DNA from: a virus | DNA: 64,000 bases | Strand: one strand, 5' to 3' | IMG/VR virus record: IMGVR_UViG_3300028416_000485 | In this document: positions 1-64,000 of the stretch, one piece after another | Layout of the letters: every line of letters starts with the position of its first letter | Numbering within the stretch: position 1 is the first letter of the stretch | The notes under the pieces: generated by a model | The model's input: the letters and a program-made list of their open reading frames with translations, nothing else | Database searches by the model: none | What the model was told of the DNA's origin: nothing | Position numbers and translations under genes: made by a program

Positions 1-1248
1 GCTACTGTTTACAACTGTTGACCCTAATGTATCTAAAGACAAAACATTTGTGCTGTTAATAGCATAATAATTTAACTCGTTTTCAATATCGATAATATGA
101 CTACTAGTCCAACTGTTGGTTGAATTTAACCAAGTCCACCGTTTATCGTCGCCTTCAACTCTTATAACAATACCGCCGTCGTCTGCTTCACTATCTGTTG
201 CTAATGTACTATCGTCTTTAATTGCAAGTTCAATCTGATGGTCTTCAACTCTTAATGTAGCAACATCTAAACTTGTAGCGTCACCTTCGATCAATAAATC
301 TCCAGTAACACGTAAATCACCAGTAACATCTAATGTGTATGCAGGATTTTCTTTAAAAACACCAATCTTCTTAGTATCTGCATCAAAATGCATAGCAGTG
401 TATTGTCCAGACACGTCTTTAAGATCTATTTTTAAATCAGCATCTTGAATATTGTTTTGCCATAACGTTGTTTGGCCACTTACTTTTATTGTAAGATCTG
501 TATCAAGTCCAACACTTAATCCGTTGTCATTTGCTATTGCTAGTCGACCTGTTGTAACATCGTCAACTACAGCACTTAAGAAACTATTTTGATCAAAAAC
601 ATTTCCAAGCTCGTCAACAATCTTTCCAGCACTTGATGCTTTTCCAAGCCATTCAAAATCAACAAATGCTGTGTTTATGTTAACACCTTGTTTTAAATCT
701 GTAAATCCTGTGATAGCCGGAAATGGTGTAAATGTTGTAGTCTCTTTTGAAAGTACAGCATATAGACTACCGTTTAAATATTTTTTAATAACTACTCTAT
801 TTTGTCCTGTAGTATCTTTGATAGTTTCTATTTCATCGCCTGACCTAAGCTGATTTTTAGTATATGATGGTCCTACTAATACTGCTTCAACTCCGTTCCA
901 AAACAACAACTGATCTTTAGATCCGTCTATCCATATATCTCCTGGTATTAGTTCTGACGGTTGAGAACTAGCATATATTGTACTATCTGTACTTCTAAAT
1001 GTTATACCATCGTATATTTTTAATCTACCTGTAGAAGTATCATACCAAAGTTGGCCTTTGAGCGGTTTAACTGGTGCTGTACTATTACTAAAGTTTTCCA
1101 ACATTTTAATAAAGTTTTCATTTATACTTTCACCAAACCCTTGATAGTTTTTTCCTATTAGTGCAATATCAGCACTGGATATATCTAACCTACCATCAAC
1201 TAGTTCTACTAGTAGCGATCCGTCTGTTTTGTTTAGTTTATAGGCCAT
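1..1248 (-). CDS. Baseplate/short-fibre-associated virion protein, truncated at the window edge (absent from the ORF track)
   Basis: ATG at 1248 abuts the stop of the upstream gene. Translation MAYKLNKTDGSLLVELVDG...GESINENFIKMLENFSNSTAPVKPLKGQLWYDT is paralogous to the N-terminus of 1249..3234. The frame appears open to position 1. Confidence 0.85.
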   Translation of the reverse strand, partial: MAYKLNKTDGSLLVELVDGRLDISSADIALIGKNYQGFGESINENFIKMLENFSNSTAPVKPLKGQLWYDTSTGRLKIYDGITFRSTDSTIYASSQPSELIPGDIWIDGSKDQLLFWNGVEAVLVGPSYTKNQLRSGDEIETIKDTTGQNRVVIKKYLNGSLYAVLSKETTTFTPFPAITGFTDLKQGVNINTAFVDFEWLGKASSAGKIVDELGNVFDQNSFLSAVVDDVTTGRLAIANDNGLSVGLDTDLTIKVSGQTTLWQNNIQDADLKIDLKDVSGQYTAMHFDADTKKIGVFKENPAYTLDVTGDLRVTGDLLIEGDATSLDVATLRVEDHQIELAIKDDSTLATDSEADDGGIVIRVEGDDKRWTWLNSTNSWTSSHIIDIENELNYYAINSTNVLSLDTLGSTVVNSS

Positions 1249-3234
1249 TTATGATACTCCGTGATAGATAATAAAGTTAAGTGCAACATACGGATTTGTT
1301 ATATCTACTGCATCGTTTGCTATATCTACTACACCTCCTGATGTTTGTAGACGAGATCCAGTTCCAGACGAATCACCGTCATTGGGTACAACTTCAGATG
1401 CGGTTGCTGTAGCTGTTGTAGTAGCATAAAACTGCTCTCCTGTACTGCTTCGTAAATCGTGTTCGTGTTCCGGCAAGTTGGCTGCTGCTAAGGTAACATC
1501 CTCGCTACCTCCTATGCCGCCCATAACACCTACTGTTCCGTCTGTAATTCTATTATTAGATGCTAATACTCTACCAAGTCCTGCAGGCGATCTTCCTCGC
1601 ATATCCGGAATCTTAAATAATGTATTTGGATCGCTTGGAGTTCCGTGATACCATGTTGTTGGATCTGCTGCAAGATATCCTAATACTGTTGCTAAGTTAC
1701 CATATGTTGTTAATGATTTTTCAGCGCCATCTAAAATAAACCACCCATCGGGTGCAACTAGGCCTCCAAACATTATCACTGTGCCTACTGGCATAGTATC
1801 AATAGATCCAATCAGTTGATCAGGTGTTGCTTTAACTAATGTTCCGCCTTGATTCAACAACACTTCGTCGGTTGTTCTGTTTACACTAGATGCTGCTGCC
1901 CTGTCAGAAATAGCAGTTGATTGTATAGTTGATGTAAACGTTTTTGAAGAGCCGCCTGTTTGTCCGTCAAATGTAAAACTTGTTGCACTAACATCGCCTG
2001 CTAATGAAAATGTAGTTACACTATTAAGTTTGGCTGTACTACCTGCTGTTCCACTAACATTACCTGTTACGTTACCTGTTAGACTGCCTGTTATACGATT
2101 AGCATGAAGTGTATCATATGGCAGTACTGACGATCCAATAGAATAAACATTTGCTGTGTCAGGCATTATACTTGTTGTAGTTAAACTGCCGTCAACATCA
2201 AAGTTTCCTGTTACGGTTAAATTTCCAGTTACACTAGTATTGCCTGTCAGTCCTGTTGTTCCGGTTACAGTTAAGTTACCAGCAAGTTTTTGATTTCCAA
2301 CTACATCTAAACTTTCAGTTGGAGATAAGTTGTTAATACCTACATTAGTGTTTCCTTTAACTCTAATCGGTATTGAAAATATTCCGTTGTTGTTGACTCT
2401 TAAATCTATTGGTGCGCCTGGTACAGCATTTTCAATAATGCTATTGTTGCCTTCAACTAATACACTTAGTGTTTTCGAAACGCCAACTTCTAATCCGTCA
2501 TTTGTTTTGATTTGTAGTTTTTCAGCTAACTGATTAACAATATTATTACGCATAAATGCAGAACTTGGAATAACTCCGCCACTTACTAACAAGTTTTCTG
2601 CTGTTGTTGCAGTACCATTAAATTTTGCTGTAGTCAATGCTTGACTAAAGTTTGTTCCAACTTTTATTGGTGTTGTGCTATTAAATCCAGCAAATGCTGT
2701 TTTAGGTGAAAACTCAACTCTACTTGTAATAGTAACTGGTATATTTTCAATGTATACTACAACTACCGTTCGGGTAACATCACCGGTATCTATTAACTCA
2801 ACTGATTTTGCTCCAGTAGTATTTCCGTTACTAAAATCTGGTCCTATTAATAACCAGCCGCTGCCTGTATACAAATATAACTGACTAGTTGATGTATTAA
2901 CCCAAAGATCTCCTTTAACACTGTTTGTGCTATCAGGTTCTGATGCGTTCTTTTTTAGGCCGCCGGCTGCAACCCAGTTTGTACCATCATATATTTTTAA
3001 CTGATCTATGCTGTCTGTAGTATCATACCAAAGTTGTCCTTCAACAGGATTTAATGGCGGGTTAGCGTTTGAAAAGTTTTCTAATAGTTTTAAAAAGTTT
3101 TCATTAACAGCAACTCCGTAATCTGATAATAATCTGCCTGGAAGTTTTAAACTAGTTTCGGTATTGATTGCATTATCTTCAACAGTTATAATACCCTTAT
3201 TGGATTGATCAGTGAATGGAATCTCATATGCCAT
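1249..3234 (-). CDS. Short tail fibre/baseplate protein with C-terminal phage tail collar domain
   Basis: C-terminal MPVGTVIMFGG..APDGWFILDG...FKIPDMRGR and LPEHEH are tail-collar/gp12-like motifs. GNLTVTG repeats lie in the middle. N-terminal NENFLKLLENF..P..P.EGQLWYD motif. Confidence 0.75.
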   Translation of the reverse strand: MAYEIPFTDQSNKGIITVEDNAINTETSLKLPGRLLSDYGVAVNENFLKLLENFSNANPPLNPVEGQLWYDTTDSIDQLKIYDGTNWVAAGGLKKNASEPDSTNSVKGDLWVNTSTSQLYLYTGSGWLLIGPDFSNGNTTGAKSVELIDTGDVTRTVVVVYIENIPVTITSRVEFSPKTAFAGFNSTTPIKVGTNFSQALTTAKFNGTATTAENLLVSGGVIPSSAFMRNNIVNQLAEKLQIKTNDGLEVGVSKTLSVLVEGNNSIIENAVPGAPIDLRVNNNGIFSIPIRVKGNTNVGINNLSPTESLDVVGNQKLAGNLTVTGTTGLTGNTSVTGNLTVTGNFDVDGSLTTTSIMPDTANVYSIGSSVLPYDTLHANRITGSLTGNVTGNVSGTAGSTAKLNSVTTFSLAGDVSATSFTFDGQTGGSSKTFTSTIQSTAISDRAAASSVNRTTDEVLLNQGGTLVKATPDQLIGSIDTMPVGTVIMFGGLVAPDGWFILDGAEKSLTTYGNLATVLGYLAADPTTWYHGTPSDPNTLFKIPDMRGRSPAGLGRVLASNNRITDGTVGVMGGIGGSEDVTLAAANLPEHEHDLRSSTGEQFYATTTATATASEVVPNDGDSSGTGSRLQTSGGVVDIANDAVDITNPYVALNFIIYHGVS

Positions 3235-3836
3235 TAAGTATTACCTCCCGAAAGACTTTGTACTCTTACAGTATAATCAATTTGTATTAACCTATTGAGT
3301 GATTTTTGTACTGGATGGAAAATAACATGTGTAAGAAGTCTTCCTGTTCCGCTAGATGAATATCCGACTAGCCCTAGCTCGTCAAATACAAACTGTTGTT
3401 CTGTATTAGCAGCAGTATCAAATGCATCTTGTCCTTCTGGTTCTCCATAATCTAACAAACAACTTACAACAATATCTGTATAGTTTGTACCAGTAACGTG
3501 ACGTGTTTCAATCTTATTTCTTTGAGGGTCAACATTGTTTACACTGCGATCGTCTACCACTTTTGCATATGTTTGATTGTACAAACTTGCATTTGTACCT
3601 GTGCTGTTTGGTGTTAAGTATGTAATAATACCAGTTGGATCAACAGTTGTTCCGCCGTTGCCAAACCCCATTTGATATATGTAGCCTGATCCAGCATTGC
3701 CAAGACTTTCAGCAAGACTAATACTCATATTTTCATAATGAATAGCATTGCGCTTGTTAACAAATACATGCCCACTTTCTGGATTGTGTATTTTTATGTG
3801 TCCTTCGAGGTGTACACCGCTTTGTTCGTTAATCAT
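3234..3836 (-). CDS. Conserved-type virion structural protein (baseplate module), function unknown
   Basis: 200-aa ORF translationally coupled to the next gene, downstream of a late-promoter motif, within the baseplate operon. Confidence 0.6.
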   Translation of the reverse strand: MINEQSGVHLEGHIKIHNPESGHVFVNKRNAIHYENMSISLAESLGNAGSGYIYQMGFGNGGTTVDPTGIITYLTPNSTGTNASLYNQTYAKVVDDRSVNNVDPQRNKIETRHVTGTNYTDIVVSCLLDYGEPEGQDAFDTAANTEQQFVFDELGLVGYSSSGTGRLLTHVIFHPVQKSLNRLIQIDYTVRVQSLSGGNT

Positions 3837-3859
3837 GTTTCCATTCCGTTTCTATACTG

Positions 3860-3867
3860 TATTTATC
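3860..3867 (-). promoter_or_regulatory. T4-type late promoter (GATAAATA) overlapping the stop codon of the 4540-aa gene
   Basis: Matches the TATAAATA-like gp55 element that recurs upstream of structural genes in this window. Confidence 0.6.
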
Positions 3868-6800
3868 GTGGTAGCGATATTGTTTTGTCTGTTATAAATC
3901 TAGCTATTTGATTTTCACTATCTGCTAGAGTTTTTCCTGTATCATTCCATATTCTTCCTGTTCGACGAACAACTTCAATAAATGTTCCGTCTGCAGGAGG
4001 GTCAATATAATCTGCAAGTGTTAGCACGGTTACTGTGCCGCTTTCTGTTGATATATTTTCAATAGTATATTCAGGATCTATTGTTACATCTGCCTCAGGT
4101 GAATCTTGATCTACTGTTTTGTCAAATGTTATAATGTTATCTTTACGCAATCTAGCTCCAGCTAAAAATACATCAATCTCGTTAATACTAGTTGGAACAA
4201 AATCAAGTATAAACTCCTTGGTACTAGCATCGCCAACAAACATAGTTTTAGATGTTTCGTCTTTGTAAGGAATATTTTCTTCTATACCCTGGCCTTGTAC
4301 TTTTGTTGCTGTTGAATATTGTTCTTTAATGCCTGTGCCTAAAGTACCTCTTCTTATCTGTCTAAGAAGGTTGCCATCAACACTAAAATATTCAATACGC
4401 TCTTTGTCTATCCAAACAACACCCGGTACACCCAATGCCTTGTTAGGTTCTTGAATACCTGTACTGTCAACTAGTTGAATATTAGAATCATAATAGTTTA
4501 ATGGTTGTTGCAACTCGTATTCGTTGTCTTTATTTAAACGCTTGAAGTGGAATCTATTTAACATATCTTTGAAAATACGATATCCAAACTTAGGATTACT
4601 TGTTAATCCTGTAAACTGCAATACTTCAACTTTGTCATTTGATGTAACTTTACTGTAAAGCTGAACGCCTGTTCCACTAGCATCAAGTGAATAATCGTTT
4701 TGTGGCGAAAGCAATATTCCATTTTTAAATACCCAAACAAAGTTTGCACTTAATGCAGGTTTTTCAAGTTTGATAAATCCTCTGCTTAATAAGTTTTTAT
4801 CAATATAAAACTGTGTTCCAGCAGGTGCTTGATTTGTATTCCAAACAATATCATATGTATTTCTTTCAAATCCGTTTATATCGTGATTACTGAATACATA
4901 GATGTCTATAGTTTCCCAATCAGCTGGTGCTTCAGTTAATGATAAAATATCTGTTTCTATAAGAGTAATATCTCCAATAACTGCTTTTGTACTATCATTT
5001 TCCCAACTTGCTACAATCTCCGGTGTGTCGTCAATACTTTTTAGTTGGAATAATTCTCTAATATATCCTTGTAGTTCTATTAATAGTGTTGAACCTGATC
5101 TACTAAACTTTTCAACACAAGCAATAACTGTAGTACTATCATCAGCCAATTCAAAACTTATATCTTGCCCAACTACTGGATCATTAACTGCTGTGCCATT
5201 TTGTATTTCTACTGTTGTGTTTATAAAGTAATATTCTGCATCTCTAATAATAAAGATTTCTAATGTATCTCCAATAAGTCCAACATTGTTGTTAAGAAGT
5301 TCTACTCTACCGTTTGCAGTATCATAATAGTAATCAAGAACATTAACAATAGAACCATTAATATAAAGTATAACATCTGTATTTCTAACGGCTGTTGTAT
5401 CTTCAAACTGCCATCTATCAATATCATATGATCTATTACTATCTATTGTATATTTTTTTCTATAGCCTGCATTTAAGAATCTACCATCTCCACGCTTGAC
5501 TAAAATATTATGTGCAAGAGGCTTATTAATAATAGGCAATGCAACATCATTTGTAAATCTATGAACTTTATTTTGGCCATCTGTTGCAAAGGTATTGTCG
5601 ATTACCATCTGACTGTATTGGTTTACATTACCATCATATATTGTATATCCAATAATTTTGCCGGCAGTTATTTTAATCGGAAACTCCAGCTGTGCTGTAT
5701 TGTTATCTGATTCTGTAAGCCCGTAGTCAGTTGTATCATTTTGTAATACACCATTGATTGTTACAAAAGAACTTAATCCAGTTTTCCATGTGATTGGCAA
5801 ATCGTATATAAAAGTGTCACCAGTAGAAACAATATTATCACTATCAAGTAAATCAACTCCGTTAGTTCCGATTGATAGTATAGAAAGATTTTTTCCTGCA
5901 TCTAGTGCTGTACTATCATTTAAACTTATAACTTTGTTTTCATAATCAACATTTAGATCGTTGTTATCAATAATATCGCTGTCAACTTTTACAATCAGTG
6001 TAGTATTTGATTGTGGAAAACTATCAAACTCCCATTCGATAGTTGTGCCATCTGTGATATAGTTTCTAACACTAATAACACCTTGTCCGTCTGAACTTCT
6101 ATTGTACACTTGAATATCAACTGTATCTAGTACTTGTCCCGGAACTTGTTCTTCTGGTCCTTTACTGTTTGTTTCTGTAACAAATCCGTCGCCATCAACA
6201 ACTATATCTCCAGAATCTATTCCAGTTGCAGTTGTATATTCAAAGTTTCCACCTTGCAAACTTACATCAAATGCTGTTGACTCTGGAGTAAAACTACCAT
6301 CACTAGTAGATTTTCTAATGATCACAATATCGCCGTCTTTGGTTTCTATAACATCACTATCTAAGAATATAGTATTTGTAATATTGTCGCCTTGTGGTGA
6401 TACCATTTTTGCATTTGGATTAGCTGTTACACTAACTCCGTCATATGCAGGATCATCTATTCTTACATTGTTAAGATACACGTTGTATGTTACACCTGAG
6501 TCTAAAACACTACTCAGTGTTATTATTTGAGTACTACCATCTAGTGTAATAATCTCGTCTTCGTAGTTAGTGTCAAATGTATCAAAATCAATACCAAACC
6601 CGTTTGCATCAAATCCGGTATTTTCTCCAAAGCCGATACTATCCATTTGTACGCCGCCGTAATCAACACCGTCCATTAGCTGACTTAGTTCTTTTCCTGG
6701 CATATTTGTAGTAGGCTTATAGAAGAAGTTTATTCTATCTTCGGCTGTTAATAAACTAGATGATTTTTTATAGTTTATAACAATCTGAGCATTATTTGCA

Positions 6801-9800
6801 GGTGCATTTGCAAATGTTATTTTACCACGAAATCTATCAAAGGTTTTGGTTGTATCAATAACATTTGATGATACAAAATCACTAAGTAACTGCGGTTCGC
6901 CAGCTACAGTTATTGATATATCAGCACTGTTTGTACTCAATGGCCATTTTAAACTAAAATCAGTTAAACCACCGTTGCCAACAAAAGTTTCTGTTTCATC
7001 TAATGTAGTAAAGTAATATGCACCAACAACTCTATCAAACTTCATTAACATATGAGTTGATCTGATTACACTGTTTCCTATTTGTGCATAAACAACTGCA
7101 TCAACACCATCCTCTGTTAAACTTCCGTTTATTGTTACAGTTGGTGTTGTAAAGTATTTTGCGCCTGTAGTATTAACTTCTATATATTGTATAGAACCGC
7201 CGCCGATATAAGCAAGCCCTTCTAGTGTTGGGCCGCCGCCTCCGCTTACTGTTACATTTGCAGTGTCAGTATATCCGCTGCCGCCGGTGTAAACCACAAA
7301 CTCTGTTATTTCAAATCCAACATTATCTAACCAATGCTTTTGTGGATATGTAGTTGTAGTATCATTTATACCAGTAATGCCATTGTTGAAAAACTTAATA
7401 GTTTCGCTAATAATCTGTCCACGCTCTGCATCATAACGAGGTGGTAAATCAAAATCAGTAACACTAGTTTGTGTTGGTTCTGTTCTACCATAAGAACTAA
7501 TATATTCTCTAATCTTAGTACTATACGGTTTTACTTCTTCTATGTAATCTTGATAGTTTGGAAGATTGTCGTTTTGATATGTTACTTTTTGTGTAAGCTC
7601 TCCGACATTGTGTTTTGCAACTACAAAACTTGATTTAAATATCCAATCTAAATCAACTTGTTCGCTCATTGCATATCTAATGCTACTAAAGAATAGTTTG
7701 TTCCATTCTACTTCTAGCTGATCAACAAATAAGTTATCTCTTAGTGCATATAGTATTATTTTTATTTCGTCTGTTGGTTCGCTATCATATAACGATATAT
7801 CATAGATTATATTATCAAATCCAACTGCATCGTTTTGATATAGTGTATTGCTAAACTCTATTGTACCATTTTGTCTACCTACTACTTTATAGTTAATAGT
7901 ATAGTCTACTTCAACTTGATTGTCAATCTTTTCTAATAATATCCAGCCGCCGCTGCCAATATTTTCAATCTTAACAGTATTTCCTAGTTTATCGTCTAAT
8001 GCTTCAAGTGCATAACTTCCGTCAATCACAAAATCAATAGATGTAACTTCGTTATATCCAGTTGAATACCAATCAACATATCTCCAATACTTGTTAACAT
8101 CATAGCTTTGAATATAGTTTCTAAACCATTCCTGTGTAGAAGACATCCAGTTGTACACTGCCCATAGGCCGCCTACTTCGGAGTCAGTTGTTACAAGGAC
8201 ACTAAATGGACGCACAATAAGCGTAGTATCATTTAAATAGTTTTTGCCACCATCAACTACTTCAACTTCAATAACTTGACCAAGATTGTTGATGTAAGTT
8301 TTTAACTCTGCGCCGGAACCTTGTCCTTCTACAGTTACAGTAGGACCATGACGTTTGCCTGTTGTATAGTTACTATCAACATATCCTCTACCAGATTGCG
8401 TAATAGTTGCACCTGTAATAGTTCCATCAACAATAATAGGCGTAAGAGTTGCTTGTTTGATTTTTGCAGTACCTACAAATCTCAACAAACTTTCACTGTC
8501 AATTTGAGTATCCCACTCATTGCTAAACTTACTTGGAGGAGTTTCTGTTTGGAATAATGGAGAAATATCAAAATCATCAACTATTGTATATTGAGACAAT
8601 ACTCCGTTTACTCTTTCAACAACTTGTTTTAATGCTTCTTGTCTATTAACAAAAATAGTTTGATTTGGATTATTTAAAATACCGTATCTTTGAGCAACAC
8701 TAATATTTAAATCAGGCAGAACTCTTCCGTTTCTGTCGTAGCCTGCTAAACTATCAACCCACTTGTCGACAATGTCATTGTTTGGCTTGCTAGATGCTAA
8801 TCCTTCAACAACTAATGCATACTCGCTGTGAATATTTCTATTTTCTGCATTGTCTTGAACATAGTAATCAACATGCAAAATAGTATCTTTGTCTTTTACT
8901 AGATTTTTTATATTATGTAATGCAAACTTTTTGCCATCGAGTAATGTAACATGTCTATAACCTTGTCCTGCTGGATCTGCTATTAAGTTTGCAACATCAA
9001 ACGAACTAATCTTCCTGCCATATGTAGTAGGCAGTGTATTTTTATTCTTAACCCAGAAATAATATTTTGGTGCAAATACATTTGCTACACTATCATATAC
9101 TCTTGCTCTTACATAAGAATCATCACTGTATAATGATGTTCCACTTATGCTGCTGGCTAAGCCTTCGGTAGTATCAGCTATTTGATCCCATTCGCTTGGT
9201 AACAAGTCACTCTCAACCCATTCGTATACATCTACACTAAATCCAGGAATAATCTGATTCCATGTATTTGATTTATATTGTATACTTCCTTGATATGGAT
9301 TATACCACTTTATAGCATCGAGATTCCACCATAGTTTTCCAACCTGTTGTTTCCCCCAAAGATCTGATACACCGGTATCTCTAGTACCAACATTGTAAAC
9401 TGCTGGATCATAATAAGTTTTATAACTAAGTTCTTGTTCTGCCGGTCCGGCAATACGGCCTGCTATTGGATCTATGTAATCAAGATATGTGATTAAATCA
9501 TTTGTGTTTGTATCATATAGCCACACACCTTTGATTTTATCAATATCAACATAACTATCGCCTTGACTATTAATATTCCAAGCAGTAGCATTTAAATCAG
9601 TTCTATGATCTTGAATCAGTCCTGTTTTATCATCAACAGTAGTTCCAATCGAAATAACATACAAATGATTTCTATTTAATACACTTAATATATTAGAAGA
9701 ATCAGATATGTCTACTTGTGAATAAAGTTTTTCAGCATATACTAACTTGTTGTTTAATGTTTCGTATACATAAACTTGTCCATTATCTTTGATTTTATCA

Positions 9801-12800
9801 AATATATTTGTTGCTTTATTATCAAACTCTGTAAGTTCTTGATCAAATGTTACATATGCTGCGGTATCGCCGTTGCGACTTGTTACAGCAAGTTTATTAG
9901 AGTTAAAACTTACATTTGTGCCAAATCTTTCAGTCTTTTCTCCGTTGGGTGCAAGCAATATTTGATCTTGAACATATGCTTCGTTTGTAAGTTTGTATAC
10001 ATATACTGCACCATTGTAAATACCATTGATATTTGATAGCTGTGCGCCTATTGCTATTTTAGAACCATCGTCATTTAAACTTAATGTAGTTCCAAACGCT
10101 TCGTTTTCGGTTGCAGGGTTGATGTTTTCGTCAAACACAAATCTGCCGTTTGTTTTTCTATAGATTGCAATACGATATTCGCCGCCGTTTTGTATACCAC
10201 CAAGTGCCAATACTTCGCCATTTTTACTAATATCATAAGTTGTGCCGATGCCCAATGCATTTAAAAAATCACTACTATCGTTAAGAGCTGGCGCTGTTTC
10301 TTCTGAAGAATCAGGAACATAACCTAAATAATCAACATATGTATCAAGTACGTCCCATTGACTGTTATCAAAAGGATTACCTGCAAGTACTGTTGTATTA
10401 GCTTGACGAAGTTCGCCTTCATAGTAGACAATATTATTAGGAATATATTTTGCAATACTTTCCCATTCACCTTTGTAGTTTGTGTCTCTTGAATATGCAT
10501 AAGATGTTACAGCATCTTGCCCTTTGTTGTTAACAAAGTAAACACGGCCGTTGTCTCTAAGACTTCTAATAACAGTATTATGTTGGAAATCACTTGGAGA
10601 AGCTGATTTAATTGCAATACCAAACTGTTCGTTTTCTGTTGGATCTGGACTTAGAATAATGTCTACTAAATCAAAAGACTGATCTATTAGTCTTTTATAA
10701 ATGTAAACCACGCCTTGGTTTGCATATCCAAGACTTGTTCCAGATGTGTCTGTAACTATTAGTTCTGATATTTCCCAATCTTGACTTAGTAGATTAATAG
10801 TAGAACTTTCTGCTGTAACATTAACTAGTGCTCTCCATATTGCTCCACGTTGACTTACATAATCGCCTGCTAGATAACTTTCTCCTTCAGTAAATATACC
10901 TCTATAACGTGTTTTAACATTAGCAGCAGTTGGTGCGCCAACATACAAATACTGACCATTGTCTGTTATTTCAACACTTGTACCAAACGCACCACCATCA
11001 TGATGATTAGACAATGGTTCTAATGTCTGTTTTAATTTAAATTCACTGGCTTCGCTGCCACGAGTATATACATAAACTTTGCCATCATCTTTATCAGGTG
11101 TTCCAACTGCCAATGTAGTATTATTGTTGCTAACAGATACAGCTGATCCAAACTCCCTATTGTCTATTTCAGGTGCTGTAATACTTTGTTTAAAACTACG
11201 TATAATACTGCTGTCGTATACTCCAAATGTTCCGTTTCCAGTATTGTCAACCCACACTCTATCATCATCGTCTAAATCATAAAGTTTAGTAATATTGTTT
11301 ATATCTGCAGGAGTTGATACTCTACGTGATGATAGTTCTGATACTATTCCAAGAGTGCTATCTGCTAGGTCAATAAAATCTTCAGTTATTGGATTATCTA
11401 GTTGTATCTCAATATCTGTATATCCAATATTTTGTACAATCCAAAAGCCATTAACTTCATTATTAATATTATTGAATCCAACAATATCGCCTTCTACAAA
11501 CGTAATAGGCTTACTAAAGTTTGCTTTAAATCCTAATGTTGTCTTTTCAATAGATTCAATAGATATAGGCGATACAATATGCTTGTAAACATTCCACGAT
11601 TGTGCATCTTTTGGTACCCATATATAACTACCAATATCAACACTATCAATATCTAAAACCAACATATCGTTTTTTGTAGTTGTTAAAAAGTTCACTTGAT
11701 CTAGTTTAACATAACCAGCAGTTTTAGTATATTCTGTACTATTTGTTGTTAACGGCAACGATGTATGTGCATAATCATCTGGTGAAAGATAAACGTCTTT
11801 TCTTGGATATTGATAAACCAAGTCTGTACGTATTGAATCTACAGTTTCAACAAACTCTATAAGTTGTGGTTCAATTCTAAACTGGCTTTCGTCTAGTTTA
11901 AATTCAACTTCGTCATAACTTGTAGTTGCGCCGTATCTACCAACACGTATTGCCCATTCTTCGTATAGCTCTACACTATCAGTGTTTGCTGATCCAAGTT
12001 TATCAAACAGTTTTGTAATAGCGTTTGATGTACCTTTGTCTTGTATAAATCCTTGATAAAACTTATACTGACTAACATCGTCTTGAATAATGTTAGCAAG
12101 GTATTCACGCTTTTGATACCCAATAAGATGCTGTGCTAATCTTTGTTGTTCGCTATCAAAGTTGTCAGTATCTAAGTCGTAAAAATCTGCAAACTGATTT
12201 GCCCTGTAATCCCAGTTTGGTTTTAGTTCACTTGTAGGTTTACTATCTAGTCTACTCCAGTTTCCGTTGACAAACTCCTGTGTGCCGCTGTGTGTAAACC
12301 TAGCTGCATAGTAAAATTCTTTGTATTTTACTAGTTCGGCAGTTTTATAATCTTTGTAACTAGTCCATTCAGTAACCTTAGCATCATCGTATATAAATCC
12401 AGGAATATTTAAACTACCATTCCATTCATCAGTTCTATAACCTACAACTTTTAAACGCTCTTGTCTATATCCAGTTTCAGGAACATATATTGTATCATTA
12501 AATACTGTTGTATTATCGATCAATACAAGATGTTCTTTTTGTATCAGCGGTAGTTTAATAAGATAGATGCCTTCTTCATTTGATGTTAAACTAAATTTGT
12601 TGCTATTATCTCTATATATACTAGAACGATTTTTACTAACTACATTTCCATTTTCATTTAACACTGCAAATCCATAAAGATTATTATGTACATTGTCAAC
12701 TACATAAAACTCTTTTTCAAATTCAATCTGATTAGCTAAAGGTGATAAAGTTATCGTACTAGTATTTGCCCAGTTTTGTGTTATCCAAAATAGAAACTCT

Positions 12801-15800
12801 TTAGATGCTAGTTGCCAGTTTTCAACTGTTTCGGTTGTTTTGTTAAAATATTCAAACTTAAATCCAATGTCTTTTAAATATTTTTGATATCCTAATAAAA
12901 AGTTAACTACTTGCTGTTCATCGTTTAATATTGTTCCGTAGTCAAGTGTTGATATTTCATTTGTAAAAGACTTTCTAAAATAGGCGCCGCGGCCACCGTT
13001 TTCAGGTAAGCTCGGTAGCGGTGTATATAAACTTAAATCAAAGTCAGTTGTTGTAGTATGATTTGCATTTACTCTATAATATCTATCGTTATATTCTACA
13101 AGTTTACCGGCAACTAAAAACTTATTTTCAGTCCACGTTATATATGCTTCACTTATACCGCCGACATTTACAAAAGGATCATTTGCACTTTCTCTTGGTA
13201 TATTATATTTAAAATACGGAGTATCTTTATCATATCCATTTATACGATATCCACTTTGTGTTCTTTCAATAATCACACCACTATAAGTTGCTACTATTTG
13301 GGGACTAGAAGTTCTCAAAACAATGTTATAGTTTTCATCCGGAACAAATATGTTTCCTTTATTCAACGGAGTTTTACTATCTAATACTAGTTTTAGTTTG
13401 TTCTTTTCGGCAAACCCAGCAAGTTTAAATCCTATTTTATTATCTAAAAGTTTTAGATTATTAGTGTATGTGGTATACGGATACAAAGAATCTGCATTAA
13501 TATATTCACTAATATAGTTTAAAAATCCTGCACTTACAGCATTTTCTATTTTAGGAAATATTAAATCCGTTGTGTTTATTCTTTTGTTTGTAGCAGTATA
13601 GATTAAGTTTCCAGCAATGTCACGCTGTGTTCTACTTCTGTCAAATCCAACACCCATTGTATGTGCAGGTCTAACGATCAATGCAGCAATCATCAAGCTG
13701 AACGGATAACCACTGCTTCTTCTCCACGCTGTTTCAGTTGGTGCTTCGTCGCCAAACTCAAATAGATTTTGACTTTGTGGTGCATAACTGAAGTTGCTTA
13801 CGTATCCGCTTTCTAAAGGTGATATTAGTTGGCCATTTTCATTGACTGGAATATGCTTTAGTAAGTTATGTCTAATATATTTTTTATTTCTTAGTATTGT
13901 TTTACCAGGTTCTCTAATCACGCCGTTTTGCAGGTCGGTCCAAAGTATTAAGTTATTGCTTGTGTAAGGGGCTGGGCCATAAACGTTTTCCCACCATGCT
14001 GGTTGTATTCCGTATCCTAACATTTCCCAAGGATGTGTATGCGGGCGATCAGTATCAAATGCCTGTCTATAAATGCCGCGCCAAAATCCTGGTACTGCTT
14101 CATTGCGGTCATTTGTACTTCCTGTATAGTTATAAGTAAAACTATCTCCTTGTACTATAAAGTTATTTTTAGTATAATCAGAAATCTTTGCAACATCAGT
14201 CCAGTCAATAAAATCTTTGATAATAATATTATTAATTTCTTGTGATGATATTTTTGTATTTCTATCTGCGCCACCTACAATATCATTTATGTCAAATATA
14301 TCTGGATTATAATCAACTTTTAGATTATTAAAAATACGCTTTTCCATTTCTAAAATCAAATCGTCTCTATAATCGTTATAAGCAAGTGTAATGCTGCCGT
14401 CATGGCCTCTAATAACAGTTTGCGGAGTTTGATAGCTAGAGTCAACAAATAGTTCAGGAACATATGCCGGGAACATTCCTATTTTTGTAGGCGTTGGTGG
14501 AATAAAACTACCTTCAGTATTATCATATTCGTGTATAGTTAATATATCGCCATCAGTTAGTGTTGCTGAAATATCTACAAATCCAGTTCCTGTAAATGTA
14601 TAATCTTTGTTAAACACAAGTTGTTGATCATTTAGATATATGTACAAGGCTTTATTACTAATGGCAGATTTATCAAATACTGTTGATAGTGAATAAACTG
14701 TTAATCTACTATCGAGTATTTCGTATTCAATCTTTTTACTGCCGCCTGTAGCTGCCATATCTGTACTATAAAAAGGAGTACTAGTAGTCTTTGTATTATT
14801 GATTTCATTAAAGATAAAATCAACATATTCTTTTACTGTTCCGTTAAATGAAGTTTCGGTTGCTGTCTGTACAAACTGTCTTTTAAACTTAGTATATTCA
14901 TTTAGTGCATATCTAATAGCTGCAACAACATTTGAACTTTTATTAACTAGATGATAAAGTGACAAGTTTAACGGGCCACTGTGCTGAACAAACTTTCGGC
15001 CATATTCGGCAACTGGTCCTAAATCTCGTAGATTGTTTATGCCAGGTTGAATACCTGCAAATGTTGCAACTTCTGAAACTAGTCCTTCAACATGATCATT
15101 TACTTCTCCTAATGTAAAATCTGTAATATTTTTATTAGACGGATTTCTTTCAAAGTTGTGTGGAATCTCATAATATCCATTATTGTTTTTGTCTGCTGAG
15201 CTTTTAGTTTTAATAACAACAATATCAGTAAATCCAATATCGTCAGGAAGTATAACCTTAGTTGTTTTATTTTCGTTGACTGTTTGATAATCAGATTTAT
15301 AACTATTATTGACATATACTTTTATTTCTAAGTCTGTTAGGTCTGCACTATTGTTATAGACATTAATCGGAAATCTATTTGTGTATTCTTCGCCAGTGTA
15401 TTTTTGTATAACATATTGACTACTTTTTATGTTTGCTTTTTTCCAAGCATTAGTGTATGATATAACTTGATTATTATATTCTTGTAAGAAGAAAACATCA
15501 CTACTTATAGTTTTAAAAATACTATTGACTTTATACTTGTAATCTTCTGCAAGTAAAGAAAAATCAAAAACAATATCGCCGATATTTACAAAGTTTTTGT
15601 ATGTAAGCGGAAATCCAAGTTCTGTATCGTTAGCACCTTCTCCTACTCTATAAGTAAAAAGTCTATTACCAGCAAAATCTGTACTATCATAAACTGTATT
15701 ATCTCCTAGGCTATTTCCACTACTGTCAAACAAATCAAACTTTGGTGCTTGATTTAATCCTGTTTTATCTTGAGCCGGTTGCCATCCTGTTGCATTATAC

Positions 15801-17485
15801 CAATACATTTTTCCAGCATTTTTAACTCCGTCTTTGACTAGTACAGTTTGATCTAGAATAGGATCAGTATCGTCTGTTTCAACTAAACTTATTTGAGTAG
15901 TATTAGTATGAGTAATAAACTTAACTTTAAATATTTTATCTTTTACTAAACTGTCAGTATCTGCTGTAAACAGTATACGCATTCCTTCAACTAAATCTAT
16001 TCCATCAATGTTATATCCTACAGAACCTTCTATTGTACTGAATACATCTTTTGTAAATGTATCAACTAAATCAACATTAAGTTTAGCTTCATTACCGTGA
16101 TTCCACAAACGTAAATTTGGTTCAAACTCGATGATAGGACGTTTAGCTCTTGCTGTTTGATCTAACTCAATTGCCTGATTGTTAATATTTGCACTTTTTT
16201 CAATAACCGATTTGTGGAACCAACGATTGTATCTGGCCCATGCATTTCTACTAGTGTCTCTTCTGTTTATACAAATATAATCTTTAGTTCCTGCGTAACT
16301 TCTAGCATTACTCCAAGGAACACGGTCAAATCCGTTTACATCAAAAGGTATTTGTGTATCCTGTGTAAATATAGCCGGAACTTCAAGGTCGCTAACTGGA
16401 ACTAGTTTAATAGATTTGCCTACACCTTCGACATAGTATAGACCTTGTGCATATGTTGCTGGCGTTACATTGCCTTGAAAATATACTTTCATACCATTTG
16501 ACATATTCCAACCATCAATAGTTGTGTATGTTTTCTTGCCTACTATTTCGTCGCCTACATTTATGTCGCTGTTTTCTTCTATGTCAAAAACATTAAATGC
16601 ACCACTGTTGTCAATGTCGTTTTGACTAACATAATACAGATTTTCAGGAGCGTCACCCGGTACTGTAAATTCAATGACGCCATTTTCAATAAATCCATCT
16701 TCTAAGTAATCTTGTGGATTTACTAATGTGTCGTCTACGTTTTCATGTGTTAGTACAATACCTTCTCGATACAACGTGCTAACTAATGTACTATCAGGTG
16801 AATACTCAACTTTTTTCTGTCTGCTTGTTGCAAAACTAATAGGGTGTCCAGGAACATTAACTTCAAATCTGTATGTTTGTCCTCTAAACAATCTTATGCT
16901 TTTATTACGTGTTACTCCATCAGGAGAAAATACATAAGCTGTATTATCATCATCAACTACAGTTTCAATAGTAAAAGTGCTGACTACTTCTCTGCCTTGT
17001 CCTCTTATAGGAACTTCTTGTGGACCATTTGGTAACCAATAGTATTCTCTAAAGTTAGTAAACTTATCAAAATCAATATGTGGGTTCCAAGCATAAAACT
17101 CTTGGGCAAAAAGTTTATCTTGGTTTTTAATAGAACCACCAAAGGCACTTATTTGTCCTAATATATCAACATAGTCGGCATCAAACTCTACATTTCCAAG
17201 ATTGTCCTGCACAATAGCAAAAGGTTCTAACTGATAGTTTTCTCTATTAGAATTGATGTCACTAATATAACTATCTTTAGTAGTAACTGCTTTGGCAACT
17301 CTACTTCCAACAAACCCATTAATCTTTTCAACAACACCTGGATTAGTTAACTGATCAACTGTACTACCTAAAAACTTTTTATTTGGATTAGTTCTAAAAT
17401 ATCTCGGAAGTAATGAAGCAGAAGTTCTTTTTGAGTCCGAACTTCCTGGTACAGGGTATTCGTTTTGATCGTCATTGTATGCCAT
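3863..17485 (-). CDS. Giant (4540 aa) baseplate wedge-associated protein (gp7-like position) with FG-GAP-type beta-propeller blades and CBM-like repeats
   Basis: Directly follows the gp6-like gene. Blades FGSAVSVS..LAVGTP, FGTSVEIT..LYVGAP, FGTTLSLN..IAIGA. Repeats of the type W...Y..G..V.Y....Y.A. Confidence 0.65.
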   Translation of the reverse strand: MAYNDDQNEYPVPGSSDSKRTSASLLPRYFRTNPNKKFLGSTVDQLTNPGVVEKINGFVGSRVAKAVTTKDSYISDINSNRENYQLEPFAIVQDNLGNVEFDADYVDILGQISAFGGSIKNQDKLFAQEFYAWNPHIDFDKFTNFREYYWLPNGPQEVPIRGQGREVVSTFTIETVVDDDNTAYVFSPDGVTRNKSIRLFRGQTYRFEVNVPGHPISFATSRQKKVEYSPDSTLVSTLYREGIVLTHENVDDTLVNPQDYLEDGFIENGVIEFTVPGDAPENLYYVSQNDIDNSGAFNVFDIEENSDINVGDEIVGKKTYTTIDGWNMSNGMKVYFQGNVTPATYAQGLYYVEGVGKSIKLVPVSDLEVPAIFTQDTQIPFDVNGFDRVPWSNARSYAGTKDYICINRRDTSRNAWARYNRWFHKSVIEKSANINNQAIELDQTARAKRPIIEFEPNLRLWNHGNEAKLNVDLVDTFTKDVFSTIEGSVGYNIDGIDLVEGMRILFTADTDSLVKDKIFKVKFITHTNTTQISLVETDDTDPILDQTVLVKDGVKNAGKMYWYNATGWQPAQDKTGLNQAPKFDLFDSSGNSLGDNTVYDSTDFAGNRLFTYRVGEGANDTELGFPLTYKNFVNIGDIVFDFSLLAEDYKYKVNSIFKTISSDVFFLQEYNNQVISYTNAWKKANIKSSQYVIQKYTGEEYTNRFPINVYNNSADLTDLEIKVYVNNSYKSDYQTVNENKTTKVILPDDIGFTDIVVIKTKSSADKNNNGYYEIPHNFERNPSNKNITDFTLGEVNDHVEGLVSEVATFAGIQPGINNLRDLGPVAEYGRKFVQHSGPLNLSLYHLVNKSSNVVAAIRYALNEYTKFKRQFVQTATETSFNGTVKEYVDFIFNEINNTKTTSTPFYSTDMAATGGSKKIEYEILDSRLTVYSLSTVFDKSAISNKALYIYLNDQQLVFNKDYTFTGTGFVDISATLTDGDILTIHEYDNTEGSFIPPTPTKIGMFPAYVPELFVDSSYQTPQTVIRGHDGSITLAYNDYRDDLILEMEKRIFNNLKVDYNPDIFDINDIVGGADRNTKISSQEINNIIIKDFIDWTDVAKISDYTKNNFIVQGDSFTYNYTGSTNDRNEAVPGFWRGIYRQAFDTDRPHTHPWEMLGYGIQPAWWENVYGPAPYTSNNLILWTDLQNGVIREPGKTILRNKKYIRHNLLKHIPVNENGQLISPLESGYVSNFSYAPQSQNLFEFGDEAPTETAWRRSSGYPFSLMIAALIVRPAHTMGVGFDRSRTQRDIAGNLIYTATNKRINTTDLIFPKIENAVSAGFLNYISEYINADSLYPYTTYTNNLKLLDNKIGFKLAGFAEKNKLKLVLDSKTPLNKGNIFVPDENYNIVLRTSSPQIVATYSGVIIERTQSGYRINGYDKDTPYFKYNIPRESANDPFVNVGGISEAYITWTENKFLVAGKLVEYNDRYYRVNANHTTTTDFDLSLYTPLPSLPENGGRGAYFRKSFTNEISTLDYGTILNDEQQVVNFLLGYQKYLKDIGFKFEYFNKTTETVENWQLASKEFLFWITQNWANTSTITLSPLANQIEFEKEFYVVDNVHNNLYGFAVLNENGNVVSKNRSSIYRDNSNKFSLTSNEEGIYLIKLPLIQKEHLVLIDNTTVFNDTIYVPETGYRQERLKVVGYRTDEWNGSLNIPGFIYDDAKVTEWTSYKDYKTAELVKYKEFYYAARFTHSGTQEFVNGNWSRLDSKPTSELKPNWDYRANQFADFYDLDTDNFDSEQQRLAQHLIGYQKREYLANIIQDDVSQYKFYQGFIQDKGTSNAITKLFDKLGSANTDSVELYEEWAIRVGRYGATTSYDEVEFKLDESQFRIEPQLIEFVETVDSIRTDLVYQYPRKDVYLSPDDYAHTSLPLTTNSTEYTKTAGYVKLDQVNFLTTTKNDMLVLDIDSVDIGSYIWVPKDAQSWNVYKHIVSPISIESIEKTTLGFKANFSKPITFVEGDIVGFNNINNEVNGFWIVQNIGYTDIEIQLDNPITEDFIDLADSTLGIVSELSSRRVSTPADINNITKLYDLDDDDRVWVDNTGNGTFGVYDSSIIRSFKQSITAPEIDNREFGSAVSVSNNNTTLAVGTPDKDDGKVYVYTRGSEASEFKLKQTLEPLSNHHDGGAFGTSVEITDNGQYLYVGAPTAANVKTRYRGIFTEGESYLAGDYVSQRGAIWRALVNVTAESSTINLLSQDWEISELIVTDTSGTSLGYANQGVVYIYKRLIDQSFDLVDIILSPDPTENEQFGIAIKSASPSDFQHNTVIRSLRDNGRVYFVNNKGQDAVTSYAYSRDTNYKGEWESIAKYIPNNIVYYEGELRQANTTVLAGNPFDNSQWDVLDTYVDYLGYVPDSSEETAPALNDSSDFLNALGIGTTYDISKNGEVLALGGIQNGGEYRIAIYRKTNGRFVFDENINPATENEAFGTTLSLNDDGSKIAIGAQLSNINGIYNGAVYVYKLTNEAYVQDQILLAPNGEKTERFGTNVSFNSNKLAVTSRNGDTAAYVTFDQELTEFDNKATNIFDKIKDNGQVYVYETLNNKLVYAEKLYSQVDISDSSNILSVLNRNHLYVISIGTTVDDKTGLIQDHRTDLNATAWNINSQGDSYVDIDKIKGVWLYDTNTNDLITYLDYIDPIAGRIAGPAEQELSYKTYYDPAVYNVGTRDTGVSDLWGKQQVGKLWWNLDAIKWYNPYQGSIQYKSNTWNQIIPGFSVDVYEWVESDLLPSEWDQIADTTEGLASSISGTSLYSDDSYVRARVYDSVANVFAPKYYFWVKNKNTLPTTYGRKISSFDVANLIADPAGQGYRHVTLLDGKKFALHNIKNLVKDKDTILHVDYYVQDNAENRNIHSEYALVVEGLASSKPNNDIVDKWVDSLAGYDRNGRVLPDLNISVAQRYGILNNPNQTIFVNRQEALKQVVERVNGVLSQYTIVDDFDISPLFQTETPPSKFSNEWDTQIDSESLLRFVGTAKIKQATLTPIIVDGTITGATITQSGRGYVDSNYTTGKRHGPTVTVEGQGSGAELKTYINNLGQVIEVEVVDGGKNYLNDTTLIVRPFSVLVTTDSEVGGLWAVYNWMSSTQEWFRNYIQSYDVNKYWRYVDWYSTGYNEVTSIDFVIDGSYALEALDDKLGNTVKIENIGSGGWILLEKIDNQVEVDYTINYKVVGRQNGTIEFSNTLYQNDAVGFDNIIYDISLYDSEPTDEIKIILYALRDNLFVDQLEVEWNKLFFSSIRYAMSEQVDLDWIFKSSFVVAKHNVGELTQKVTYQNDNLPNYQDYIEEVKPYSTKIREYISSYGRTEPTQTSVTDFDLPPRYDAERGQIISETIKFFNNGITGINDTTTTYPQKHWLDNVGFEITEFVVYTGGSGYTDTANVTVSGGGGPTLEGLAYIGGGSIQYIEVNTTGAKYFTTPTVTINGSLTEDGVDAVVYAQIGNSVIRSTHMLMKFDRVVGAYYFTTLDETETFVGNGGLTDFSLKWPLSTNSADISITVAGEPQLLSDFVSSNVIDTTKTFDRFRGKITFANAPANNAQIVINYKKSSSLLTAEDRINFFYKPTTNMPGKELSQLMDGVDYGGVQMDSIGFGENTGFDANGFGIDFDTFDTNYEDEIITLDGSTQIITLSSVLDSGVTYNVYLNNVRIDDPAYDGVSVTANPNAKMVSPQGDNITNTIFLDSDVIETKDGDIVIIRKSTSDGSFTPESTAFDVSLQGGNFEYTTATGIDSGDIVVDGDGFVTETNSKGPEEQVPGQVLDTVDIQVYNRSSDGQGVISVRNYITDGTTIEWEFDSFPQSNTTLIVKVDSDIIDNNDLNVDYENKVISLNDSTALDAGKNLSILSIGTNGVDLLDSDNIVSTGDTFIYDLPITWKTGLSSFVTINGVLQNDTTDYGLTESDNNTAQLEFPIKITAGKIIGYTIYDGNVNQYSQMVIDNTFATDGQNKVHRFTNDVALPIINKPLAHNILVKRGDGRFLNAGYRKKYTIDSNRSYDIDRWQFEDTTAVRNTDVILYINGSIVNVLDYYYDTANGRVELLNNNVGLIGDTLEIFIIRDAEYYFINTTVEIQNGTAVNDPVVGQDISFELADDSTTVIACVEKFSRSGSTLLIELQGYIRELFQLKSIDDTPEIVASWENDSTKAVIGDITLIETDILSLTEAPADWETIDIYVFSNHDINGFERNTYDIVWNTNQAPAGTQFYIDKNLLSRGFIKLEKPALSANFVWVFKNGILLSPQNDYSLDASGTGVQLYSKVTSNDKVEVLQFTGLTSNPKFGYRIFKDMLNRFHFKRLNKDNEYELQQPLNYYDSNIQLVDSTGIQEPNKALGVPGVVWIDKERIEYFSVDGNLLRQIRRGTLGTGIKEQYSTATKVQGQGIEENIPYKDETSKTMFVGDASTKEFILDFVPTSINEIDVFLAGARLRKDNIITFDKTVDQDSPEADVTIDPEYTIENISTESGTVTVLTLADYIDPPADGTFIEVVRRTGRIWNDTGKTLADSENQIARFITDKTISLPR

Positions 17486-20400
17486 TAGTAATCATTTCCT
17501 TCAGTAATGGTAGTTGTCGAAGTTGTTGCACTTTGAACACCTGTATTTAAAACTTCGTTACTTGTAATAACATTTGCAGTTGCTTTAAGTCTTGATGCAG
17601 TAATACTATCAATAACTTCAATATCACTAACACTTGCACTACTAATCAATATTTCGTCATTTTCGCTTTTTAGTTCATACATACTACCAAACGACTGTGT
17701 TTCGCTTTTTGGTACTAGAACAATACTACTTATATCGGGCGCAACTTGCTTCATAATATATGCTGCTAGTTCACTAAAATAAAACGTTTCTCCAAAGTCC
17801 CAGTTTTCTAAAGCAAAAAATTCATTAATACTATCTACAACTCTTGATTTTATATCATTATCGTTTACAACACGATTTGTATTTTTTACTATTTTAAATG
17901 TTGCTTGCACATCGGTATCGCTTTCTGAACCAAATAAAGATTTATATTTTACAGGATGATATATTACTTCATCACTGATTGATTTAATCTTTTTAATATC
18001 TTTACCAAAATCTAAAAACAACGAGTCGCTGCTAGGTGGTAAAGGTTTTGTTGTAATATCGCCCCTAAGATATCTTCTATATTCAACATCATATGATTTT
18101 GTTAAAATATATAAGTCAACAATATTACTACTACTTGGATCAATACGTCGATTTTCAGCAGCAGCATGTTTGTAATCAAATCTAATATTGTCTCTACCTT
18201 TATATGCTTTGTAATCAATGCATAGTTCTAATCCTGTTTGTAATGAATTAAACTTTTTAAATACATTAGTGCTACTAATATAAAATATTGTTTTTGCATC
18301 ATAAGAACTATATGCGCCAATTGCTGCTTCAGTTTGTTTTACTACAATATATTCAGCTGCGGCGTTAACGTATTCGTAAGTTTCTACATCATTTTTTTCA
18401 AACTTTTTAGAAAATATATATTTTGTATCTGGCAAGTAATTAGGTGCAACAATATTTGTAAATAAATCTGGATCGTCGATCACGCCATCTGCATCACTGT
18501 CGGTAAATCCTACTTCTAGTTTTTTACTATCTATATACCCATCAACACTACGATACTCTTTAACAACTTGCCATTTCCAGTCTTGATTAAACGGCGTTAG
18601 TATATCAGGTTTATTATTATTACTTAAAACGCTAATACTATCAGTAATAATTTTACCAACTTTACTATCATATATACGATCATTGCCGTCAAAGTAAAAA
18701 CGTATTTGTTTATCACTTTCAAATACATATCTTACAGCACGACTAGTTACTGTGTATTTTTCTCCGTCTGTTTCAAACAAGAAAAGCCAACTAGCATCTT
18801 GATTTGTGCCTGTAGCATCTCCAGTTTTTCCTGTATCAAACTCACTAGTTGTATCAAGATTACTGTTTGTAATAACCTTCCAGTTAGTTGTTTCAACATC
18901 ATATCGTAGTCCAAATGTTTTGAATGCAAATACTTGATCAACCATTTGTGATAATGTATCATTTACAATGATATTATTTAATACCGGAATGATTTCTGAA
19001 AGTTTGCTAGTCGAAGGCACTTCGTCGTTGAGTATAATAGGACCTAATGTACTATTGATATCACCTATTGTTCCGTTTTCATATACACTTATAATTTTAG
19101 TCCATATATATTCTTTGTCACCTAGTGTAGATACTTCGCCCAACACTAGATTGTTATCTTTATCATAATGATATCCAGTTGGAGGCGTAAACTTAACTAA
19201 ACTTCCAGCAGCAGCAAACTTCATTGTTGTAGCTGTAAAACTCGATACTGCAACTGGTACAGAAAACTGATCTTGAAATATTCCACTACTTTGATTTGTT
19301 TCGTTTGTTGTAGCATTCCATGTATAGTTTAAATCAGCAATACTTGCATTTCTACTAAAGTTTTTGTAATAAAAGTTTTTAGTTTGTGTGTTTTTTATTA
19401 TTTCTAAAACTTGATTATTAATAACTGCCTCAATATCTGTTTTTGAAACAAAGTTAAAAGTAAATTTATTTTTTAAATCTTCTGTAAAAATACTTCCGTC
19501 ATCTCCAAACATTAATGTGTTGCTGTATTTGCCAGTTGCATCACGCAAATCATAGTATCTACTAATACCGCTACTTGTTCTATTAATACTTTTTGTTTTA
19601 ATAATCTGCTGACTTACTCCTAGAGGACCAATATTGTAATCTTCGCCTGTAATCAAACGATTTTGTGTGTAATATGTACTAGGTGCATTTGTTTGAATGC
19701 TTTCATTCGATTCTGATTCGTCAGCATTTGAAACAACTGATTGTAATTCTAGCACAATATTAAGTGTTTCTGCTGAGTTATTTTTACTAATATAAGGAAC
19801 TTGTATTTGTATTCCTGTCATATCAGCTGGATTTATATTAAACTGTTCATTTGCTGATGTTCTATAATAAACTTTAAAATCACCCTTTGGTAATGTTCCA
19901 AAAGTTCCGTCACTAAACACAAGACTTATTCGATCGCTTACACGACTTAGAACACTATACAAGTCACGAACACCTTTAGTAACACTGTTATACACAATAT
20001 TATTACCTTCTGTGTTTTCAACTTTTTGCCATAGTGATTCTTCATTTCCGTTGCTGTCTAACTTGTAAAGCCAAACATCACTGTTGTTGATGTTATCGCT
20101 GTCAATATTTACAGTTGTATTTGGAACAGGATTCATTACAGAAAATGTATTTTCTTGTAAACTACCTTGTCTAAAGTGCATAAAAAATCCACTGTTCGAA
20201 CTTCCTGCACCTTGTCCGTTATCTCTATATAAAAATCCTAGTTTATTTCCAGGAAATGGTTCTTCTTCGTATATTGTTGTATTATCTGTATTAATACCAG
20301 TACTAACAATTTCAAACTTGCGAGATGCATCGTCTATATTTTTTGTAAAACTGTATATAGGCAATCCTGTATTACTTGCGCTGAATCGATATTGTTCAGT

Positions 20401-20949
20401 TGCTACACCATTTACAATGGCTTTTTTAATAGGACGGCCAAATGTAGAGTTTGCTGGCAACGAAGCATTCATAATCTTAATAAACTGTTCATACCAATCA
20501 GAGTTAGTAGGATCGTTCCATATAATAGTTTGATTAGATAGATTGTTGTTGTTGGCATCAATAACATCTTCGGTGGTACTAACACTTTCTATTTTTAGTA
20601 ACCCGTTTGCTGGAATATTTCTATTTGCATTATAACTAATAAGTCTTGCTAAACGGAGAATACTCTCTCTACGATCAGCAGTTTCAATAAAATTTTCTCT
20701 AGCATTTAAGTCTGTACGGAAAGCAAGGTTTTGGCCTAAAAATGCAATAAGGTCGATAAGTGCAAGATACTCACTGGACTCTATGTAGTCGTTAAAGTCT
20801 TCAGGATAGTTTTCACGAATATATGTAATCATAGTTCTGCGAAGATTATCAAAGTCGTAACTTTGGAAATCTGCGTATCTAAAACTTTGATATATTGTTT
20901 TCCAGTCTTCTGCTAGTAGAAGTCTATTTTGCCTATCGGTCGTTGACAT
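17485..20949 (-). CDS. gp6: Baseplate wedge subunit, T4 gp6-like
   Basis: N-terminal DFQSYDFDNLR..MI.Y..ENYP..FND..ESS...LID..A, ENFIETA.RRESI..LA..I.Y, and internal ES.ESIQ.NAP..Y.TQNRLITGEDY, all typical of gp6/baseplate J family. Follows the gp25-like gene. Confidence 0.8.
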   Translation of the reverse strand: MSTTDRQNRLLLAEDWKTIYQSFRYADFQSYDFDNLRRTMITYIRENYPEDFNDYIESSEYLALIDLIAFLGQNLAFRTDLNARENFIETADRRESILRLARLISYNANRNIPANGLLKIESVSTTEDVIDANNNNLSNQTIIWNDPTNSDWYEQFIKIMNASLPANSTFGRPIKKAIVNGVATEQYRFSASNTGLPIYSFTKNIDDASRKFEIVSTGINTDNTTIYEEEPFPGNKLGFLYRDNGQGAGSSNSGFFMHFRQGSLQENTFSVMNPVPNTTVNIDSDNINNSDVWLYKLDSNGNEESLWQKVENTEGNNIVYNSVTKGVRDLYSVLSRVSDRISLVFSDGTFGTLPKGDFKVYYRTSANEQFNINPADMTGIQIQVPYISKNNSAETLNIVLELQSVVSNADESESNESIQTNAPSTYYTQNRLITGEDYNIGPLGVSQQIIKTKSINRTSSGISRYYDLRDATGKYSNTLMFGDDGSIFTEDLKNKFTFNFVSKTDIEAVINNQVLEIIKNTQTKNFYYKNFSRNASIADLNYTWNATTNETNQSSGIFQDQFSVPVAVSSFTATTMKFAAAGSLVKFTPPTGYHYDKDNNLVLGEVSTLGDKEYIWTKIISVYENGTIGDINSTLGPIILNDEVPSTSKLSEIIPVLNNIIVNDTLSQMVDQVFAFKTFGLRYDVETTNWKVITNSNLDTTSEFDTGKTGDATGTNQDASWLFLFETDGEKYTVTSRAVRYVFESDKQIRFYFDGNDRIYDSKVGKIITDSISVLSNNNKPDILTPFNQDWKWQVVKEYRSVDGYIDSKKLEVGFTDSDADGVIDDPDLFTNIVAPNYLPDTKYIFSKKFEKNDVETYEYVNAAAEYIVVKQTEAAIGAYSSYDAKTIFYISSTNVFKKFNSLQTGLELCIDYKAYKGRDNIRFDYKHAAAENRRIDPSSSNIVDLYILTKSYDVEYRRYLRGDITTKPLPPSSDSLFLDFGKDIKKIKSISDEVIYHPVKYKSLFGSESDTDVQATFKIVKNTNRVVNDNDIKSRVVDSINEFFALENWDFGETFYFSELAAYIMKQVAPDISSIVLVPKSETQSFGSMYELKSENDEILISSASVSDIEVIDSITASRLKATANVITSNEVLNTGVQSATTSTTTITEGNDY

Positions 20950-20972
20950 TCGCTGTTCCTCACTTTATAGTA

Positions 20973-20980
20973 TATTTACC
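20973..20980 (-). promoter_or_regulatory. Late promoter candidate (GGTAAATA)
   Basis: TAAATA core ~25 nt upstream of the gp6-like start; GAGGA SD lies between. Confidence 0.5.
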
Positions 20981-21001
20981 TGAAGTAAAAAACTGCGTAC
21001 T

Positions 21002-21439
21002 TTAAATTAATCCGTTGTCTTGATCAAACTTTATACGCATACTTTCGCTGATGCTATAAGGAATATAAGTTAGAGAACAATCAATCTGTATGCCACTTTC
21101 GTAACTATCAACGATTACACTGTCAACATTAACTCGTGGGTCAAAGTTGACTATCTCTGTTACGTCTTCAATGATAAGCTGTTTTAGGTCATCAGTAAAT
21201 GGTTCAAATAATATATCCCATATGATAGTTCCAAACTCTGGATTTTCAAGTTTTTCGCCTTGACGAATGTGAAAATGATTTATAATATCTTGTTTAATTA
21301 TACTAATATCGTATAAGTTAAATCCTTTAGGATTAGCTACTGTGCTAACTCCTCTGTATTGTTTAGAAACTACAGGAGGGTTATCAATGTCATTTGATAC
21401 TGTTACATTTTTGTATAAAGGTTTTTCATTTGTGGCCAT
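21002..21439 (-). CDS. gp25: Baseplate wedge/sheath initiator, gp25-like
   Basis: IKQDIINHFHIRQGEKLENPEFGTIIWDILFEP...DPRV is the GPW/gp25 family pattern. Confidence 0.85.
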   Translation of the reverse strand: MATNEKPLYKNVTVSNDIDNPPVVSKQYRGVSTVANPKGFNLYDISIIKQDIINHFHIRQGEKLENPEFGTIIWDILFEPFTDDLKQLIIEDVTEIVNFDPRVNVDSVIVDSYESGIQIDCSLTYIPYSISESMRIKFDQDNGLI

Positions 21440-21443
21440 AACG

Positions 21444-21451
21444 TATTTATC
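21444..21451 (-). promoter_or_regulatory. Late promoter (GATAAATA) 4 nt before the gp25 ATG, overlapping the upstream stop
   Basis: Minus strand reads GGA-TAA-ATA-CGTT-ATG. Confidence 0.6.
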
Positions 21452-22706
21452 CTACTGTCATATAGTTAAATGCGGCTTGACTTTCGGCGGGTAATTTTAA
21501 TAGTTCGGTTGACCTGTTACTAGGATTCAACTCTACTATTCTATCAAAGTCATATGATCCTATTTTAAATACTTGTCCGTCTACTACAATGCCTAGTATT
21601 GTATCTTCTTTTGCTTTTTCTTCAACACTTACTCCAAACCCGTTGTTCTTTTTAACAAGTTTAGTTCTAAACTTTTTAGCACAACGCTTACAAGCAGTTG
21701 CCATATTTGCAAATGCAGGATCATTTGTTGTTTTAAATGTTTTTTTATCTATTTGTTTGGCTAAACTTGCCATATTATTAAGTTGTCCTACTGGATTTTC
21801 TTTGAATATAATATCTTTAGCTATTTGTTTACCTGCTTTGCTAGTAATATTTGGTTTGTTAAATATTTTTCCAACCAAGTTTGCTCCTACGTTTGCAGCA
21901 GCGCCGGACAATATATCTTGTAAGCCAGTTGGTAATCCGTTTACTGCTCCTGAAAGGTTTTTTGTAAAGTCTCCTATTCCTCTACTGAACTGATCAAACA
22001 CAGGACCTACACCTGGAATACCAGAAATAGCTGCTCCTAATCCGCTGGCTAGTTTTCCTGCCATATCTCCTAATGCACCCGATACTGCTCCAAGTGCATT
22101 TCCAATAGCGCCATCAATAGCACCTAATGCACTTCCTAATGCACCAGACAATCCTGTACTTGATAGCAAATCTCCCATTACACTAGGAAGTTTTCCTAAT
22201 AACCCACCAAGGAAAGATCCTGCTATACTACTTAATCCGCCTTGAACACCTTGTAAGAAACTATCTGCTATATATTCAACTGCATTAGTAGTTGTATCTT
22301 GTATTTCAGTTCTAACTTCTGCTGGATTAGCTGCGTTTGTGCCGCCTGCATACGTATCGACTACTACTTCTTCTCCGGCTGCATTATTTCCAGTGCGTTG
22401 TGCAGCAATTTCAGGAGTGTTTCCGGCTGCAAGAATAGCAGGACTAACAAATCCTAAATTTTCAACAAATGCTGCTGAGTTTCCTGCTAGTTTTCCTGCT
22501 AATGTTCCAAATACTGCGCCTGCGGCGCCTTGTAGTGCTCCTTCGAGATTGCCCTCGGCTATACCGCCAGCTATACCGCCAACAAGTGCTACTGTAGGCA
22601 AAGGTGCGTTAGCAATTGCCTGATTTATTCCTTGTACTCCTCGAGATATTGATTCCCTAATAATAGGATCAACTAACTGCGAGTTGTTTATTGCAAATGC
22701 TACCAT
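21447..22706 (-). CDS. Gly/Ala-rich hypothetical virion protein
   Basis: 419 aa with long GxxxG/glycine-zipper-like hydrophobic tracts. AGGAGG SD and a late promoter lie upstream. Confidence 0.6.
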   Translation of the reverse strand: MVAFAINNSQLVDPIIRESISRGVQGINQAIANAPLPTVALVGGIAGGIAEGNLEGALQGAAGAVFGTLAGKLAGNSAAFVENLGFVSPAILAAGNTPEIAAQRTGNNAAGEEVVVDTYAGGTNAANPAEVRTEIQDTTTNAVEYIADSFLQGVQGGLSSIAGSFLGGLLGKLPSVMGDLLSSTGLSGALGSALGAIDGAIGNALGAVSGALGDMAGKLASGLGAAISGIPGVGPVFDQFSRGIGDFTKNLSGAVNGLPTGLQDILSGAAANVGANLVGKIFNKPNITSKAGKQIAKDIIFKENPVGQLNNMASLAKQIDKKTFKTTNDPAFANMATACKRCAKKFRTKLVKKNNGFGVSVEEKAKEDTILGIVVDGQVFKIGSYDFDRIVELNPSNRSTELLKLPAESQAAFNYMTVG

Positions 22707-22722
22707 AATGCCCTCCTAGTAG

Positions 22723-22730
22723 TATTTATA
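22723..22730 (-). promoter_or_regulatory. Late promoter, perfect TATAAATA, overlapping the stop of the gp5-like gene
   Basis: Exact T4 late consensus. Confidence 0.7.
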
Positions 22731-24225
22731 AGTCGTTCATTAGAGTTCGATCTGTATGAACAGGGCGTTCGTCCATATGCACGTCTTGACTTTCTGTATC
22801 AACTGCTTCAGTTTTATCAGGTGCTGTTTCTATTGGGTTCCAGTTTTCGTGTCCATTCCAAGGCTCGTGTTGCGGAACACGTTGCGGAAACTTTGCTTTA
22901 ACTGCATCTGCGGCTGCTTCTGCTGCTGGCCCATTAAGATTGATATCGCCTCCAGAGATTGTTGTATTTGCTGCTCCGATAGAAAAGTTTCCTCCGGCAG
23001 TGTTTTTAAATGCGCCGCCACTTTTGATGTTCATTTCTGCGCCGGCTGAGATATTTCCATTGGCACCAACTTTTATTTCCATATTTCCAGCAGCACTTTG
23101 ATGTATACTTCCATTTACAATCATATTAATGTTTCTACCAGCTTCAAAGTTAATATCTCTATCAGCAACAAAGTTAAAATCTGTTTCAGTGTGAAAACTA
23201 ATACTATCTTTAGCATAAACATCAAGTTTGCCGTTGCTTGTCATTTCTATCCAAGCGGTTCCTCTGCTATTATTAATATATATTAGATCTTCGCTGGTGT
23301 TAATCATTATTTGCGCACCAGTGCGTGTTCTAAAGCGTATCATTTCGTTTGCAGGTCTAGTCACATCGCCGCCGGCTTCACTAGATTCTTTGTTTAGGTA
23401 TTTGTAGGGAGTATCTTCAGGCGAACCTTCTCTTATAAGTTTATCATCGCCGTCATCAATGACAAAGCTACTACTGCCTAAGCGACTTACATGTACTGTT
23501 GCTTGGCTTTCTTTTATACCTATTCTTCCTTGCGGTGAACCTCCACGCTTGTCGACAGGGCCTGGACTACTTAATCCAACCACTGCACTTGGAAATTCAC
23601 GTTGCGCACTACTAGTTGTTATTCCTCTGATATCATCTTCAACTAATCCTTGCTCTTTTAGAGACGCAATAAAATCTTCGTTGATAGGTCTTTTGTATTT
23701 TACAGGATTATTAGTTTGTATTTTTGTTATTTTTTTATTATATTCTCCAGCTGGTAGTTTTTTACCTTTTAGTTCTGTTGGAACTGGGCCGCTAGTTTGT
23801 TCAGTACTAGGTTGTCCACCAGGTAACATAAATGTCATACCTCTTTCAGGTACACATCCAAACCAATACCCAAAATCTCTACTTCCTTCAACAAATGTAC
23901 ACAACACCAATGTTCCAGGATCTGGAGGAATAGCCCAAAACCCATAACTTTTTTGTGTGTTTGAATATGTGTCGTTTTTTCCTAAATGCTGCGCTCCTGT
24001 AACTCCATAAAATGGACTTGCATAGTAGACTATTGAAGTTTGTCCTAATGTTTCGCCTGCTGTGCCTGCTTCGCTTATTTTTAGAAGCTCAACTTCTAAT
24101 GCTCCAAGATATAAAGGATCAGCATGTTTGATAACTCTAGCCAAATAAGTGCCTGGTGTTGAATCATTTTGACCACTATCAACTGATCTTGTTTGTTCTG
24201 CTTTTATTGGTCCGTTGTTTTGCAT
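22726..24225 (-). CDS. Baseplate central spike, gp5/VgrG-like (OB fold plus beta-helix repeats), no lysozyme domain evident
   Basis: N-terminal YLARVIKHADP..LG.LEV, SYGFWAIPPD.GT.VL..FVEG..GYWFGC, and C-terminal repeats (INFEAGRNINM, MEIKVGANGNISAG, INLNG). Confidence 0.7.
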   Translation of the reverse strand: MQNNGPIKAEQTRSVDSGQNDSTPGTYLARVIKHADPLYLGALEVELLKISEAGTAGETLGQTSIVYYASPFYGVTGAQHLGKNDTYSNTQKSYGFWAIPPDPGTLVLCTFVEGSRDFGYWFGCVPERGMTFMLPGGQPSTEQTSGPVPTELKGKKLPAGEYNKKITKIQTNNPVKYKRPINEDFIASLKEQGLVEDDIRGITTSSAQREFPSAVVGLSSPGPVDKRGGSPQGRIGIKESQATVHVSRLGSSSFVIDDGDDKLIREGSPEDTPYKYLNKESSEAGGDVTRPANEMIRFRTRTGAQIMINTSEDLIYINNSRGTAWIEMTSNGKLDVYAKDSISFHTETDFNFVADRDINFEAGRNINMIVNGSIHQSAAGNMEIKVGANGNISAGAEMNIKSGGAFKNTAGGNFSIGAANTTISGGDINLNGPAAEAAADAVKAKFPQRVPQHEPWNGHENWNPIETAPDKTEAVDTESQDVHMDERPVHTDRTLMNDL

Positions 24226-26571
24226 TTAACTATTAAATCCTGTGTTTACTTGACTTGCTCTATTAGCATCTTTTACTTTATTTGCTTGATCTGAAGTTCC
24301 TGATGTATTTGTATCTTCGGGTTGTCCTCGTCTTCTTAGTAGTGTAAGCTCTTGTGTAAACATATTTCGTTGAATTTTGTTTTCAATAGCAGTTACTCTA
24401 TATAATCCATTAAACTGAGATACAGGAACTGTATCTTCTGGATAAATCATTCCTCCAGTATCTGGATTGTAATCTATTGGAGTTCTAAAGTTTAATATAA
24501 CATCAACTTCACTACGTTGATAATCAACTTGTCCTCCAGCAGTAGTGTTTAAATCGCCAGCTTCGTCGGTCCAGTTACCCATACCACTGTCAACTATAAA
24601 ATAAGGATCTCCAAATATTTCAAGTTTAACTTCAACTAAGTCAACACTACCGTTTCCTAGTATTTGATCGTGAAATTTACGTGCCCATCTTATTTTACTA
24701 TTATCAATACCAGCTCCGCCGCCACCTTGGGTGCTACTAGAGTTTACAAATCCTTGTGTAGCTAACCCAGTTGAGCTATTTGCTCCCGAAGGTTGAATAT
24801 TTAATCCTAACTGAGAAGGCTTTGTCTGAGTAAGATTAAACTGTGTTCCTCCAGTTTTTGCATCAATACTTAGTTGTCCACTATCGGGTTGTATAAACTG
24901 AAAAAATGCTGCTTTGAAGCTTATATCAAACCTAACAATATCAGTATTTTCTCCACTGTAAATGTAATTGTACTCTTTTTTTGCATTTTGTCTTAGGCTG
25001 TTGTAGTCTACACCTGCTGCTCCAGCGTTTTGAAAGTGACTACTATGTACTTTATACTCTACAACTTTGTAATGATTTACTTTTGCATCTTCTCCAAACA
25101 CATTTTCTTGTTGTGCATTTGGTTTTAGGTAACTTTCTGCATCTATTCTAAACCACGGAACCATTCCGTTTTCATCAGGCGCTCTTTCTTTTATAGATTT
25201 GCCCCAATCGCTTGTTAATATTACATCTTCAATTATTTTTAGTATCGATGTTCCAGAACCATAGTTGAAAACTCTTTCATCATTACTGACAGTATTCTTA
25301 GCACGAGTCATAACTTTATTTCTCTTGTCATAAACTTGCCCTGTTTGAGGCATTGGCACTGTTCCGCTTTCTTCTGCTCCTGAAATAATTCTTGCAGAGC
25401 CAAGATTATTTAAACTAGCAGGATCCTGTGCTATTGATGATAACTTTTCTCCGATACTACTTTTTGTTAATACCTGGCCTGTAATCATACTCAAGAATGC
25501 TTCAAAGTTTTGCGGTGCTTGCGCTCCTAAAAATCCACTAATGTTTTCAAAAAGTCCTTGTATGTTTCCTGATTTAAAATTTGATAATAACCCTCCAAGA
25601 CTTTTATCAAGTCCGCCTGCTATTCCTCCTAATACATCATTAAAACTATCTTTTAAACTGTTGCCGCCAAGTACTCCGCCTACAACGCCTCCTACAACAC
25701 CAGCTGCTACTGCACCAAATATTTTTCCGCCTTTGCCGCCACCGCCTCCGCCGCCTCCGCCGCTGCGAGACGCAGTAGTAGCGCCTGCATCGCTTGTATT
25801 CGGTATTCTTGAAGGATTACCAGAAGACGCAATATCTTTTGGAAATGTAATAACTATTTCTGATGCTTCTGCTATTTGATTTGCTTTTCGAAGTTCTTCA
25901 TAATGTCCATTAATAATAGTTGTTAAACTTTGTTCGCCACTTTGTAGTAGTTTTTCAACAGTATTGCCTGTTAGTGCTATATCAACTGGACTTGATGTTG
26001 CATCATCAAGATATGCTTGTTCATTCCATGGCAATGCTTCAACTGTATATGTTGTACCACCTTGGTTTACTTCAAACTCTATGTTTGTTAGTTTAATAGG
26101 AACATCTCTACGAAGATTTAATCCTGATTCTGTAACAATAACATCTCCATCGTCGTCATATCCAATAAACTCCATTGATAACATAAATGGAGCGTTAGCA
26201 TAGTTCTGAAATCCACTCATAGTTGCAGCTATTTGACAAGTTTGTAAGAATAATCCCATACTATATGGTTCTTCAACTGTAAAAGTTATAAATGTAGCGT
26301 TTGTACTACGTGATTTTGAGTTTGGAACACATAATGCTTCGATATTAACATTATCAATAAAATATTCTAGCTTGCCGCCAATAATATCTTCGTATTCAGT
26401 TGTGACTTTGTTGTCGCCGGCGCCGCCGCCGCTTCTAAGAATAACATTTTGAGGACCGTATGCTCTATAGGTTTCATTAGGTACAGCAATCTCATCTCTT
26501 GTCAAACAAGACATTGTAAATATAGTATTGAAACTAGAAAACTGATGTAGACTGTTTGTTTCTATAGACAT
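24226..26571 (-). CDS. Baseplate hub protein (gp27/tail-hub-like) with Gly-rich insertion
   Basis: Lies between the gp53-like and gp5-like genes. C-terminal LEIFGDPYF...FNGLYRVTAIENKI..NMFTQELTL resembles hub proteins. Confidence 0.55.
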   Translation of the reverse strand: MSIETNSLHQFSSFNTIFTMSCLTRDEIAVPNETYRAYGPQNVILRSGGGAGDNKVTTEYEDIIGGKLEYFIDNVNIEALCVPNSKSRSTNATFITFTVEEPYSMGLFLQTCQIAATMSGFQNYANAPFMLSMEFIGYDDDGDVIVTESGLNLRRDVPIKLTNIEFEVNQGGTTYTVEALPWNEQAYLDDATSSPVDIALTGNTVEKLLQSGEQSLTTIINGHYEELRKANQIAEASEIVITFPKDIASSGNPSRIPNTSDAGATTASRSGGGGGGGGGKGGKIFGAVAAGVVGGVVGGVLGGNSLKDSFNDVLGGIAGGLDKSLGGLLSNFKSGNIQGLFENISGFLGAQAPQNFEAFLSMITGQVLTKSSIGEKLSSIAQDPASLNNLGSARIISGAEESGTVPMPQTGQVYDKRNKVMTRAKNTVSNDERVFNYGSGTSILKIIEDVILTSDWGKSIKERAPDENGMVPWFRIDAESYLKPNAQQENVFGEDAKVNHYKVVEYKVHSSHFQNAGAAGVDYNSLRQNAKKEYNYIYSGENTDIVRFDISFKAAFFQFIQPDSGQLSIDAKTGGTQFNLTQTKPSQLGLNIQPSGANSSTGLATQGFVNSSSTQGGGGAGIDNSKIRWARKFHDQILGNGSVDLVEVKLEIFGDPYFIVDSGMGNWTDEAGDLNTTAGGQVDYQRSEVDVILNFRTPIDYNPDTGGMIYPEDTVPVSQFNGLYRVTAIENKIQRNMFTQELTLLRRRGQPEDTNTSGTSDQANKVKDANRASQVNTGFNS

Positions 26572-26873
26572 TAGATTCCTAACTCTGTTTTTAACTTAGA
26601 TTTTTTAGGTAAAAATATTTTAGTGCCTGCTTCAAAGTCAAACACAGGATCTTTTATTATATCCATGTTTCTTTGAGCAAAAACCCACCATAACTTTGGC
26701 GTATTATACAAATCGTATGCTAGTAAATCAGGACGATGCGAATATTGAGGTTCAATAGTATAAAGAATATCATCATCTTCTGCTGGCACGGGTCTAATAG
26801 AGAAAATACCTAACTCTCCAGTACTTGTAAGTTTTGTGTTTCCATAAGGACTAGTTTTTCCGTAGTTTGCCAT
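26571..26873 (-). CDS. Baseplate wedge protein, gp53/LysM-like
   Basis: YSHRPDLLAYDLY.TPKLWWVFAQRN...DP.FDF.AG.KIFLP. Confidence 0.7.
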   Translation of the reverse strand: MANYGKTSPYGNTKLTSTGELGIFSIRPVPAEDDDILYTIEPQYSHRPDLLAYDLYNTPKLWWVFAQRNMDIIKDPVFDFEAGTKIFLPKKSKLKTELGI

Positions 26874-27661
26874 TAGATAAATCCTTTATTTGCTATATTA
26901 CCATTAATAAACTGATCCATATTAAAACTTGACACTTTGCTTCTGCTGTATGTTGGTTTTAATGTTAAACTTAATGAACTCATTGTCGGAACCATTTGAT
27001 ATGTTGATGAATATTCTCCAAATGATCCTGTGTTTACTTTAATATAATCAATTTCATCAGCTAAATCAAATGTAAACTGTGTAACCACAGTAGGAACATT
27101 ATTTAAAACATAATCTCCATATCCACTTAGTTTTACAACAGGCGGAGGAGATCCTTTTTCGCTACTTTCGCCATAAAACATCTTAGTTAAACTTCTAAAC
27201 AGATGAACACAAGCAACCCAATACATTCCGTCTTGTTCAGACTGCACTGGAAATCTTCCAACGATGCTTATATCTTCATGCCTACTATTAACATACTGAG
27301 GAAAAGGATAATTACTATGTGTAGGAGACATTTCATCGTAGTTTGCTACTGTTACAAGACTTATTGTTGGCGTAACTGGAAAAACAGCATACCAATCTGT
27401 TTGTGCTAAAGGAGCTAGTATAGGACTGTATCTATAAGTAGATAATGTAGGAACTTTTATTTTAACTCGCCAATCTGGAACTGAATCGTTGGTTGGAGCA
27501 AAACGTGCAGTTGTTGCTGAACCTCTATCCGGCTCAGCACCTGGTGGTAATAATCTCGATCGTATTGATTTTCCAACACTCGATCTGTTTGCAAAGAATG
27601 TGTTGTTAATATTTCTAGTACCAACTGTGTTTGGTACTGATTGATTTGGTTTTCTTGCCAT
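26873..27661 (-). CDS. Tail tube initiator/baseplate-tube junction protein (gp48/gp54-like)
   Basis: FPVTPTI, GSPPPVVKLSGYG..VLNNVPTVVTQF pattern typical of tube-initiator proteins; first gene of the baseplate operon. Confidence 0.55.
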   Translation of the reverse strand: MARKPNQSVPNTVGTRNINNTFFANRSSVGKSIRSRLLPPGAEPDRGSATTARFAPTNDSVPDWRVKIKVPTLSTYRYSPILAPLAQTDWYAVFPVTPTISLVTVANYDEMSPTHSNYPFPQYVNSRHEDISIVGRFPVQSEQDGMYWVACVHLFRSLTKMFYGESSEKGSPPPVVKLSGYGDYVLNNVPTVVTQFTFDLADEIDYIKVNTGSFGEYSSTYQMVPTMSSLSLTLKPTYSRSKVSSFNMDQFINGNIANKGFI

Positions 27662-27678
27662 TGTAAACTCCTACATAC

Positions 27679-27686
27679 TATTTAGT
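27679..27686 (-). promoter_or_regulatory. Late promoter candidate (ACTAAATA) for the baseplate operon
   Basis: TAAATA core upstream of the AGGAG SD and ATG at 27661; back to back with the sigma70 -35 element. Confidence 0.5.
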
Positions 27687-27714
27687 TGACAAAATAAACT
27701 ATGTATATTATAAT
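27686..27714 (+). promoter_or_regulatory. Consensus sigma70 promoter TTGACA-17-TATAAT driving the late sigma gene
   Basis: TTGACA 27686-27691, 17-nt spacer, TATAAT 27709-27714, then AAGGAG SD. Confidence 0.85.
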
Positions 27715-27733
27715 ATAATAAAGGAGTCGATAA

Positions 27734-28564
27734 ATGGCTAGAAAAGTAAACTATCTCAACAACAAAGACATGTTATTAGAGATACACCGAAGTAAGGCTA
27801 CGTTTTGTAGTTATATTGCACCCGAACATGCTGATTATGATATTATTTTACCTAGTGTAGATAAAATTAACATTAGAACTATTGCAGAAGCAAAGAGAAA
27901 TAAAGCAAAACTGCAAGGATCTCGTGCATACGAAGCAGCAAAAGCAGCTGGTAAAAAGGTAAAGATGGCAGAGTTTGCTGTGGACTATAGAAAGATTGAA
28001 AAAAACGAACTAATCTTCCGTATTATGACATTTGATCATGTTCCAGACGAACCTGGACGTAAGAAGAATCCTAAAACAGTTGCAGATCACAAAACTAAAC
28101 TAAACTTTCCTCCATTTCAACATTATAAGTTTGATGACGAAGACAATATTATTTGTGTAGGTAAAAGTCACTGGGAAGGTGGAATGGAAAATGGTTATTT
28201 CAACAAAGGGCACGGCATGGCAACCAACAAACTTGCTATGATGTGGTTAAAACTTGTTGATCGGTACGCTACAAGAGGCAATGTGCGTGGATACACCTAT
28301 AACGACGAGATGAAAGGTCAAGCAATCCTCCAACTATCGCAGATTGGACTACAGTTTGACGAATCAAAGTCAAATAATCCCTTTGCATACTACACTGCTG
28401 TGGTTACTAACTCGTTTGTACGTGTAATCAACATCGAAAAACGTGCGCAGAACATACGTGATGACATTTTAGAAATGAATGACATGAATCCTTCACACAC
28501 TAGACTGCACAGCGGCGAATGGGAAGCTGCTGTGAAGCGCGAAGAAGGTGCTACCAAAAAATAA
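27734..28564 (+). CDS. gp55: Late-transcription sigma factor, T4 gp55-like
   Basis: N-terminal NYLNNKDML and C-terminal RGYTYNDEMKGQAILQL....FDESKSNNPFAYYT..V.NSF.R.I..EK. Adjacent to gp47/gp46 as in T4-like phages. Confidence 0.8.
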   Translation: MARKVNYLNNKDMLLEIHRSKATFCSYIAPEHADYDIILPSVDKINIRTIAEAKRNKAKLQGSRAYEAAKAAGKKVKMAEFAVDYRKIEKNELIFRIMTFDHVPDEPGRKKNPKTVADHKTKLNFPPFQHYKFDDEDNIICVGKSHWEGGMENGYFNKGHGMATNKLAMMWLKLVDRYATRGNVRGYTYNDEMKGQAILQLSQIGLQFDESKSNNPFAYYTAVVTNSFVRVINIEKRAQNIRDDILEMNDMNPSHTRLHSGEWEAAVKREEGATKK

Positions 28565-28567
28565 AGG

Positions 28568-28596
28568 TTGATCTTCTAGAAATTTTAGTTTATAAT
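28568..28596 (+). promoter_or_regulatory. Sigma70 promoter TTGATC-17-TATAAT
   Basis: Near-consensus elements with 17-nt spacing upstream of gp47. Confidence 0.7.
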
Positions 28597-28618
28597 ATAC
28601 AGGAAATGGAGAATATTC

Positions 28619-29632
28619 TTGTTTAACAAAGCGGCAGTGTTTACTGACATACACTTAGGTATGAAAGGCAACTCTCGAGTTCACAATCAGGACTGCGAGG
28701 ACTATATTGACTGGTATATCGAACAAGCTAAGGCTCACGGATGTGAAACTGGCTTGTTTTGTGGCGACTGGCACCATAATAGAAACAGTCTTAACCTTAC
28801 AACTATGGATACAACTATTAGACTACTAGAAAAACTAGGTGCTGCCTTTGAAAACTTTTATATGTTTGCTGGTAACCACGACTTGTACTACAAAGACAAG
28901 CGTGATATCAGTTCAACTGAGTTTGCAAGACACATACCGGGCATTACCGTAATAGATCAAATGATGGTCCAAGACGATGTTGCACTGGTTCCGTGGTTAG
29001 TTGGCGACGAGTGGAAGAAGATCGAAAAGTTAAAAGCAAAATACTTGTTTGGTCACTTCGAACTCCCATCGTTTTATATGAACGCTATGGTACAGATGCC
29101 AGACCACGGAGAACTAAAAGCTGAACACTTCAAGAATCAAGAGTATGTGTTCAGTGGACACTTCCACAAGCGTCAGAAACAAGGAAAGGTACATTACATT
29201 GGTAATGCTTTTCCACACAACTACGCAGATGCGTGGGACGATGCACGTGGTATGATGATACTGGACAAAGAAAATGATGTAGAACCATTGTACATCGACT
29301 GGACAGAGTGTCCTAAGTACCGTACAGTCAAGCTATCAAAGCTGATCGACGAGAAAGATACTCTTATCAAGCCAAACATGTATCTCAGGGTTACACTTGA
29401 CATTGATATCAGCTACGAAGAAGCAACTTTTATCAAAGAAACCTTTATGGAAACATATAGTTGCAGAGAAATAACACTTATTCCAAACAAAAACATCGAA
29501 GATATTACAACCGACCTTGACATTGAACAGTTTGAGAGTGTGGATCAGATTGTAAGCAACGAGATACAAGCAATCGACAGTGAACAGTTTAACAAAAAAC
29601 TATTATTAGACATATATAACGAGCTAACATGA
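28619..29632 (+). CDS. gp47: Recombination endonuclease subunit, gp47/Mre11/SbcD-like
   Basis: Metallophosphoesterase motifs DIHLG, GDWHH, GNHD, GHFE, SGHFH. TTG start with GGAG SD. Confidence 0.9.
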   Translation: MFNKAAVFTDIHLGMKGNSRVHNQDCEDYIDWYIEQAKAHGCETGLFCGDWHHNRNSLNLTTMDTTIRLLEKLGAAFENFYMFAGNHDLYYKDKRDISSTEFARHIPGITVIDQMMVQDDVALVPWLVGDEWKKIEKLKAKYLFGHFELPSFYMNAMVQMPDHGELKAEHFKNQEYVFSGHFHKRQKQGKVHYIGNAFPHNYADAWDDARGMMILDKENDVEPLYIDWTECPKYRTVKLSKLIDEKDTLIKPNMYLRVTLDIDISYEEATFIKETFMETYSCREITLIPNKNIEDITTDLDIEQFESVDQIVSNEIQAIDSEQFNKKLLLDIYNELT

Positions 29633-31407
29633 TTAAGATACAAGACTTAACCGTAAAAAACTTTATGAGTGTGGGTAATGTTACCCAGGCTGTTGACTTT
29701 AACAAAGAACAACTAACACTTGTACTAGGAGAGAACTTAGACCAAGGCGGAGATGACACTGGATCACGTAATGGTACAGGTAAGACTACTATCATTAATG
29801 CATTAAGCTATGCATTGTATGGTACAGCTCTTACAAACATCAAACGCAACAACTTGATCAACAAAACTAACAGTAAAGGCATGCTAGTCACTCTTAACTT
29901 TAGTATAGGTGCTAACCAATACCGTATTGAGCGTGGTAGATCTCCAAATGTACTCAAGTTTTACGTAAACAATCACGAGCAGAAGGACGATTTACACGAC
30001 GAATCACAAGGTGATAGCCGTAAAACACAAGAAGATATTAATAGTTTGCTTGATATGACTCACGACATGTTTAAACACGTGGTTGCACTCAATACTTACA
30101 CAGAACCTTTCCTAAGTATGCGAGCAAACGATCAACGTGCTATTATTGAGCAGTTGTTGGGCATTACCATACTTACTGAGAAGGCAGATAACTTAAAAGA
30201 AAAAGTAAAACAAACAAAAGATGCCATTACAGAAGAAACATTAAAGATTAATGCCATTGAAGCTGCAAATAAAAAGATTGAACAGAGTATTGAAACACTT
30301 GCAGGCAGACAACGTGCTTGGCAAAGCAAAAGTAGGCAAGACCAAGGAAAACTAGCAACAGGCATCGAAGAATTAGAAAAACTAGACATTGAAGCTGAAC
30401 TTGATGCGCATGAAAAACTAGCTAACTGGACTGAACACAACAATAAAATAACCTCTTTAAGGAAGGAGTTAAGCACACTCGAACCTGCACTACGGCGTGC
30501 CACTACTAGTGTTGAAAAGGTTAATAAAGACATCTTAGAATTAAAAGATGCAACATGTTATACCTGTGGACAAGAGCTACATGCAGACAAAAAAGCCGAG
30601 ATTGAATCACGAAAAGTGCAAGAACTTGACGATGCAGTTGCATATCAAGGCGAAGTTTCAAGTAAACTGAGCACAACTATGCAGTTATTAGAAGAAATAG
30701 GCGATATCAACGGCAAGCCTACTACTTTTTACGAAAATGCAAAAGAAGCATACGAACATCGTAACAATGTAGACAATTTACGCAATACTTTGATAAGTAA
30801 ACAGCAAGAAGAAGATCCTTATCAAACACAGATTGACGATTTAACAGAAACAGCACTACAAGTTATTGACTGGGAACCAGTTAATCAACTTACATTACTC
30901 AAAGAACACCAAGAGTTTTTGCTAAAACTGTTAACAAACAAAGACTCGTTCATTCGTAAAAAGATTATAGATCAAAACTTAGCGTACTTGAACAACAGGC
31001 TCACATACTATCTTGATAAACTAGGCTTACCACATCAAGTTCAGTTTCAAAATGATTTATCTACTGAGATTACTCAGTTAGGACAGGATTTAGACTTTGA
31101 TAACTTGAGCAGAGGCGAACGTAACAGGCTAATACTAGGCATGAGCTGGGCATTTAGAGATGTTTGGGAGTCGTTGTACCAAGGTATCAACCTATTGTTT
31201 ATTGACGAGCTCATTGATAGCGGTATGGATACTGCTGGTGTTGAATCAGCACTTGCTGTACTGAAGAAAATGGGCAGAGAACGTAGTAAAAATGTTTTTT
31301 TAATCTCACACAAAGACGAATTGATAGGTAGAGTTAACCATGTTATGAAAGTTATCAAAGAAAACGGCTTTACTAGTTACGAAAATGATATTGATATTAT
31401 AGACTAA
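29629..31407 (+). CDS. gp46: Recombination ATPase subunit, gp46/Rad50/SbcC-like
   Basis: Walker A NGTGKT, coiled coil with CYTC zinc hook, signature LSRGE, Walker B LLFIDE, ISH. Confidence 0.92.
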   Translation: MIKIQDLTVKNFMSVGNVTQAVDFNKEQLTLVLGENLDQGGDDTGSRNGTGKTTIINALSYALYGTALTNIKRNNLINKTNSKGMLVTLNFSIGANQYRIERGRSPNVLKFYVNNHEQKDDLHDESQGDSRKTQEDINSLLDMTHDMFKHVVALNTYTEPFLSMRANDQRAIIEQLLGITILTEKADNLKEKVKQTKDAITEETLKINAIEAANKKIEQSIETLAGRQRAWQSKSRQDQGKLATGIEELEKLDIEAELDAHEKLANWTEHNNKITSLRKELSTLEPALRRATTSVEKVNKDILELKDATCYTCGQELHADKKAEIESRKVQELDDAVAYQGEVSSKLSTTMQLLEEIGDINGKPTTFYENAKEAYEHRNNVDNLRNTLISKQQEEDPYQTQIDDLTETALQVIDWEPVNQLTLLKEHQEFLLKLLTNKDSFIRKKIIDQNLAYLNNRLTYYLDKLGLPHQVQFQNDLSTEITQLGQDLDFDNLSRGERNRLILGMSWAFRDVWESLYQGINLLFIDELIDSGMDTAGVESALAVLKKMGRERSKNVFLISHKDELIGRVNHVMKVIKENGFTSYENDIDIID

Positions 31408-31616
31408 TGAACGATACTCACGACCAGATAATGCAAGCCGTATTAAGTTACTTGAAGGCTAGTGAAACATTCGAAAGAAGACCAAGCGAAAGTACAAAAC
31501 GTACTGCTCGAAGAGAACTAAGATTGCTGATCGGTTTAGCAAAGCAAAGACAAGACGAAATCATAAACAAATATGAAAGTCATATGATTGATTTACGTAG
31601 TAGGAGAGATAAATGA
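31407..31616 (+). CDS. Small helical hypothetical protein
   Basis: 69 aa, overlaps the stops/starts of both neighbours (coupled). Confidence 0.6.
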   Translation: MNDTHDQIMQAVLSYLKASETFERRPSESTKRTARRELRLLIGLAKQRQDEIINKYESHMIDLRSRRDK

Positions 31617-33256
31617 AAATAACTGTTGTAGGAAGTGGAACTGCTGGTAGTTTAACAAGTGCCTTCATAGCAAAAGAGTTTCCTAATGCAACAGTTGAAA
31701 TGATACACAGTGAAAAAGTTGGTATCATAGGTGTTGGTGAGAGTATTACACCACATTTACCCGGAATGCTTGGCGGACTAGGTGTAGATGAAAAACGTTT
31801 TATGCGTGAAACAGATGCTGTGTTTAAATACGGCAACAGCATGGAAGACTGGACAGATACCGCAGACGGTCCTGATGTATTGAGAATGTTTTACTGGAGT
31901 AACGGATTAGAAAAAGAAAATACTTGGGAAAATGTTACAAGCACTTTCCCAAATGAAATAAAAACAACTGATGTTTGGTTAGATGTATTCAAGAATGGAA
32001 GTGCGCCCGACTTAGATGTGTATCATCATAATGCCGAAGGGTATCAATACTGCAAGGATTTAAAAATGCCATTTGATGACGATGGCAACTACTTATTACC
32101 TGCTACTGCAACATATGCTTATCATATTGACGCAGAAAAAACATCTCCATGGATTAGAAAAAATGTTTGTAGTGTATACGGTGTAATAGAAACAATAGCC
32201 CATGTTGAAAAAGTAAATACCAACGACGAAGGTATTACCAGTGTTATACTAGACAACGGACGTGAAGTTACTAGTGACATTTGGATAGACTGTACTGGAC
32301 TGTCTCGAGTTTTAATCGGCGAACTTACAAAAGATATGCACACTTACCAAGCAAACAAAGTAAACAGTGCATGGGTATGTCCTATCAACTATGAAGACAA
32401 AGAGTCCGAGCAAGTTAACTACACTAGAAGTATTAGACGAGACATGGGTTGGCAGTTTAGTATTGCGTTAACTAATAGAATAGGTACCGGATTAGTTTAC
32501 AGTGATGAATATTTTACAGACGAACAAGCATTAGAATATTGGCATAGTATTATTAAAGGAAGACAAATACGAGAGCCAAGAAAATTAAAATGGACGCCTG
32601 GAAGATTAAAAACTCCAAATGTAGGAAATACATTTGCTATTGGCATGGCAGCAGGATTTATTGATCCGTTAGAAGCCAATGCTGTTGTTAGTGCAATATC
32701 ATGCATGAAAAGACTTGCATGGATGCTACAACGTGACTACGACAAAGATTACTATAATCGCAAAGTTACATACTACTTTGACGATATAGCAGACTTTACA
32801 GCAGTTCATTATACATTGAGTAGACGTGGCGATAATCATTTTTGGCAAGACATGAGACGTATTGGACGTGAACTTGATCATAAAGGACTTGTTAAGAAAA
32901 AATATTACGAACAAGCAAACTGCATGGATAGTGTTGTAGGTTATGTTACAGCATTTCCAGATGTAAACTGGTTGGATATTGCCAACAACTGGGTACAAGA
33001 TTTAGATGATTGGCCTAGTAAGTCATCACCTGAACAACAGTCAGCATATATTCGCAGAGTACGTAATGAAAAGTTATTACACGAAATACATGCAAGTAAT
33101 AATAAAAAATCGATTGACATGTTTATGAAAATGTATAATAATGTTAATGAATACAACAAAGGCTTAAACAAATGGCCAACTGATTACTTTAGTAAGATGT
33201 TTGGTCAACAATATATTAACAGGCACATCAACAACTCAAAAAAGACACAAGTATAA
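31613..33256 (+). CDS. Flavin-dependent tryptophan-halogenase-like protein
   Basis: VVGSGTAG FAD loop, IGVGES, AVFKYG (catalytic Lys position), YAYHIDA, IDCTG, GFIDPLEA. AGGAG SD. Confidence 0.85.
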   Translation: MKITVVGSGTAGSLTSAFIAKEFPNATVEMIHSEKVGIIGVGESITPHLPGMLGGLGVDEKRFMRETDAVFKYGNSMEDWTDTADGPDVLRMFYWSNGLEKENTWENVTSTFPNEIKTTDVWLDVFKNGSAPDLDVYHHNAEGYQYCKDLKMPFDDDGNYLLPATATYAYHIDAEKTSPWIRKNVCSVYGVIETIAHVEKVNTNDEGITSVILDNGREVTSDIWIDCTGLSRVLIGELTKDMHTYQANKVNSAWVCPINYEDKESEQVNYTRSIRRDMGWQFSIALTNRIGTGLVYSDEYFTDEQALEYWHSIIKGRQIREPRKLKWTPGRLKTPNVGNTFAIGMAAGFIDPLEANAVVSAISCMKRLAWMLQRDYDKDYYNRKVTYYFDDIADFTAVHYTLSRRGDNHFWQDMRRIGRELDHKGLVKKKYYEQANCMDSVVGYVTAFPDVNWLDIANNWVQDLDDWPSKSSPEQQSAYIRRVRNEKLLHEIHASNNKKSIDMFMKMYNNVNEYNKGLNKWPTDYFSKMFGQQYINRHINNSKKTQV

Positions 33257-33277
33257 TGTATAAAATATAAACACTAT

Positions 33278-33733
33278 ATGAGTTGGACATACAAAGGTAA
33301 ACAGATAGAATCAATACCAGATGAGTACGAAGGATTTGTTTATCTTATTACTAACACTACTACAGGCCAAAAATATATAGGTAAAAAACTAGCAAAGTTT
33401 AAAACTACCAAGCCACCACTCAAAGGCAAGAAGAATAAACGTAGAGGCTACAAAGAAAGCGACTGGCAAACTTATTGGGGATCCAGTGATAGGCTTAATG
33501 CAGACGTAGCATCACTAGGCGAAGACAAGTTTACAAGAGAAATATTATACCTATGTAAAGGTAGGGGCGAAATGTCCTACATAGAGGCAAGAGAACAGTT
33601 TGATAGGCGTGTACTTGAAACAGATGAATACTACAACGGTATCATTAATGTTAGAGTAGGCGGATCGGATAAACTAAGACAAGCATTATTGGAACACCAT
33701 GTCAAGCAAAAAAAAGATACAACAAAGACTTGA
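33278..33733 (+). CDS. GIY-YIG family endonuclease (compact, Seg-like)
   Basis: GFVYLITN...KYIGKK, YWGSS, F.REIL, E..EQ, YYN motifs. Confidence 0.75.
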   Translation: MSWTYKGKQIESIPDEYEGFVYLITNTTTGQKYIGKKLAKFKTTKPPLKGKKNKRRGYKESDWQTYWGSSDRLNADVASLGEDKFTREILYLCKGRGEMSYIEAREQFDRRVLETDEYYNGIINVRVGGSDKLRQALLEHHVKQKKDTTKT

Positions 33734-33962
33734 ACAACTTGAGCGCAGTAGACAAACTAAGCGACAACGCTGGATAGAACAAAGTGAAGAACTTAGAGAG
33801 AAGACTGCAAATTACAAAGGCAAAGATACAAATCTAAACCTTAGTGAAAGACAAATTGATTCTTGGACAACTAAAAAAACTGGTATATCACCTACTCAAG
33901 GCAGTAAAGCAGATAAAAAAGCAGGCAGAACTAAAGGTAGATACCTTAAAGGCAAGCTATAA
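33699..33962 (+). CDS. Small highly basic hypothetical protein
   Basis: 87 aa, Lys/Arg-rich, overlaps the GIY-YIG 3' end by 35 nt. Confidence 0.45.
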   Translation: MSSKKKIQQRLEQLERSRQTKRQRWIEQSEELREKTANYKGKDTNLNLSERQIDSWTTKKTGISPTQGSKADKKAGRTKGRYLKGKL

Positions 33963-33971
33963 GGCAAAGCA

Positions 33972-34390
33972 TTCCAACACCTAAGGTTGGCGGGCCAGTT
34001 TATAATACCGCTGTGGAAAAAGCTCTCGTATAGAAGCACACGTAACATATTGATTGACACACCAGAGTGTGGAAGCCACCAAACAAATTGGGCTCACTGG
34101 TTGATATAGATTGTTTTGTTGGCAGTCGAAAAACACAAACACAGTACATAAAAACTCTTTAGCAATAGGAACGAAGCGAGAGGTAATGTATTATAAACTG
34201 CACATTAACTCAGTTAATGTACGTTTTATGTTACATATGTCGACGTAGGTTGGGAAAGGTCAGAGCCCATTGTACTTTGTGTATAAACAATAACCTACTT
34301 CCAATGTCTCGGCTGGATAAGACTCACATGAAGCTATCTTTGAGATTAGGTGGAACCGTAACAGGTTCCGTCTGACCAAAACAATCTACA
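33972..34390 (+). ncRNA. Large structured non-coding RNA candidate (multi-pseudoknot), family not recognised
   Basis: No ORF of 60 aa or more in the ~540-nt gap. Long-range complementarities 33996-34008/34188-34200 (13 bp), 34107-34118/34377-34388 (12 bp), 34089-34095/34263-34269, 34245-34251/34292-34298, plus local hairpins. G-U wobbles favour the + strand. Confidence 0.7.
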
Positions 34391-34401
34391 TGAAACTTAA
34401 A

Positions 34402-34483
34402 CATATCACATAAGTGATATGCTATTATTTTAATATGAAATGTGTTGAGTGCTAACGAAAACACAGTTGAACGTAGTTCAACT
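34402..34483. repeat. Cluster of short inverted repeats
   Basis: CATATCAC-ataa-GTGATATG (34402-34421), TGTGTT..AACACA (34441-34465), AGTTGAAC-gta-GTTCAACT (34465-34483). Confidence 0.7.
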
Positions 34484-34490
34484 TACATTA

Positions 34491-34498
34491 TATAAATA
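34491..34498 (+). promoter_or_regulatory. Late promoter, perfect TATAAATA
   Basis: Exact T4 late consensus upstream of 34523. Confidence 0.7.
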
Positions 34499-34522
34499 CA
34501 TTATGATAGTTGGAACAACTCT

Positions 34523-35902
34523 ATGAAACTAAGTGAAGTCACATTAAGAAAAACACATCTCATATTTGAAGATGATGCTGATACTCGTATGCCCGAGATT
34601 GATACCACTGCTGAGCTTAATGGTAAGACATACAAATGGCGTGGGCAAATGTGGACTGAGGTTAATCCTACCGGTGGTAATGGAAGGCCAGCGCCATCTG
34701 GAGTTGGTACGCAGCTAACAGCACAATGGAGAACAAGTAATCCAGTTCCCCGAGGTGTATTTAAACTAACTCCTGGTGTACAACAAGTTAGTAACAACAG
34801 GTTTATGGTAACCTTGCCGGATACAACAACTGTAGTTGAAACTGATAGCCTAGCCAATGCAAACGCTATACAACAAAGAGTTGACGAACTAGATGGCAAA
34901 ACTCCTAGACAAATTACAACAGCTATCGAAGCAGATACCAAAAGCGGTGCATTAAAGTCTACAAAGTTTACGAGAAGCTGGTCACTTGGCAGAGCTGTTC
35001 GAAACATGAATATTGCAGATTTCGAAAAGATGACAAGAGCAAGGAATAGTATTGTTGGAAAACTTCTTTCCAGTAGACTCTTTAGAATTGTTATAGGTTT
35101 TGCAGGCAATGCAGCTATGATAATAGGCATGTTTGCTGAAATTGAAAATGTACAGATAGAAATTGAAGAAGCTGAAGCAAACGGCGGTGACGTTCAGCGA
35201 TTACAAGATATTAAAAGTATACTAGTAGGACAGGCAATAGCGGCCTTTGCCGCTCAAGTAATAGCAATGCTTGCAAGAACAAGAACTGTAAAACTGCTAT
35301 TAACTCCATTAAGGGCTATAATTAGAGGCGGACAAGTAGCAACAGCACTTACCGGTGTTGGTGCACCTGCTGCATTTTTGAGTTTGATTGTTACTGAAGC
35401 ATTGTGGATAGTAATACCATTGATTTTAAGTACGTCAAGTGTACAACGTTGGATAGCTGAAATCATTGTTGATAGTACATTCAAAGATATTTTTGTCAGT
35501 ACAGGAAGAAGTGCAGTTGGAGTTGTAAATGCAGCTGATCAAATGCTTAATGGAAGATTTGGAACTGGAGCACTAGCTAAAGCATTAAACGGATTTGATC
35601 CAACTGAAACTGAAGGTGTTACAGGGGAGTACTACAGTGAGAGTGAATGGGCCAAGCTGGTTTTTGGCCCATTGTTGTTTCCACCAAACCAAGAAAGTAT
35701 GCTAGTTCCTTATATACCTAGCAGTAGAAGAAACGTATTGTTAGCAGGCACAATGGATCTTAATCCTATGGATGCTGATGATGTAACAAATGATGGAGAA
35801 GATGACACAGTGGATACATCTCCATCAGCTGGTGCTAATCCTGAAACTTCTAGCGATCCTGGAATGCCTATAAATCCTGATGCTCAAGCAGGACCGCAAT
35901 AA
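34523..35902 (+). CDS. Hypothetical late protein with hydrophobic (putative TM) helices and acidic tail
   Basis: 459 aa. Hydrophobic segments IVIGFAGNAAMIIGMF and APAAFLSLIVTEALWIVIPLIL. Late promoter upstream. Confidence 0.65.
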   Translation: MKLSEVTLRKTHLIFEDDADTRMPEIDTTAELNGKTYKWRGQMWTEVNPTGGNGRPAPSGVGTQLTAQWRTSNPVPRGVFKLTPGVQQVSNNRFMVTLPDTTTVVETDSLANANAIQQRVDELDGKTPRQITTAIEADTKSGALKSTKFTRSWSLGRAVRNMNIADFEKMTRARNSIVGKLLSSRLFRIVIGFAGNAAMIIGMFAEIENVQIEIEEAEANGGDVQRLQDIKSILVGQAIAAFAAQVIAMLARTRTVKLLLTPLRAIIRGGQVATALTGVGAPAAFLSLIVTEALWIVIPLILSTSSVQRWIAEIIVDSTFKDIFVSTGRSAVGVVNAADQMLNGRFGTGALAKALNGFDPTETEGVTGEYYSESEWAKLVFGPLLFPPNQESMLVPYIPSSRRNVLLAGTMDLNPMDADDVTNDGEDDTVDTSPSAGANPETSSDPGMPINPDAQAGPQ

Positions 35903-36142
35903 CTAAATCAACGGCATCTTTGAGTTTTTGGTATTTTCAATATTGTCTTTTATAATACTGGTAATAATATCGTGATCTTCTAAGTCAGTATCGTAAAGTA
36001 TTTGGTCAACTGAAATTCCGCCACGCATGTACCAACTAAGTCGATATGCGTTATCTTTTATTTGTTTGATATTATTTTCAAAATCTTTGGCTAACGAAAG
36101 TATATCAGAGTCTTCTAGGCTCGTTAGCCTTGTACGAAAAAA
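35903..36142 (-). CDS. gp51-like C-terminal extension of the hub chaperone, probably reached by -1 frameshift (or a 41-aa ORF from ATG at 36028)
   Basis: -1 frame open from the slippery T TTT TTC (36142-36136) to TAG at 35903: RTRLTSLEDSDILSLAKDFENNIKQIKDNAYRLSWYMRGGISVDQILY...KMPLI. Missing from the ORF track. Confidence 0.65.
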   Translation of the reverse strand, partial: FFRTRLTSLEDSDILSLAKDFENNIKQIKDNAYRLSWYMRGGISVDQILYDTDLEDHDIITSIIKDNIENTKNSKMPLI

Positions 36143-36963
36143 TCCGATGTATCCAATGATATTCTAACATCATCTTCATGGTCGCATTCGTTGCATTTTA
36201 TTGATTCAGGAGGAATACGCCATTCGTTGGTATTTTTTTCAATCAACTTTTTAAGTTCGTGAAACAACCCTACTTCGGCCTCGCCAAGGAAATCGTTTAT
36301 TTCTTCTCTATTAGTTTCAACTTCTCCATCTACTTCGACAGCAGAAACTTGATCAAGTATTGCTTGAGCAACTAAAATGTTTATTTTATCAATAACTTCT
36401 TGTATAAACTTTTCTTTTTCTTTTTCTTCATTGATCTTGCTAATATTTAGATTTAATGCACGTTGATATGCAGTTTGTTGTTTTTGTATATCAGTCCATG
36501 CCTTGTAGCTTAGTGGCTCAATATGTATAACAAAGTTTTCATAATGCAACTTATCTTCAAACTCTCTTGTTGAAAAGTAATCTAAATATTTTTGTAGTTC
36601 AACTTCGTATTGATTATCAGCACCGCATTTTTTACATTTAGATGAAACAGTCATAGTATCGCCATATGAAGACATTCTTATTGCTATAAGTATTGCATCA
36701 AGATCTAAAGTTTTAATAGCCCAAGGATCTATAATAGCTGGAATACAGCTACTAATGTTTTTTGCAGTTGCATCTCCGTTGATAAGTGCATCAGGGGTTT
36801 TAAATAATATTTCATCACTGGCTGTCATACTAAACACTGCGAGATTGGTATAGGTGTTCTCGGCTAATATTTTTTCATTATACCATTTTCCATTGCTAGG
36901 AATATTCAAATATAACTTAGGCTGTCTTCGATATTTTTTTAGCGGACTTTGTGTTTTTTCCAT
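36124..36963 (-). CDS. Baseplate hub assembly chaperone, gp26-like
   Basis: PKLYLNIPS.G, MTASDEIL, DLDAILIAIR..SYG, and two CxxC (CKKC, CNEC). Divergent from the tape measure gene. Confidence 0.7.
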   Translation of the reverse strand: MEKTQSPLKKYRRQPKLYLNIPSNGKWYNEKILAENTYTNLAVFSMTASDEILFKTPDALINGDATAKNISSCIPAIIDPWAIKTLDLDAILIAIRMSSYGDTMTVSSKCKKCGADNQYEVELQKYLDYFSTREFEDKLHYENFVIHIEPLSYKAWTDIQKQQTAYQRALNLNISKINEEKEKEKFIQEVIDKINILVAQAILDQVSAVEVDGEVETNREEINDFLGEAEVGLFHELKKLIEKNTNEWRIPPESIKCNECDHEDDVRISLDTSDFFVQG

Positions 36964-36977
36964 GGTTGTTCCTATAA

Positions 36978-37003
36978 GGTAAATACTACTAGCTATATTT
37001 ATT
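36978..37003. promoter_or_regulatory. Pair of opposed late promoters (GGTAAATA on +, 36978-36985; AATAAATA on -, 36996-37003)
   Basis: TAAATA cores on both strands in the 66-nt divergent gap between the gp26-like and tape-measure genes. Confidence 0.5.
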
Positions 37004-37029
37004 TTATAGTTAAGTAGGAGTTTAACGTT

Positions 37030-39195
37030 TTGGCAGAAGAAGTCACAGGCCCAGCAATTGGCAAGCTATTAGGCACCTTTACTGGTGCAGTAGGTGGTGC
37101 AACTAAGGCTGCTGTTGGTTTAGGTGGTGCCCTGCTGACTGGGCAACAAAATCTATCAGCTTATAGTGGTGCTATTGCAGCCAATACTGGATTGTTTGGA
37201 AAACAGCTCGGCGGCGTAATTGATGGATTGTCAAAGTTTGCCGACGCAAGCCTTATTGAATATCAGCAACTTACTAATTTAGGTGCTACATTTGGAAAAG
37301 AAATAAAAGATGTAAAAGTATCTGCTGCTGAACTTGGCTTGAGTGTTGAAGAAATGACAGGCTTTATAAAATCAAACTCTGAAGCATTGAGAGCATTTGG
37401 TGGTACAACTGATTTAGCTATGTCTCGATTTAAAGCATTATCGACTACTGTTCTTGATAGTGCAGAACTTGGTACTAAACTTCGTGCGTTAGGATATACA
37501 ACAACTGATATAAACAATAATCTTGCATTGTATGGTGAAATTAGTGATGCCAATAGTAGAAAAGATAGAGCAAGTGTAGAATCGCAAGCTCAAAGTGCTA
37601 AAGCATTAATGGTAGAACTTGATGGTCTATCAAAACTCACAGGTAAACAGCGTGATCAACTAGCTGACGAAATGAAAGAACGCAGACGCCAAGGTGATGT
37701 AAATGCATTTTTGTCAACAAAATCTGCCGAAGAGCAAACTGCATTTACTACTAAGTTAGTTGAACTACAAAACACACTAGGAAAAGATGCAGCTGATGCA
37801 TTTGTAGATGTTGCACTCAGAGGCGCACCTACTACTGAAAGCACAAGAAATGCATTACTTGCAATGGGCAACGGCGCTGACGACCTGTATGCTGCGGCTC
37901 AACAGTTTAACGCTGGTGATATTAGCAGTTTCCAAAACAGTCTAGAAGCAGCTACCGGTGCTGCAATGGATTATCAAGACACAGAACAGTTTAGACAAAC
38001 TGCAATACTTGGCGGGCTTTCTAACGTCTCGGGCGCATTTGCAGATGCAAGTGCTGCTGGATACAACTATAAAAATGCAATTGATAGTGTTGGTGACGGC
38101 ACTATGACAGCAGAACAAGCTAGAGAAACACTGAATACTCAAATACTAGCTGAGCAAGCTCGTCAGATGGAACAAACCACTGGTATATATGACAGTACGA
38201 TTGCTATACAAGAAAACTTACGTGAAATAACAACAACAGTAATGGAAACTACTATTCCTCACATTGAAAATGTTGCTGTTGCTGCATTAGAAAAAATATC
38301 AGAAGTTATGCCTAGTGCAGAAACTATTGCTAGTGAACTTGGCGGCGCCATCAACAACATATTCAATGCAGCCGAATCAATGGATAACAAAGAAGTATTT
38401 AGAAACGCTCTAGGGCCAACAGATGGCTTTATACAAGAAGGTACTGCTGCGGCAAATGCAAATGCAGAGGCTCTTGGTGCAACAGTTGAAGGTGCAGGTG
38501 CAACAACTGATGCTAATATTGAAGGCACCGCAACAACTACACAAGACGATGTAGAAGCAGCACGAGCAGAAGTAGCAGCAGCAAACGCAGCTTTAGATAC
38601 CTCTGTAGCAGAGTTAGCAACACTAACTGAACAAGGGCTTAATGCGCTAGATCCACCAGTTCGAGCAGCACGAGAAGCAGCCGAAGCCGCAGGAGCCAGA
38701 GTTGCAGAAGCTGAAACCAATTTAAGTGATACAATAGTAAACTCAATTGATGGATTAAGAGCAGTACAAGATTCAACCCTTGCTAAACTAGAAAGATACA
38801 AATCCGAGGGATCAAGTTACCGTGGAGGCTTTGCCGAAGGCGGTGAGATTGGTGCTAATGAATTTGGAATGGTAGGCGAAGCTGGACCTGAGTTTATTAG
38901 TGGACCAGCAAATGTTATGAGTGCTAACACCAGTATGGGTGTTATGCAAAATCTTATGAAAGGTATTAAAAGTCTTGATAGTAGTGTTCAAAACAATGGT
39001 GCAAATGGACAAAATACGATAAGTAATAATAATGTTGCAGAACAAATGAGTAATTTAATGACAAGTAAGTTTGATACAATGATACAACAGTTACAAACAC
39101 TTGTAACTATAGAATCATCCTCAGCAAGTGCGCAACAAAAAACATTTAGAGCTACAAAGAGTCTACAGGGCAATATGCTGAAAGGTACAATATGA
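37030..39195 (+). CDS. Tape measure protein-like
   Basis: Ala/Gly-rich helical protein with C-terminal FAEGG..G...MVGEAGPE motif typical of TMPs. TTG start with AGGAG SD. Confidence 0.65.
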   Translation: MAEEVTGPAIGKLLGTFTGAVGGATKAAVGLGGALLTGQQNLSAYSGAIAANTGLFGKQLGGVIDGLSKFADASLIEYQQLTNLGATFGKEIKDVKVSAAELGLSVEEMTGFIKSNSEALRAFGGTTDLAMSRFKALSTTVLDSAELGTKLRALGYTTTDINNNLALYGEISDANSRKDRASVESQAQSAKALMVELDGLSKLTGKQRDQLADEMKERRRQGDVNAFLSTKSAEEQTAFTTKLVELQNTLGKDAADAFVDVALRGAPTTESTRNALLAMGNGADDLYAAAQQFNAGDISSFQNSLEAATGAAMDYQDTEQFRQTAILGGLSNVSGAFADASAAGYNYKNAIDSVGDGTMTAEQARETLNTQILAEQARQMEQTTGIYDSTIAIQENLREITTTVMETTIPHIENVAVAALEKISEVMPSAETIASELGGAINNIFNAAESMDNKEVFRNALGPTDGFIQEGTAAANANAEALGATVEGAGATTDANIEGTATTTQDDVEAARAEVAAANAALDTSVAELATLTEQGLNALDPPVRAAREAAEAAGARVAEAETNLSDTIVNSIDGLRAVQDSTLAKLERYKSEGSSYRGGFAEGGEIGANEFGMVGEAGPEFISGPANVMSANTSMGVMQNLMKGIKSLDSSVQNNGANGQNTISNNNVAEQMSNLMTSKFDTMIQQLQTLVTIESSSASAQQKTFRATKSLQGNMLKGTI

Positions 39196-40946
39196 GTTGG
39201 AAAAAACATTTTACTCCAGTTCCTACAAGTGATAATACAAACGGAGGGTACAGTCCCTTTAGTTTAAAAGGATCTAACGGAATAGGCCCAGCAGCGGCCA
39301 ACTATTCATCACACTTGCCTGACGTGTATGTTGGCTCTCCTAATCGTATCGAACGTTACAATCAATACAACACTATGGATAGTGACAGCGAAGTTAATGC
39401 TGCACTTGATATCTTGGCTGAGTTTTGTACACAAAAGAATAAACAAAACAACACACACTTTCAACTTGATTTCAAAGGCGCACCGACTAATAGTGAAGTA
39501 CAGGTTATCGGGCAGTACTTACAACAGTGGTGCAAACTAAACAAGTTTGAAACACGTATGTTTAGAACTATTCGTAATGCATTTAAATATGGTGATCAGT
39601 TTTTTATTAGAGATCCAGAAACACAGAAACTATTTCATGTTGATCCTGGCCAGATTACAAAAGTTATTGTCAACGAAAGCGAAGGTAAGAAGCCCGAACA
39701 GTATGTTGTGAAAAACTTAAACTTTGCATTTGGCGCATTACAAGCAACACCGTTGAACACACAGAATAGTTATGGTCCAGGCGGTACTAACGGCTATCAG
39801 CAAGTTCAACGAGGAACAGGTGTAGGAAATAATCACACACCTAGTGGCAATACTAGTAGATTTGCTCAAGAACACGACGAAACATACATTGATGCACAAC
39901 ATGTTTTACATTTGAGTTTAAGTGAAGGGTTGGATCAAAACTATCCTTTTGGTAACAGTTTATTAGAAAGTATATTTAAAGTATACAAACAAAAAGAATT
40001 ACTTGAAGATGCTATTATTATCTATCGAGTACAACGTGCGCCAGAGCGCAGAGTATTCTACGTTGATGTGGGCAACATGCCATCACACCTTGCTATGCAG
40101 TTTGTGGAGCGTGTAAAGACGGAAATACACCAAAGACGTATCCCATCCAAGACAGGTGGTGGCACAAATGTCATAGACAGTTCATATAACCCTCTGTCAA
40201 TCAACGAAGATTACTTCTTCCCACAAACTGCTGAAGGACGTGGTTCAAAAGTTGAAACACTACCCGGCGGTACTAACTTAGGAGAGATTGATGACCTTAG
40301 GTACTTTACTAACAAACTGGTTCGCGGATTGCGTATTCCTAGCAGTTACTTACCCACAGGTGCAGACGATGGGGCAAGTCAATACAACGATGGCCGTGTT
40401 GGCACAGCATACATACAAGAGTTAAGATTTAACAAATACTGCGAACGTTTGCAGGATATGGTAGCTGAAGATTTTAACAGTGAGTTTAAACTGTATTTAC
40501 AAAGCAAAGGTGCAAACATTGATTATGCAATGTTTGATTTAAGACTAACTCCACCACAAAACTTTGCAGCATATAGACAAGCAGAACTTGATAACAACCG
40601 TATTAGTACATTTACAAGCATGGCAGCAGTTCCATATATATCAAATAGATTTGCACTTGAAAGATTCTTAGGATTGAGTACAGAAGAGATAGCAGAGAAC
40701 GAACGTTTATGGCGTGAAGAAAATGACGAAAACCTAACTGATCTTGTTACAGACGATATGGCAGGCGAAATGAGAGGTGCTGGACTAAGCGGTGCTGATC
40801 TTGCAGGCGACTTTGGAGGACTTGAAGACGAGTTAGGTGACGATTTAGGCGGAATAGATGGCGGCACTGATACTGCACCTGAAACAAATACCGGAGACGA
40901 ACTTGGCGGTGGTGGTGCAGAACCAAATCCGGCACAAACGATATAA
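39192..40946 (+). CDS. gp20: Portal protein, T4 gp20-like
   Basis: LLEDAIIIYRVQRAPERRVFYVDVGNMP, EDYFFP...GRGSKVETLPGG.NLGEIDD..YF..KL.RGLRIP.S. Confidence 0.95.
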   Translation: MSWKKHFTPVPTSDNTNGGYSPFSLKGSNGIGPAAANYSSHLPDVYVGSPNRIERYNQYNTMDSDSEVNAALDILAEFCTQKNKQNNTHFQLDFKGAPTNSEVQVIGQYLQQWCKLNKFETRMFRTIRNAFKYGDQFFIRDPETQKLFHVDPGQITKVIVNESEGKKPEQYVVKNLNFAFGALQATPLNTQNSYGPGGTNGYQQVQRGTGVGNNHTPSGNTSRFAQEHDETYIDAQHVLHLSLSEGLDQNYPFGNSLLESIFKVYKQKELLEDAIIIYRVQRAPERRVFYVDVGNMPSHLAMQFVERVKTEIHQRRIPSKTGGGTNVIDSSYNPLSINEDYFFPQTAEGRGSKVETLPGGTNLGEIDDLRYFTNKLVRGLRIPSSYLPTGADDGASQYNDGRVGTAYIQELRFNKYCERLQDMVAEDFNSEFKLYLQSKGANIDYAMFDLRLTPPQNFAAYRQAELDNNRISTFTSMAAVPYISNRFALERFLGLSTEEIAENERLWREENDENLTDLVTDDMAGEMRGAGLSGADLAGDFGGLEDELGDDLGGIDGGTDTAPETNTGDELGGGGAEPNPAQTI

Positions 40947-40949
40947 ATA
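40942..40949 (+). promoter_or_regulatory. Late promoter TATAAATA overlapping the portal stop codon
   Basis: Exact consensus; ATG follows after 4 nt. Confidence 0.7.
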
Positions 40950-40953
40950 CATT

Positions 40954-41202
40954 ATGATACTTAGAGAACTATATTACTTTGATAGAGAAACAATGGAGCC
41001 TACTGAGGACGACACCTACAATGCTGAGGACGATACCAGTATTGTTAAAGTTGACGACAATAGAAAAAGTAGACTATCTCTAAAAGATATCAATCGTGCC
41101 CGTAAAGCATCTGATACTCATACAGAACAAAAAGCCAAGGATCTTAATTATGTTAGACAAATGTACGGTCTAGCAGCACAAGCAGCCGCTGGCGGGATCT
41201 AA
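40954..41202 (+). CDS. Small head-module protein (82 aa; start corrected from the ORF track's 40858)
   Basis: MILRELYYFD...RKSRLSLKDINRARK...VRQMYG begins just after the portal stop and late promoter. Confidence 0.65.
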   Translation: MILRELYYFDRETMEPTEDDTYNAEDDTSIVKVDDNRKSRLSLKDINRARKASDTHTEQKAKDLNYVRQMYGLAAQAAAGGI

Positions 41203-41795
41203 TGTCAAATAAAATAGCTTTTGTACTTGGAAACGGTACTAGCCGTTCTGCAATCAACTTACATAACTTAAAAAACAAAGGTACAACATACGGCTGTAAC
41301 GGCTTGTATAGAGAGTTTGTGCCAGATCATTTAGTATGTGTTGATACTAAAATGATTATCGAAATTAGCGAAACTGATTATCACTTAAAATACAATGTTC
41401 ATTCAAATAGAAACAAACTAACTGAAAGAACACCTAATATTAATATTATGCATCCAAATAAAGGATGGAGTAGCGGTCCAACTGCCTTATTATTAGCAAG
41501 TCAAAACGATCATAACGAAATATACATATTAGGTTTTGATTATGTAGGTTTAGGAAAAGATAATCAACTAGTTAATAATATATATGCAGGTAGTAGAAAC
41601 TATAAAAACGTTAATGATAGAGCAACGTACTATGGAAACTGGCAAAGACAAACAATGATGTGTATAAACCAGCATCCAAAAACTAAATATTACCGAGTAC
41701 TAAGCTCAATAGAAGATTATATTCCAGATCATTTAAGGGATTTAAGTAATCTATCGCATATAACATATGAGGAATTTAGTAAAGTTTTTCAATAA
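41202..41795 (+). CDS. Maf/DUF115/sialyltransferase-fold (glycosyltransferase-like) protein
   Basis: AFVLGNGTSR, YGCN, PDHLVCVD, WSSGPTA, IYILGFD motif series. Confidence 0.55.
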   Translation: MSNKIAFVLGNGTSRSAINLHNLKNKGTTYGCNGLYREFVPDHLVCVDTKMIIEISETDYHLKYNVHSNRNKLTERTPNINIMHPNKGWSSGPTALLLASQNDHNEIYILGFDYVGLGKDNQLVNNIYAGSRNYKNVNDRATYYGNWQRQTMMCINQHPKTKYYRVLSSIEDYIPDHLRDLSNLSHITYEEFSKVFQ

Positions 41796-41802
41796 AAAAT
41801 AT

Positions 41803-41828
41803 AAAACGGGTCGTTTTGACCCCATTTT
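41803..41828. terminator. Hairpin/terminator candidate
   Basis: AAAAC-GGGTC-gtttt-GACCC-C-ATTTT just after the stop at 41795. Confidence 0.45.
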
Positions 41829-41849
41829 ACACGCATATTTACAAAAGAG

Positions 41850-41857
41850 TGTAAATA
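41850..41857 (+). promoter_or_regulatory. Late promoter candidate (TGTAAATA), part of a 9-bp inverted repeat
   Basis: ATATTTACA-aaagag-TGTAAATAT upstream of the acidic scaffold gene. Confidence 0.5.
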
Positions 41858-41890
41858 TAATAGACAGCCTTGACAATAAAGGAGAATGAC

Positions 41891-42913
41891 ATGACTGATC
41901 GCAACAAGTTTGAAGAAATGCTTGAGCGTCTTGTAAATGAAGACAAAGAAGGTGCAGAAGCATTATTCCACGAAATCGTGGTAGAAAAATCAAGAGATAT
42001 TTATGAAGGTCTACTTGAAGACGAAGAAGTAGAAGAAACAACTGATGAAGAAGTTGAAGAAGCTACTGACGAAGAAGTAGATGAATCAGATGAAGACCTA
42101 GACGAGTCAAATGACGAAGATCTAGATGAATCAGATGAAGACCTAGACGAAGCAACTGATGAAGTTGAAGAAGGTATGTTTGACGAAGGTGGTGATCCAG
42201 CTGACGAACTAGGAATGGACATCGAAATGCCAGGCGCAGACGATGGTGAAATGGACATGGACATGGACATGGGTGGCGACGAAGCTGGCGATGACATGGG
42301 CATGGGCGACGAAGGCGGAGACGTTGAAGATCGTATCGAAGATCTAGAAGATGAACTAGAAGCTCTTAAAGCAGAGTTTGCAGATATGATGGGCGACGAA
42401 GCTGGCGATGATGGAGATGACATGGACATGGGCGGCGATGACGCAATGGCTATTGACATGGACACAGACGATGCTGAAGAAGAGCCAGAAGAAGCAATGG
42501 CATTTGAAGCAGACGAAGAAGTAGAAGAAGCTACTGACGAAGAAGTAGAAGAATCAAAACTTCCAAAGTCAAATTCAGAACTAATGCGTGAGTATGCAGA
42601 CAAAGTAGCACCAGCAAAAATGGGCGACAACGGCGCAAACGCAACATCACCAACAGCAAAACCAAACAACATGGGTGGCACAAGTGCTAACATAGTTGCA
42701 GGTGGCGACGGCGGAACAGGCGGAACACAAGGTGGTCTAGCTGCTCCAAGTGCAAAAGATATGAATACCAAGAACGTAAATGTTCCTGGTGCTAAAGGGG
42801 CGACAAAAATGTCAAACCAACCCGGCCATGGTGCCGAGAAGAAAGGTGCTGCACCTAACCAAGACGCAGGCGCAGGTTCACCTTTAAATGGCGCTCCAAA
42901 AAGAGCGAAGTAA
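41891..42913 (+). CDS. Highly acidic prohead core/scaffold-like protein (start corrected to the ATG after AAGGAG)
   Basis: Extremely Asp/Glu-rich with tandem EEVEEATD/EDLDESD repeats; immediately upstream of the prohead protease. Confidence 0.65.
   Translation: MTDRNKFEEMLERLVNEDKEGAEALFHEIVVEKSRDIYEGLLEDEEVEETTDEEVEEATDEEVDESDEDLDESNDEDLDESDEDLDEATDEVEEGMFDEGGDPADELGMDIEMPGADDGEMDMDMDMGGDEAGDDMGMGDEGGDVEDRIEDLEDELEALKAEFADMMGDEAGDDGDDMDMGGDDAMAIDMDTDDAEEEPEEAMAFEADEEVEEATDEEVEESKLPKSNSELMREYADKVAPAKMGDNGANATSPTAKPNNMGGTSANIVAGGDGGTGGTQGGLAAPSAKDMNTKNVNVPGAKGATKMSNQPGHGAEKKGAAPNQDAGAGSPLNGAPKRAK
42020..42172 (+). repeat. Imperfect 21-24-nt tandem repeats encoding EEVEEATD/EDLDESD; recurs at ~42510-42556
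   Basis: Repeated gaagaagtagaagaagctactgac and gatgaatcagatgaagacctagacga units. Confidence 0.75.
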
Positions 42914-42920
42914 GGACTGA

Positions 42921-43547
42921 TTGATGAATTTACTAAGTGAAAGTTTGAGTTTTGACCAAGCTAAAGTGATTGTTGAGTCTGCTAATGAAGGCAAGGATCT
43001 TTATATGAAAGGTATTTGTATTCAAGGCGGAGTACGCAACGCAAATCAACGTGTATATCCCGTTAACGAAATTGGCAGGGCTGTCACCACGCTCAACGAG
43101 CAGATTAGCAATGGTTATTCAGTACTAGGCGAAGTAGATCATCCAGAAGGACTTAATATAAACATTGACCGTGTAAGCCATATGATCACAGAAATGTGGA
43201 TGGATGGCCCAAACGGTTACGGTAAACTTAAAATACTACCAACTCCGATGGGACAACTAGTTAAAACAATGCTTGAAGCAGGTGTTAAACTAGGTGTTTC
43301 ATCGCGAGGTAGTGGTAATGTCAGCGAAAGTGGCAATGGAGAAGTTTCCGATTTTGAGATTATAACAGTAGATGTAGTTGCCCAGCCAAGTGCTCCGGGC
43401 GCCTACCCAACACCTATTTACGAACACCTTATGAACAGCAATGGTGGATATAAGGCGTTCCTAACATCAAGGGAAGTACAAGGCGATAAAAAGGCACAAA
43501 AATATTTAAAAGAGAGCTTGTTAGATGTAATAAGCAAACTCCGCTAA
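42921..43547 (+). CDS. gp21: Prohead protease, T4 gp21-like
   Basis: GICIQGGVRNANQRVY, LGEVDHP, VSH, ILPTPMG, LGVSSRGSG, DVVAQPSAP.AY. Confidence 0.93.
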   Translation: MMNLLSESLSFDQAKVIVESANEGKDLYMKGICIQGGVRNANQRVYPVNEIGRAVTTLNEQISNGYSVLGEVDHPEGLNINIDRVSHMITEMWMDGPNGYGKLKILPTPMGQLVKTMLEAGVKLGVSSRGSGNVSESGNGEVSDFEIITVDVVAQPSAPGAYPTPIYEHLMNSNGGYKAFLTSREVQGDKKAQKYLKESLLDVISKLR

Positions 43548-43564
43548 CTAGGAGAGGAGATCAT

Positions 43565-44656
43565 ATGTTAGACTCACTTAAATCACTCTTCGAAAACTCA
43601 GCACTATCGGAAGAAGTGCGTTCAGAACTAGAGGAAGCATGGAACGCTAAAGTTGAAGAAAATAAACTTCAAGCTACCGCAGAACTACGTGAAGAATTTG
43701 CTAAGAAATATGCACATGATAAAACAACAATGGTGGAAGCCATTGATGCTATGATGACAGAAAAACTTAGTGAAGAAATTGCAGAATTCCAAGATGACCG
43801 CAAACAACTAGCAGAAGCAAAAGCTAAGTTTGCAGTAGCACAGCGTAAAAATGCTAATCTAATGAAATCATTTGTTAGTGAACAACTAGCAAAAGAAATC
43901 AAGGAACTACACGCAGATCAAAAAGTAACAAAGGACAAGTTTGTTGCTCTAGAAGAGTTTGTAGTTGAATCACTTGCAAAAGAACTTGCAGAGTTTTATG
44001 AAGACAAAAAAGATCTTGCCGAAACAAAAGTACGTTTAGTACGTGAAGGCAAAGCACACGTTAATAAAGTCAAAACTGAATTTATTAAGAAAAGTGCAGC
44101 GTTAGTATCAGAAACAGTGTCAAAAGGACTTAAGAAAGAAATTTCAGCACTGAAAGAAGATATTGATCAAGCACGTGAAAATGATTTTGGCCGTAAGCTA
44201 TTCGAAGCATTTGCTAACGAATATCAACACAGTTATTTGAACGAAAGTTCAGAAACATCAAAACTGCTTAAAGTTGTAGATACAAAAGACAAACAAATTG
44301 TAGAAGCACGTCAAGCAGCGGCTAAAGCGATCAAACTTGCGGAAGCAAAGTCAATCGAAGTTAAATCGATTAACGAAACAAACACCCGCAAAGACACTAT
44401 TAATGCATTGGTTTCGCCATTAAGCAAAGACCAACGTGACATTATGACAGACTTACTGGAATCAGTTCAAACATCTCGTTTAAGAGCATCGTTTGACAAA
44501 TACCTGCCGGCGGTAATAGACGGTAATACTCCAGCGAAGAAGAAGGCAGTACTATCAGAGGCAAAAGAAGTAACAGGCAACCGAACACAAACAAATGACA
44601 TCAAAGCAGACGCAGACAACAATGTTGTTGATCTAAAGCGTTTAGCTGGATTATAA
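43565..44656 (+). CDS. Prohead core scaffold protein, gp22-like
   Basis: Coiled-coil Glu/Lys-rich protein between protease and major capsid genes. Confidence 0.75.
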   Translation: MLDSLKSLFENSALSEEVRSELEEAWNAKVEENKLQATAELREEFAKKYAHDKTTMVEAIDAMMTEKLSEEIAEFQDDRKQLAEAKAKFAVAQRKNANLMKSFVSEQLAKEIKELHADQKVTKDKFVALEEFVVESLAKELAEFYEDKKDLAETKVRLVREGKAHVNKVKTEFIKKSAALVSETVSKGLKKEISALKEDIDQARENDFGRKLFEAFANEYQHSYLNESSETSKLLKVVDTKDKQIVEARQAAAKAIKLAEAKSIEVKSINETNTRKDTINALVSPLSKDQRDIMTDLLESVQTSRLRASFDKYLPAVIDGNTPAKKKAVLSEAKEVTGNRTQTNDIKADADNNVVDLKRLAGL

Positions 44657-44669
44657 TAAGGAGATACCA

Positions 44670-45842
44670 ATGTCAGAACTACTCGAAAGTCGTTGGAATG
44701 ATACCAAGTCAGCACTTCTTGAAGGCCTTCAAGGCAATAAGAAAGCAGTAATGGCTTCAACCCTAGAAAATACCCGTAGGTATTTGGCTGAAACTGCAAC
44801 TGCGGGTGCTACATCTGCCGGTAACATCGCAACACTAAACCGTGTGATCCTTCCAGTGATCAGACGTGTTATGCCAACAGTCATCGCAAATGAGATTGTA
44901 GGCGTACAACCAATGACTGGCCCAGTTGGCCAGATTCACACGCTACGTGTTCGCTATAGCGACACAGCAGGCACAGGCGCAAGCGGTGCAGTAGCTGGTG
45001 AAGAAGCACTAAGTCCATTTAAGATTGCTGAAGCATATAGTGGTAACGCTACTAGTGCAAAAGCAGACGCTACAGCAGCACTTGAAGGCGCAGCGGGTAA
45101 CCGTTTGTCAATTCAGATCTTAAAGCAAACTGTTGAAGCTAAAACACGTAAGCTATCAGCACGTTGGACATTCGAAGCCGCACAAGACGCACAGTCGCAG
45201 CACGGCATCGACGTTGAAGCAGAAATCATGGCAGCACTTGCTCAAGAGATTACTGCTGAGATCGACCAAGAGGTCCTAGCATCTCTTAACACACTAGCTG
45301 GTACAGGTACAGATACATTTGACCAAGCAGCAGTTAGTGGTACAGCAACTTTTGTTGGTGACGAACATGCTGCACTTGCAGTACTAGTTAACCGTGCAGC
45401 TAACCGCATCGCACAGCGTACACGCCGTGGCGCAGGTAACTGGGCAGTTGTATCACCAGCAATCCTAACAGTTCTACAAAGTGCTACAACTTCAGCATTT
45501 GCACGTACAACTGAAGGTACTTTTGAAGCACCAACTAACACTAAAATGGTTGGCACATTGAACAACGCAATGAAGATCTACGTAAACACATATGCAGCAG
45601 ATGATGATGTATTAGTTGGTTACAAAGGTACAAGTGAATCAGATGCAGCAGCATTCTATTGCCCATACATCCCACTTATGTCTTCAGGTGTTGTCCTAGA
45701 TCCAAGTACATTCGAACCAACAGTTTCGTTCATGACACGTTATGGATATGTTGAGCTATCGAACACTGCTTCGTCTCTAGGTAACGCAGCTGACTACTTA
45801 GAAAAAGTAGAAGTATCAGCAAGCAACCTAAGCTTCACATAA
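44670..45842 (+). CDS. gp23: Major capsid protein, T4 gp23-like
   Basis: RRVMP..IA.EIVGVQPMTGPVGQI, VEAKTRKLSARWTFEAAQD...HG.D.EAE, EI.AEID, FYCPYIPL, FMTRYG. Confidence 0.95.
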   Translation: MSELLESRWNDTKSALLEGLQGNKKAVMASTLENTRRYLAETATAGATSAGNIATLNRVILPVIRRVMPTVIANEIVGVQPMTGPVGQIHTLRVRYSDTAGTGASGAVAGEEALSPFKIAEAYSGNATSAKADATAALEGAAGNRLSIQILKQTVEAKTRKLSARWTFEAAQDAQSQHGIDVEAEIMAALAQEITAEIDQEVLASLNTLAGTGTDTFDQAAVSGTATFVGDEHAALAVLVNRAANRIAQRTRRGAGNWAVVSPAILTVLQSATTSAFARTTEGTFEAPTNTKMVGTLNNAMKIYVNTYAADDDVLVGYKGTSESDAAAFYCPYIPLMSSGVVLDPSTFEPTVSFMTRYGYVELSNTASSLGNAADYLEKVEVSASNLSFT

Positions 45843-45862
45843 GTTTAGACTTAACAAAAAAC

Positions 45863-45890
45863 AAAAATAGACCCTACGGGGTCTATTTTT
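45863..45890 (+). terminator. Intrinsic terminator after the major capsid gene (bidirectional geometry)
   Basis: AAAAATAGACCC-TACG-GGGTCTATTTTT. Confidence 0.85.
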
Positions 45891-45921
45891 ATGATAACTA
45901 TTTGCATGGAGTAATAAAAAT

Positions 45922-46128
45922 ATGCCAATAGGACAAATAATAAAATACAATAAAAAAAGAAAATATAGTGTAATACGTCCAGATAAGTGGGGACGAGAAC
46001 TTTATGATGTTCTTTTTGAAACTAAAGACTTTAAAGCATTGCTAGGTGACGTAGTTGAATACGAAGAAGTATTATCTAACGGAAAAAAATATGCATTAAA
46101 TCTTAGAAAAATAGAAAAAATCGGTTGA
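45922..46128 (+). CDS. Degenerate cold-shock-domain (OB-fold) protein
   Basis: GQIIKYNKKRKYSVIRPD...DVLF....GDVVEYE.....KYALNL parallels CspA G.VKWFN..KGFGFI.PD...DVFVH...G..VEF......A.NV. GGAG SD. Confidence 0.55.
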   Translation: MPIGQIIKYNKKRKYSVIRPDKWGRELYDVLFETKDFKALLGDVVEYEEVLSNGKKYALNLRKIEKIG

Positions 46129-46152
46129 CTTCTCTTACAGATATGTTATATT
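46125..46152 (+). promoter_or_regulatory. Sigma70 promoter TTGACT-16-TATATT with extended -10 TG
   Basis: TTGACT 46125-46130; TG 46144-46145; TATATT 46147-46152. No protein gene of 60 aa or more follows before the terminator. Confidence 0.65.
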
Positions 46153-46157
46153 AAGTA

Positions 46158-46406
46158 CATAAGCTAGACGACGGTTTAGATTAGATAGTGCAAGGAATGG
46201 CAATCCGTAGAGGTTGTAACTTGATTCATAGCTGTGGTGGCAATGCAAGAGCGTAGAGATACGAAGTTGTATTTTTAGACGTAACTGTTTAATATGAAGT
46301 TCCCTGATTTGAGCGTGGCTCTACTAAGGGGTTGTTGGTATTCACAGAGTCCAACCTATCACTTTATTATTAAAGGTCTACCCACTAATGCGGTAGGCCT
46401 TTTTTT
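46158..46406 (+). ncRNA. Stand-alone sRNA, rod-shaped, 6S-like candidate
   Basis: Bounded by a promoter and an intrinsic terminator. Nested pairings 46184-46188/46356-46360, 46199-46206/46329-46336, 46207-46212/46319-46324, 46225-46230/46293-46298, 46255-46262/46269-46276. Confidence 0.6.
46372..46406 (+). terminator. Intrinsic terminator
   Basis: AAAGGTCTACC-loop-GGTAGGCCTTTTTTT. Confidence 0.85.
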
Positions 46407-46434
46407 GTGAACATTTACCCATTTTTTTCTTTTA

Positions 46435-46520
46435 GATAAATACATATGTCAGATAGTGTGCCGCAAGGCGGACTTATGCTGTACCCGCAGCGTAGCTCAT
46501 AGAACGGGCATAGGACTACT
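46435..46520 (+). promoter_or_regulatory. Late promoter (GATAAATA) followed by a structured 5' leader
   Basis: GCC-GCAA-GGC tetraloop hairpin, TATGCTGT/GCAGCGTA stem and alternative pairings upstream of the ATAGGAG SD. Confidence 0.55.
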
Positions 46521-46538
46521 TTTTATAGGAGAAAACAA

Positions 46539-46988
46539 ATGGGAAGACCACTAAACAAAAGATTATTTGGAACACCAACAGCAGCTGGTTCTGAAATCAA
46601 AGTAAACTTTCATAATGGCACAGCCGTTAAAGAAGGTTATATCGTAAAGCAAGTAGGATCAAAAAAGTTTGTATGTGAAGAAATCGGTACAGGCGGAGAA
46701 TTTACTTGTACGCTAACAACTGGTAAATTGCCAGCAGCACTTGTAGCAGGTGAAATGTCAATTTCATTCAAAATGGACGATGCAGAAACATACACAGTAA
46801 GTAAAATTGCTGGACGTAAAGTAACATTAGTTGCTCCAAGTGCTACAGGCTCAAACGCATATGACGGCAAAAGTGTAGCTTGGAACTTTAGTACATCTGT
46901 AGCAGATGGCGCAGCACAAGTTGAAGAAGCTGGTGACGACAACACATTAGTTGGTGTTGATGACGACGACTTCACAGAAGACGCATAA
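46539..46988 (+). CDS. Putative virion (head/neck) structural protein
   Basis: 149 aa, strong SD, late promoter, first gene of the fibre operon. Confidence 0.6.
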   Translation: MGRPLNKRLFGTPTAAGSEIKVNFHNGTAVKEGYIVKQVGSKKFVCEEIGTGGEFTCTLTTGKLPAALVAGEMSISFKMDDAETYTVSKIAGRKVTLVAPSATGSNAYDGKSVAWNFSTSVADGAAQVEEAGDDNTLVGVDDDDFTEDA

Positions 46989-46999
46989 GGACTAGCTAA

Positions 47000-48049
47000 A
47001 TGGCTGAACGCATTAATCGCATAGGTGTAGACAAGTACACAATCTCTATAAACACAGAAGGCGAGATTCTTCTCGACACTGGGTTAACAGGTAAAGTTAC
47101 TGTTAACGGTGACTTAGATGTATTGGGTGCTCAAACTAGTATTGGATCAGCTGAGTTAGTAGTTGATGATAAAACTATCACAATCAATAATGGCGATCCT
47201 GGCGGAGACGCTGGGATTACTGACGTATCGGATGGTAACGGAAGAGGCGCTGGTATCATTATTGATCGTGGACCTGATGCGTTTGATGCAAAGTTCTTTT
47301 ATGATGAAGATCTAAACACTATTCGTAATGGTGCAGAACCTGCCAACGAAGGTGCGTTTATTTTTAAACTAGTTAGTGGAGACCTTTCAGGTATCCACAC
47401 TAGTAGTATTATTCCAACACTTAATCAAGATTTATATTTAATCGGAGCCGGTACTGGGGTTGTTAATGTTACTGGAACTACTGATTACGAAAAACAAATA
47501 TGGTCATATACCGGAAGTGATATTACTCCAGATCCGTCACAACCCGATGGACTTAGCGTTGCTACAAACGATGATGCGTTGGTTAACGTTAGAGGATTAC
47601 TCGATTATGTTGACGGTTATTTTACATATAACTTTCAAGATAAAATTACAACAGGCACATTGTCTCCAACAAGTATTCAAGTATATGATACTGAATCAGG
47701 TGGCGGAACTAGTAGAGCTGAAATTTCTATTAATGAAAGTACTATTGCTACGTTTTTTGAGTCTAGAGTCGAGTTTGAAGATCTAAGATTTGATGATAAT
47801 ATTGTTACTACATCAGGTATTAATAGTGATATCATTTTAAAAGGTTCAGGAACTGGAAGAGTACAAATAGATGGATGGTTAAACTTTACCGAGGAAGTAA
47901 CTCCAGTTGATTTGCCAAGTGCAGGTAGCACATTATATAGTAAAACACTCGGAGATGGCGGTACTGGTTTATATTTTATAAACACAGACGGCACACAGGA
48001 CGAACTTGTAAGCAGAAATAAAGCGTTGCTTTATAGTATTATTTTTTAA
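47000..48049 (+). CDS. Putative virion structural/fibre-associated protein
   Basis: Beta-rich; VTVNGDLDVLG, DDKTITIN, AGIIIDRG motifs typical of phage fibre segments. Confidence 0.55.
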   Translation: MAERINRIGVDKYTISINTEGEILLDTGLTGKVTVNGDLDVLGAQTSIGSAELVVDDKTITINNGDPGGDAGITDVSDGNGRGAGIIIDRGPDAFDAKFFYDEDLNTIRNGAEPANEGAFIFKLVSGDLSGIHTSSIIPTLNQDLYLIGAGTGVVNVTGTTDYEKQIWSYTGSDITPDPSQPDGLSVATNDDALVNVRGLLDYVDGYFTYNFQDKITTGTLSPTSIQVYDTESGGGTSRAEISINESTIATFFESRVEFEDLRFDDNIVTTSGINSDIILKGSGTGRVQIDGWLNFTEEVTPVDLPSAGSTLYSKTLGDGGTGLYFINTDGTQDELVSRNKALLYSIIF

Positions 48050-48059
48050 GGAACAAACA

Positions 48060-48392
48060 ATGGCGATAGTAAATGCAGCAATATTAACAACAGATACAAC
48101 TCTTTTAACTGTACCAGCAGAAAAAAAGTTTGCATTAACGACTTTGCTAATATGTAATACAGGACTTAATGACGGAACAGGTAGTAATGATACCAAAGTT
48201 GATGTTCACATTATTCCTAATGGTGCAGTCAAAACAACTGATAACTTGATATTAAATGATTTAGAAATTGGTGCAGCTGATACTTTTACATTCTCGGCAG
48301 AACGATTAATATTGGAAGCAGGAGACAGAGTTATGCTAATAGGACAAACGCCAACAAATCTATCAGCAACATTAAGTTATTTGGAAGTGTAA
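48060..48392 (+). CDS. Small beta-rich virion protein
   Basis: 110 aa, abuts the next gene; LLICN...ERLILEAGD pattern. Confidence 0.55.
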   Translation: MAIVNAAILTTDTTLLTVPAEKKFALTTLLICNTGLNDGTGSNDTKVDVHIIPNGAVKTTDNLILNDLEIGAADTFTFSAERLILEAGDRVMLIGQTPTNLSATLSYLEV

Positions 48393-51300
48393 ATGAGTTA
48401 TATTAAAAGACAGTCGATACATAGCAGAAAAATAGGGGATAAGACCTTTATTCTTACATCCGACGGTGATATGGAAATGAACCTTGACGATGGCAAGGAG
48501 TTTCGTGTAAATGCCAATATGATCACCACAGGTGATGTTACTGGTCCAAAAGTTACTAATGTATACTACGTTACCGAAGATGGTAGTGATACAAACGATG
48601 GTAGAAGTGCAGATAAAAATGGCGCATTTGCTAGTATAAAACGTGCATCAGAAGTTGCACCCATTGGCTCAACTATTATTGTTGCACCAGGCGATTATTA
48701 TGAAAACAATCCGATCACATTACGTGACTTTGTTACTGTCTCAGGACAAGGCGAACTTAGAAATACTAGAGTGTTTCCAAAGAATCCTACTTCGGATTTC
48801 TTTCTTATGGGCAATGCTTGTTACTTATATCAAATAACATTTAGAGGATTACGTGCTCCAGGCTGGTGTACTCGAATACGCCCAGGCGCCCTAGTTACTA
48901 CTTCGCCATATGTACAAAACTGTACTAACATGAATGGTCCGTGGTTGAACGACGGAACTGAGTTTGTACCATTTGAAACTGTACAGATTGAAGGTATTAC
49001 ACCGGGTGCAAAACCAATATTATTAGCAGACAATCCAAACGTTCCTGTAGAAAAACAAATTAATCCAGAAGGTGGCGGTGGCGGACTACTAGTTGACGGA
49101 GACGACTACGATCCTGCATCACTAGTGTTTAGTTTTGTTGCTGACGCATTTACACAGATTTCACAAGGTGGTATTGGTTTCCATGTTACCAACTTTGGTT
49201 ATACACAGATTGTTAGTTGCTTCTCGGTCTTCTGTAGTACAGGATTTATGACTACCAAAGGTGGTTATTTAAGTATTTCAAACAGTGTTAGTGACTTTGG
49301 TACTAACGGTGTTGTAGCAGATGGGTATTATCCAGTAGCATATACCACAGCAACAGCTGATCAAAACTATTATTCTACAGTAGGTAGTGTAACACTTTCA
49401 TTTGCAGGAACAGGATACACTAGTGTACCAACAATACAGTTTAGCGCACCAGAAGGCGCAGGCGGAACAGTTGCCCAAGCTACTGCTCAGGTAGATTTAA
49501 CTACAGGTGAACTTGCAGCAGTCAGTATTACTGATAATGGTAGCGGATATCGAAGTGTACCGGATATTACATTTACAGGAGGTGGCGCAACAATACAAGC
49601 CACCGGAACAGTGAATCTAAGAACAAATGCTAGTATTGCTATTTCAAGTTTAAGAGACAAGCCGCAAACTGGTTCTGTTATTAAGTTTGACGGTGATGAT
49701 ATATTTTATTATATTACTTCAAACGACATTACAACACAGCCGTTTGTATACAATCAAGAAACTTGCGAACGTGATGTTAGACGTATCATTGATGCACTAA
49801 CTAGTGATATTGTTATGGGCACATACTATCAAACAACTACAGCAGCGCAAAGTTATTTACGAGCTACCTCTACTAAAGTTCTTTTAGATCAGCTTGCTCC
49901 TACTATATATGCACTTGAAGCAACACGTGACGAAATGAAAGCGTTAACTTCAAATCTTGCAATGAAAGAAGAACTGGATCAACGATTTAATATTGTTACT
50001 AGTACACTTGCAGCAGGCGATAGTACTGGCATTCCATTCGTTGGAGATCAGCTCGGCGACACATTTAACGATCTAAGTAGCATAGATGGCGAAATCATTG
50101 AAGCAAAAGATAATATTTTAGTAAATAGAGATTTTATTATTGCTGAACTAACTGCTTATATCAACGATCAGTTTACCGAACTAAGTTATAATCAAGCATG
50201 GTACGACGAAGATATGACAGTGTTCTTAACTGCACTTTCTTCATACATTGCCACAGGTGGCGACCATGTTATAGTTAGACAAGCAAAAGAGTTTAGATCA
50301 AGAACAAGATTTAAAAATCTTTATGTTTCTAGTTTTGCTTATCTAAGATCATTAGTTTTAGGATATACAGAAGTTAACACAGATCCTACTTCAGTAACTA
50401 GAGTAAATGAAGCATTTGATATTATTATTAACGTAGTTGACGATGGCGATAGTACAGGCATTGTACCTGCATATCCAGCAAGTGTTGGAGTTACGCAAAA
50501 TGGAATAGATTCAAAAGATCATTTACAAGCAAACAAGGATTTTATTGTTGCTGAGTTTATTGCTTACTTAGACACACTTGACAGTACACTAACTTATACT
50601 GCATCTGAATGGGAAGCATATGTTGAAAACTTTGTTGATGCTTTATCATATGATATTTTATATGGTGGTAACAATGCAACAGTACAAGAAACAACTTGGT
50701 TCTTTAAAAGTGTAACGTGGAGTAAATTTACTACTACAAATCTAACAGCATTTGAAGACGCATTTGCAAGAGTAAGATTTATTGTACAACGTGTTATTAG
50801 AGGACTTAGTGTTGCAAAAACATCAGGTAATGCAGAAACACAAGACTTTACAAGCGGCGATGCTACACAAATTGAAGCTACATTACTAGATGGATTAGTG
50901 CAAATAGTTGAAAACGTTATTAATGCACAAACTATTACTGGGTTGCCTACTAAATCTTATCCAAATATTGAAGAAGAACCAGCCGGACAAGTAAATGCAG
51001 CAAATAAACTACTTTCGGTTATTGCAACTATCCTTGAAGATACAATAGATTATAACTTAATCAATAACCCAACACTTACTTACAACGAAGAAAAGTGTAA
51101 ACGTGATGTTGGTTATATGGTTGATGCAGTATATAGAGATGCCCAGCTTGGAACAAATCAAAATAGTATTACAGCAGGATTATCTTACAATCGTGCAAAT
51201 GTTGCCTACTTAAACGGCGAACAAAAACCTGCAACTATTATTGCACTAAGAGAAGCAAAACGTTTGGCTGTATTAGCAGCAAGTGGCGAAGCAGCATTCC

Positions 51301-54300
51301 AGGACAAAGTTTCAGACTTATTTGATAATATTTTTGATATTATTGAGTTTAACCAACTACCTAGTGAAGGTAGAGAATATCCTGAACCAGGTCCAGCAGC
51401 TGATGCACTTATAAATGCGCACTCGCAGTTTGTTGCAAACAAAGCCTTTTTAACAGGCGAAGTTATTGCATATATTAATGATAACAACTTTGTATACGAC
51501 CAAGCCAAGTGTGAAAGAGATACAGGACTGATTATCTCAGGTGCTGGATACGATGCACTACTTGGAACAAACTATAATAGTGTAACCAACGGACTAGCAT
51601 ATTTAAGAGTAAATGCCGGAGCAGTGTTATCTGATCAGTTAACTGAAACACTAGCAGCGATTAACTTTGCAAAAGGACAATCAACTACAGCAACAGCTAG
51701 TGATGCAACAACACAAACAGCAGTTGGCGCAGCGTTTGACGAAGTAGTAGACATTGTTACAAATGGTATTGGCTTTGCAGATACACTAACATGGACAAAC
51801 CCAACTGGTGCAACTACCGGCCAGATTAATGCAAAAGATCAAATGGTTGCTAACCGTGCGTTTTTACAAAAAGAAGCAGCAACATTTATTACAAATAACT
51901 ACAAAGACTTTACATACAATCAAGAAAAGTGTGAAAGAGATATTGGCCTAATAATGGATGCCGTTGCACTTGATGTTGCACTTGGAACAAACTATAATAG
52001 TGTAACAGCAGGACTTGCATATCAGAGAGCTAGTAGTGCAGATTTACAAGACGATCAGTTGATACAAACGTCTGGAGCACTAAGAGAACTTAAAAAAGAA
52101 ATAGTAAAACTTGGACTAAGTGACACAGCAGAACCAAAAGCTGAAGCAGCAATGGACGAGATTATTGATATTCTTGAAAACGGAAACATCAGTACAGACG
52201 ATGCAGCAGACACATTAGTATTTCCAACTCCTGGCTTATTGCCTTCAACAAATGCTGTTGAAGCAAAAGATCAGTTGATTGCTAACAAAGCATACATACA
52301 AGAAGAAATAATACAGTGGATCACTGTTAACTATCCTGCATTAAGTTACGATGCAGTTAAATGTAGAAGAGATGTTGGATATATTGTTGATGCATTATGT
52401 CACGATATCTTATACGGCGGCAATAGCGCAACTCAACAAGCAGCACAATCGTATTTTGTTGGTGCTGTTGCACAACTAGGTGCGGGACAAGTAGCAGCTA
52501 CAGCAGCAGCATACAATAGACTAGGTCAAGTAGTTAGTGATATTGTTATTGAAGCAGTTGTTGAAAATAGTGCAGGCAACGTTTTAGTACAAGATACTAG
52601 CGGAACTCCGGCAAGTTCAACAGAAGCAGATGATGTATCAGGTCTAGTACAGATTATCGAAGATGTTATTACAGCAGGAAATATTGCCGGACTACCATCT
52701 GTGCAACTACCATCTGTTAGCTGGTCAACTAGTGTGTTACAACAAGCATACAGTACTATCAAAGGCAACAAAGATGATGTAAAAGAAACTGTGATTATTT
52801 GGATTGCAAACAACTTCCAAAGTTTTACTTACGACGAAGCAAAGTGTGCTAGAGATGTAGGTATTATGATAGAAGCTGTGTGTTATGATGCAGCAATAGG
52901 AACTAACTTCAATCAAGTAACATCAGGACTTGCATATCAAAGAGCAAATGCTGCGGTAGCTGTTGGTTCACAACTATTACAAACAGTTAAGTCTATTGAA
53001 TATCTAAGAGATACTATTAATACTGATGAAATACAGCTATCAGGAACATTTAGAAGTCGTGTACTTGCAGGATTTAATGAAATATTAGACATTATTAACA
53101 ACGGTGTTGTAAGTACAGATACATCAGCAGATACGCTAACATTCCCAGATAGCGGCCTAAATGCTAACTATCCACTAGCAGTAACTCAGCTACAAGCAAA
53201 CAGAGATTTCCTAGCAAAAGAGACTAGTGCATATGTTACTAATAACTATCCATTACTAACATTTGATGCAGCAAAATGTGAAAGAGACACCAAATATATC
53301 ATTGATGCTGTTTGTTATGATATTATATATCGCGGTAACTTAGCATCTAAAAATGCAGCAGAAAGTTATTTTGTTGGAGCAGTTTCTCAACTTGGTGCTG
53401 GACAACAAGCAGCTACAGTTGCAGCATTTAATGAACTAGCAAATGTAGCATCTGATGTTATTCAAAATATTACACACGGAACTGCAGAACAATCAGGTGT
53501 AACACAAGATACATCTAATCCAGGTTCTGATGCTGGTACAGCAGGCGAAGCACAAAACCTGTTGCAAATAGTAGAAGATGTTGTTAATAACAACAATATA
53601 GATTCTATTCCAGCAGATATTCTTACAGACATTACTTGGACAGCAGCAGAATTACAAACAGATTTTGCAGACTTGAATAGTACTACGAAAGTAGATTTTT
53701 ACAAAGCAGATGTTATTGATTATATCAATAAAACATTTACAAGAAGTTTTACATTCAATAGTGCAAAGTGTGAAAGAGATACAGGTTATATTGTTGATGC
53801 TCTTACATACGATATTTTATATGGCGGCAATGCTGCAACATATCAAGCAGCACAAGCATATTATGTTGGCTATGTAAGTCAAGTTGTAGGACAACAGCCT
53901 GAAACAGCAGCAGCATTAGGATGGGTAGATACACTACTTGGTAGTATATTACTCGATACATTATATGATGATCCAGAACAAACAGGCGTAGTACAAGATA
54001 CAACTGCTGGCGCTGCAACTGCAACTGAAGTAGCTAGAGCAACAGAACTATTAACAGTATTCCAAAACGTTATCACTGACGGTGTTGATAATCTTCCAGC
54101 TGTATCTTATCCAGATACATCATGGGCAACTGCCGGCGCACAAACTGCTATTGCAAGTTTAGAAGCAGCAAAAGCAACTATTGTTGCTGATACAATAACA
54201 GAACTTGAAGATAACTACAATGCATTTTCTTATAACGAAGCAAGTTGTAGAAATGACACAGGTCTTATTATTGATGCTGTAGCATACGATTTACTATACA

Positions 54301-57300
54301 CAGGCAATATACAAACAATCATTGCTACTAATGCATACTTCTTAGGAGCAGTAGCATATATTCCTGAAAGTCAAAGAGCAAACACAGTTGCAGCATATAC
54401 ACATTTACAAGACGTTGCTTTAAAATGTATCGAAGGTATTGGTGTAACACCAACTACTGGAAACACAGAATCGCAAGTATTAGGCGGAGCATATGGCACA
54501 AGTATAGAAAGTTCAACAGCAGTTGGATTAATAGGTATTATCAAAAGTGCTGTTGAAAATAATACACTAGTTGGTGTTCCAGGAGAAGTTAATCCAGACT
54601 TTAGTTGGTTGCCTCAAACAACAAGATCAGCAGCTAATGCATTACTTGCAAACAAGTTGATTATACAAAACGGTGTTATCACATATATCCAAGATAATAT
54701 ACTAGGATTTGAATACGGTATTGAAGTTTGTGAAAGAGATACCGGCTATGTTATTGATGCTGTACTATACGATTTGATGTACGGTGGTAACAAGCAATCT
54801 CGCAGAGCAGCCGAAGCATACTACAGTGGCACTATATTAGGTGCAGCAAAAGTAGGCAATGTTGACCAAACATTAGTTAGTGCATATAGTTATTATAAGC
54901 TAGGCGACATAATGCGTCAAGTTGCAAATAACGAAGTTGTTGCTAAAAGTTTTGGAAATGCAAAAACACAGATTTTAACTATTCCAGATGCAGATGCAGC
55001 AATTGGACAACGTGCTGAACTTTTAGTTGATAGACTTGCTTTATCGATTATACAAGGATACACTACAGGCTGGCACGAAGTTGGACACAATCACGAACTT
55101 GGTAGTAGTGTTTACAACACTGAAAGAAATATCATCGTTGGAGCAACTGAAGATATTGTAGAAACTGCTATTAACGATCTAAATGCAACATACGGTGGTA
55201 GTGCAGAAATCACAGTGTTCCCAGGTATCGTTAGTGTTGAAACAACACAGCAAGCATACTTGTACAATGTTAGTACTATTTCAACTTCAGGTCATGCGTT
55301 TGAATATGTAGGTGCTGGCGTAACTTATAACGCACTTCCGTTCTTTGGTGGTACAGCAATACCTGAACAAGAGATTATCGAAACAAGCAACGGTAAAGTA
55401 TTTGCTGGTGGTACAGTTGACCAAATCGGTAACTTTAGAGTTGGTAACTTCTTTGGTGTTAACGCACTTACAGGTAGTATCACACTTAATGCTAACGAAA
55501 TCGACTTAAAAGGATTAACCAGTGTTGGTCCGTTTATTAGAGATGGTATTCCGGTTGGTGTAGAACTTAAAGAAGTTAGTGACAATGCAAACTTAGTTTC
55601 AAGTATTGGTACACAAGACTTTAATACAGCGCCTACACAAAAAGCTGTTAGTACATATGTTGAAAACAGATACTTAAACAAACTAACAGGCGGCACTGTT
55701 GAAGGCGATATTACACTCAACGGCGACTTTGATGTTAACGGTGATGTGATTAGTACAGATACATCTGGTGCGTTCAACTTGTTAAACACAAGTGCTACAA
55801 CTATTAACGCATTTGGCGATGCAACATCGATTATTATGGGTGCAGCAGACGGTACATTTACAGTTAATCCAGACTTGTTAGTGCAAGGTAGCTTAACAGT
55901 TAACGGTGATATTGTATTCACAGGTGATGTTAGTTTAAACATTCCTGATGAAAGTTTACAAGCATACAGTATTAGTACAGAAGGTTCGTTGGACTTTATT
56001 AGTATTAACACACGTACAGACGAAGAACTTATTACATTTGGCATCCGTCCAGGATTACTTGTTGAAAATACAACAGAGTCGACTAGCACAACTACAGGTT
56101 CGGTTGTTATTGACGGTGGTGTTGGTATTGCTAAAAGTTTAACTGTCGGTGTTGATTTTACCGCAGACGGAAGTATTGTATTAGGCAGTGATAGAGCAGT
56201 TGATACTATTGATATCAATGGTGCAACTGATATTGACTTGCCAGACAATAACACTAACGTACTAAGAATACACGAAAATGTTAGCGACTATATTATAATA
56301 GATACAGTTGACGGATCAGAAGTAGTTGAGTTTGGAACAACTCCAAATATTATTATACTAAACAACGATGATGCTACTGACAATGTTACTGGTGCAGTAC
56401 AAATCACAGGTGGTCTTAGTACACAACGTAATATACACGCTGGTGTTGATATTACTGCTGATAGAGATATTATTGCAGATAGAGATATACAAATCAATGG
56501 TACCAATATTATTACAGACGAAACTGGTACCTTTAATGTATTCAATACTAATGCTACACGCATAGATGCATTTGGCGATGCTACAACTATTAACATAGGT
56601 GCAACAACAGGCACACTTACTATCAACAATGAGATAGTTGTTATTGATAGTGTTACAAGTTTGCAAATACCAGTTGGTACATCAGCACAACGACCAGCGT
56701 TTGCAACTGGTCAGGTTAGATTCAACACAGATACGCTAGTATTTGAAGGTTATGACGGTATTGCATGGGGTTCATTAGGCGGCGTAAAAGATGTTGATCA
56801 AAATACATTTATACGTCCTGAAACATCACCTGGTGCTAACAATGACGAGCTTGAGTTCTTTACAAACGGAAGTCAACGTGCTATTATTGGTAACTCATAC
56901 TTTAATGTTGACAGTAGTGTAATATCAACATTCAACAATACAACTCCAAGTCAAACTTATCAAAGTGGAGCAGTTGTAGTTGCTGGCGGTGTTGGCATAG
57001 GTGAAGAACTACATGTACAAAAATACATTGGCGGTAATAACAATGGTGTACTACAACTTACATCACTTGCTACAGACACAGTTGATATTAGAGCAAATAC
57101 AGTACTTGCACAAGATGGACTAAAACTTATAACCAATGCACCTGATAGTGCAGCAGATGATATTGTATATCCAATGACATTTGCACATCACAGTATAAGT
57201 GGTACTCCAGTAGCAGGAAGCGGCACAGGTGTTAAGTTTGAACTTGAAACAGCAAATGATAACTTTGAAACATCGGGTCAGATTGATGTTATAGCACAAG

Positions 57301-57794
57301 ATATTACTGGACTACAAGAAGACTTTGATATGGTCTTTAGTACAATGATTGGTGGCACAGCAGGTGTTGAAAAACTACGTTTAAGTGAAGATATATCAAC
57401 CTTTACAACAGACTTAGCAATCAACAACGATGCATTAACAACAAATCAAGCAACGTTTAACTTGTTAAATGATACTGCTACAACTATCAACTTTGGTGGA
57501 GCAGCAACAACTATTAGCATTGGTGATGCTACAGGAACACTTACTGTAAATCACAACTTCCATGTAACTGGAACAGTAAGTTTAACTAATGATTTAGCAG
57601 TTGCACACGGTGGTACAGGTGTAAGTACGTTTACAACAGACGGCATACTTTACGGTAATGCAGCTACTGATGTTCAAGTAACTGACGCAGCCGGAACAAG
57701 TGACGCAAGTAACAGTTTCCAAATACTTACTGTAACAAGTGATGCTGATGCAACACCAGTTTGGACTGATACCATAGACGGTGGCGCATTTTAA
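48393..57794 (+). CDS. Giant (3133 aa) fibre-like virion protein: pectin-lyase-like beta-helix, 12 tandem phycobiliprotein-like helical repeats, C-terminal fibre repeats
   Basis: N-terminal NVYYVTEDGSDTNDG..FASIKRA..PGDYYE. Ten CxxD repeats plus two degenerate ones. C-terminal FNLLN..ATTIN.FG.A repeats, GAVVVAGGVGI motifs and terminal IDGGAF. Confidence 0.8.
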   Translation: MSYIKRQSIHSRKIGDKTFILTSDGDMEMNLDDGKEFRVNANMITTGDVTGPKVTNVYYVTEDGSDTNDGRSADKNGAFASIKRASEVAPIGSTIIVAPGDYYENNPITLRDFVTVSGQGELRNTRVFPKNPTSDFFLMGNACYLYQITFRGLRAPGWCTRIRPGALVTTSPYVQNCTNMNGPWLNDGTEFVPFETVQIEGITPGAKPILLADNPNVPVEKQINPEGGGGGLLVDGDDYDPASLVFSFVADAFTQISQGGIGFHVTNFGYTQIVSCFSVFCSTGFMTTKGGYLSISNSVSDFGTNGVVADGYYPVAYTTATADQNYYSTVGSVTLSFAGTGYTSVPTIQFSAPEGAGGTVAQATAQVDLTTGELAAVSITDNGSGYRSVPDITFTGGGATIQATGTVNLRTNASIAISSLRDKPQTGSVIKFDGDDIFYYITSNDITTQPFVYNQETCERDVRRIIDALTSDIVMGTYYQTTTAAQSYLRATSTKVLLDQLAPTIYALEATRDEMKALTSNLAMKEELDQRFNIVTSTLAAGDSTGIPFVGDQLGDTFNDLSSIDGEIIEAKDNILVNRDFIIAELTAYINDQFTELSYNQAWYDEDMTVFLTALSSYIATGGDHVIVRQAKEFRSRTRFKNLYVSSFAYLRSLVLGYTEVNTDPTSVTRVNEAFDIIINVVDDGDSTGIVPAYPASVGVTQNGIDSKDHLQANKDFIVAEFIAYLDTLDSTLTYTASEWEAYVENFVDALSYDILYGGNNATVQETTWFFKSVTWSKFTTTNLTAFEDAFARVRFIVQRVIRGLSVAKTSGNAETQDFTSGDATQIEATLLDGLVQIVENVINAQTITGLPTKSYPNIEEEPAGQVNAANKLLSVIATILEDTIDYNLINNPTLTYNEEKCKRDVGYMVDAVYRDAQLGTNQNSITAGLSYNRANVAYLNGEQKPATIIALREAKRLAVLAASGEAAFQDKVSDLFDNIFDIIEFNQLPSEGREYPEPGPAADALINAHSQFVANKAFLTGEVIAYINDNNFVYDQAKCERDTGLIISGAGYDALLGTNYNSVTNGLAYLRVNAGAVLSDQLTETLAAINFAKGQSTTATASDATTQTAVGAAFDEVVDIVTNGIGFADTLTWTNPTGATTGQINAKDQMVANRAFLQKEAATFITNNYKDFTYNQEKCERDIGLIMDAVALDVALGTNYNSVTAGLAYQRASSADLQDDQLIQTSGALRELKKEIVKLGLSDTAEPKAEAAMDEIIDILENGNISTDDAADTLVFPTPGLLPSTNAVEAKDQLIANKAYIQEEIIQWITVNYPALSYDAVKCRRDVGYIVDALCHDILYGGNSATQQAAQSYFVGAVAQLGAGQVAATAAAYNRLGQVVSDIVIEAVVENSAGNVLVQDTSGTPASSTEADDVSGLVQIIEDVITAGNIAGLPSVQLPSVSWSTSVLQQAYSTIKGNKDDVKETVIIWIANNFQSFTYDEAKCARDVGIMIEAVCYDAAIGTNFNQVTSGLAYQRANAAVAVGSQLLQTVKSIEYLRDTINTDEIQLSGTFRSRVLAGFNEILDIINNGVVSTDTSADTLTFPDSGLNANYPLAVTQLQANRDFLAKETSAYVTNNYPLLTFDAAKCERDTKYIIDAVCYDIIYRGNLASKNAAESYFVGAVSQLGAGQQAATVAAFNELANVASDVIQNITHGTAEQSGVTQDTSNPGSDAGTAGEAQNLLQIVEDVVNNNNIDSIPADILTDITWTAAELQTDFADLNSTTKVDFYKADVIDYINKTFTRSFTFNSAKCERDTGYIVDALTYDILYGGNAATYQAAQAYYVGYVSQVVGQQPETAAALGWVDTLLGSILLDTLYDDPEQTGVVQDTTAGAATATEVARATELLTVFQNVITDGVDNLPAVSYPDTSWATAGAQTAIASLEAAKATIVADTITELEDNYNAFSYNEASCRNDTGLIIDAVAYDLLYTGNIQTIIATNAYFLGAVAYIPESQRANTVAAYTHLQDVALKCIEGIGVTPTTGNTESQVLGGAYGTSIESSTAVGLIGIIKSAVENNTLVGVPGEVNPDFSWLPQTTRSAANALLANKLIIQNGVITYIQDNILGFEYGIEVCERDTGYVIDAVLYDLMYGGNKQSRRAAEAYYSGTILGAAKVGNVDQTLVSAYSYYKLGDIMRQVANNEVVAKSFGNAKTQILTIPDADAAIGQRAELLVDRLALSIIQGYTTGWHEVGHNHELGSSVYNTERNIIVGATEDIVETAINDLNATYGGSAEITVFPGIVSVETTQQAYLYNVSTISTSGHAFEYVGAGVTYNALPFFGGTAIPEQEIIETSNGKVFAGGTVDQIGNFRVGNFFGVNALTGSITLNANEIDLKGLTSVGPFIRDGIPVGVELKEVSDNANLVSSIGTQDFNTAPTQKAVSTYVENRYLNKLTGGTVEGDITLNGDFDVNGDVISTDTSGAFNLLNTSATTINAFGDATSIIMGAADGTFTVNPDLLVQGSLTVNGDIVFTGDVSLNIPDESLQAYSISTEGSLDFISINTRTDEELITFGIRPGLLVENTTESTSTTTGSVVIDGGVGIAKSLTVGVDFTADGSIVLGSDRAVDTIDINGATDIDLPDNNTNVLRIHENVSDYIIIDTVDGSEVVEFGTTPNIIILNNDDATDNVTGAVQITGGLSTQRNIHAGVDITADRDIIADRDIQINGTNIITDETGTFNVFNTNATRIDAFGDATTINIGATTGTLTINNEIVVIDSVTSLQIPVGTSAQRPAFATGQVRFNTDTLVFEGYDGIAWGSLGGVKDVDQNTFIRPETSPGANNDELEFFTNGSQRAIIGNSYFNVDSSVISTFNNTTPSQTYQSGAVVVAGGVGIGEELHVQKYIGGNNNGVLQLTSLATDTVDIRANTVLAQDGLKLITNAPDSAADDIVYPMTFAHHSISGTPVAGSGTGVKFELETANDNFETSGQIDVIAQDITGLQEDFDMVFSTMIGGTAGVEKLRLSEDISTFTTDLAINNDALTTNQATFNLLNDTATTINFGGAATTISIGDATGTLTVNHNFHVTGTVSLTNDLAVAHGGTGVSTFTTDGILYGNAATDVQVTDAAGTSDASNSFQILTVTSDADATPVWTDTIDGGAF
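49745..55200 (+). repeat. Tandem 138-164-aa repeats with Y...KCxRD.GY..DA..YD...G.N core
   Basis: Cys codons at 49764, 51096, 51510, 51930, 52362, 52845, 53277, 53769, 54246, 54729. Cys-less copies near 50190 and 50600. Confidence 0.9.
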
Positions 57795-57821
57795 ACTTAC
57801 TGAATAAAGTAAAATAATAAT

Positions 57822-57848
57822 AAAAAGGGCTCTACAGGCCCTTTTTTT
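57822..57848 (+). terminator. Intrinsic terminator
   Basis: AAAAAGGGCT-ctaca-GGCCCTTTTTTT. Confidence 0.8.
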
Positions 57849-57876
57849 ACGAATACAGTAACCATTTTTTAAACTT

Positions 57877-57884
57877 GATAAATA
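57877..57884 (+). promoter_or_regulatory. Late promoter (GATAAATA)
   Basis: Follows the terminator, upstream of AGGAGG SD and ATG at 57961. Confidence 0.6.
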
Positions 57885-57960
57885 ACTGAGTAGCAATTTT
57901 TATTGTTTTACATCGGGCATCTTCGGATCTGACCCATACCTAAATAGGAGGCAGTTGCAC

Positions 57961-60900
57961 ATGGCAACAACAATTAGACACAAGCGAAGTGCGGTCGCTG
58001 GTAAGAAACCAACTATAGCACAACTTCAAAGTGGTGAACTAGCATTAAACACAGCAGACGGTAAAGTATATTTACTACGTGATGATAACACGGTTCAGGA
58101 TATTACTAAACGTATCTTTGAAGGCAACTCAGAAATTAAGATTGACGATTTAGCTGATAGTACAGAAGCAGCAATCACAATGACAGTTAATGATGTTGAT
58201 AAGATGACTATTACAAATGCCGGATTTAATATTAAAGATAATATTGATATTGAAGACGCCGGCAAGTTAACATTTAGAGAACTTACTGCTTCTGGTGAAG
58301 ATGGTGTTAGTATTAAAGCACCAAATACATTAGATGCTGGCTACCAACTAACCTTGCCTCCAAACTCGGGTTCAATTGGTCAGCTAATGTCTGTTGATGC
58401 TAACGGAAACTTGAGTTTTAGTGATGCTGATATTTTTGGTGGTAATGTTATTTACGTGTCTCAAGAACAAGGCGATGATGAAAACGACGGACAAAGTGCT
58501 CCGGTTAAAACTATTAAACGTGCTTGTCAACTAGCCTCTGCACAAGTATATAATGCAGACAGTACTATTAACTTTAAACGTATTAACATCAAAGTTGCTG
58601 TTGGTGACTATACAGAAGACAATCCAGTTATTGTTCCTGATAACACAGTTATCAAAGGTGACGGTTTACGTGGTTGTATTATTCGTCCTGCTAATGCTAA
58701 CTTGGACATGCTACGAGTTCGTAACGCTTGTTACTTTGGTGAATTTACATTCCGTGACGGTGTTGACTCAAACTTTGTTCCACTTATTACAGCTGACTAC
58801 GCTGTTGCATTCGATGATCCAGATGCTACTGATATTCCAGATCGTGCAGACTATCCAAACTTGCCGAGCACAAAACCAACTATTACAACATCACCGTATA
58901 TTCAGAACGCTAGTATTATTTCGTTCTTAGGCATGAACGGCGCTAAGATTGACGGTAGTAAAGTTGAATCTCCAAACGTACCATTTAATCAAATTGAAGC
59001 AGAGAATCCGGTTGTTGGAGCCATACCTGAACAAGGTAAATCAATGGTTGCTAACGCCTTTACTATTCTATCATTTGGTGGTACAGCGTGGCGACTAACC
59101 AACGATGCTTATGCACAGATCGTGTCTTGTTTTGAAATCTTCCTGCTCAACGGTGTTTATACACAGTCAGGTGGTTATTGTTCCATTACTAACTCCGCGA
59201 CAAACTTTGGTTTGTATGCGTTGAGATCAAGTGGTTACTCACCTAAAGCGTTCCAGTTTGACAGAGCATTTGTAACAGCAACAGGTCAAAGTGAAGGTAA
59301 GCAAACTATTACTATTGCTGGTATTAATCGTGATACACCAGTTGAAGAATTTGTATTACGTTTTAGAGAACCAGATTATAAAACAGCACATGATTTATTA
59401 AAACTCAATAAAGATATTATTGCTAATGATGTAGTCACTTGGATTAATGCACAAATTGCAGCAGCTTCTCCAAGTATATGGGCAGGGTTTACATATAACG
59501 AAGATAAGTGTAGACGAGATGTTCAAAGATTGATCGATGCTGTAAGATACGATTTCTTGTTTAACAGTAATCACAGAAGTGTTAGTGCAGCATTAAGATA
59601 TTTTAGTGGATCATTTGCTGGCAATGTATTTGCTGCACAAAAAGATCAACATATTGCAGCATTTGGCCAAGCTAAAGCATTTACAGCAAATGCCCTTCCG
59701 GATCCAACTGCAACTAGCAGAGCAAATGCACTTTGGGACGAAATTATTGATATCGTAACTAATGGAGATGCAAATACTGTTCCGGGTGATAGTGTTGCAG
59801 CAGCATATTCACGCCCTCTACCAACTGGCGGCACAAATAACGCTAGTGATGCAGGATTTGAAAATGCAGTATTACAAATAAATGCAAACAAGACATTTTT
59901 ACAAAAAGAACTTACTGCTTGGTTAAACGCAGAGATTGCTGCTGCAAACCCACCGTTTGAATCAGGATTTGTTTATAATGAAGCCAAGTGTGAAAGAGAC
60001 ACAGGACTTATTATTGACGCACTTTCTTATGATTTAACATACGGCGGCAACTTACAAACATTGGTTGCATCACTAGCATACTTTATAGACGGAGTAGCAC
60101 AGTACGGCACAGGACAACAAGAAGAAACTGTTGCAGCCTATGGTAGATTAAAAGAAGCAATACAACAAGTTATACAAGAACAATCAGTTACTGTAACTGC
60201 AGGTAACACTGAAACACAAGATGTATCAGGAACAGCTGGTAGTGAAGCTGCTGCCGACTATGCCGCAGATAGAATTGATGAAATTATTGATTATCTAAAT
60301 AGTGCAGGCGCCACACCGCCAGCAAGAATTGAACCAGACATAACATGGACTACAGCAACATTACAAGATAACTTCAACGGCTTAGGAACTGTTACTCAGA
60401 TTAACATTGCACAAAATGTTACACAGTTTATAAACGAACAAATACAAGCAAATATTTGGTATGGATTTACATATGATTCTGCTAAGTGTAATAGAGACAC
60501 ACAACTTATTGTTGAAGCAGTGGCACAAGATACTTGGGATACTGGTAACAGGTATTCACGTAGTGCTGGTCTTGCATATTACACTGCTAACTTACAAGAC
60601 TCTTCTCGTATTAGTATTAGTGGCCAAGAACTACAGACTATTGCTGCTATTGAGCAAGCAAAAGTTGAAGCATTAAGTTATATTACTAGTGTTAGTTCAG
60701 CCGTACAAGATTTTGCAAGTTCACGTTTTGATATTGTAAATACGATCATAAATGATCCAAATGATTTACCAAATCCAACAGAAGTAAGCAGTGAAGGTGA
60801 CGTTACAAACGACTTTAAAACTACTCCTACTGAAACTACTTTTGATGCTGCTACAGCAGTTAATGCTGAAGTTGATATTATTACGATTGTTGATCACGGC

Positions 60901-63900
60901 TTTTCAAATGGTCAAAAAGTTATATATGATCCAGATGGCAACGCTCCGATCAAAGGACTTGATGCAGAACAAACTTACTATATTAAAATTGTCAACGACG
61001 ACGAGTTTGGTCTAACGTTTGATGAATCAGGAGACTTTGATGTTAATATTATTGCAGCAGGTGCAAATACTCACAAGTTTTTCTCAAATGTTATTGAATT
61101 CTTTGTTGAAGAAATATTAAACTCTCATACAACATACCAGACACTTATATTAGAATCTGGAGCAGAAAGTTATGAGTTTGTTCCTGGTCGTGCTATTTCA
61201 GGTACAACAGGCGTGAATAATAACAGTGCTATTGTTACAAAATGGGAACCAAGAGAACGTAGACTAGTTGTAAGTATTGAACAAGTTGCAGTTGGTTCGA
61301 GTGTTCTTAGAGTTCAGTTTGACGAAACAAGTATTATCGGACAAGATCATGCAAGTAGTCCAAATTCAACTATCGGTGTTAACGAAGTAGCTACAAAGCT
61401 AGGTTTAGGTACAGCAACGTTTACCCTTACTGCTACAGATGGTAGTAGTAGTTTAACTAACACTTCAAATCTTCCAGAAAATCAACTATGGTTCCACAGA
61501 CCAAGTATTGTTAACTCGTCTTCACACACTTGGGAATATGCCGGTTCAGGCGTTGACTACAACGCATTACCGCAAAACGGTGGTAATACAAGAACAGAGT
61601 TTGAACAGTTTGAAGAACTTCCGGGACGTGTTTACTCATCAGGTACAAACGAACTTGGTGACTTTAAAGTTGGTGACTTTATTACAGCGTTCAACAGAAC
61701 AGGTAACATTACCTTTAGAAACAAAGTGCAGGTGGACGAACTTGATGCGTTGAGACTAAGTCTTAGTGATGTTGCTATTGAAGAGATTTCAACTAGTGTT
61801 AACTTAGGTGACGACGAACTTGGCGGTCCAAGTGATGCTCGAATGGTTACACAGTTAGCAGTACGTTCGTTTATTAATAATAGACTTGGCGGCTTTGTTG
61901 ATAAATCAGTTAGTACAGCAGCCGTACCAGGCGCTATTGTTCAGCTTAACACCAACGGTCAGTTGAACGGCGACCTTATTCCGGCTACACGTCAGTTTAC
62001 CAACACTAACACACAAGGTTATCTATCACGACTTGAACAAGTTGATGATATTCCACCAACTGACTTGAAAGCTGGTGATATTGCTACTGAGAACTACGAG
62101 CAAGTTGAACTTACTCTAAGTGGAAATATTTTAAATGTAGCCAACGGCGACACTATTACACAGCCTGGTATTGAAGGTGCTGTTGCATACGCAAAAGGTG
62201 CATATCCATCAAGTGGTAACATACTTGTTGCTAGTGTTCCGGGAGCATGGGACGATACTGATGATAGTACTGGCGACCCATGGGACGTAAGTGGAACAGC
62301 GCCAAACTTGTTTGTTAACGGTGTTGATTCAGGAGTTCGCCCAACTGCAAAAGGTGCAGTATCAGAGATTGTTGATAACTTCTTCTTACGTAGTTCAAAC
62401 AGCAGTCAATTCTTAATACTTGATCCAGATGTTGATTACACATTTACTAGTGCAGTTATCACTAATGTTGCAAGAACAAGTAATATTGCTACAATCACAA
62501 CAAGCGGAGCTCATAACTTACAAATCGACAACAATGTACAGGTACTAGTACCAGATGATACAACATACAACGAAAATACATTAGTATTAAGTATACCAAC
62601 AGCAACTACGTTTACTATTGCAAGTGAAGGCGACAACGAAAGTATAAAATCAGTACCAGGTACTGCACGTACTATTGTTACATCAGCAGATGGTAATGCT
62701 CAAGGCGCAGTGACAGAAGTAAGATATGGCGTGTTAACTGGAGTCGACAACGGAGCTATTACAAGCGGCTCAGGATATACACCTACTAACGGAACACTAG
62801 TATATAAAGACGTAGCATTTACAAACAACTCAGGATCAGGATCTGGTGCAACAGCAGACGTTACTGTTACAGCAGGACAAGTTACCGATGTTGATATAAA
62901 AACAGGCGGTACTGGTTACGACATTGGCGATTTACTTAGTGTTGCTGCATCGAGCGTTGGAGGCACTGGTAGCGGCTTTGAAATAGAAGTTGTAAGTTTT
63001 GAAAAACGTGCATATGTTAATATATTAGGTGGCGAGCTTTATGTTGCTAGTGCATCGAGTATTGACTTTGTTGAAGATAACACAGCAGTACAAAATGCAA
63101 AAACTATTAACTTAGACGACTTTATTGAAAATAACTTCTTAGCTGGTGTTAGCGGATCAGGTGGTGCAGTTAACTATACTGATTCTCGTATTATTGTAAC
63201 AAATCACGGGTTTGAAAATGGTGATCCGGTAACCTATAATACTAATGGTAACGTTGCAATCGGCGGCCTAGTAAACGGTTTAGTTTATTATGCTAAAAAG
63301 ATTGATGCAGATACATTTGAATTGTATTCAGGATTTGCATTGTTAAATCAGATAGACTTTACAAGTACTCCTGCTAACAATGCACACACGCTTACAAGAA
63401 GAACAGTTAATACAGTTGATAATAGTGTTATAACATTAAATCATGGATTTACAACTGGTGATGCTATTAGAGTTGAATCGTTATCAGACGGAAGTTCGTC
63501 AAACGAACTGTTTAGTGTTAATGCAGAAGCTACACCAACAGGCTCAAGATTCTTTGTAGGATCTGTAACAACTAACAGCTATACACTTCACGCACTACGT
63601 AGTGACGCATTGAGTAGTGCTAACGACCTAGTAACCAATCCAAAACTTATTGACGGCATTGGCGTAGGTAGTGCTTTGATTATTCAAAACAACGTACAAG
63701 TTAATGGTGTTATTAATACTTCAAGTAGATTGCTTGCAAACTGGAACACACTTGCTGTGACAAACATTGATGCTGAAAATATTATTTCAGGTACTATTAG
63801 TCCAAGCAGACTTGGAGCAAGTGGTGTTCCAAACAGTGATACAGCATTGTTTGGTGATAGTGCATATAAAAATGTTGTACAAACACTTAAAAAACAAAAT

Positions 63901-64000
63901 ACAACTGACAATCCTATTACACTAACAGGAAGTAGTTCAGGAGGAGAATTCTACGGAGATCCAGTTCAGATTGGTATTGCTAACGTTGACCTTGATCCGC
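57961..64000 (+). CDS. Second giant fibre-like virion protein (over 2000 aa, truncated by the window end; absent from the ORF track), paralog of 48393..57794
   Basis: MATTIRHKRSAVAGKKPTIAQLQSGELALNTADGKVY resembles the T4 gp37 N-terminus. Same beta-helix motifs (TSPYIQN, YAQIVSCF, GGYCSITNS, HTWEYAGSG.DYNALP). Three KCxRD repeats (Cys codons 59509, 59989, 60487). Frame appears open to 64000. Confidence 0.85.
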   Translation, partial: MATTIRHKRSAVAGKKPTIAQLQSGELALNTADGKVYLLRDDNTVQDITKRIFEGNSEIKIDDLADSTEAAITMTVNDVDKMTITNAGFNIKDNIDIEDAGKLTFRELTASGEDGVSIKAPNTLDAGYQLTLPPNSGSIGQLMSVDANGNLSFSDADIFGGNVIYVSQEQGDDENDGQSAPVKTIKRACQLASAQVYNADSTINFKRINIKVAVGDYTEDNPVIVPDNTVIKGDGLRGCIIRPANANLDMLRVRNACYFGEFTFRDGVDSNFVPLITADYAVAFDDPDATDIPDRADYPNLPSTKPTITTSPYIQNASIISFLGMNGAKIDGSKVESPNVPFNQIEAENPVVGAIPEQGKSMVANAFTILSFGGTAWRLTNDAYAQIVSCFEIFLLNGVYTQSGGYCSITNSATNFGLYALRSSGYSPKAFQFDRAFVTATGQSEGKQTITIAGINRDTPVEEFVLRFREPDYKTAHDLLKLNKDIIANDVVTWINAQIAAASPSIWAGFTYNEDKCRRDVQRLIDAVRYDFLFNSNHRSVSAALRYFSGSFAGNVFAAQKDQHIAAFGQAKAFTANALPDPTATSRANALWDEIIDIVTNGDANTVPGDSVAAAYSRPLPTGGTNNASDAGFENAVLQINANKTFLQKELTAWLNAEIAAANPPFESGFVYNEAKCERDTGLIIDALSYDLTYGGNLQTLVASLAYFIDGVAQYGTGQQEETVAAYGRLKEAIQQVIQEQSVTVTAGNTETQDVSGTAGSEAAADYAADRIDEIIDYLNSAGATPPARIEPDITWTTATLQDNFNGLGTVTQINIAQNVTQFINEQIQANIWYGFTYDSAKCNRDTQLIVEAVAQDTWDTGNRYSRSAGLAYYTANLQDSSRISISGQELQTIAAIEQAKVEALSYITSVSSAVQDFASSRFDIVNTIINDPNDLPNPTEVSSEGDVTNDFKTTPTETTFDAATAVNAEVDIITIVDHGFSNGQKVIYDPDGNAPIKGLDAEQTYYIKIVNDDEFGLTFDESGDFDVNIIAAGANTHKFFSNVIEFFVEEILNSHTTYQTLILESGAESYEFVPGRAISGTTGVNNNSAIVTKWEPRERRLVVSIEQVAVGSSVLRVQFDETSIIGQDHASSPNSTIGVNEVATKLGLGTATFTLTATDGSSSLTNTSNLPENQLWFHRPSIVNSSSHTWEYAGSGVDYNALPQNGGNTRTEFEQFEELPGRVYSSGTNELGDFKVGDFITAFNRTGNITFRNKVQVDELDALRLSLSDVAIEEISTSVNLGDDELGGPSDARMVTQLAVRSFINNRLGGFVDKSVSTAAVPGAIVQLNTNGQLNGDLIPATRQFTNTNTQGYLSRLEQVDDIPPTDLKAGDIATENYEQVELTLSGNILNVANGDTITQPGIEGAVAYAKGAYPSSGNILVASVPGAWDDTDDSTGDPWDVSGTAPNLFVNGVDSGVRPTAKGAVSEIVDNFFLRSSNSSQFLILDPDVDYTFTSAVITNVARTSNIATITTSGAHNLQIDNNVQVLVPDDTTYNENTLVLSIPTATTFTIASEGDNESIKSVPGTARTIVTSADGNAQGAVTEVRYGVLTGVDNGAITSGSGYTPTNGTLVYKDVAFTNNSGSGSGATADVTVTAGQVTDVDIKTGGTGYDIGDLLSVAASSVGGTGSGFEIEVVSFEKRAYVNILGGELYVASASSIDFVEDNTAVQNAKTINLDDFIENNFLAGVSGSGGAVNYTDSRIIVTNHGFENGDPVTYNTNGNVAIGGLVNGLVYYAKKIDADTFELYSGFALLNQIDFTSTPANNAHTLTRRTVNTVDNSVITLNHGFTTGDAIRVESLSDGSSSNELFSVNAEATPTGSRFFVGSVTTNSYTLHALRSDALSSANDLVTNPKLIDGIGVGSALIIQNNVQVNGVINTSSRLLANWNTLAVTNIDAENIISGTISPSRLGASGVPNSDTALFGDSAYKNVVQTLKKQNTTDNPITLTGSSSGGEFYGDPVQIGIANVDLDP

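What the first reader, a model, noticed from the sequence alone, without database searches (positions are those of the whole stretch)
33972..34390. Large multi-pseudoknotted ncRNA candidate directly downstream of a compact GIY-YIG nuclease
Seen: ~540 non-coding nt in an otherwise gene-dense genome, with many exact complementarities: CAGTTTATAATAC 33996-34008 with 34188-34200; TAGATTGTTTTG 34107-34118 with 34377-34388; TGGGCTC 34089-34095 with 34263-34269; ACACAA+AGTACA (34133-34148) with TGTACTTTGTGT 34271-34282; GTAGGTT 34245-34251 with 34292-34298; hairpins 33974-33990, 34058-34071, 34202-34220, 34346-34375. Several helices cross, giving pseudoknots, and G-U pairs point to the + strand. I do not recognise it as RNase P, tmRNA or a group I/II intron. 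Inference: a large structured RNA comparable in complexity to ROOL/GOLLD-type RNAs, or a ribozyme. Its position after a 151-aa GIY-YIG lacking an obvious DNA-binding C-terminal module, and after a very basic 87-aa protein, raises the possibility of a nuclease-RNA complex. A replication-origin RNA is the main alternative.
Basis: partly seen in the sequence, partly recalled or inferred. Interest (0 to 1): 0.8.

Follow-up and report, generated by a model that had tools for sequence, protein, structure and literature searches.

The report
Twin-box knotted phage RNA, origin-like
The gene-free stretch after a small nuclease gene of this uncultured giant marine phage encodes a real, multiply knotted RNA of about 430 bases that matches no RNA catalogue; it carries one 7-letter word twice, always changing in step, and it most likely (not proven) starts DNA copying the way plasmid ColE1's primer RNA does.

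Summary
Window 33966-34400 (+) folds into 16 helices, four of them crossing. On 66 diverse relatives 94.6% of cells pair, 44 of 83 pairs change on both sides, and the covariation score beats 500 of 500 shuffles. About 200 uncultured phage contigs carry the RNA. Rfam 15 has no match, even at E<=10.

The nuclease-RNA reading is not supported. The RNA follows the GIY-YIG gene throughout the T4-like clade, but two contigs of another phage type (L050, L059) carry it without that gene, and GIY homologues in Melnitz and Syn9 lack it.

Two single-stranded boxes (ACAUGAA, 34326-32 and 34388-94) are identical in all 181 loci judged, with about 20 variants. I found no complementary partner in the RNA, its flanks or a 335-kb relative.

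Downstream lie a c(UUCG)g-type terminator hairpin in most relatives, DNA mini-hairpin motifs (GCGNNAGC, C-GNA-G) and a T4 late promoter.

Best reading, about 0.4 and untested: a ColE1 RNA II-like pre-primer. Box 1 pairs with the template DNA strand at box 2, an R-loop forms, and the displaced strand exposes priming hairpins.

Earlier agents of this scan found the same family on other DNA. Their link to Polynucleobacter-1 (RF01718) was not reproduced here.

The parts
33228..33257 (+). sigma-70-like promoter (TCAACA, 18 nt, TATAAT) upstream of the GIY-YIG gene; candidate start of the transcript that runs into the RNA
   Evidence: Consensus scan only; not tested.
33278..33733 (+). GIY-YIG nuclease gene, catalytic domain only, 151 aa
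   Evidence: Pfam PF19835 SegE_GIY-YIG at E 7e-35; phrog_447. It lies directly upstream of the RNA in nearly every T4-like locus.
33699..33962 (+). p87, a small basic ORF inserted between the GIY gene and the RNA
   Evidence: Present only in the window, L002 and L111. No Pfam or PHROG family.
33974..34127 (+). 5' domain. S1 33974-79:34117-22 is a pseudoknot with hairpin e 34109-13:34123-27. Also b 33989-93:34008-12; c 34013-41; d1 34047-55:34099-34107 enclosing d2 34058-71 and the optional d3 34075-93.
   Evidence: Pairs changed on both sides: S1 5 of 6, e 5 of 5, d1 5 of 9. One class of relatives replaces this domain with a shorter one.
34133..34298 (+). Core. g2 34133-38:34277-82 and g1 34143-48:34271-76 enclose hairpin h (34155-82, conserved loop AGGAACGA) and the variable hairpin i (34186-34236). 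j 34245-50:34293-98 crosses g. The near-invariant 17-mer GGGAAAGGUCAGAGCCC lies at 34253-69.
   Evidence: g1 has 6 of 6 pairs compensated. j is compensated in L099, L057 and L058.
34258..34377 (+). Helix n, 34258-63:34372-77. It crosses g and j and stacks on hairpin o.
   Evidence: Almost invariant. The rare variants C61>U and A62>G keep pairing by wobble; G59>A does not. G-U/G-C alternation at 34258:34377. Support is modest.
34306..34346 (+). Hairpin m' (34306-12:34340-46); its large apical loop displays box 1
   Evidence: Many compensated stems, for example GUCUCGG/UUGAGAU, AGUCUUGG/UCAAGAUU, UGUCUA/UAGACG and GUCUAGG/UUUAGGC.
34326..34332 (+). Box 1, ACAUGAA
   Evidence: Identical to box 2 in all 181 loci judged, across about 20 variants.
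34350..34371 (+). Hairpin o; the 3' arm GGUUCCGU is almost invariant
   Evidence: One-sided changes all keep pairing: U-G/C-G and G-U/A-U.
34388..34394 (+). Box 2, ACAUGAA, in the single-stranded 3' tail
34402..34430 (+). Terminator-like hairpin T (8 bp, loop AUAA) followed by a U-rich run; probable 3' end of the RNA
   Evidence: Terminator scan; DNA fold z -5.4. The stem covaries, and most relatives have a c(UUCG)g loop here.
34441..34465 (+). Hairpin A. The outer stem is TGTGTT/AACACA. The core GTGCTAAC (34449-56) is the window's variant of the GCGNNAGC mini-hairpin motif.
   Evidence: The motif GAGYG..RCGAA is present in 91 of 127 distinct relatives at this position. GCGNNAGC is a known ssDNA mini-hairpin at phage priming sites (PMC13037366).
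34465..34483 (+). Hairpin B: 8-bp perfect stem with a C-GTA-G triloop
   Evidence: Stems covary completely among relatives. Loops are GAA (37), GTA (33) and GCA (8), the DNA-type GNA triloop.
34491..34498 (+). T4-type late promoter TATAAATA for the next gene (p459, 34523-35902)
   Evidence: Read from the sequence. ATAAATA recurs after hairpin B in relatives. That this motif is the T4 late promoter is established knowledge.

Best explanation
The locus is an RNA-primed (R-loop) replication origin module, analogous in logic to ColE1 RNA II but unrelated in sequence.

Proposed steps:
1. An early or middle transcript runs through the GIY-YIG gene into the 430-nt RNA.
2. The knotted scaffold folds as it is made and holds box 1 single-stranded in the loop of hairpin m'.
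3. About 60 nt later RNA polymerase transcribes box 2. Box 1 has the same sequence as box 2, so it can pair with the template DNA strand there.
4. This pairing wedges the duplex open and anchors the transcript as a persistent RNA-DNA hybrid.
5. The RNA, as made or trimmed, primes rightward DNA synthesis.
6. The displaced + strand then exposes mini-hairpins (GCGNNAGC and C-GNA-G types) that act as single-strand priming or helicase-loading signals.

Shown here: the RNA, its fold, the identity rule of the boxes, the absence of any encoded complement, and the conserved order of the downstream hairpins.

Inferred, not shown: transcription start and end, the R-loop, priming, and any origin activity.
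For: 1. The boxes obey identity, not complementarity. All 181 of 181 loci share a 7-mer or longer, with about 20 variants.

2. No complementary partner turned up anywhere searched:
- inside the RNA;
- within 800 nt on either side;
- at any fixed offset in about 1.3 Mb of held loci;
- in the 64-kb window;
- in a syntenic 335-kb phage contig whose box is 10 nt long;
- in that phage's tRNAs or tmRNA.
A partner that need not be encoded separately is the template DNA strand of the other box.

3. There is a precedent. In ColE1 an rG stretch of RNA II must pair with a dC stretch of the template strand to form the persistent hybrid (PMC4412123). T4 oriF and oriG are also R-loop origins (same paper).

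4. Both boxes are unpaired. Box 1 sits in the loop of a covarying hairpin and box 2 in the 3' tail.

5. A conserved module follows: an RNA-type terminator hairpin, an AT-rich spacer, then + strand GCGNNAGC and C-GNA-G hairpins. These motifs mark priming sites at the phage G4, St-1 and alpha3 origins and at RSF1010 ssiA (PMC13037366). Loops such as GAUA and GUUA are not GNRA, which argues for DNA rather than RNA hairpins.

6. The RNA is independent of the nuclease. It occurs in another phage type, just upstream of terminase genes.

7. There is one copy per genome. It sits beside the recombination genes sbcD and sbcC, and it lies 4.6-6.7 kb from the point where gene strands and GC skew diverge.
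Against: - No expression, R-loop or replication data exist.
- A stable RNA hairpin with a U-rich run lies between box 2 and the DNA-type hairpins, so the transcript may simply end there.
- The box hybrid would be only 7-10 bp and A-rich, weaker than ColE1's G6:C6.
- GC skew follows gene strand, and its local minimum is not at the RNA.
- T4-like phages are known to use simple promoter-plus-unwinding-element origins, so the ornate fold is not explained by need.
- GCGNNAGC hairpins with GNRA loops could equally be RNA hairpins if transcription reads through.
- The origin idea was also reached by earlier agents of this scan. That is not independent evidence.
Confidence: 0.4

Rival explanations
1. 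A trans-acting RNA. The scaffold presents two copies of one 7-10-nt seed that pair with two sites or two molecules of a complementary RNA or DNA. The target could be a host or phage transcript start region, since the complement of most boxes contains AUG. Alternatively the boxes act as decoy sites for a sequence-specific factor such as a toxin endoribonuclease.
For: The boxes are single-stranded, identical and fast-changing inside an otherwise near-invariant core. By my tally of the variants, 169 of 180 loci have a box containing CAU, so the complement contains AUG. The RNA moves between unrelated phage lineages as a self-contained unit.
Against: No covarying complement was found in any held phage sequence, including a 335-kb genome. 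The apparent third box in sbcC does not covary. A host target would not be expected to change between near-identical phages (sbcC 97% identical but different boxes). This reading leaves the downstream DNA-type hairpins unexplained.
Confidence: 0.2
2. A 3'-terminal element of the early operon: an mRNA stabiliser, a transcription insulator, or a regulator of the adjacent late promoter. For example, it could provide a clamp-loading junction that activates T4-type late transcription.
For: It always lies at the end of a co-oriented operon. It is followed by a terminator hairpin and, in many loci, by a late promoter. The stop codon of the upstream ORF lies in or next to helix S1.
Against: Four crossing helices and about 430 nt are far more than stabilisers or terminators need. 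The identity rule of the boxes is unexplained. In many loci the next gene is on the opposite strand.
Confidence: 0.15
3. A ribozyme, possibly a relic or derivative of a group I intron associated with the homing-endonuclease-like gene. The two boxes would be two identical processing or ligation sites.
For: The g/h/i/j arrangement has the topology of group I P3, P4-P5, P6 and P7, with an A-rich joiner after g. Peripheral elements are swapped in the way seen in large ribozymes: a GNRA tip in most relatives against a 13-bp loop pairing in the window. It is adjacent to a GIY-YIG gene.
Against: There is no P8 and no conserved terminal G. No Rfam intron match even at E<=10. No split host gene: both flanks vary. 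No internal guide is complementary to the boxes. No relative lacks the inter-box segment.
Confidence: 0.1
4. A guide or partner RNA of the GIY-YIG nuclease: the RNA supplies the DNA specificity that the catalytic-domain-only enzyme lacks.
For: Adjacency is conserved in more than 150 T4-like loci. The enzyme has no recognisable DNA-binding module. The boxes vary like specificity determinants.
Against: The RNA occurs without the gene (L050, L059) and the gene without the RNA (Melnitz, Syn9). Insertions separate the two in several loci. No GIY residue tracks box type. The phage's own DNA carries both boxes.
Confidence: 0.05

Closest known systems
ColE1 RNA II pre-primer and origin
   Same: A structured transcript of about 550 nt whose fold decides whether a persistent RNA-DNA hybrid forms. 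An upstream RNA stretch must match the sense sequence near the origin so that it can pair with the template strand (rG with dC; PMC4412123). Strand-specific single-strand signals lie downstream on the displaced strand.
   Different: No sequence or Rfam relation. The boxes are 7-10 nt of mixed, A-rich sequence about 60 nt apart, not G6/C6 about 245 nt apart (the ColE1 distance is from my own knowledge). No antisense RNA I-like regulator is seen. A terminator hairpin follows box 2. Origin function is untested here.
T4 oriF (uvsY) and oriG (gene 34) R-loop origins
   Same: Origins of T4-type phages in which a transcript stays hybridised and primes leading-strand synthesis (PMC4412123).
   Different: The T4 origins are a middle promoter plus an unwinding element, with no large folded RNA. 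No homology was detected.
Single-strand initiation hairpins (phage G4, St-1 and alpha3 complementary-strand origins; RSF1010 ssiA)
   Same: GCGNNAGC and C-GNA-G mini-hairpin motifs on one strand at priming sites (PMC13037366). The relatives' hairpin A carries GCGTTAGC, GCGAAAGC and similar; hairpin B carries C-GAA-G or C-GTA-G.
   Different: Here they sit in a double-stranded phage genome downstream of an RNA gene. Recognition by a primase is not shown.
GOLLD (RF01998) and ROOL (RF03087) large ornate RNAs of phages and prophages
   Same: Large, multi-pseudoknotted, phage-borne RNAs of unknown function, with variable peripheral hairpins.
   Different: No match to either model. The architecture is different. 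Neither is known to carry twin identical boxes (my own knowledge).
Polynucleobacter-1 motif (RF01718; PMC2864571)
   Same: Earlier notes of this scan say that freshwater relatives of this RNA match it in their first third.
   Different: Not reproduced here. There was no hit in the window, even with the 5' domain searched alone at E<=10, in nine other loci, or in four whole records.
Group I introns with GIY-YIG homing endonucleases
   Same: A P3/P7-like pseudoknot enclosing two hairpins, GNRA-tipped peripheral elements, and a neighbouring GIY-YIG gene.
   Different: No P8, no exons, no guide sequence, no Rfam hit.

Membership tests
Any Rfam 15 family | Covariance-model match at the gathering score, or at least E<=10 | tested here: not met
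   The window at gathering score gives only freshwater-2, at 46457. Region 33600-34800 at E<=10 gives only two chance hits. The 5' domain alone gives none. Nine relatives give none.
Polynucleobacter-1 (RF01718) | Match to the 141-position model | tested here: not met
   A whole-record search of 121Q, PA5oct, Melnitz and the MAG holding C57 found 0 matches at E<=1.
tmRNA / tRNA | tRNA-like domain found by ARAGORN | tested here: not met
   No tRNA or tmRNA gene in the window. The related phage C57 has a separate permuted tmRNA elsewhere.
Group I intron | P3-P7 pseudoknot enclosing P4-P6 | tested here: inconclusive
   Helices g and j cross and enclose hairpins h and i. This is a match of topology only.
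Group I intron | P8, a guide sequence pairing with exon ends, and a split host gene | tested here: not met
   Only 10-16 unpaired nt lie between g-3' and j-3'. Nothing is complementary to the boxes. Both flanks are variable.
ColE1-type RNA-primed origin (works like; not homologous) | An upstream RNA segment able to pair with the template strand at a downstream site of the same transcript | tested here: met
   Box 1 equals box 2 in 181 of 181 loci, and both are unpaired. This is a sequence property only.
ColE1-type RNA-primed origin (works like; not homologous) | Persistent RNA-DNA hybrid, a processed 3' end used as primer, and origin activity | not testable with these tools
No cultured host or phage carries the RNA.
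ColE1-type RNA-primed origin (works like; not homologous) | Single-strand priming signals on the displaced strand downstream | tested here: inconclusive
   GCGNNAGC and C-GNA-G hairpins lie on the + strand in most loci, and the motif class is known from priming sites. Their function here is untested.
RNA-guided nuclease systems (omega-RNA-like) | Obligate co-occurrence of nuclease and RNA | tested here: not met
   The RNA occurs without GIY in L050 and L059. GIY occurs without the RNA in Melnitz and Syn9.
RNA-guided nuclease systems (omega-RNA-like) | A variable guide matching a target outside the element | tested here: not met
   No complement of the boxes was found.

The most novel reading that the evidence does not exclude
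The RNA is a self-contained, horizontally mobile 'origin cassette'. Its protein-independent fold uses a programmable word (box 1) to invade its own DNA at box 2. The rapid, coupled change of the two boxes would then set origin identity between competing phages: only matched boxes fire. The same RNA-DNA junction might also load the sliding clamp that switches on the adjacent late promoter, so that one RNA couples replication start and late transcription.
Probability: 0.12. Interest if true: 0.9.

Novelty: new variant of a known kind. Interest (0 to 1): 0.75.

Why it matters
Replication origins of jumbo and T4-like marine phages are essentially unmapped. No large folded RNA has been tied to a phage origin.

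If this reading holds, it would give three things:
- a sequence-recognisable origin marker for hundreds of uncultured giant phages;
- a second, independent example of the ColE1 principle, in which an upstream RNA word pairs with the template strand;
- a directly testable rule: break one box and function is lost, restore identity and it returns.

If the reading is wrong, the family is still one of the largest and best-supported uncatalogued structured RNAs in phages. Its pattern of direct repeats that change together has, to my knowledge, no described counterpart among catalogued RNAs.

Tried and rejected
1. Known RNA families (Rfam), tmRNA and RNase P. No hits. The GGGAAAGGUC resemblance to RNase P CR-I is anecdotal.

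2. Polynucleobacter-1, a lead from earlier notes. Not matched.

3. An internal partner for the boxes. None by helix scan, mutual information or a G-U-tolerant search. The UGUGU-rich 3' strand of helix g can pair with the boxes in about half of the sequences, but it does not track the variants.

4. A partner in the flanks or the genome. None.

5. A 'third box' in sbcC (GCACATGAAAAA, coding ELDAHEKL). It does not covary, so it is a coincidence.

6. A third box at the GIY start codon. None.

7. Rolling-circle or DRT2-like concatemer coding from the inter-box unit. In 84 of 112 units no frame is open on either strand, and unit lengths show no 3-nt periodicity.

8. Translational bypass or a small ORF at the boxes. 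No conserved frame.

9. Co-evolution of p69 or GIY residues with box type. No clean association.

10. A conserved kissing contact between the b loop and hairpin i. Found only in the window. A possible contact between the b loop (CCAG) and the m' loop (CUGG) has one compensated case (L124) and several exceptions, so it stays open.

11. GC skew as an origin marker. It follows gene strand and is uninformative.

12. Cultured relatives. blastn against 50,697 phage records found nothing. The covariance model of the 3' core found nothing in 121Q, PA5oct, Melnitz or Syn9.

Full report
**What is there**

The window comes from an uncultured T4-like jumbo phage. Its SbcC is 50% identical to that of Pseudomonas phage PA5oct. 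Its GIY-YIG protein is 70% identical to one in Methylophilales phage Melnitz.

A syntenic 335-kb contig, C57, sits in a Marinimicrobia MAG. It is plainly a phage, with 10 tRNAs and a permuted tmRNA.

Between the GIY-YIG gene (33278-33733), a lineage-specific small ORF p87 (33699-33962) and the next gene p459 (34523-35902) lie 560 non-coding bases.

**Is the RNA real?**

- The downstream protein p459 led to 14 IMG/VR loci. The stretch aligns with 13 of them: L002 at 99.8% and 12 at 71-77% identity.
Virtually all are true homologues by nhmmer, at 67-616 bits.
- A second, independent anchor gave about 80 further loci, and the 17-mer is nearly invariant there too.
- On a 66-sequence alignment (A2) I tested a structure of 16 helices and 83 pairs. 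In it 94.6% of cells pair and 44 pairs change on both sides. The covariation score is 0.271 against 0.136 for shuffles (0 of 500 reach it) and about 0.05 for slid partners.
- G-U pairs and GNRA loops fix the strand as +.

**The fold (window coordinates)**

- S1, 33974-79:34117-22, forms a pseudoknot with hairpin e, 34109-13:34123-27.
- Hairpins b and c and the branched helix d make up the rest of the 5' domain.
- A long helix g (34133-48:34271-82) encloses hairpin h, whose loop AGGAACGA is conserved, and the variable hairpin i.
- Helix j, 34245-50:34293-98, crosses g.
- Helix n, 34258-63:34372-77, crosses both g and j and stacks on hairpin o. It has only wobble-type support.
- Hairpin m', 34306-12:34340-46, covaries richly.

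- Four are confirmed.
- Two are complementary but show no covariation.
- One 13-bp pairing is specific to the window.
- One local hairpin is replaced by S1.

**Not a known family**

- Rfam 15 gives nothing, even at E<=10 on 196-1200-nt slices.
- ARAGORN finds no tRNA or tmRNA.
- Earlier agents of this scan linked freshwater relatives to Polynucleobacter-1 (RF01718). I could not reproduce that for this window, for nine other loci or for four whole records.
- blastn against 50,697 phage records found no cultured carrier.
- A covariance model of the 3' core found none in 121Q, PA5oct, Melnitz or Syn9.

**Relation to the nuclease**

In the T4-like clade the order sbcC, p69, GIY, RNA holds wherever the upstream DNA is present. 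Four results argue against a dedicated complex:

- GIY homologues sit after nrdB, without the RNA, in Melnitz and Syn9.
- 230-300 nt are inserted between gene and RNA in several loci, including this window.
- Two contigs of another phage type (L050, L059) carry the full core just upstream of a small ORF, a small-terminase-like gene and the large terminase, with no GIY or sbcC.
- No GIY or p69 residue tracks the boxes.

A dedicated nuclease-RNA complex is therefore unlikely.

**The twin boxes**

- Box 1 is ACAUGAA at 34326-32, in the loop of m'. Box 2 is the same word at 34388-94, in the 3' tail.
- The two are identical in all 181 loci judged. About 20 variants occur, among them ACAUAAU, ACAUGAUG, ACGUGAA, ACAGGAA, GUAUGAA, GCAUAAAG, and AUCAUCAAGU in L050.
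- Mutual information picks out the box positions as the only strongly coupled 'same-letter' pairs.
- I looked for a complement in the RNA, in the 800-nt flanks, in all held loci, in the window, in the 335-kb contig C57 (whose box is 10 nt long) and in its tRNAs and tmRNA. There is none.
- A look-alike in sbcC is a coding coincidence.

**The downstream module**

After box 2, most T4-like relatives share one order:

1. A hairpin whose loop is c(UUCG)g in most relatives, followed by a U-rich run. This looks like an RNA-type terminator.
2. An AT-rich spacer that often contains ACGAAGT.
3. Hairpin A, built around GAGCG-NN-AGCGA, that is GCGNNAGC. It is present in 91 of 127 distinct loci. The window has the compensated variant GTGCTAAC at 34449-56.
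4. Hairpin B, a perfect 7-9-bp stem that covaries freely, with a C-GNA-G triloop (GAA 37, GTA 33, GCA 8). In the window it lies at 34465-83.
5. A T4 late promoter, TATAAATA, at 34491-98.

GCGNNAGC and GNA-loop mini-hairpins are extraordinarily stable in single-stranded DNA. They are noted at priming sites of phage G4, St-1 and alpha3 and at RSF1010 ssiA (PMC13037366). Loops such as GAUA and GUUA are not GNRA, which favours a DNA reading of hairpin A.

**Mechanism I commit to (confidence about 0.4)**

A rule of identity with no encoded complement is what one expects if box 1 in the RNA pairs with the template DNA strand of box 2.

This is the logic of ColE1. There, an rG run in RNA II must pair with a dC run of the template strand near the origin to create the persistent hybrid that primes replication (PMC4412123). 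T4's own oriF and oriG are R-loop origins as well.

In this reading the knotted scaffold positions box 1 so that it wedges the duplex open as polymerase passes box 2. The RNA then primes rightward synthesis, and the displaced + strand exposes hairpins A and B for lagging-strand priming or helicase loading.

Earlier agents of this scan also proposed an origin role. Their notes made me return to an idea I had set aside. The ColE1 box argument and the match to the mini-hairpin motif are what I tested here. None of this is independent experimental support.

**Weak points**

- There are no expression or replication data.
- An RNA terminator hairpin sits between box 2 and the DNA-type hairpins.
- The hybrid would be short and A-rich.
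- GC skew follows gene strand and does not mark the locus.
- The need for such an ornate fold is unexplained.

**Rivals**

- A trans-acting twin-seed or decoy RNA (0.2).
- A 3'-terminal regulatory or stabilising element, possibly feeding the late promoter (0.15).
- A group I-like ribozyme (0.1).
- A nuclease guide (0.05).

**Verdict**

- The family is uncatalogued. The scan has met it before on other DNA.

Noticed in passing
window 46457-46541 (+): A freshwater-2 RNA motif (RF02980) at 67 bits, above the gathering score. It lies just upstream of a 149-aa ORF at 46539.
   Followed up: no
window 31613-33256 (+): A tryptophan-halogenase-family gene (PF04820, E 2e-76) sits between p69 and the GIY gene. 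It is present in L014, L015 and L039 but absent from most relatives, so it is an indel in an otherwise syntenic block.
   Followed up: partly
window 29629-36963 compared with L004-L015: Divergence shows a steep gradient around the RNA. Protein identities are SbcC 97%, p69 88%, GIY 88%, p459 63% and the baseplate protein 88%; the RNA is 72-77% identical at nucleotide level. This looks like a recombination mosaic or hypervariable spot centred on the RNA and p459.
   Followed up: partly
window 3863-17485 (-) and 48393-57794 (+): Two giant ORFs of 4540 and 3133 aa.
   Followed up: no
L218 / G002:C57 (PBPT01000016.1, 335,231 bp): A contig binned in a Candidatus Neomarinimicrobiota MAG is syntenic with the window over about 45 kb. 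It carries 10 tRNAs and a permuted tmRNA (tag ANDNYAPEMAMAA). It is a jumbo-phage genome mis-binned as bacterial; C77 of the same MAG is a second copy or strain.
   Followed up: partly
relatives, 8-15 nt upstream of the GIY start codon: A conserved GGTAAGTA word precedes the GIY start codon in many relatives, and an AGGCAA word recurs in the intergenic spacers. These may be phage promoter or processing signals.
   Followed up: no
window 34390-34411 compared with 34523-34544: The 22 nt from box 2 onward (ATGAAACTTAAAC...) are 73% identical to the start of p459 (ATGAAACTAAGTG...). The resemblance is not kept in relatives with other boxes.
   Followed up: partly
L216 (PA5oct NC_071039.1) 76517-77179: The closest cultured relative by SbcC has a 660-nt gene-free gap near the same genes. 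It shows no similarity to this RNA, only a sub-threshold nqrA-II hit (E 0.62).
   Followed up: partly
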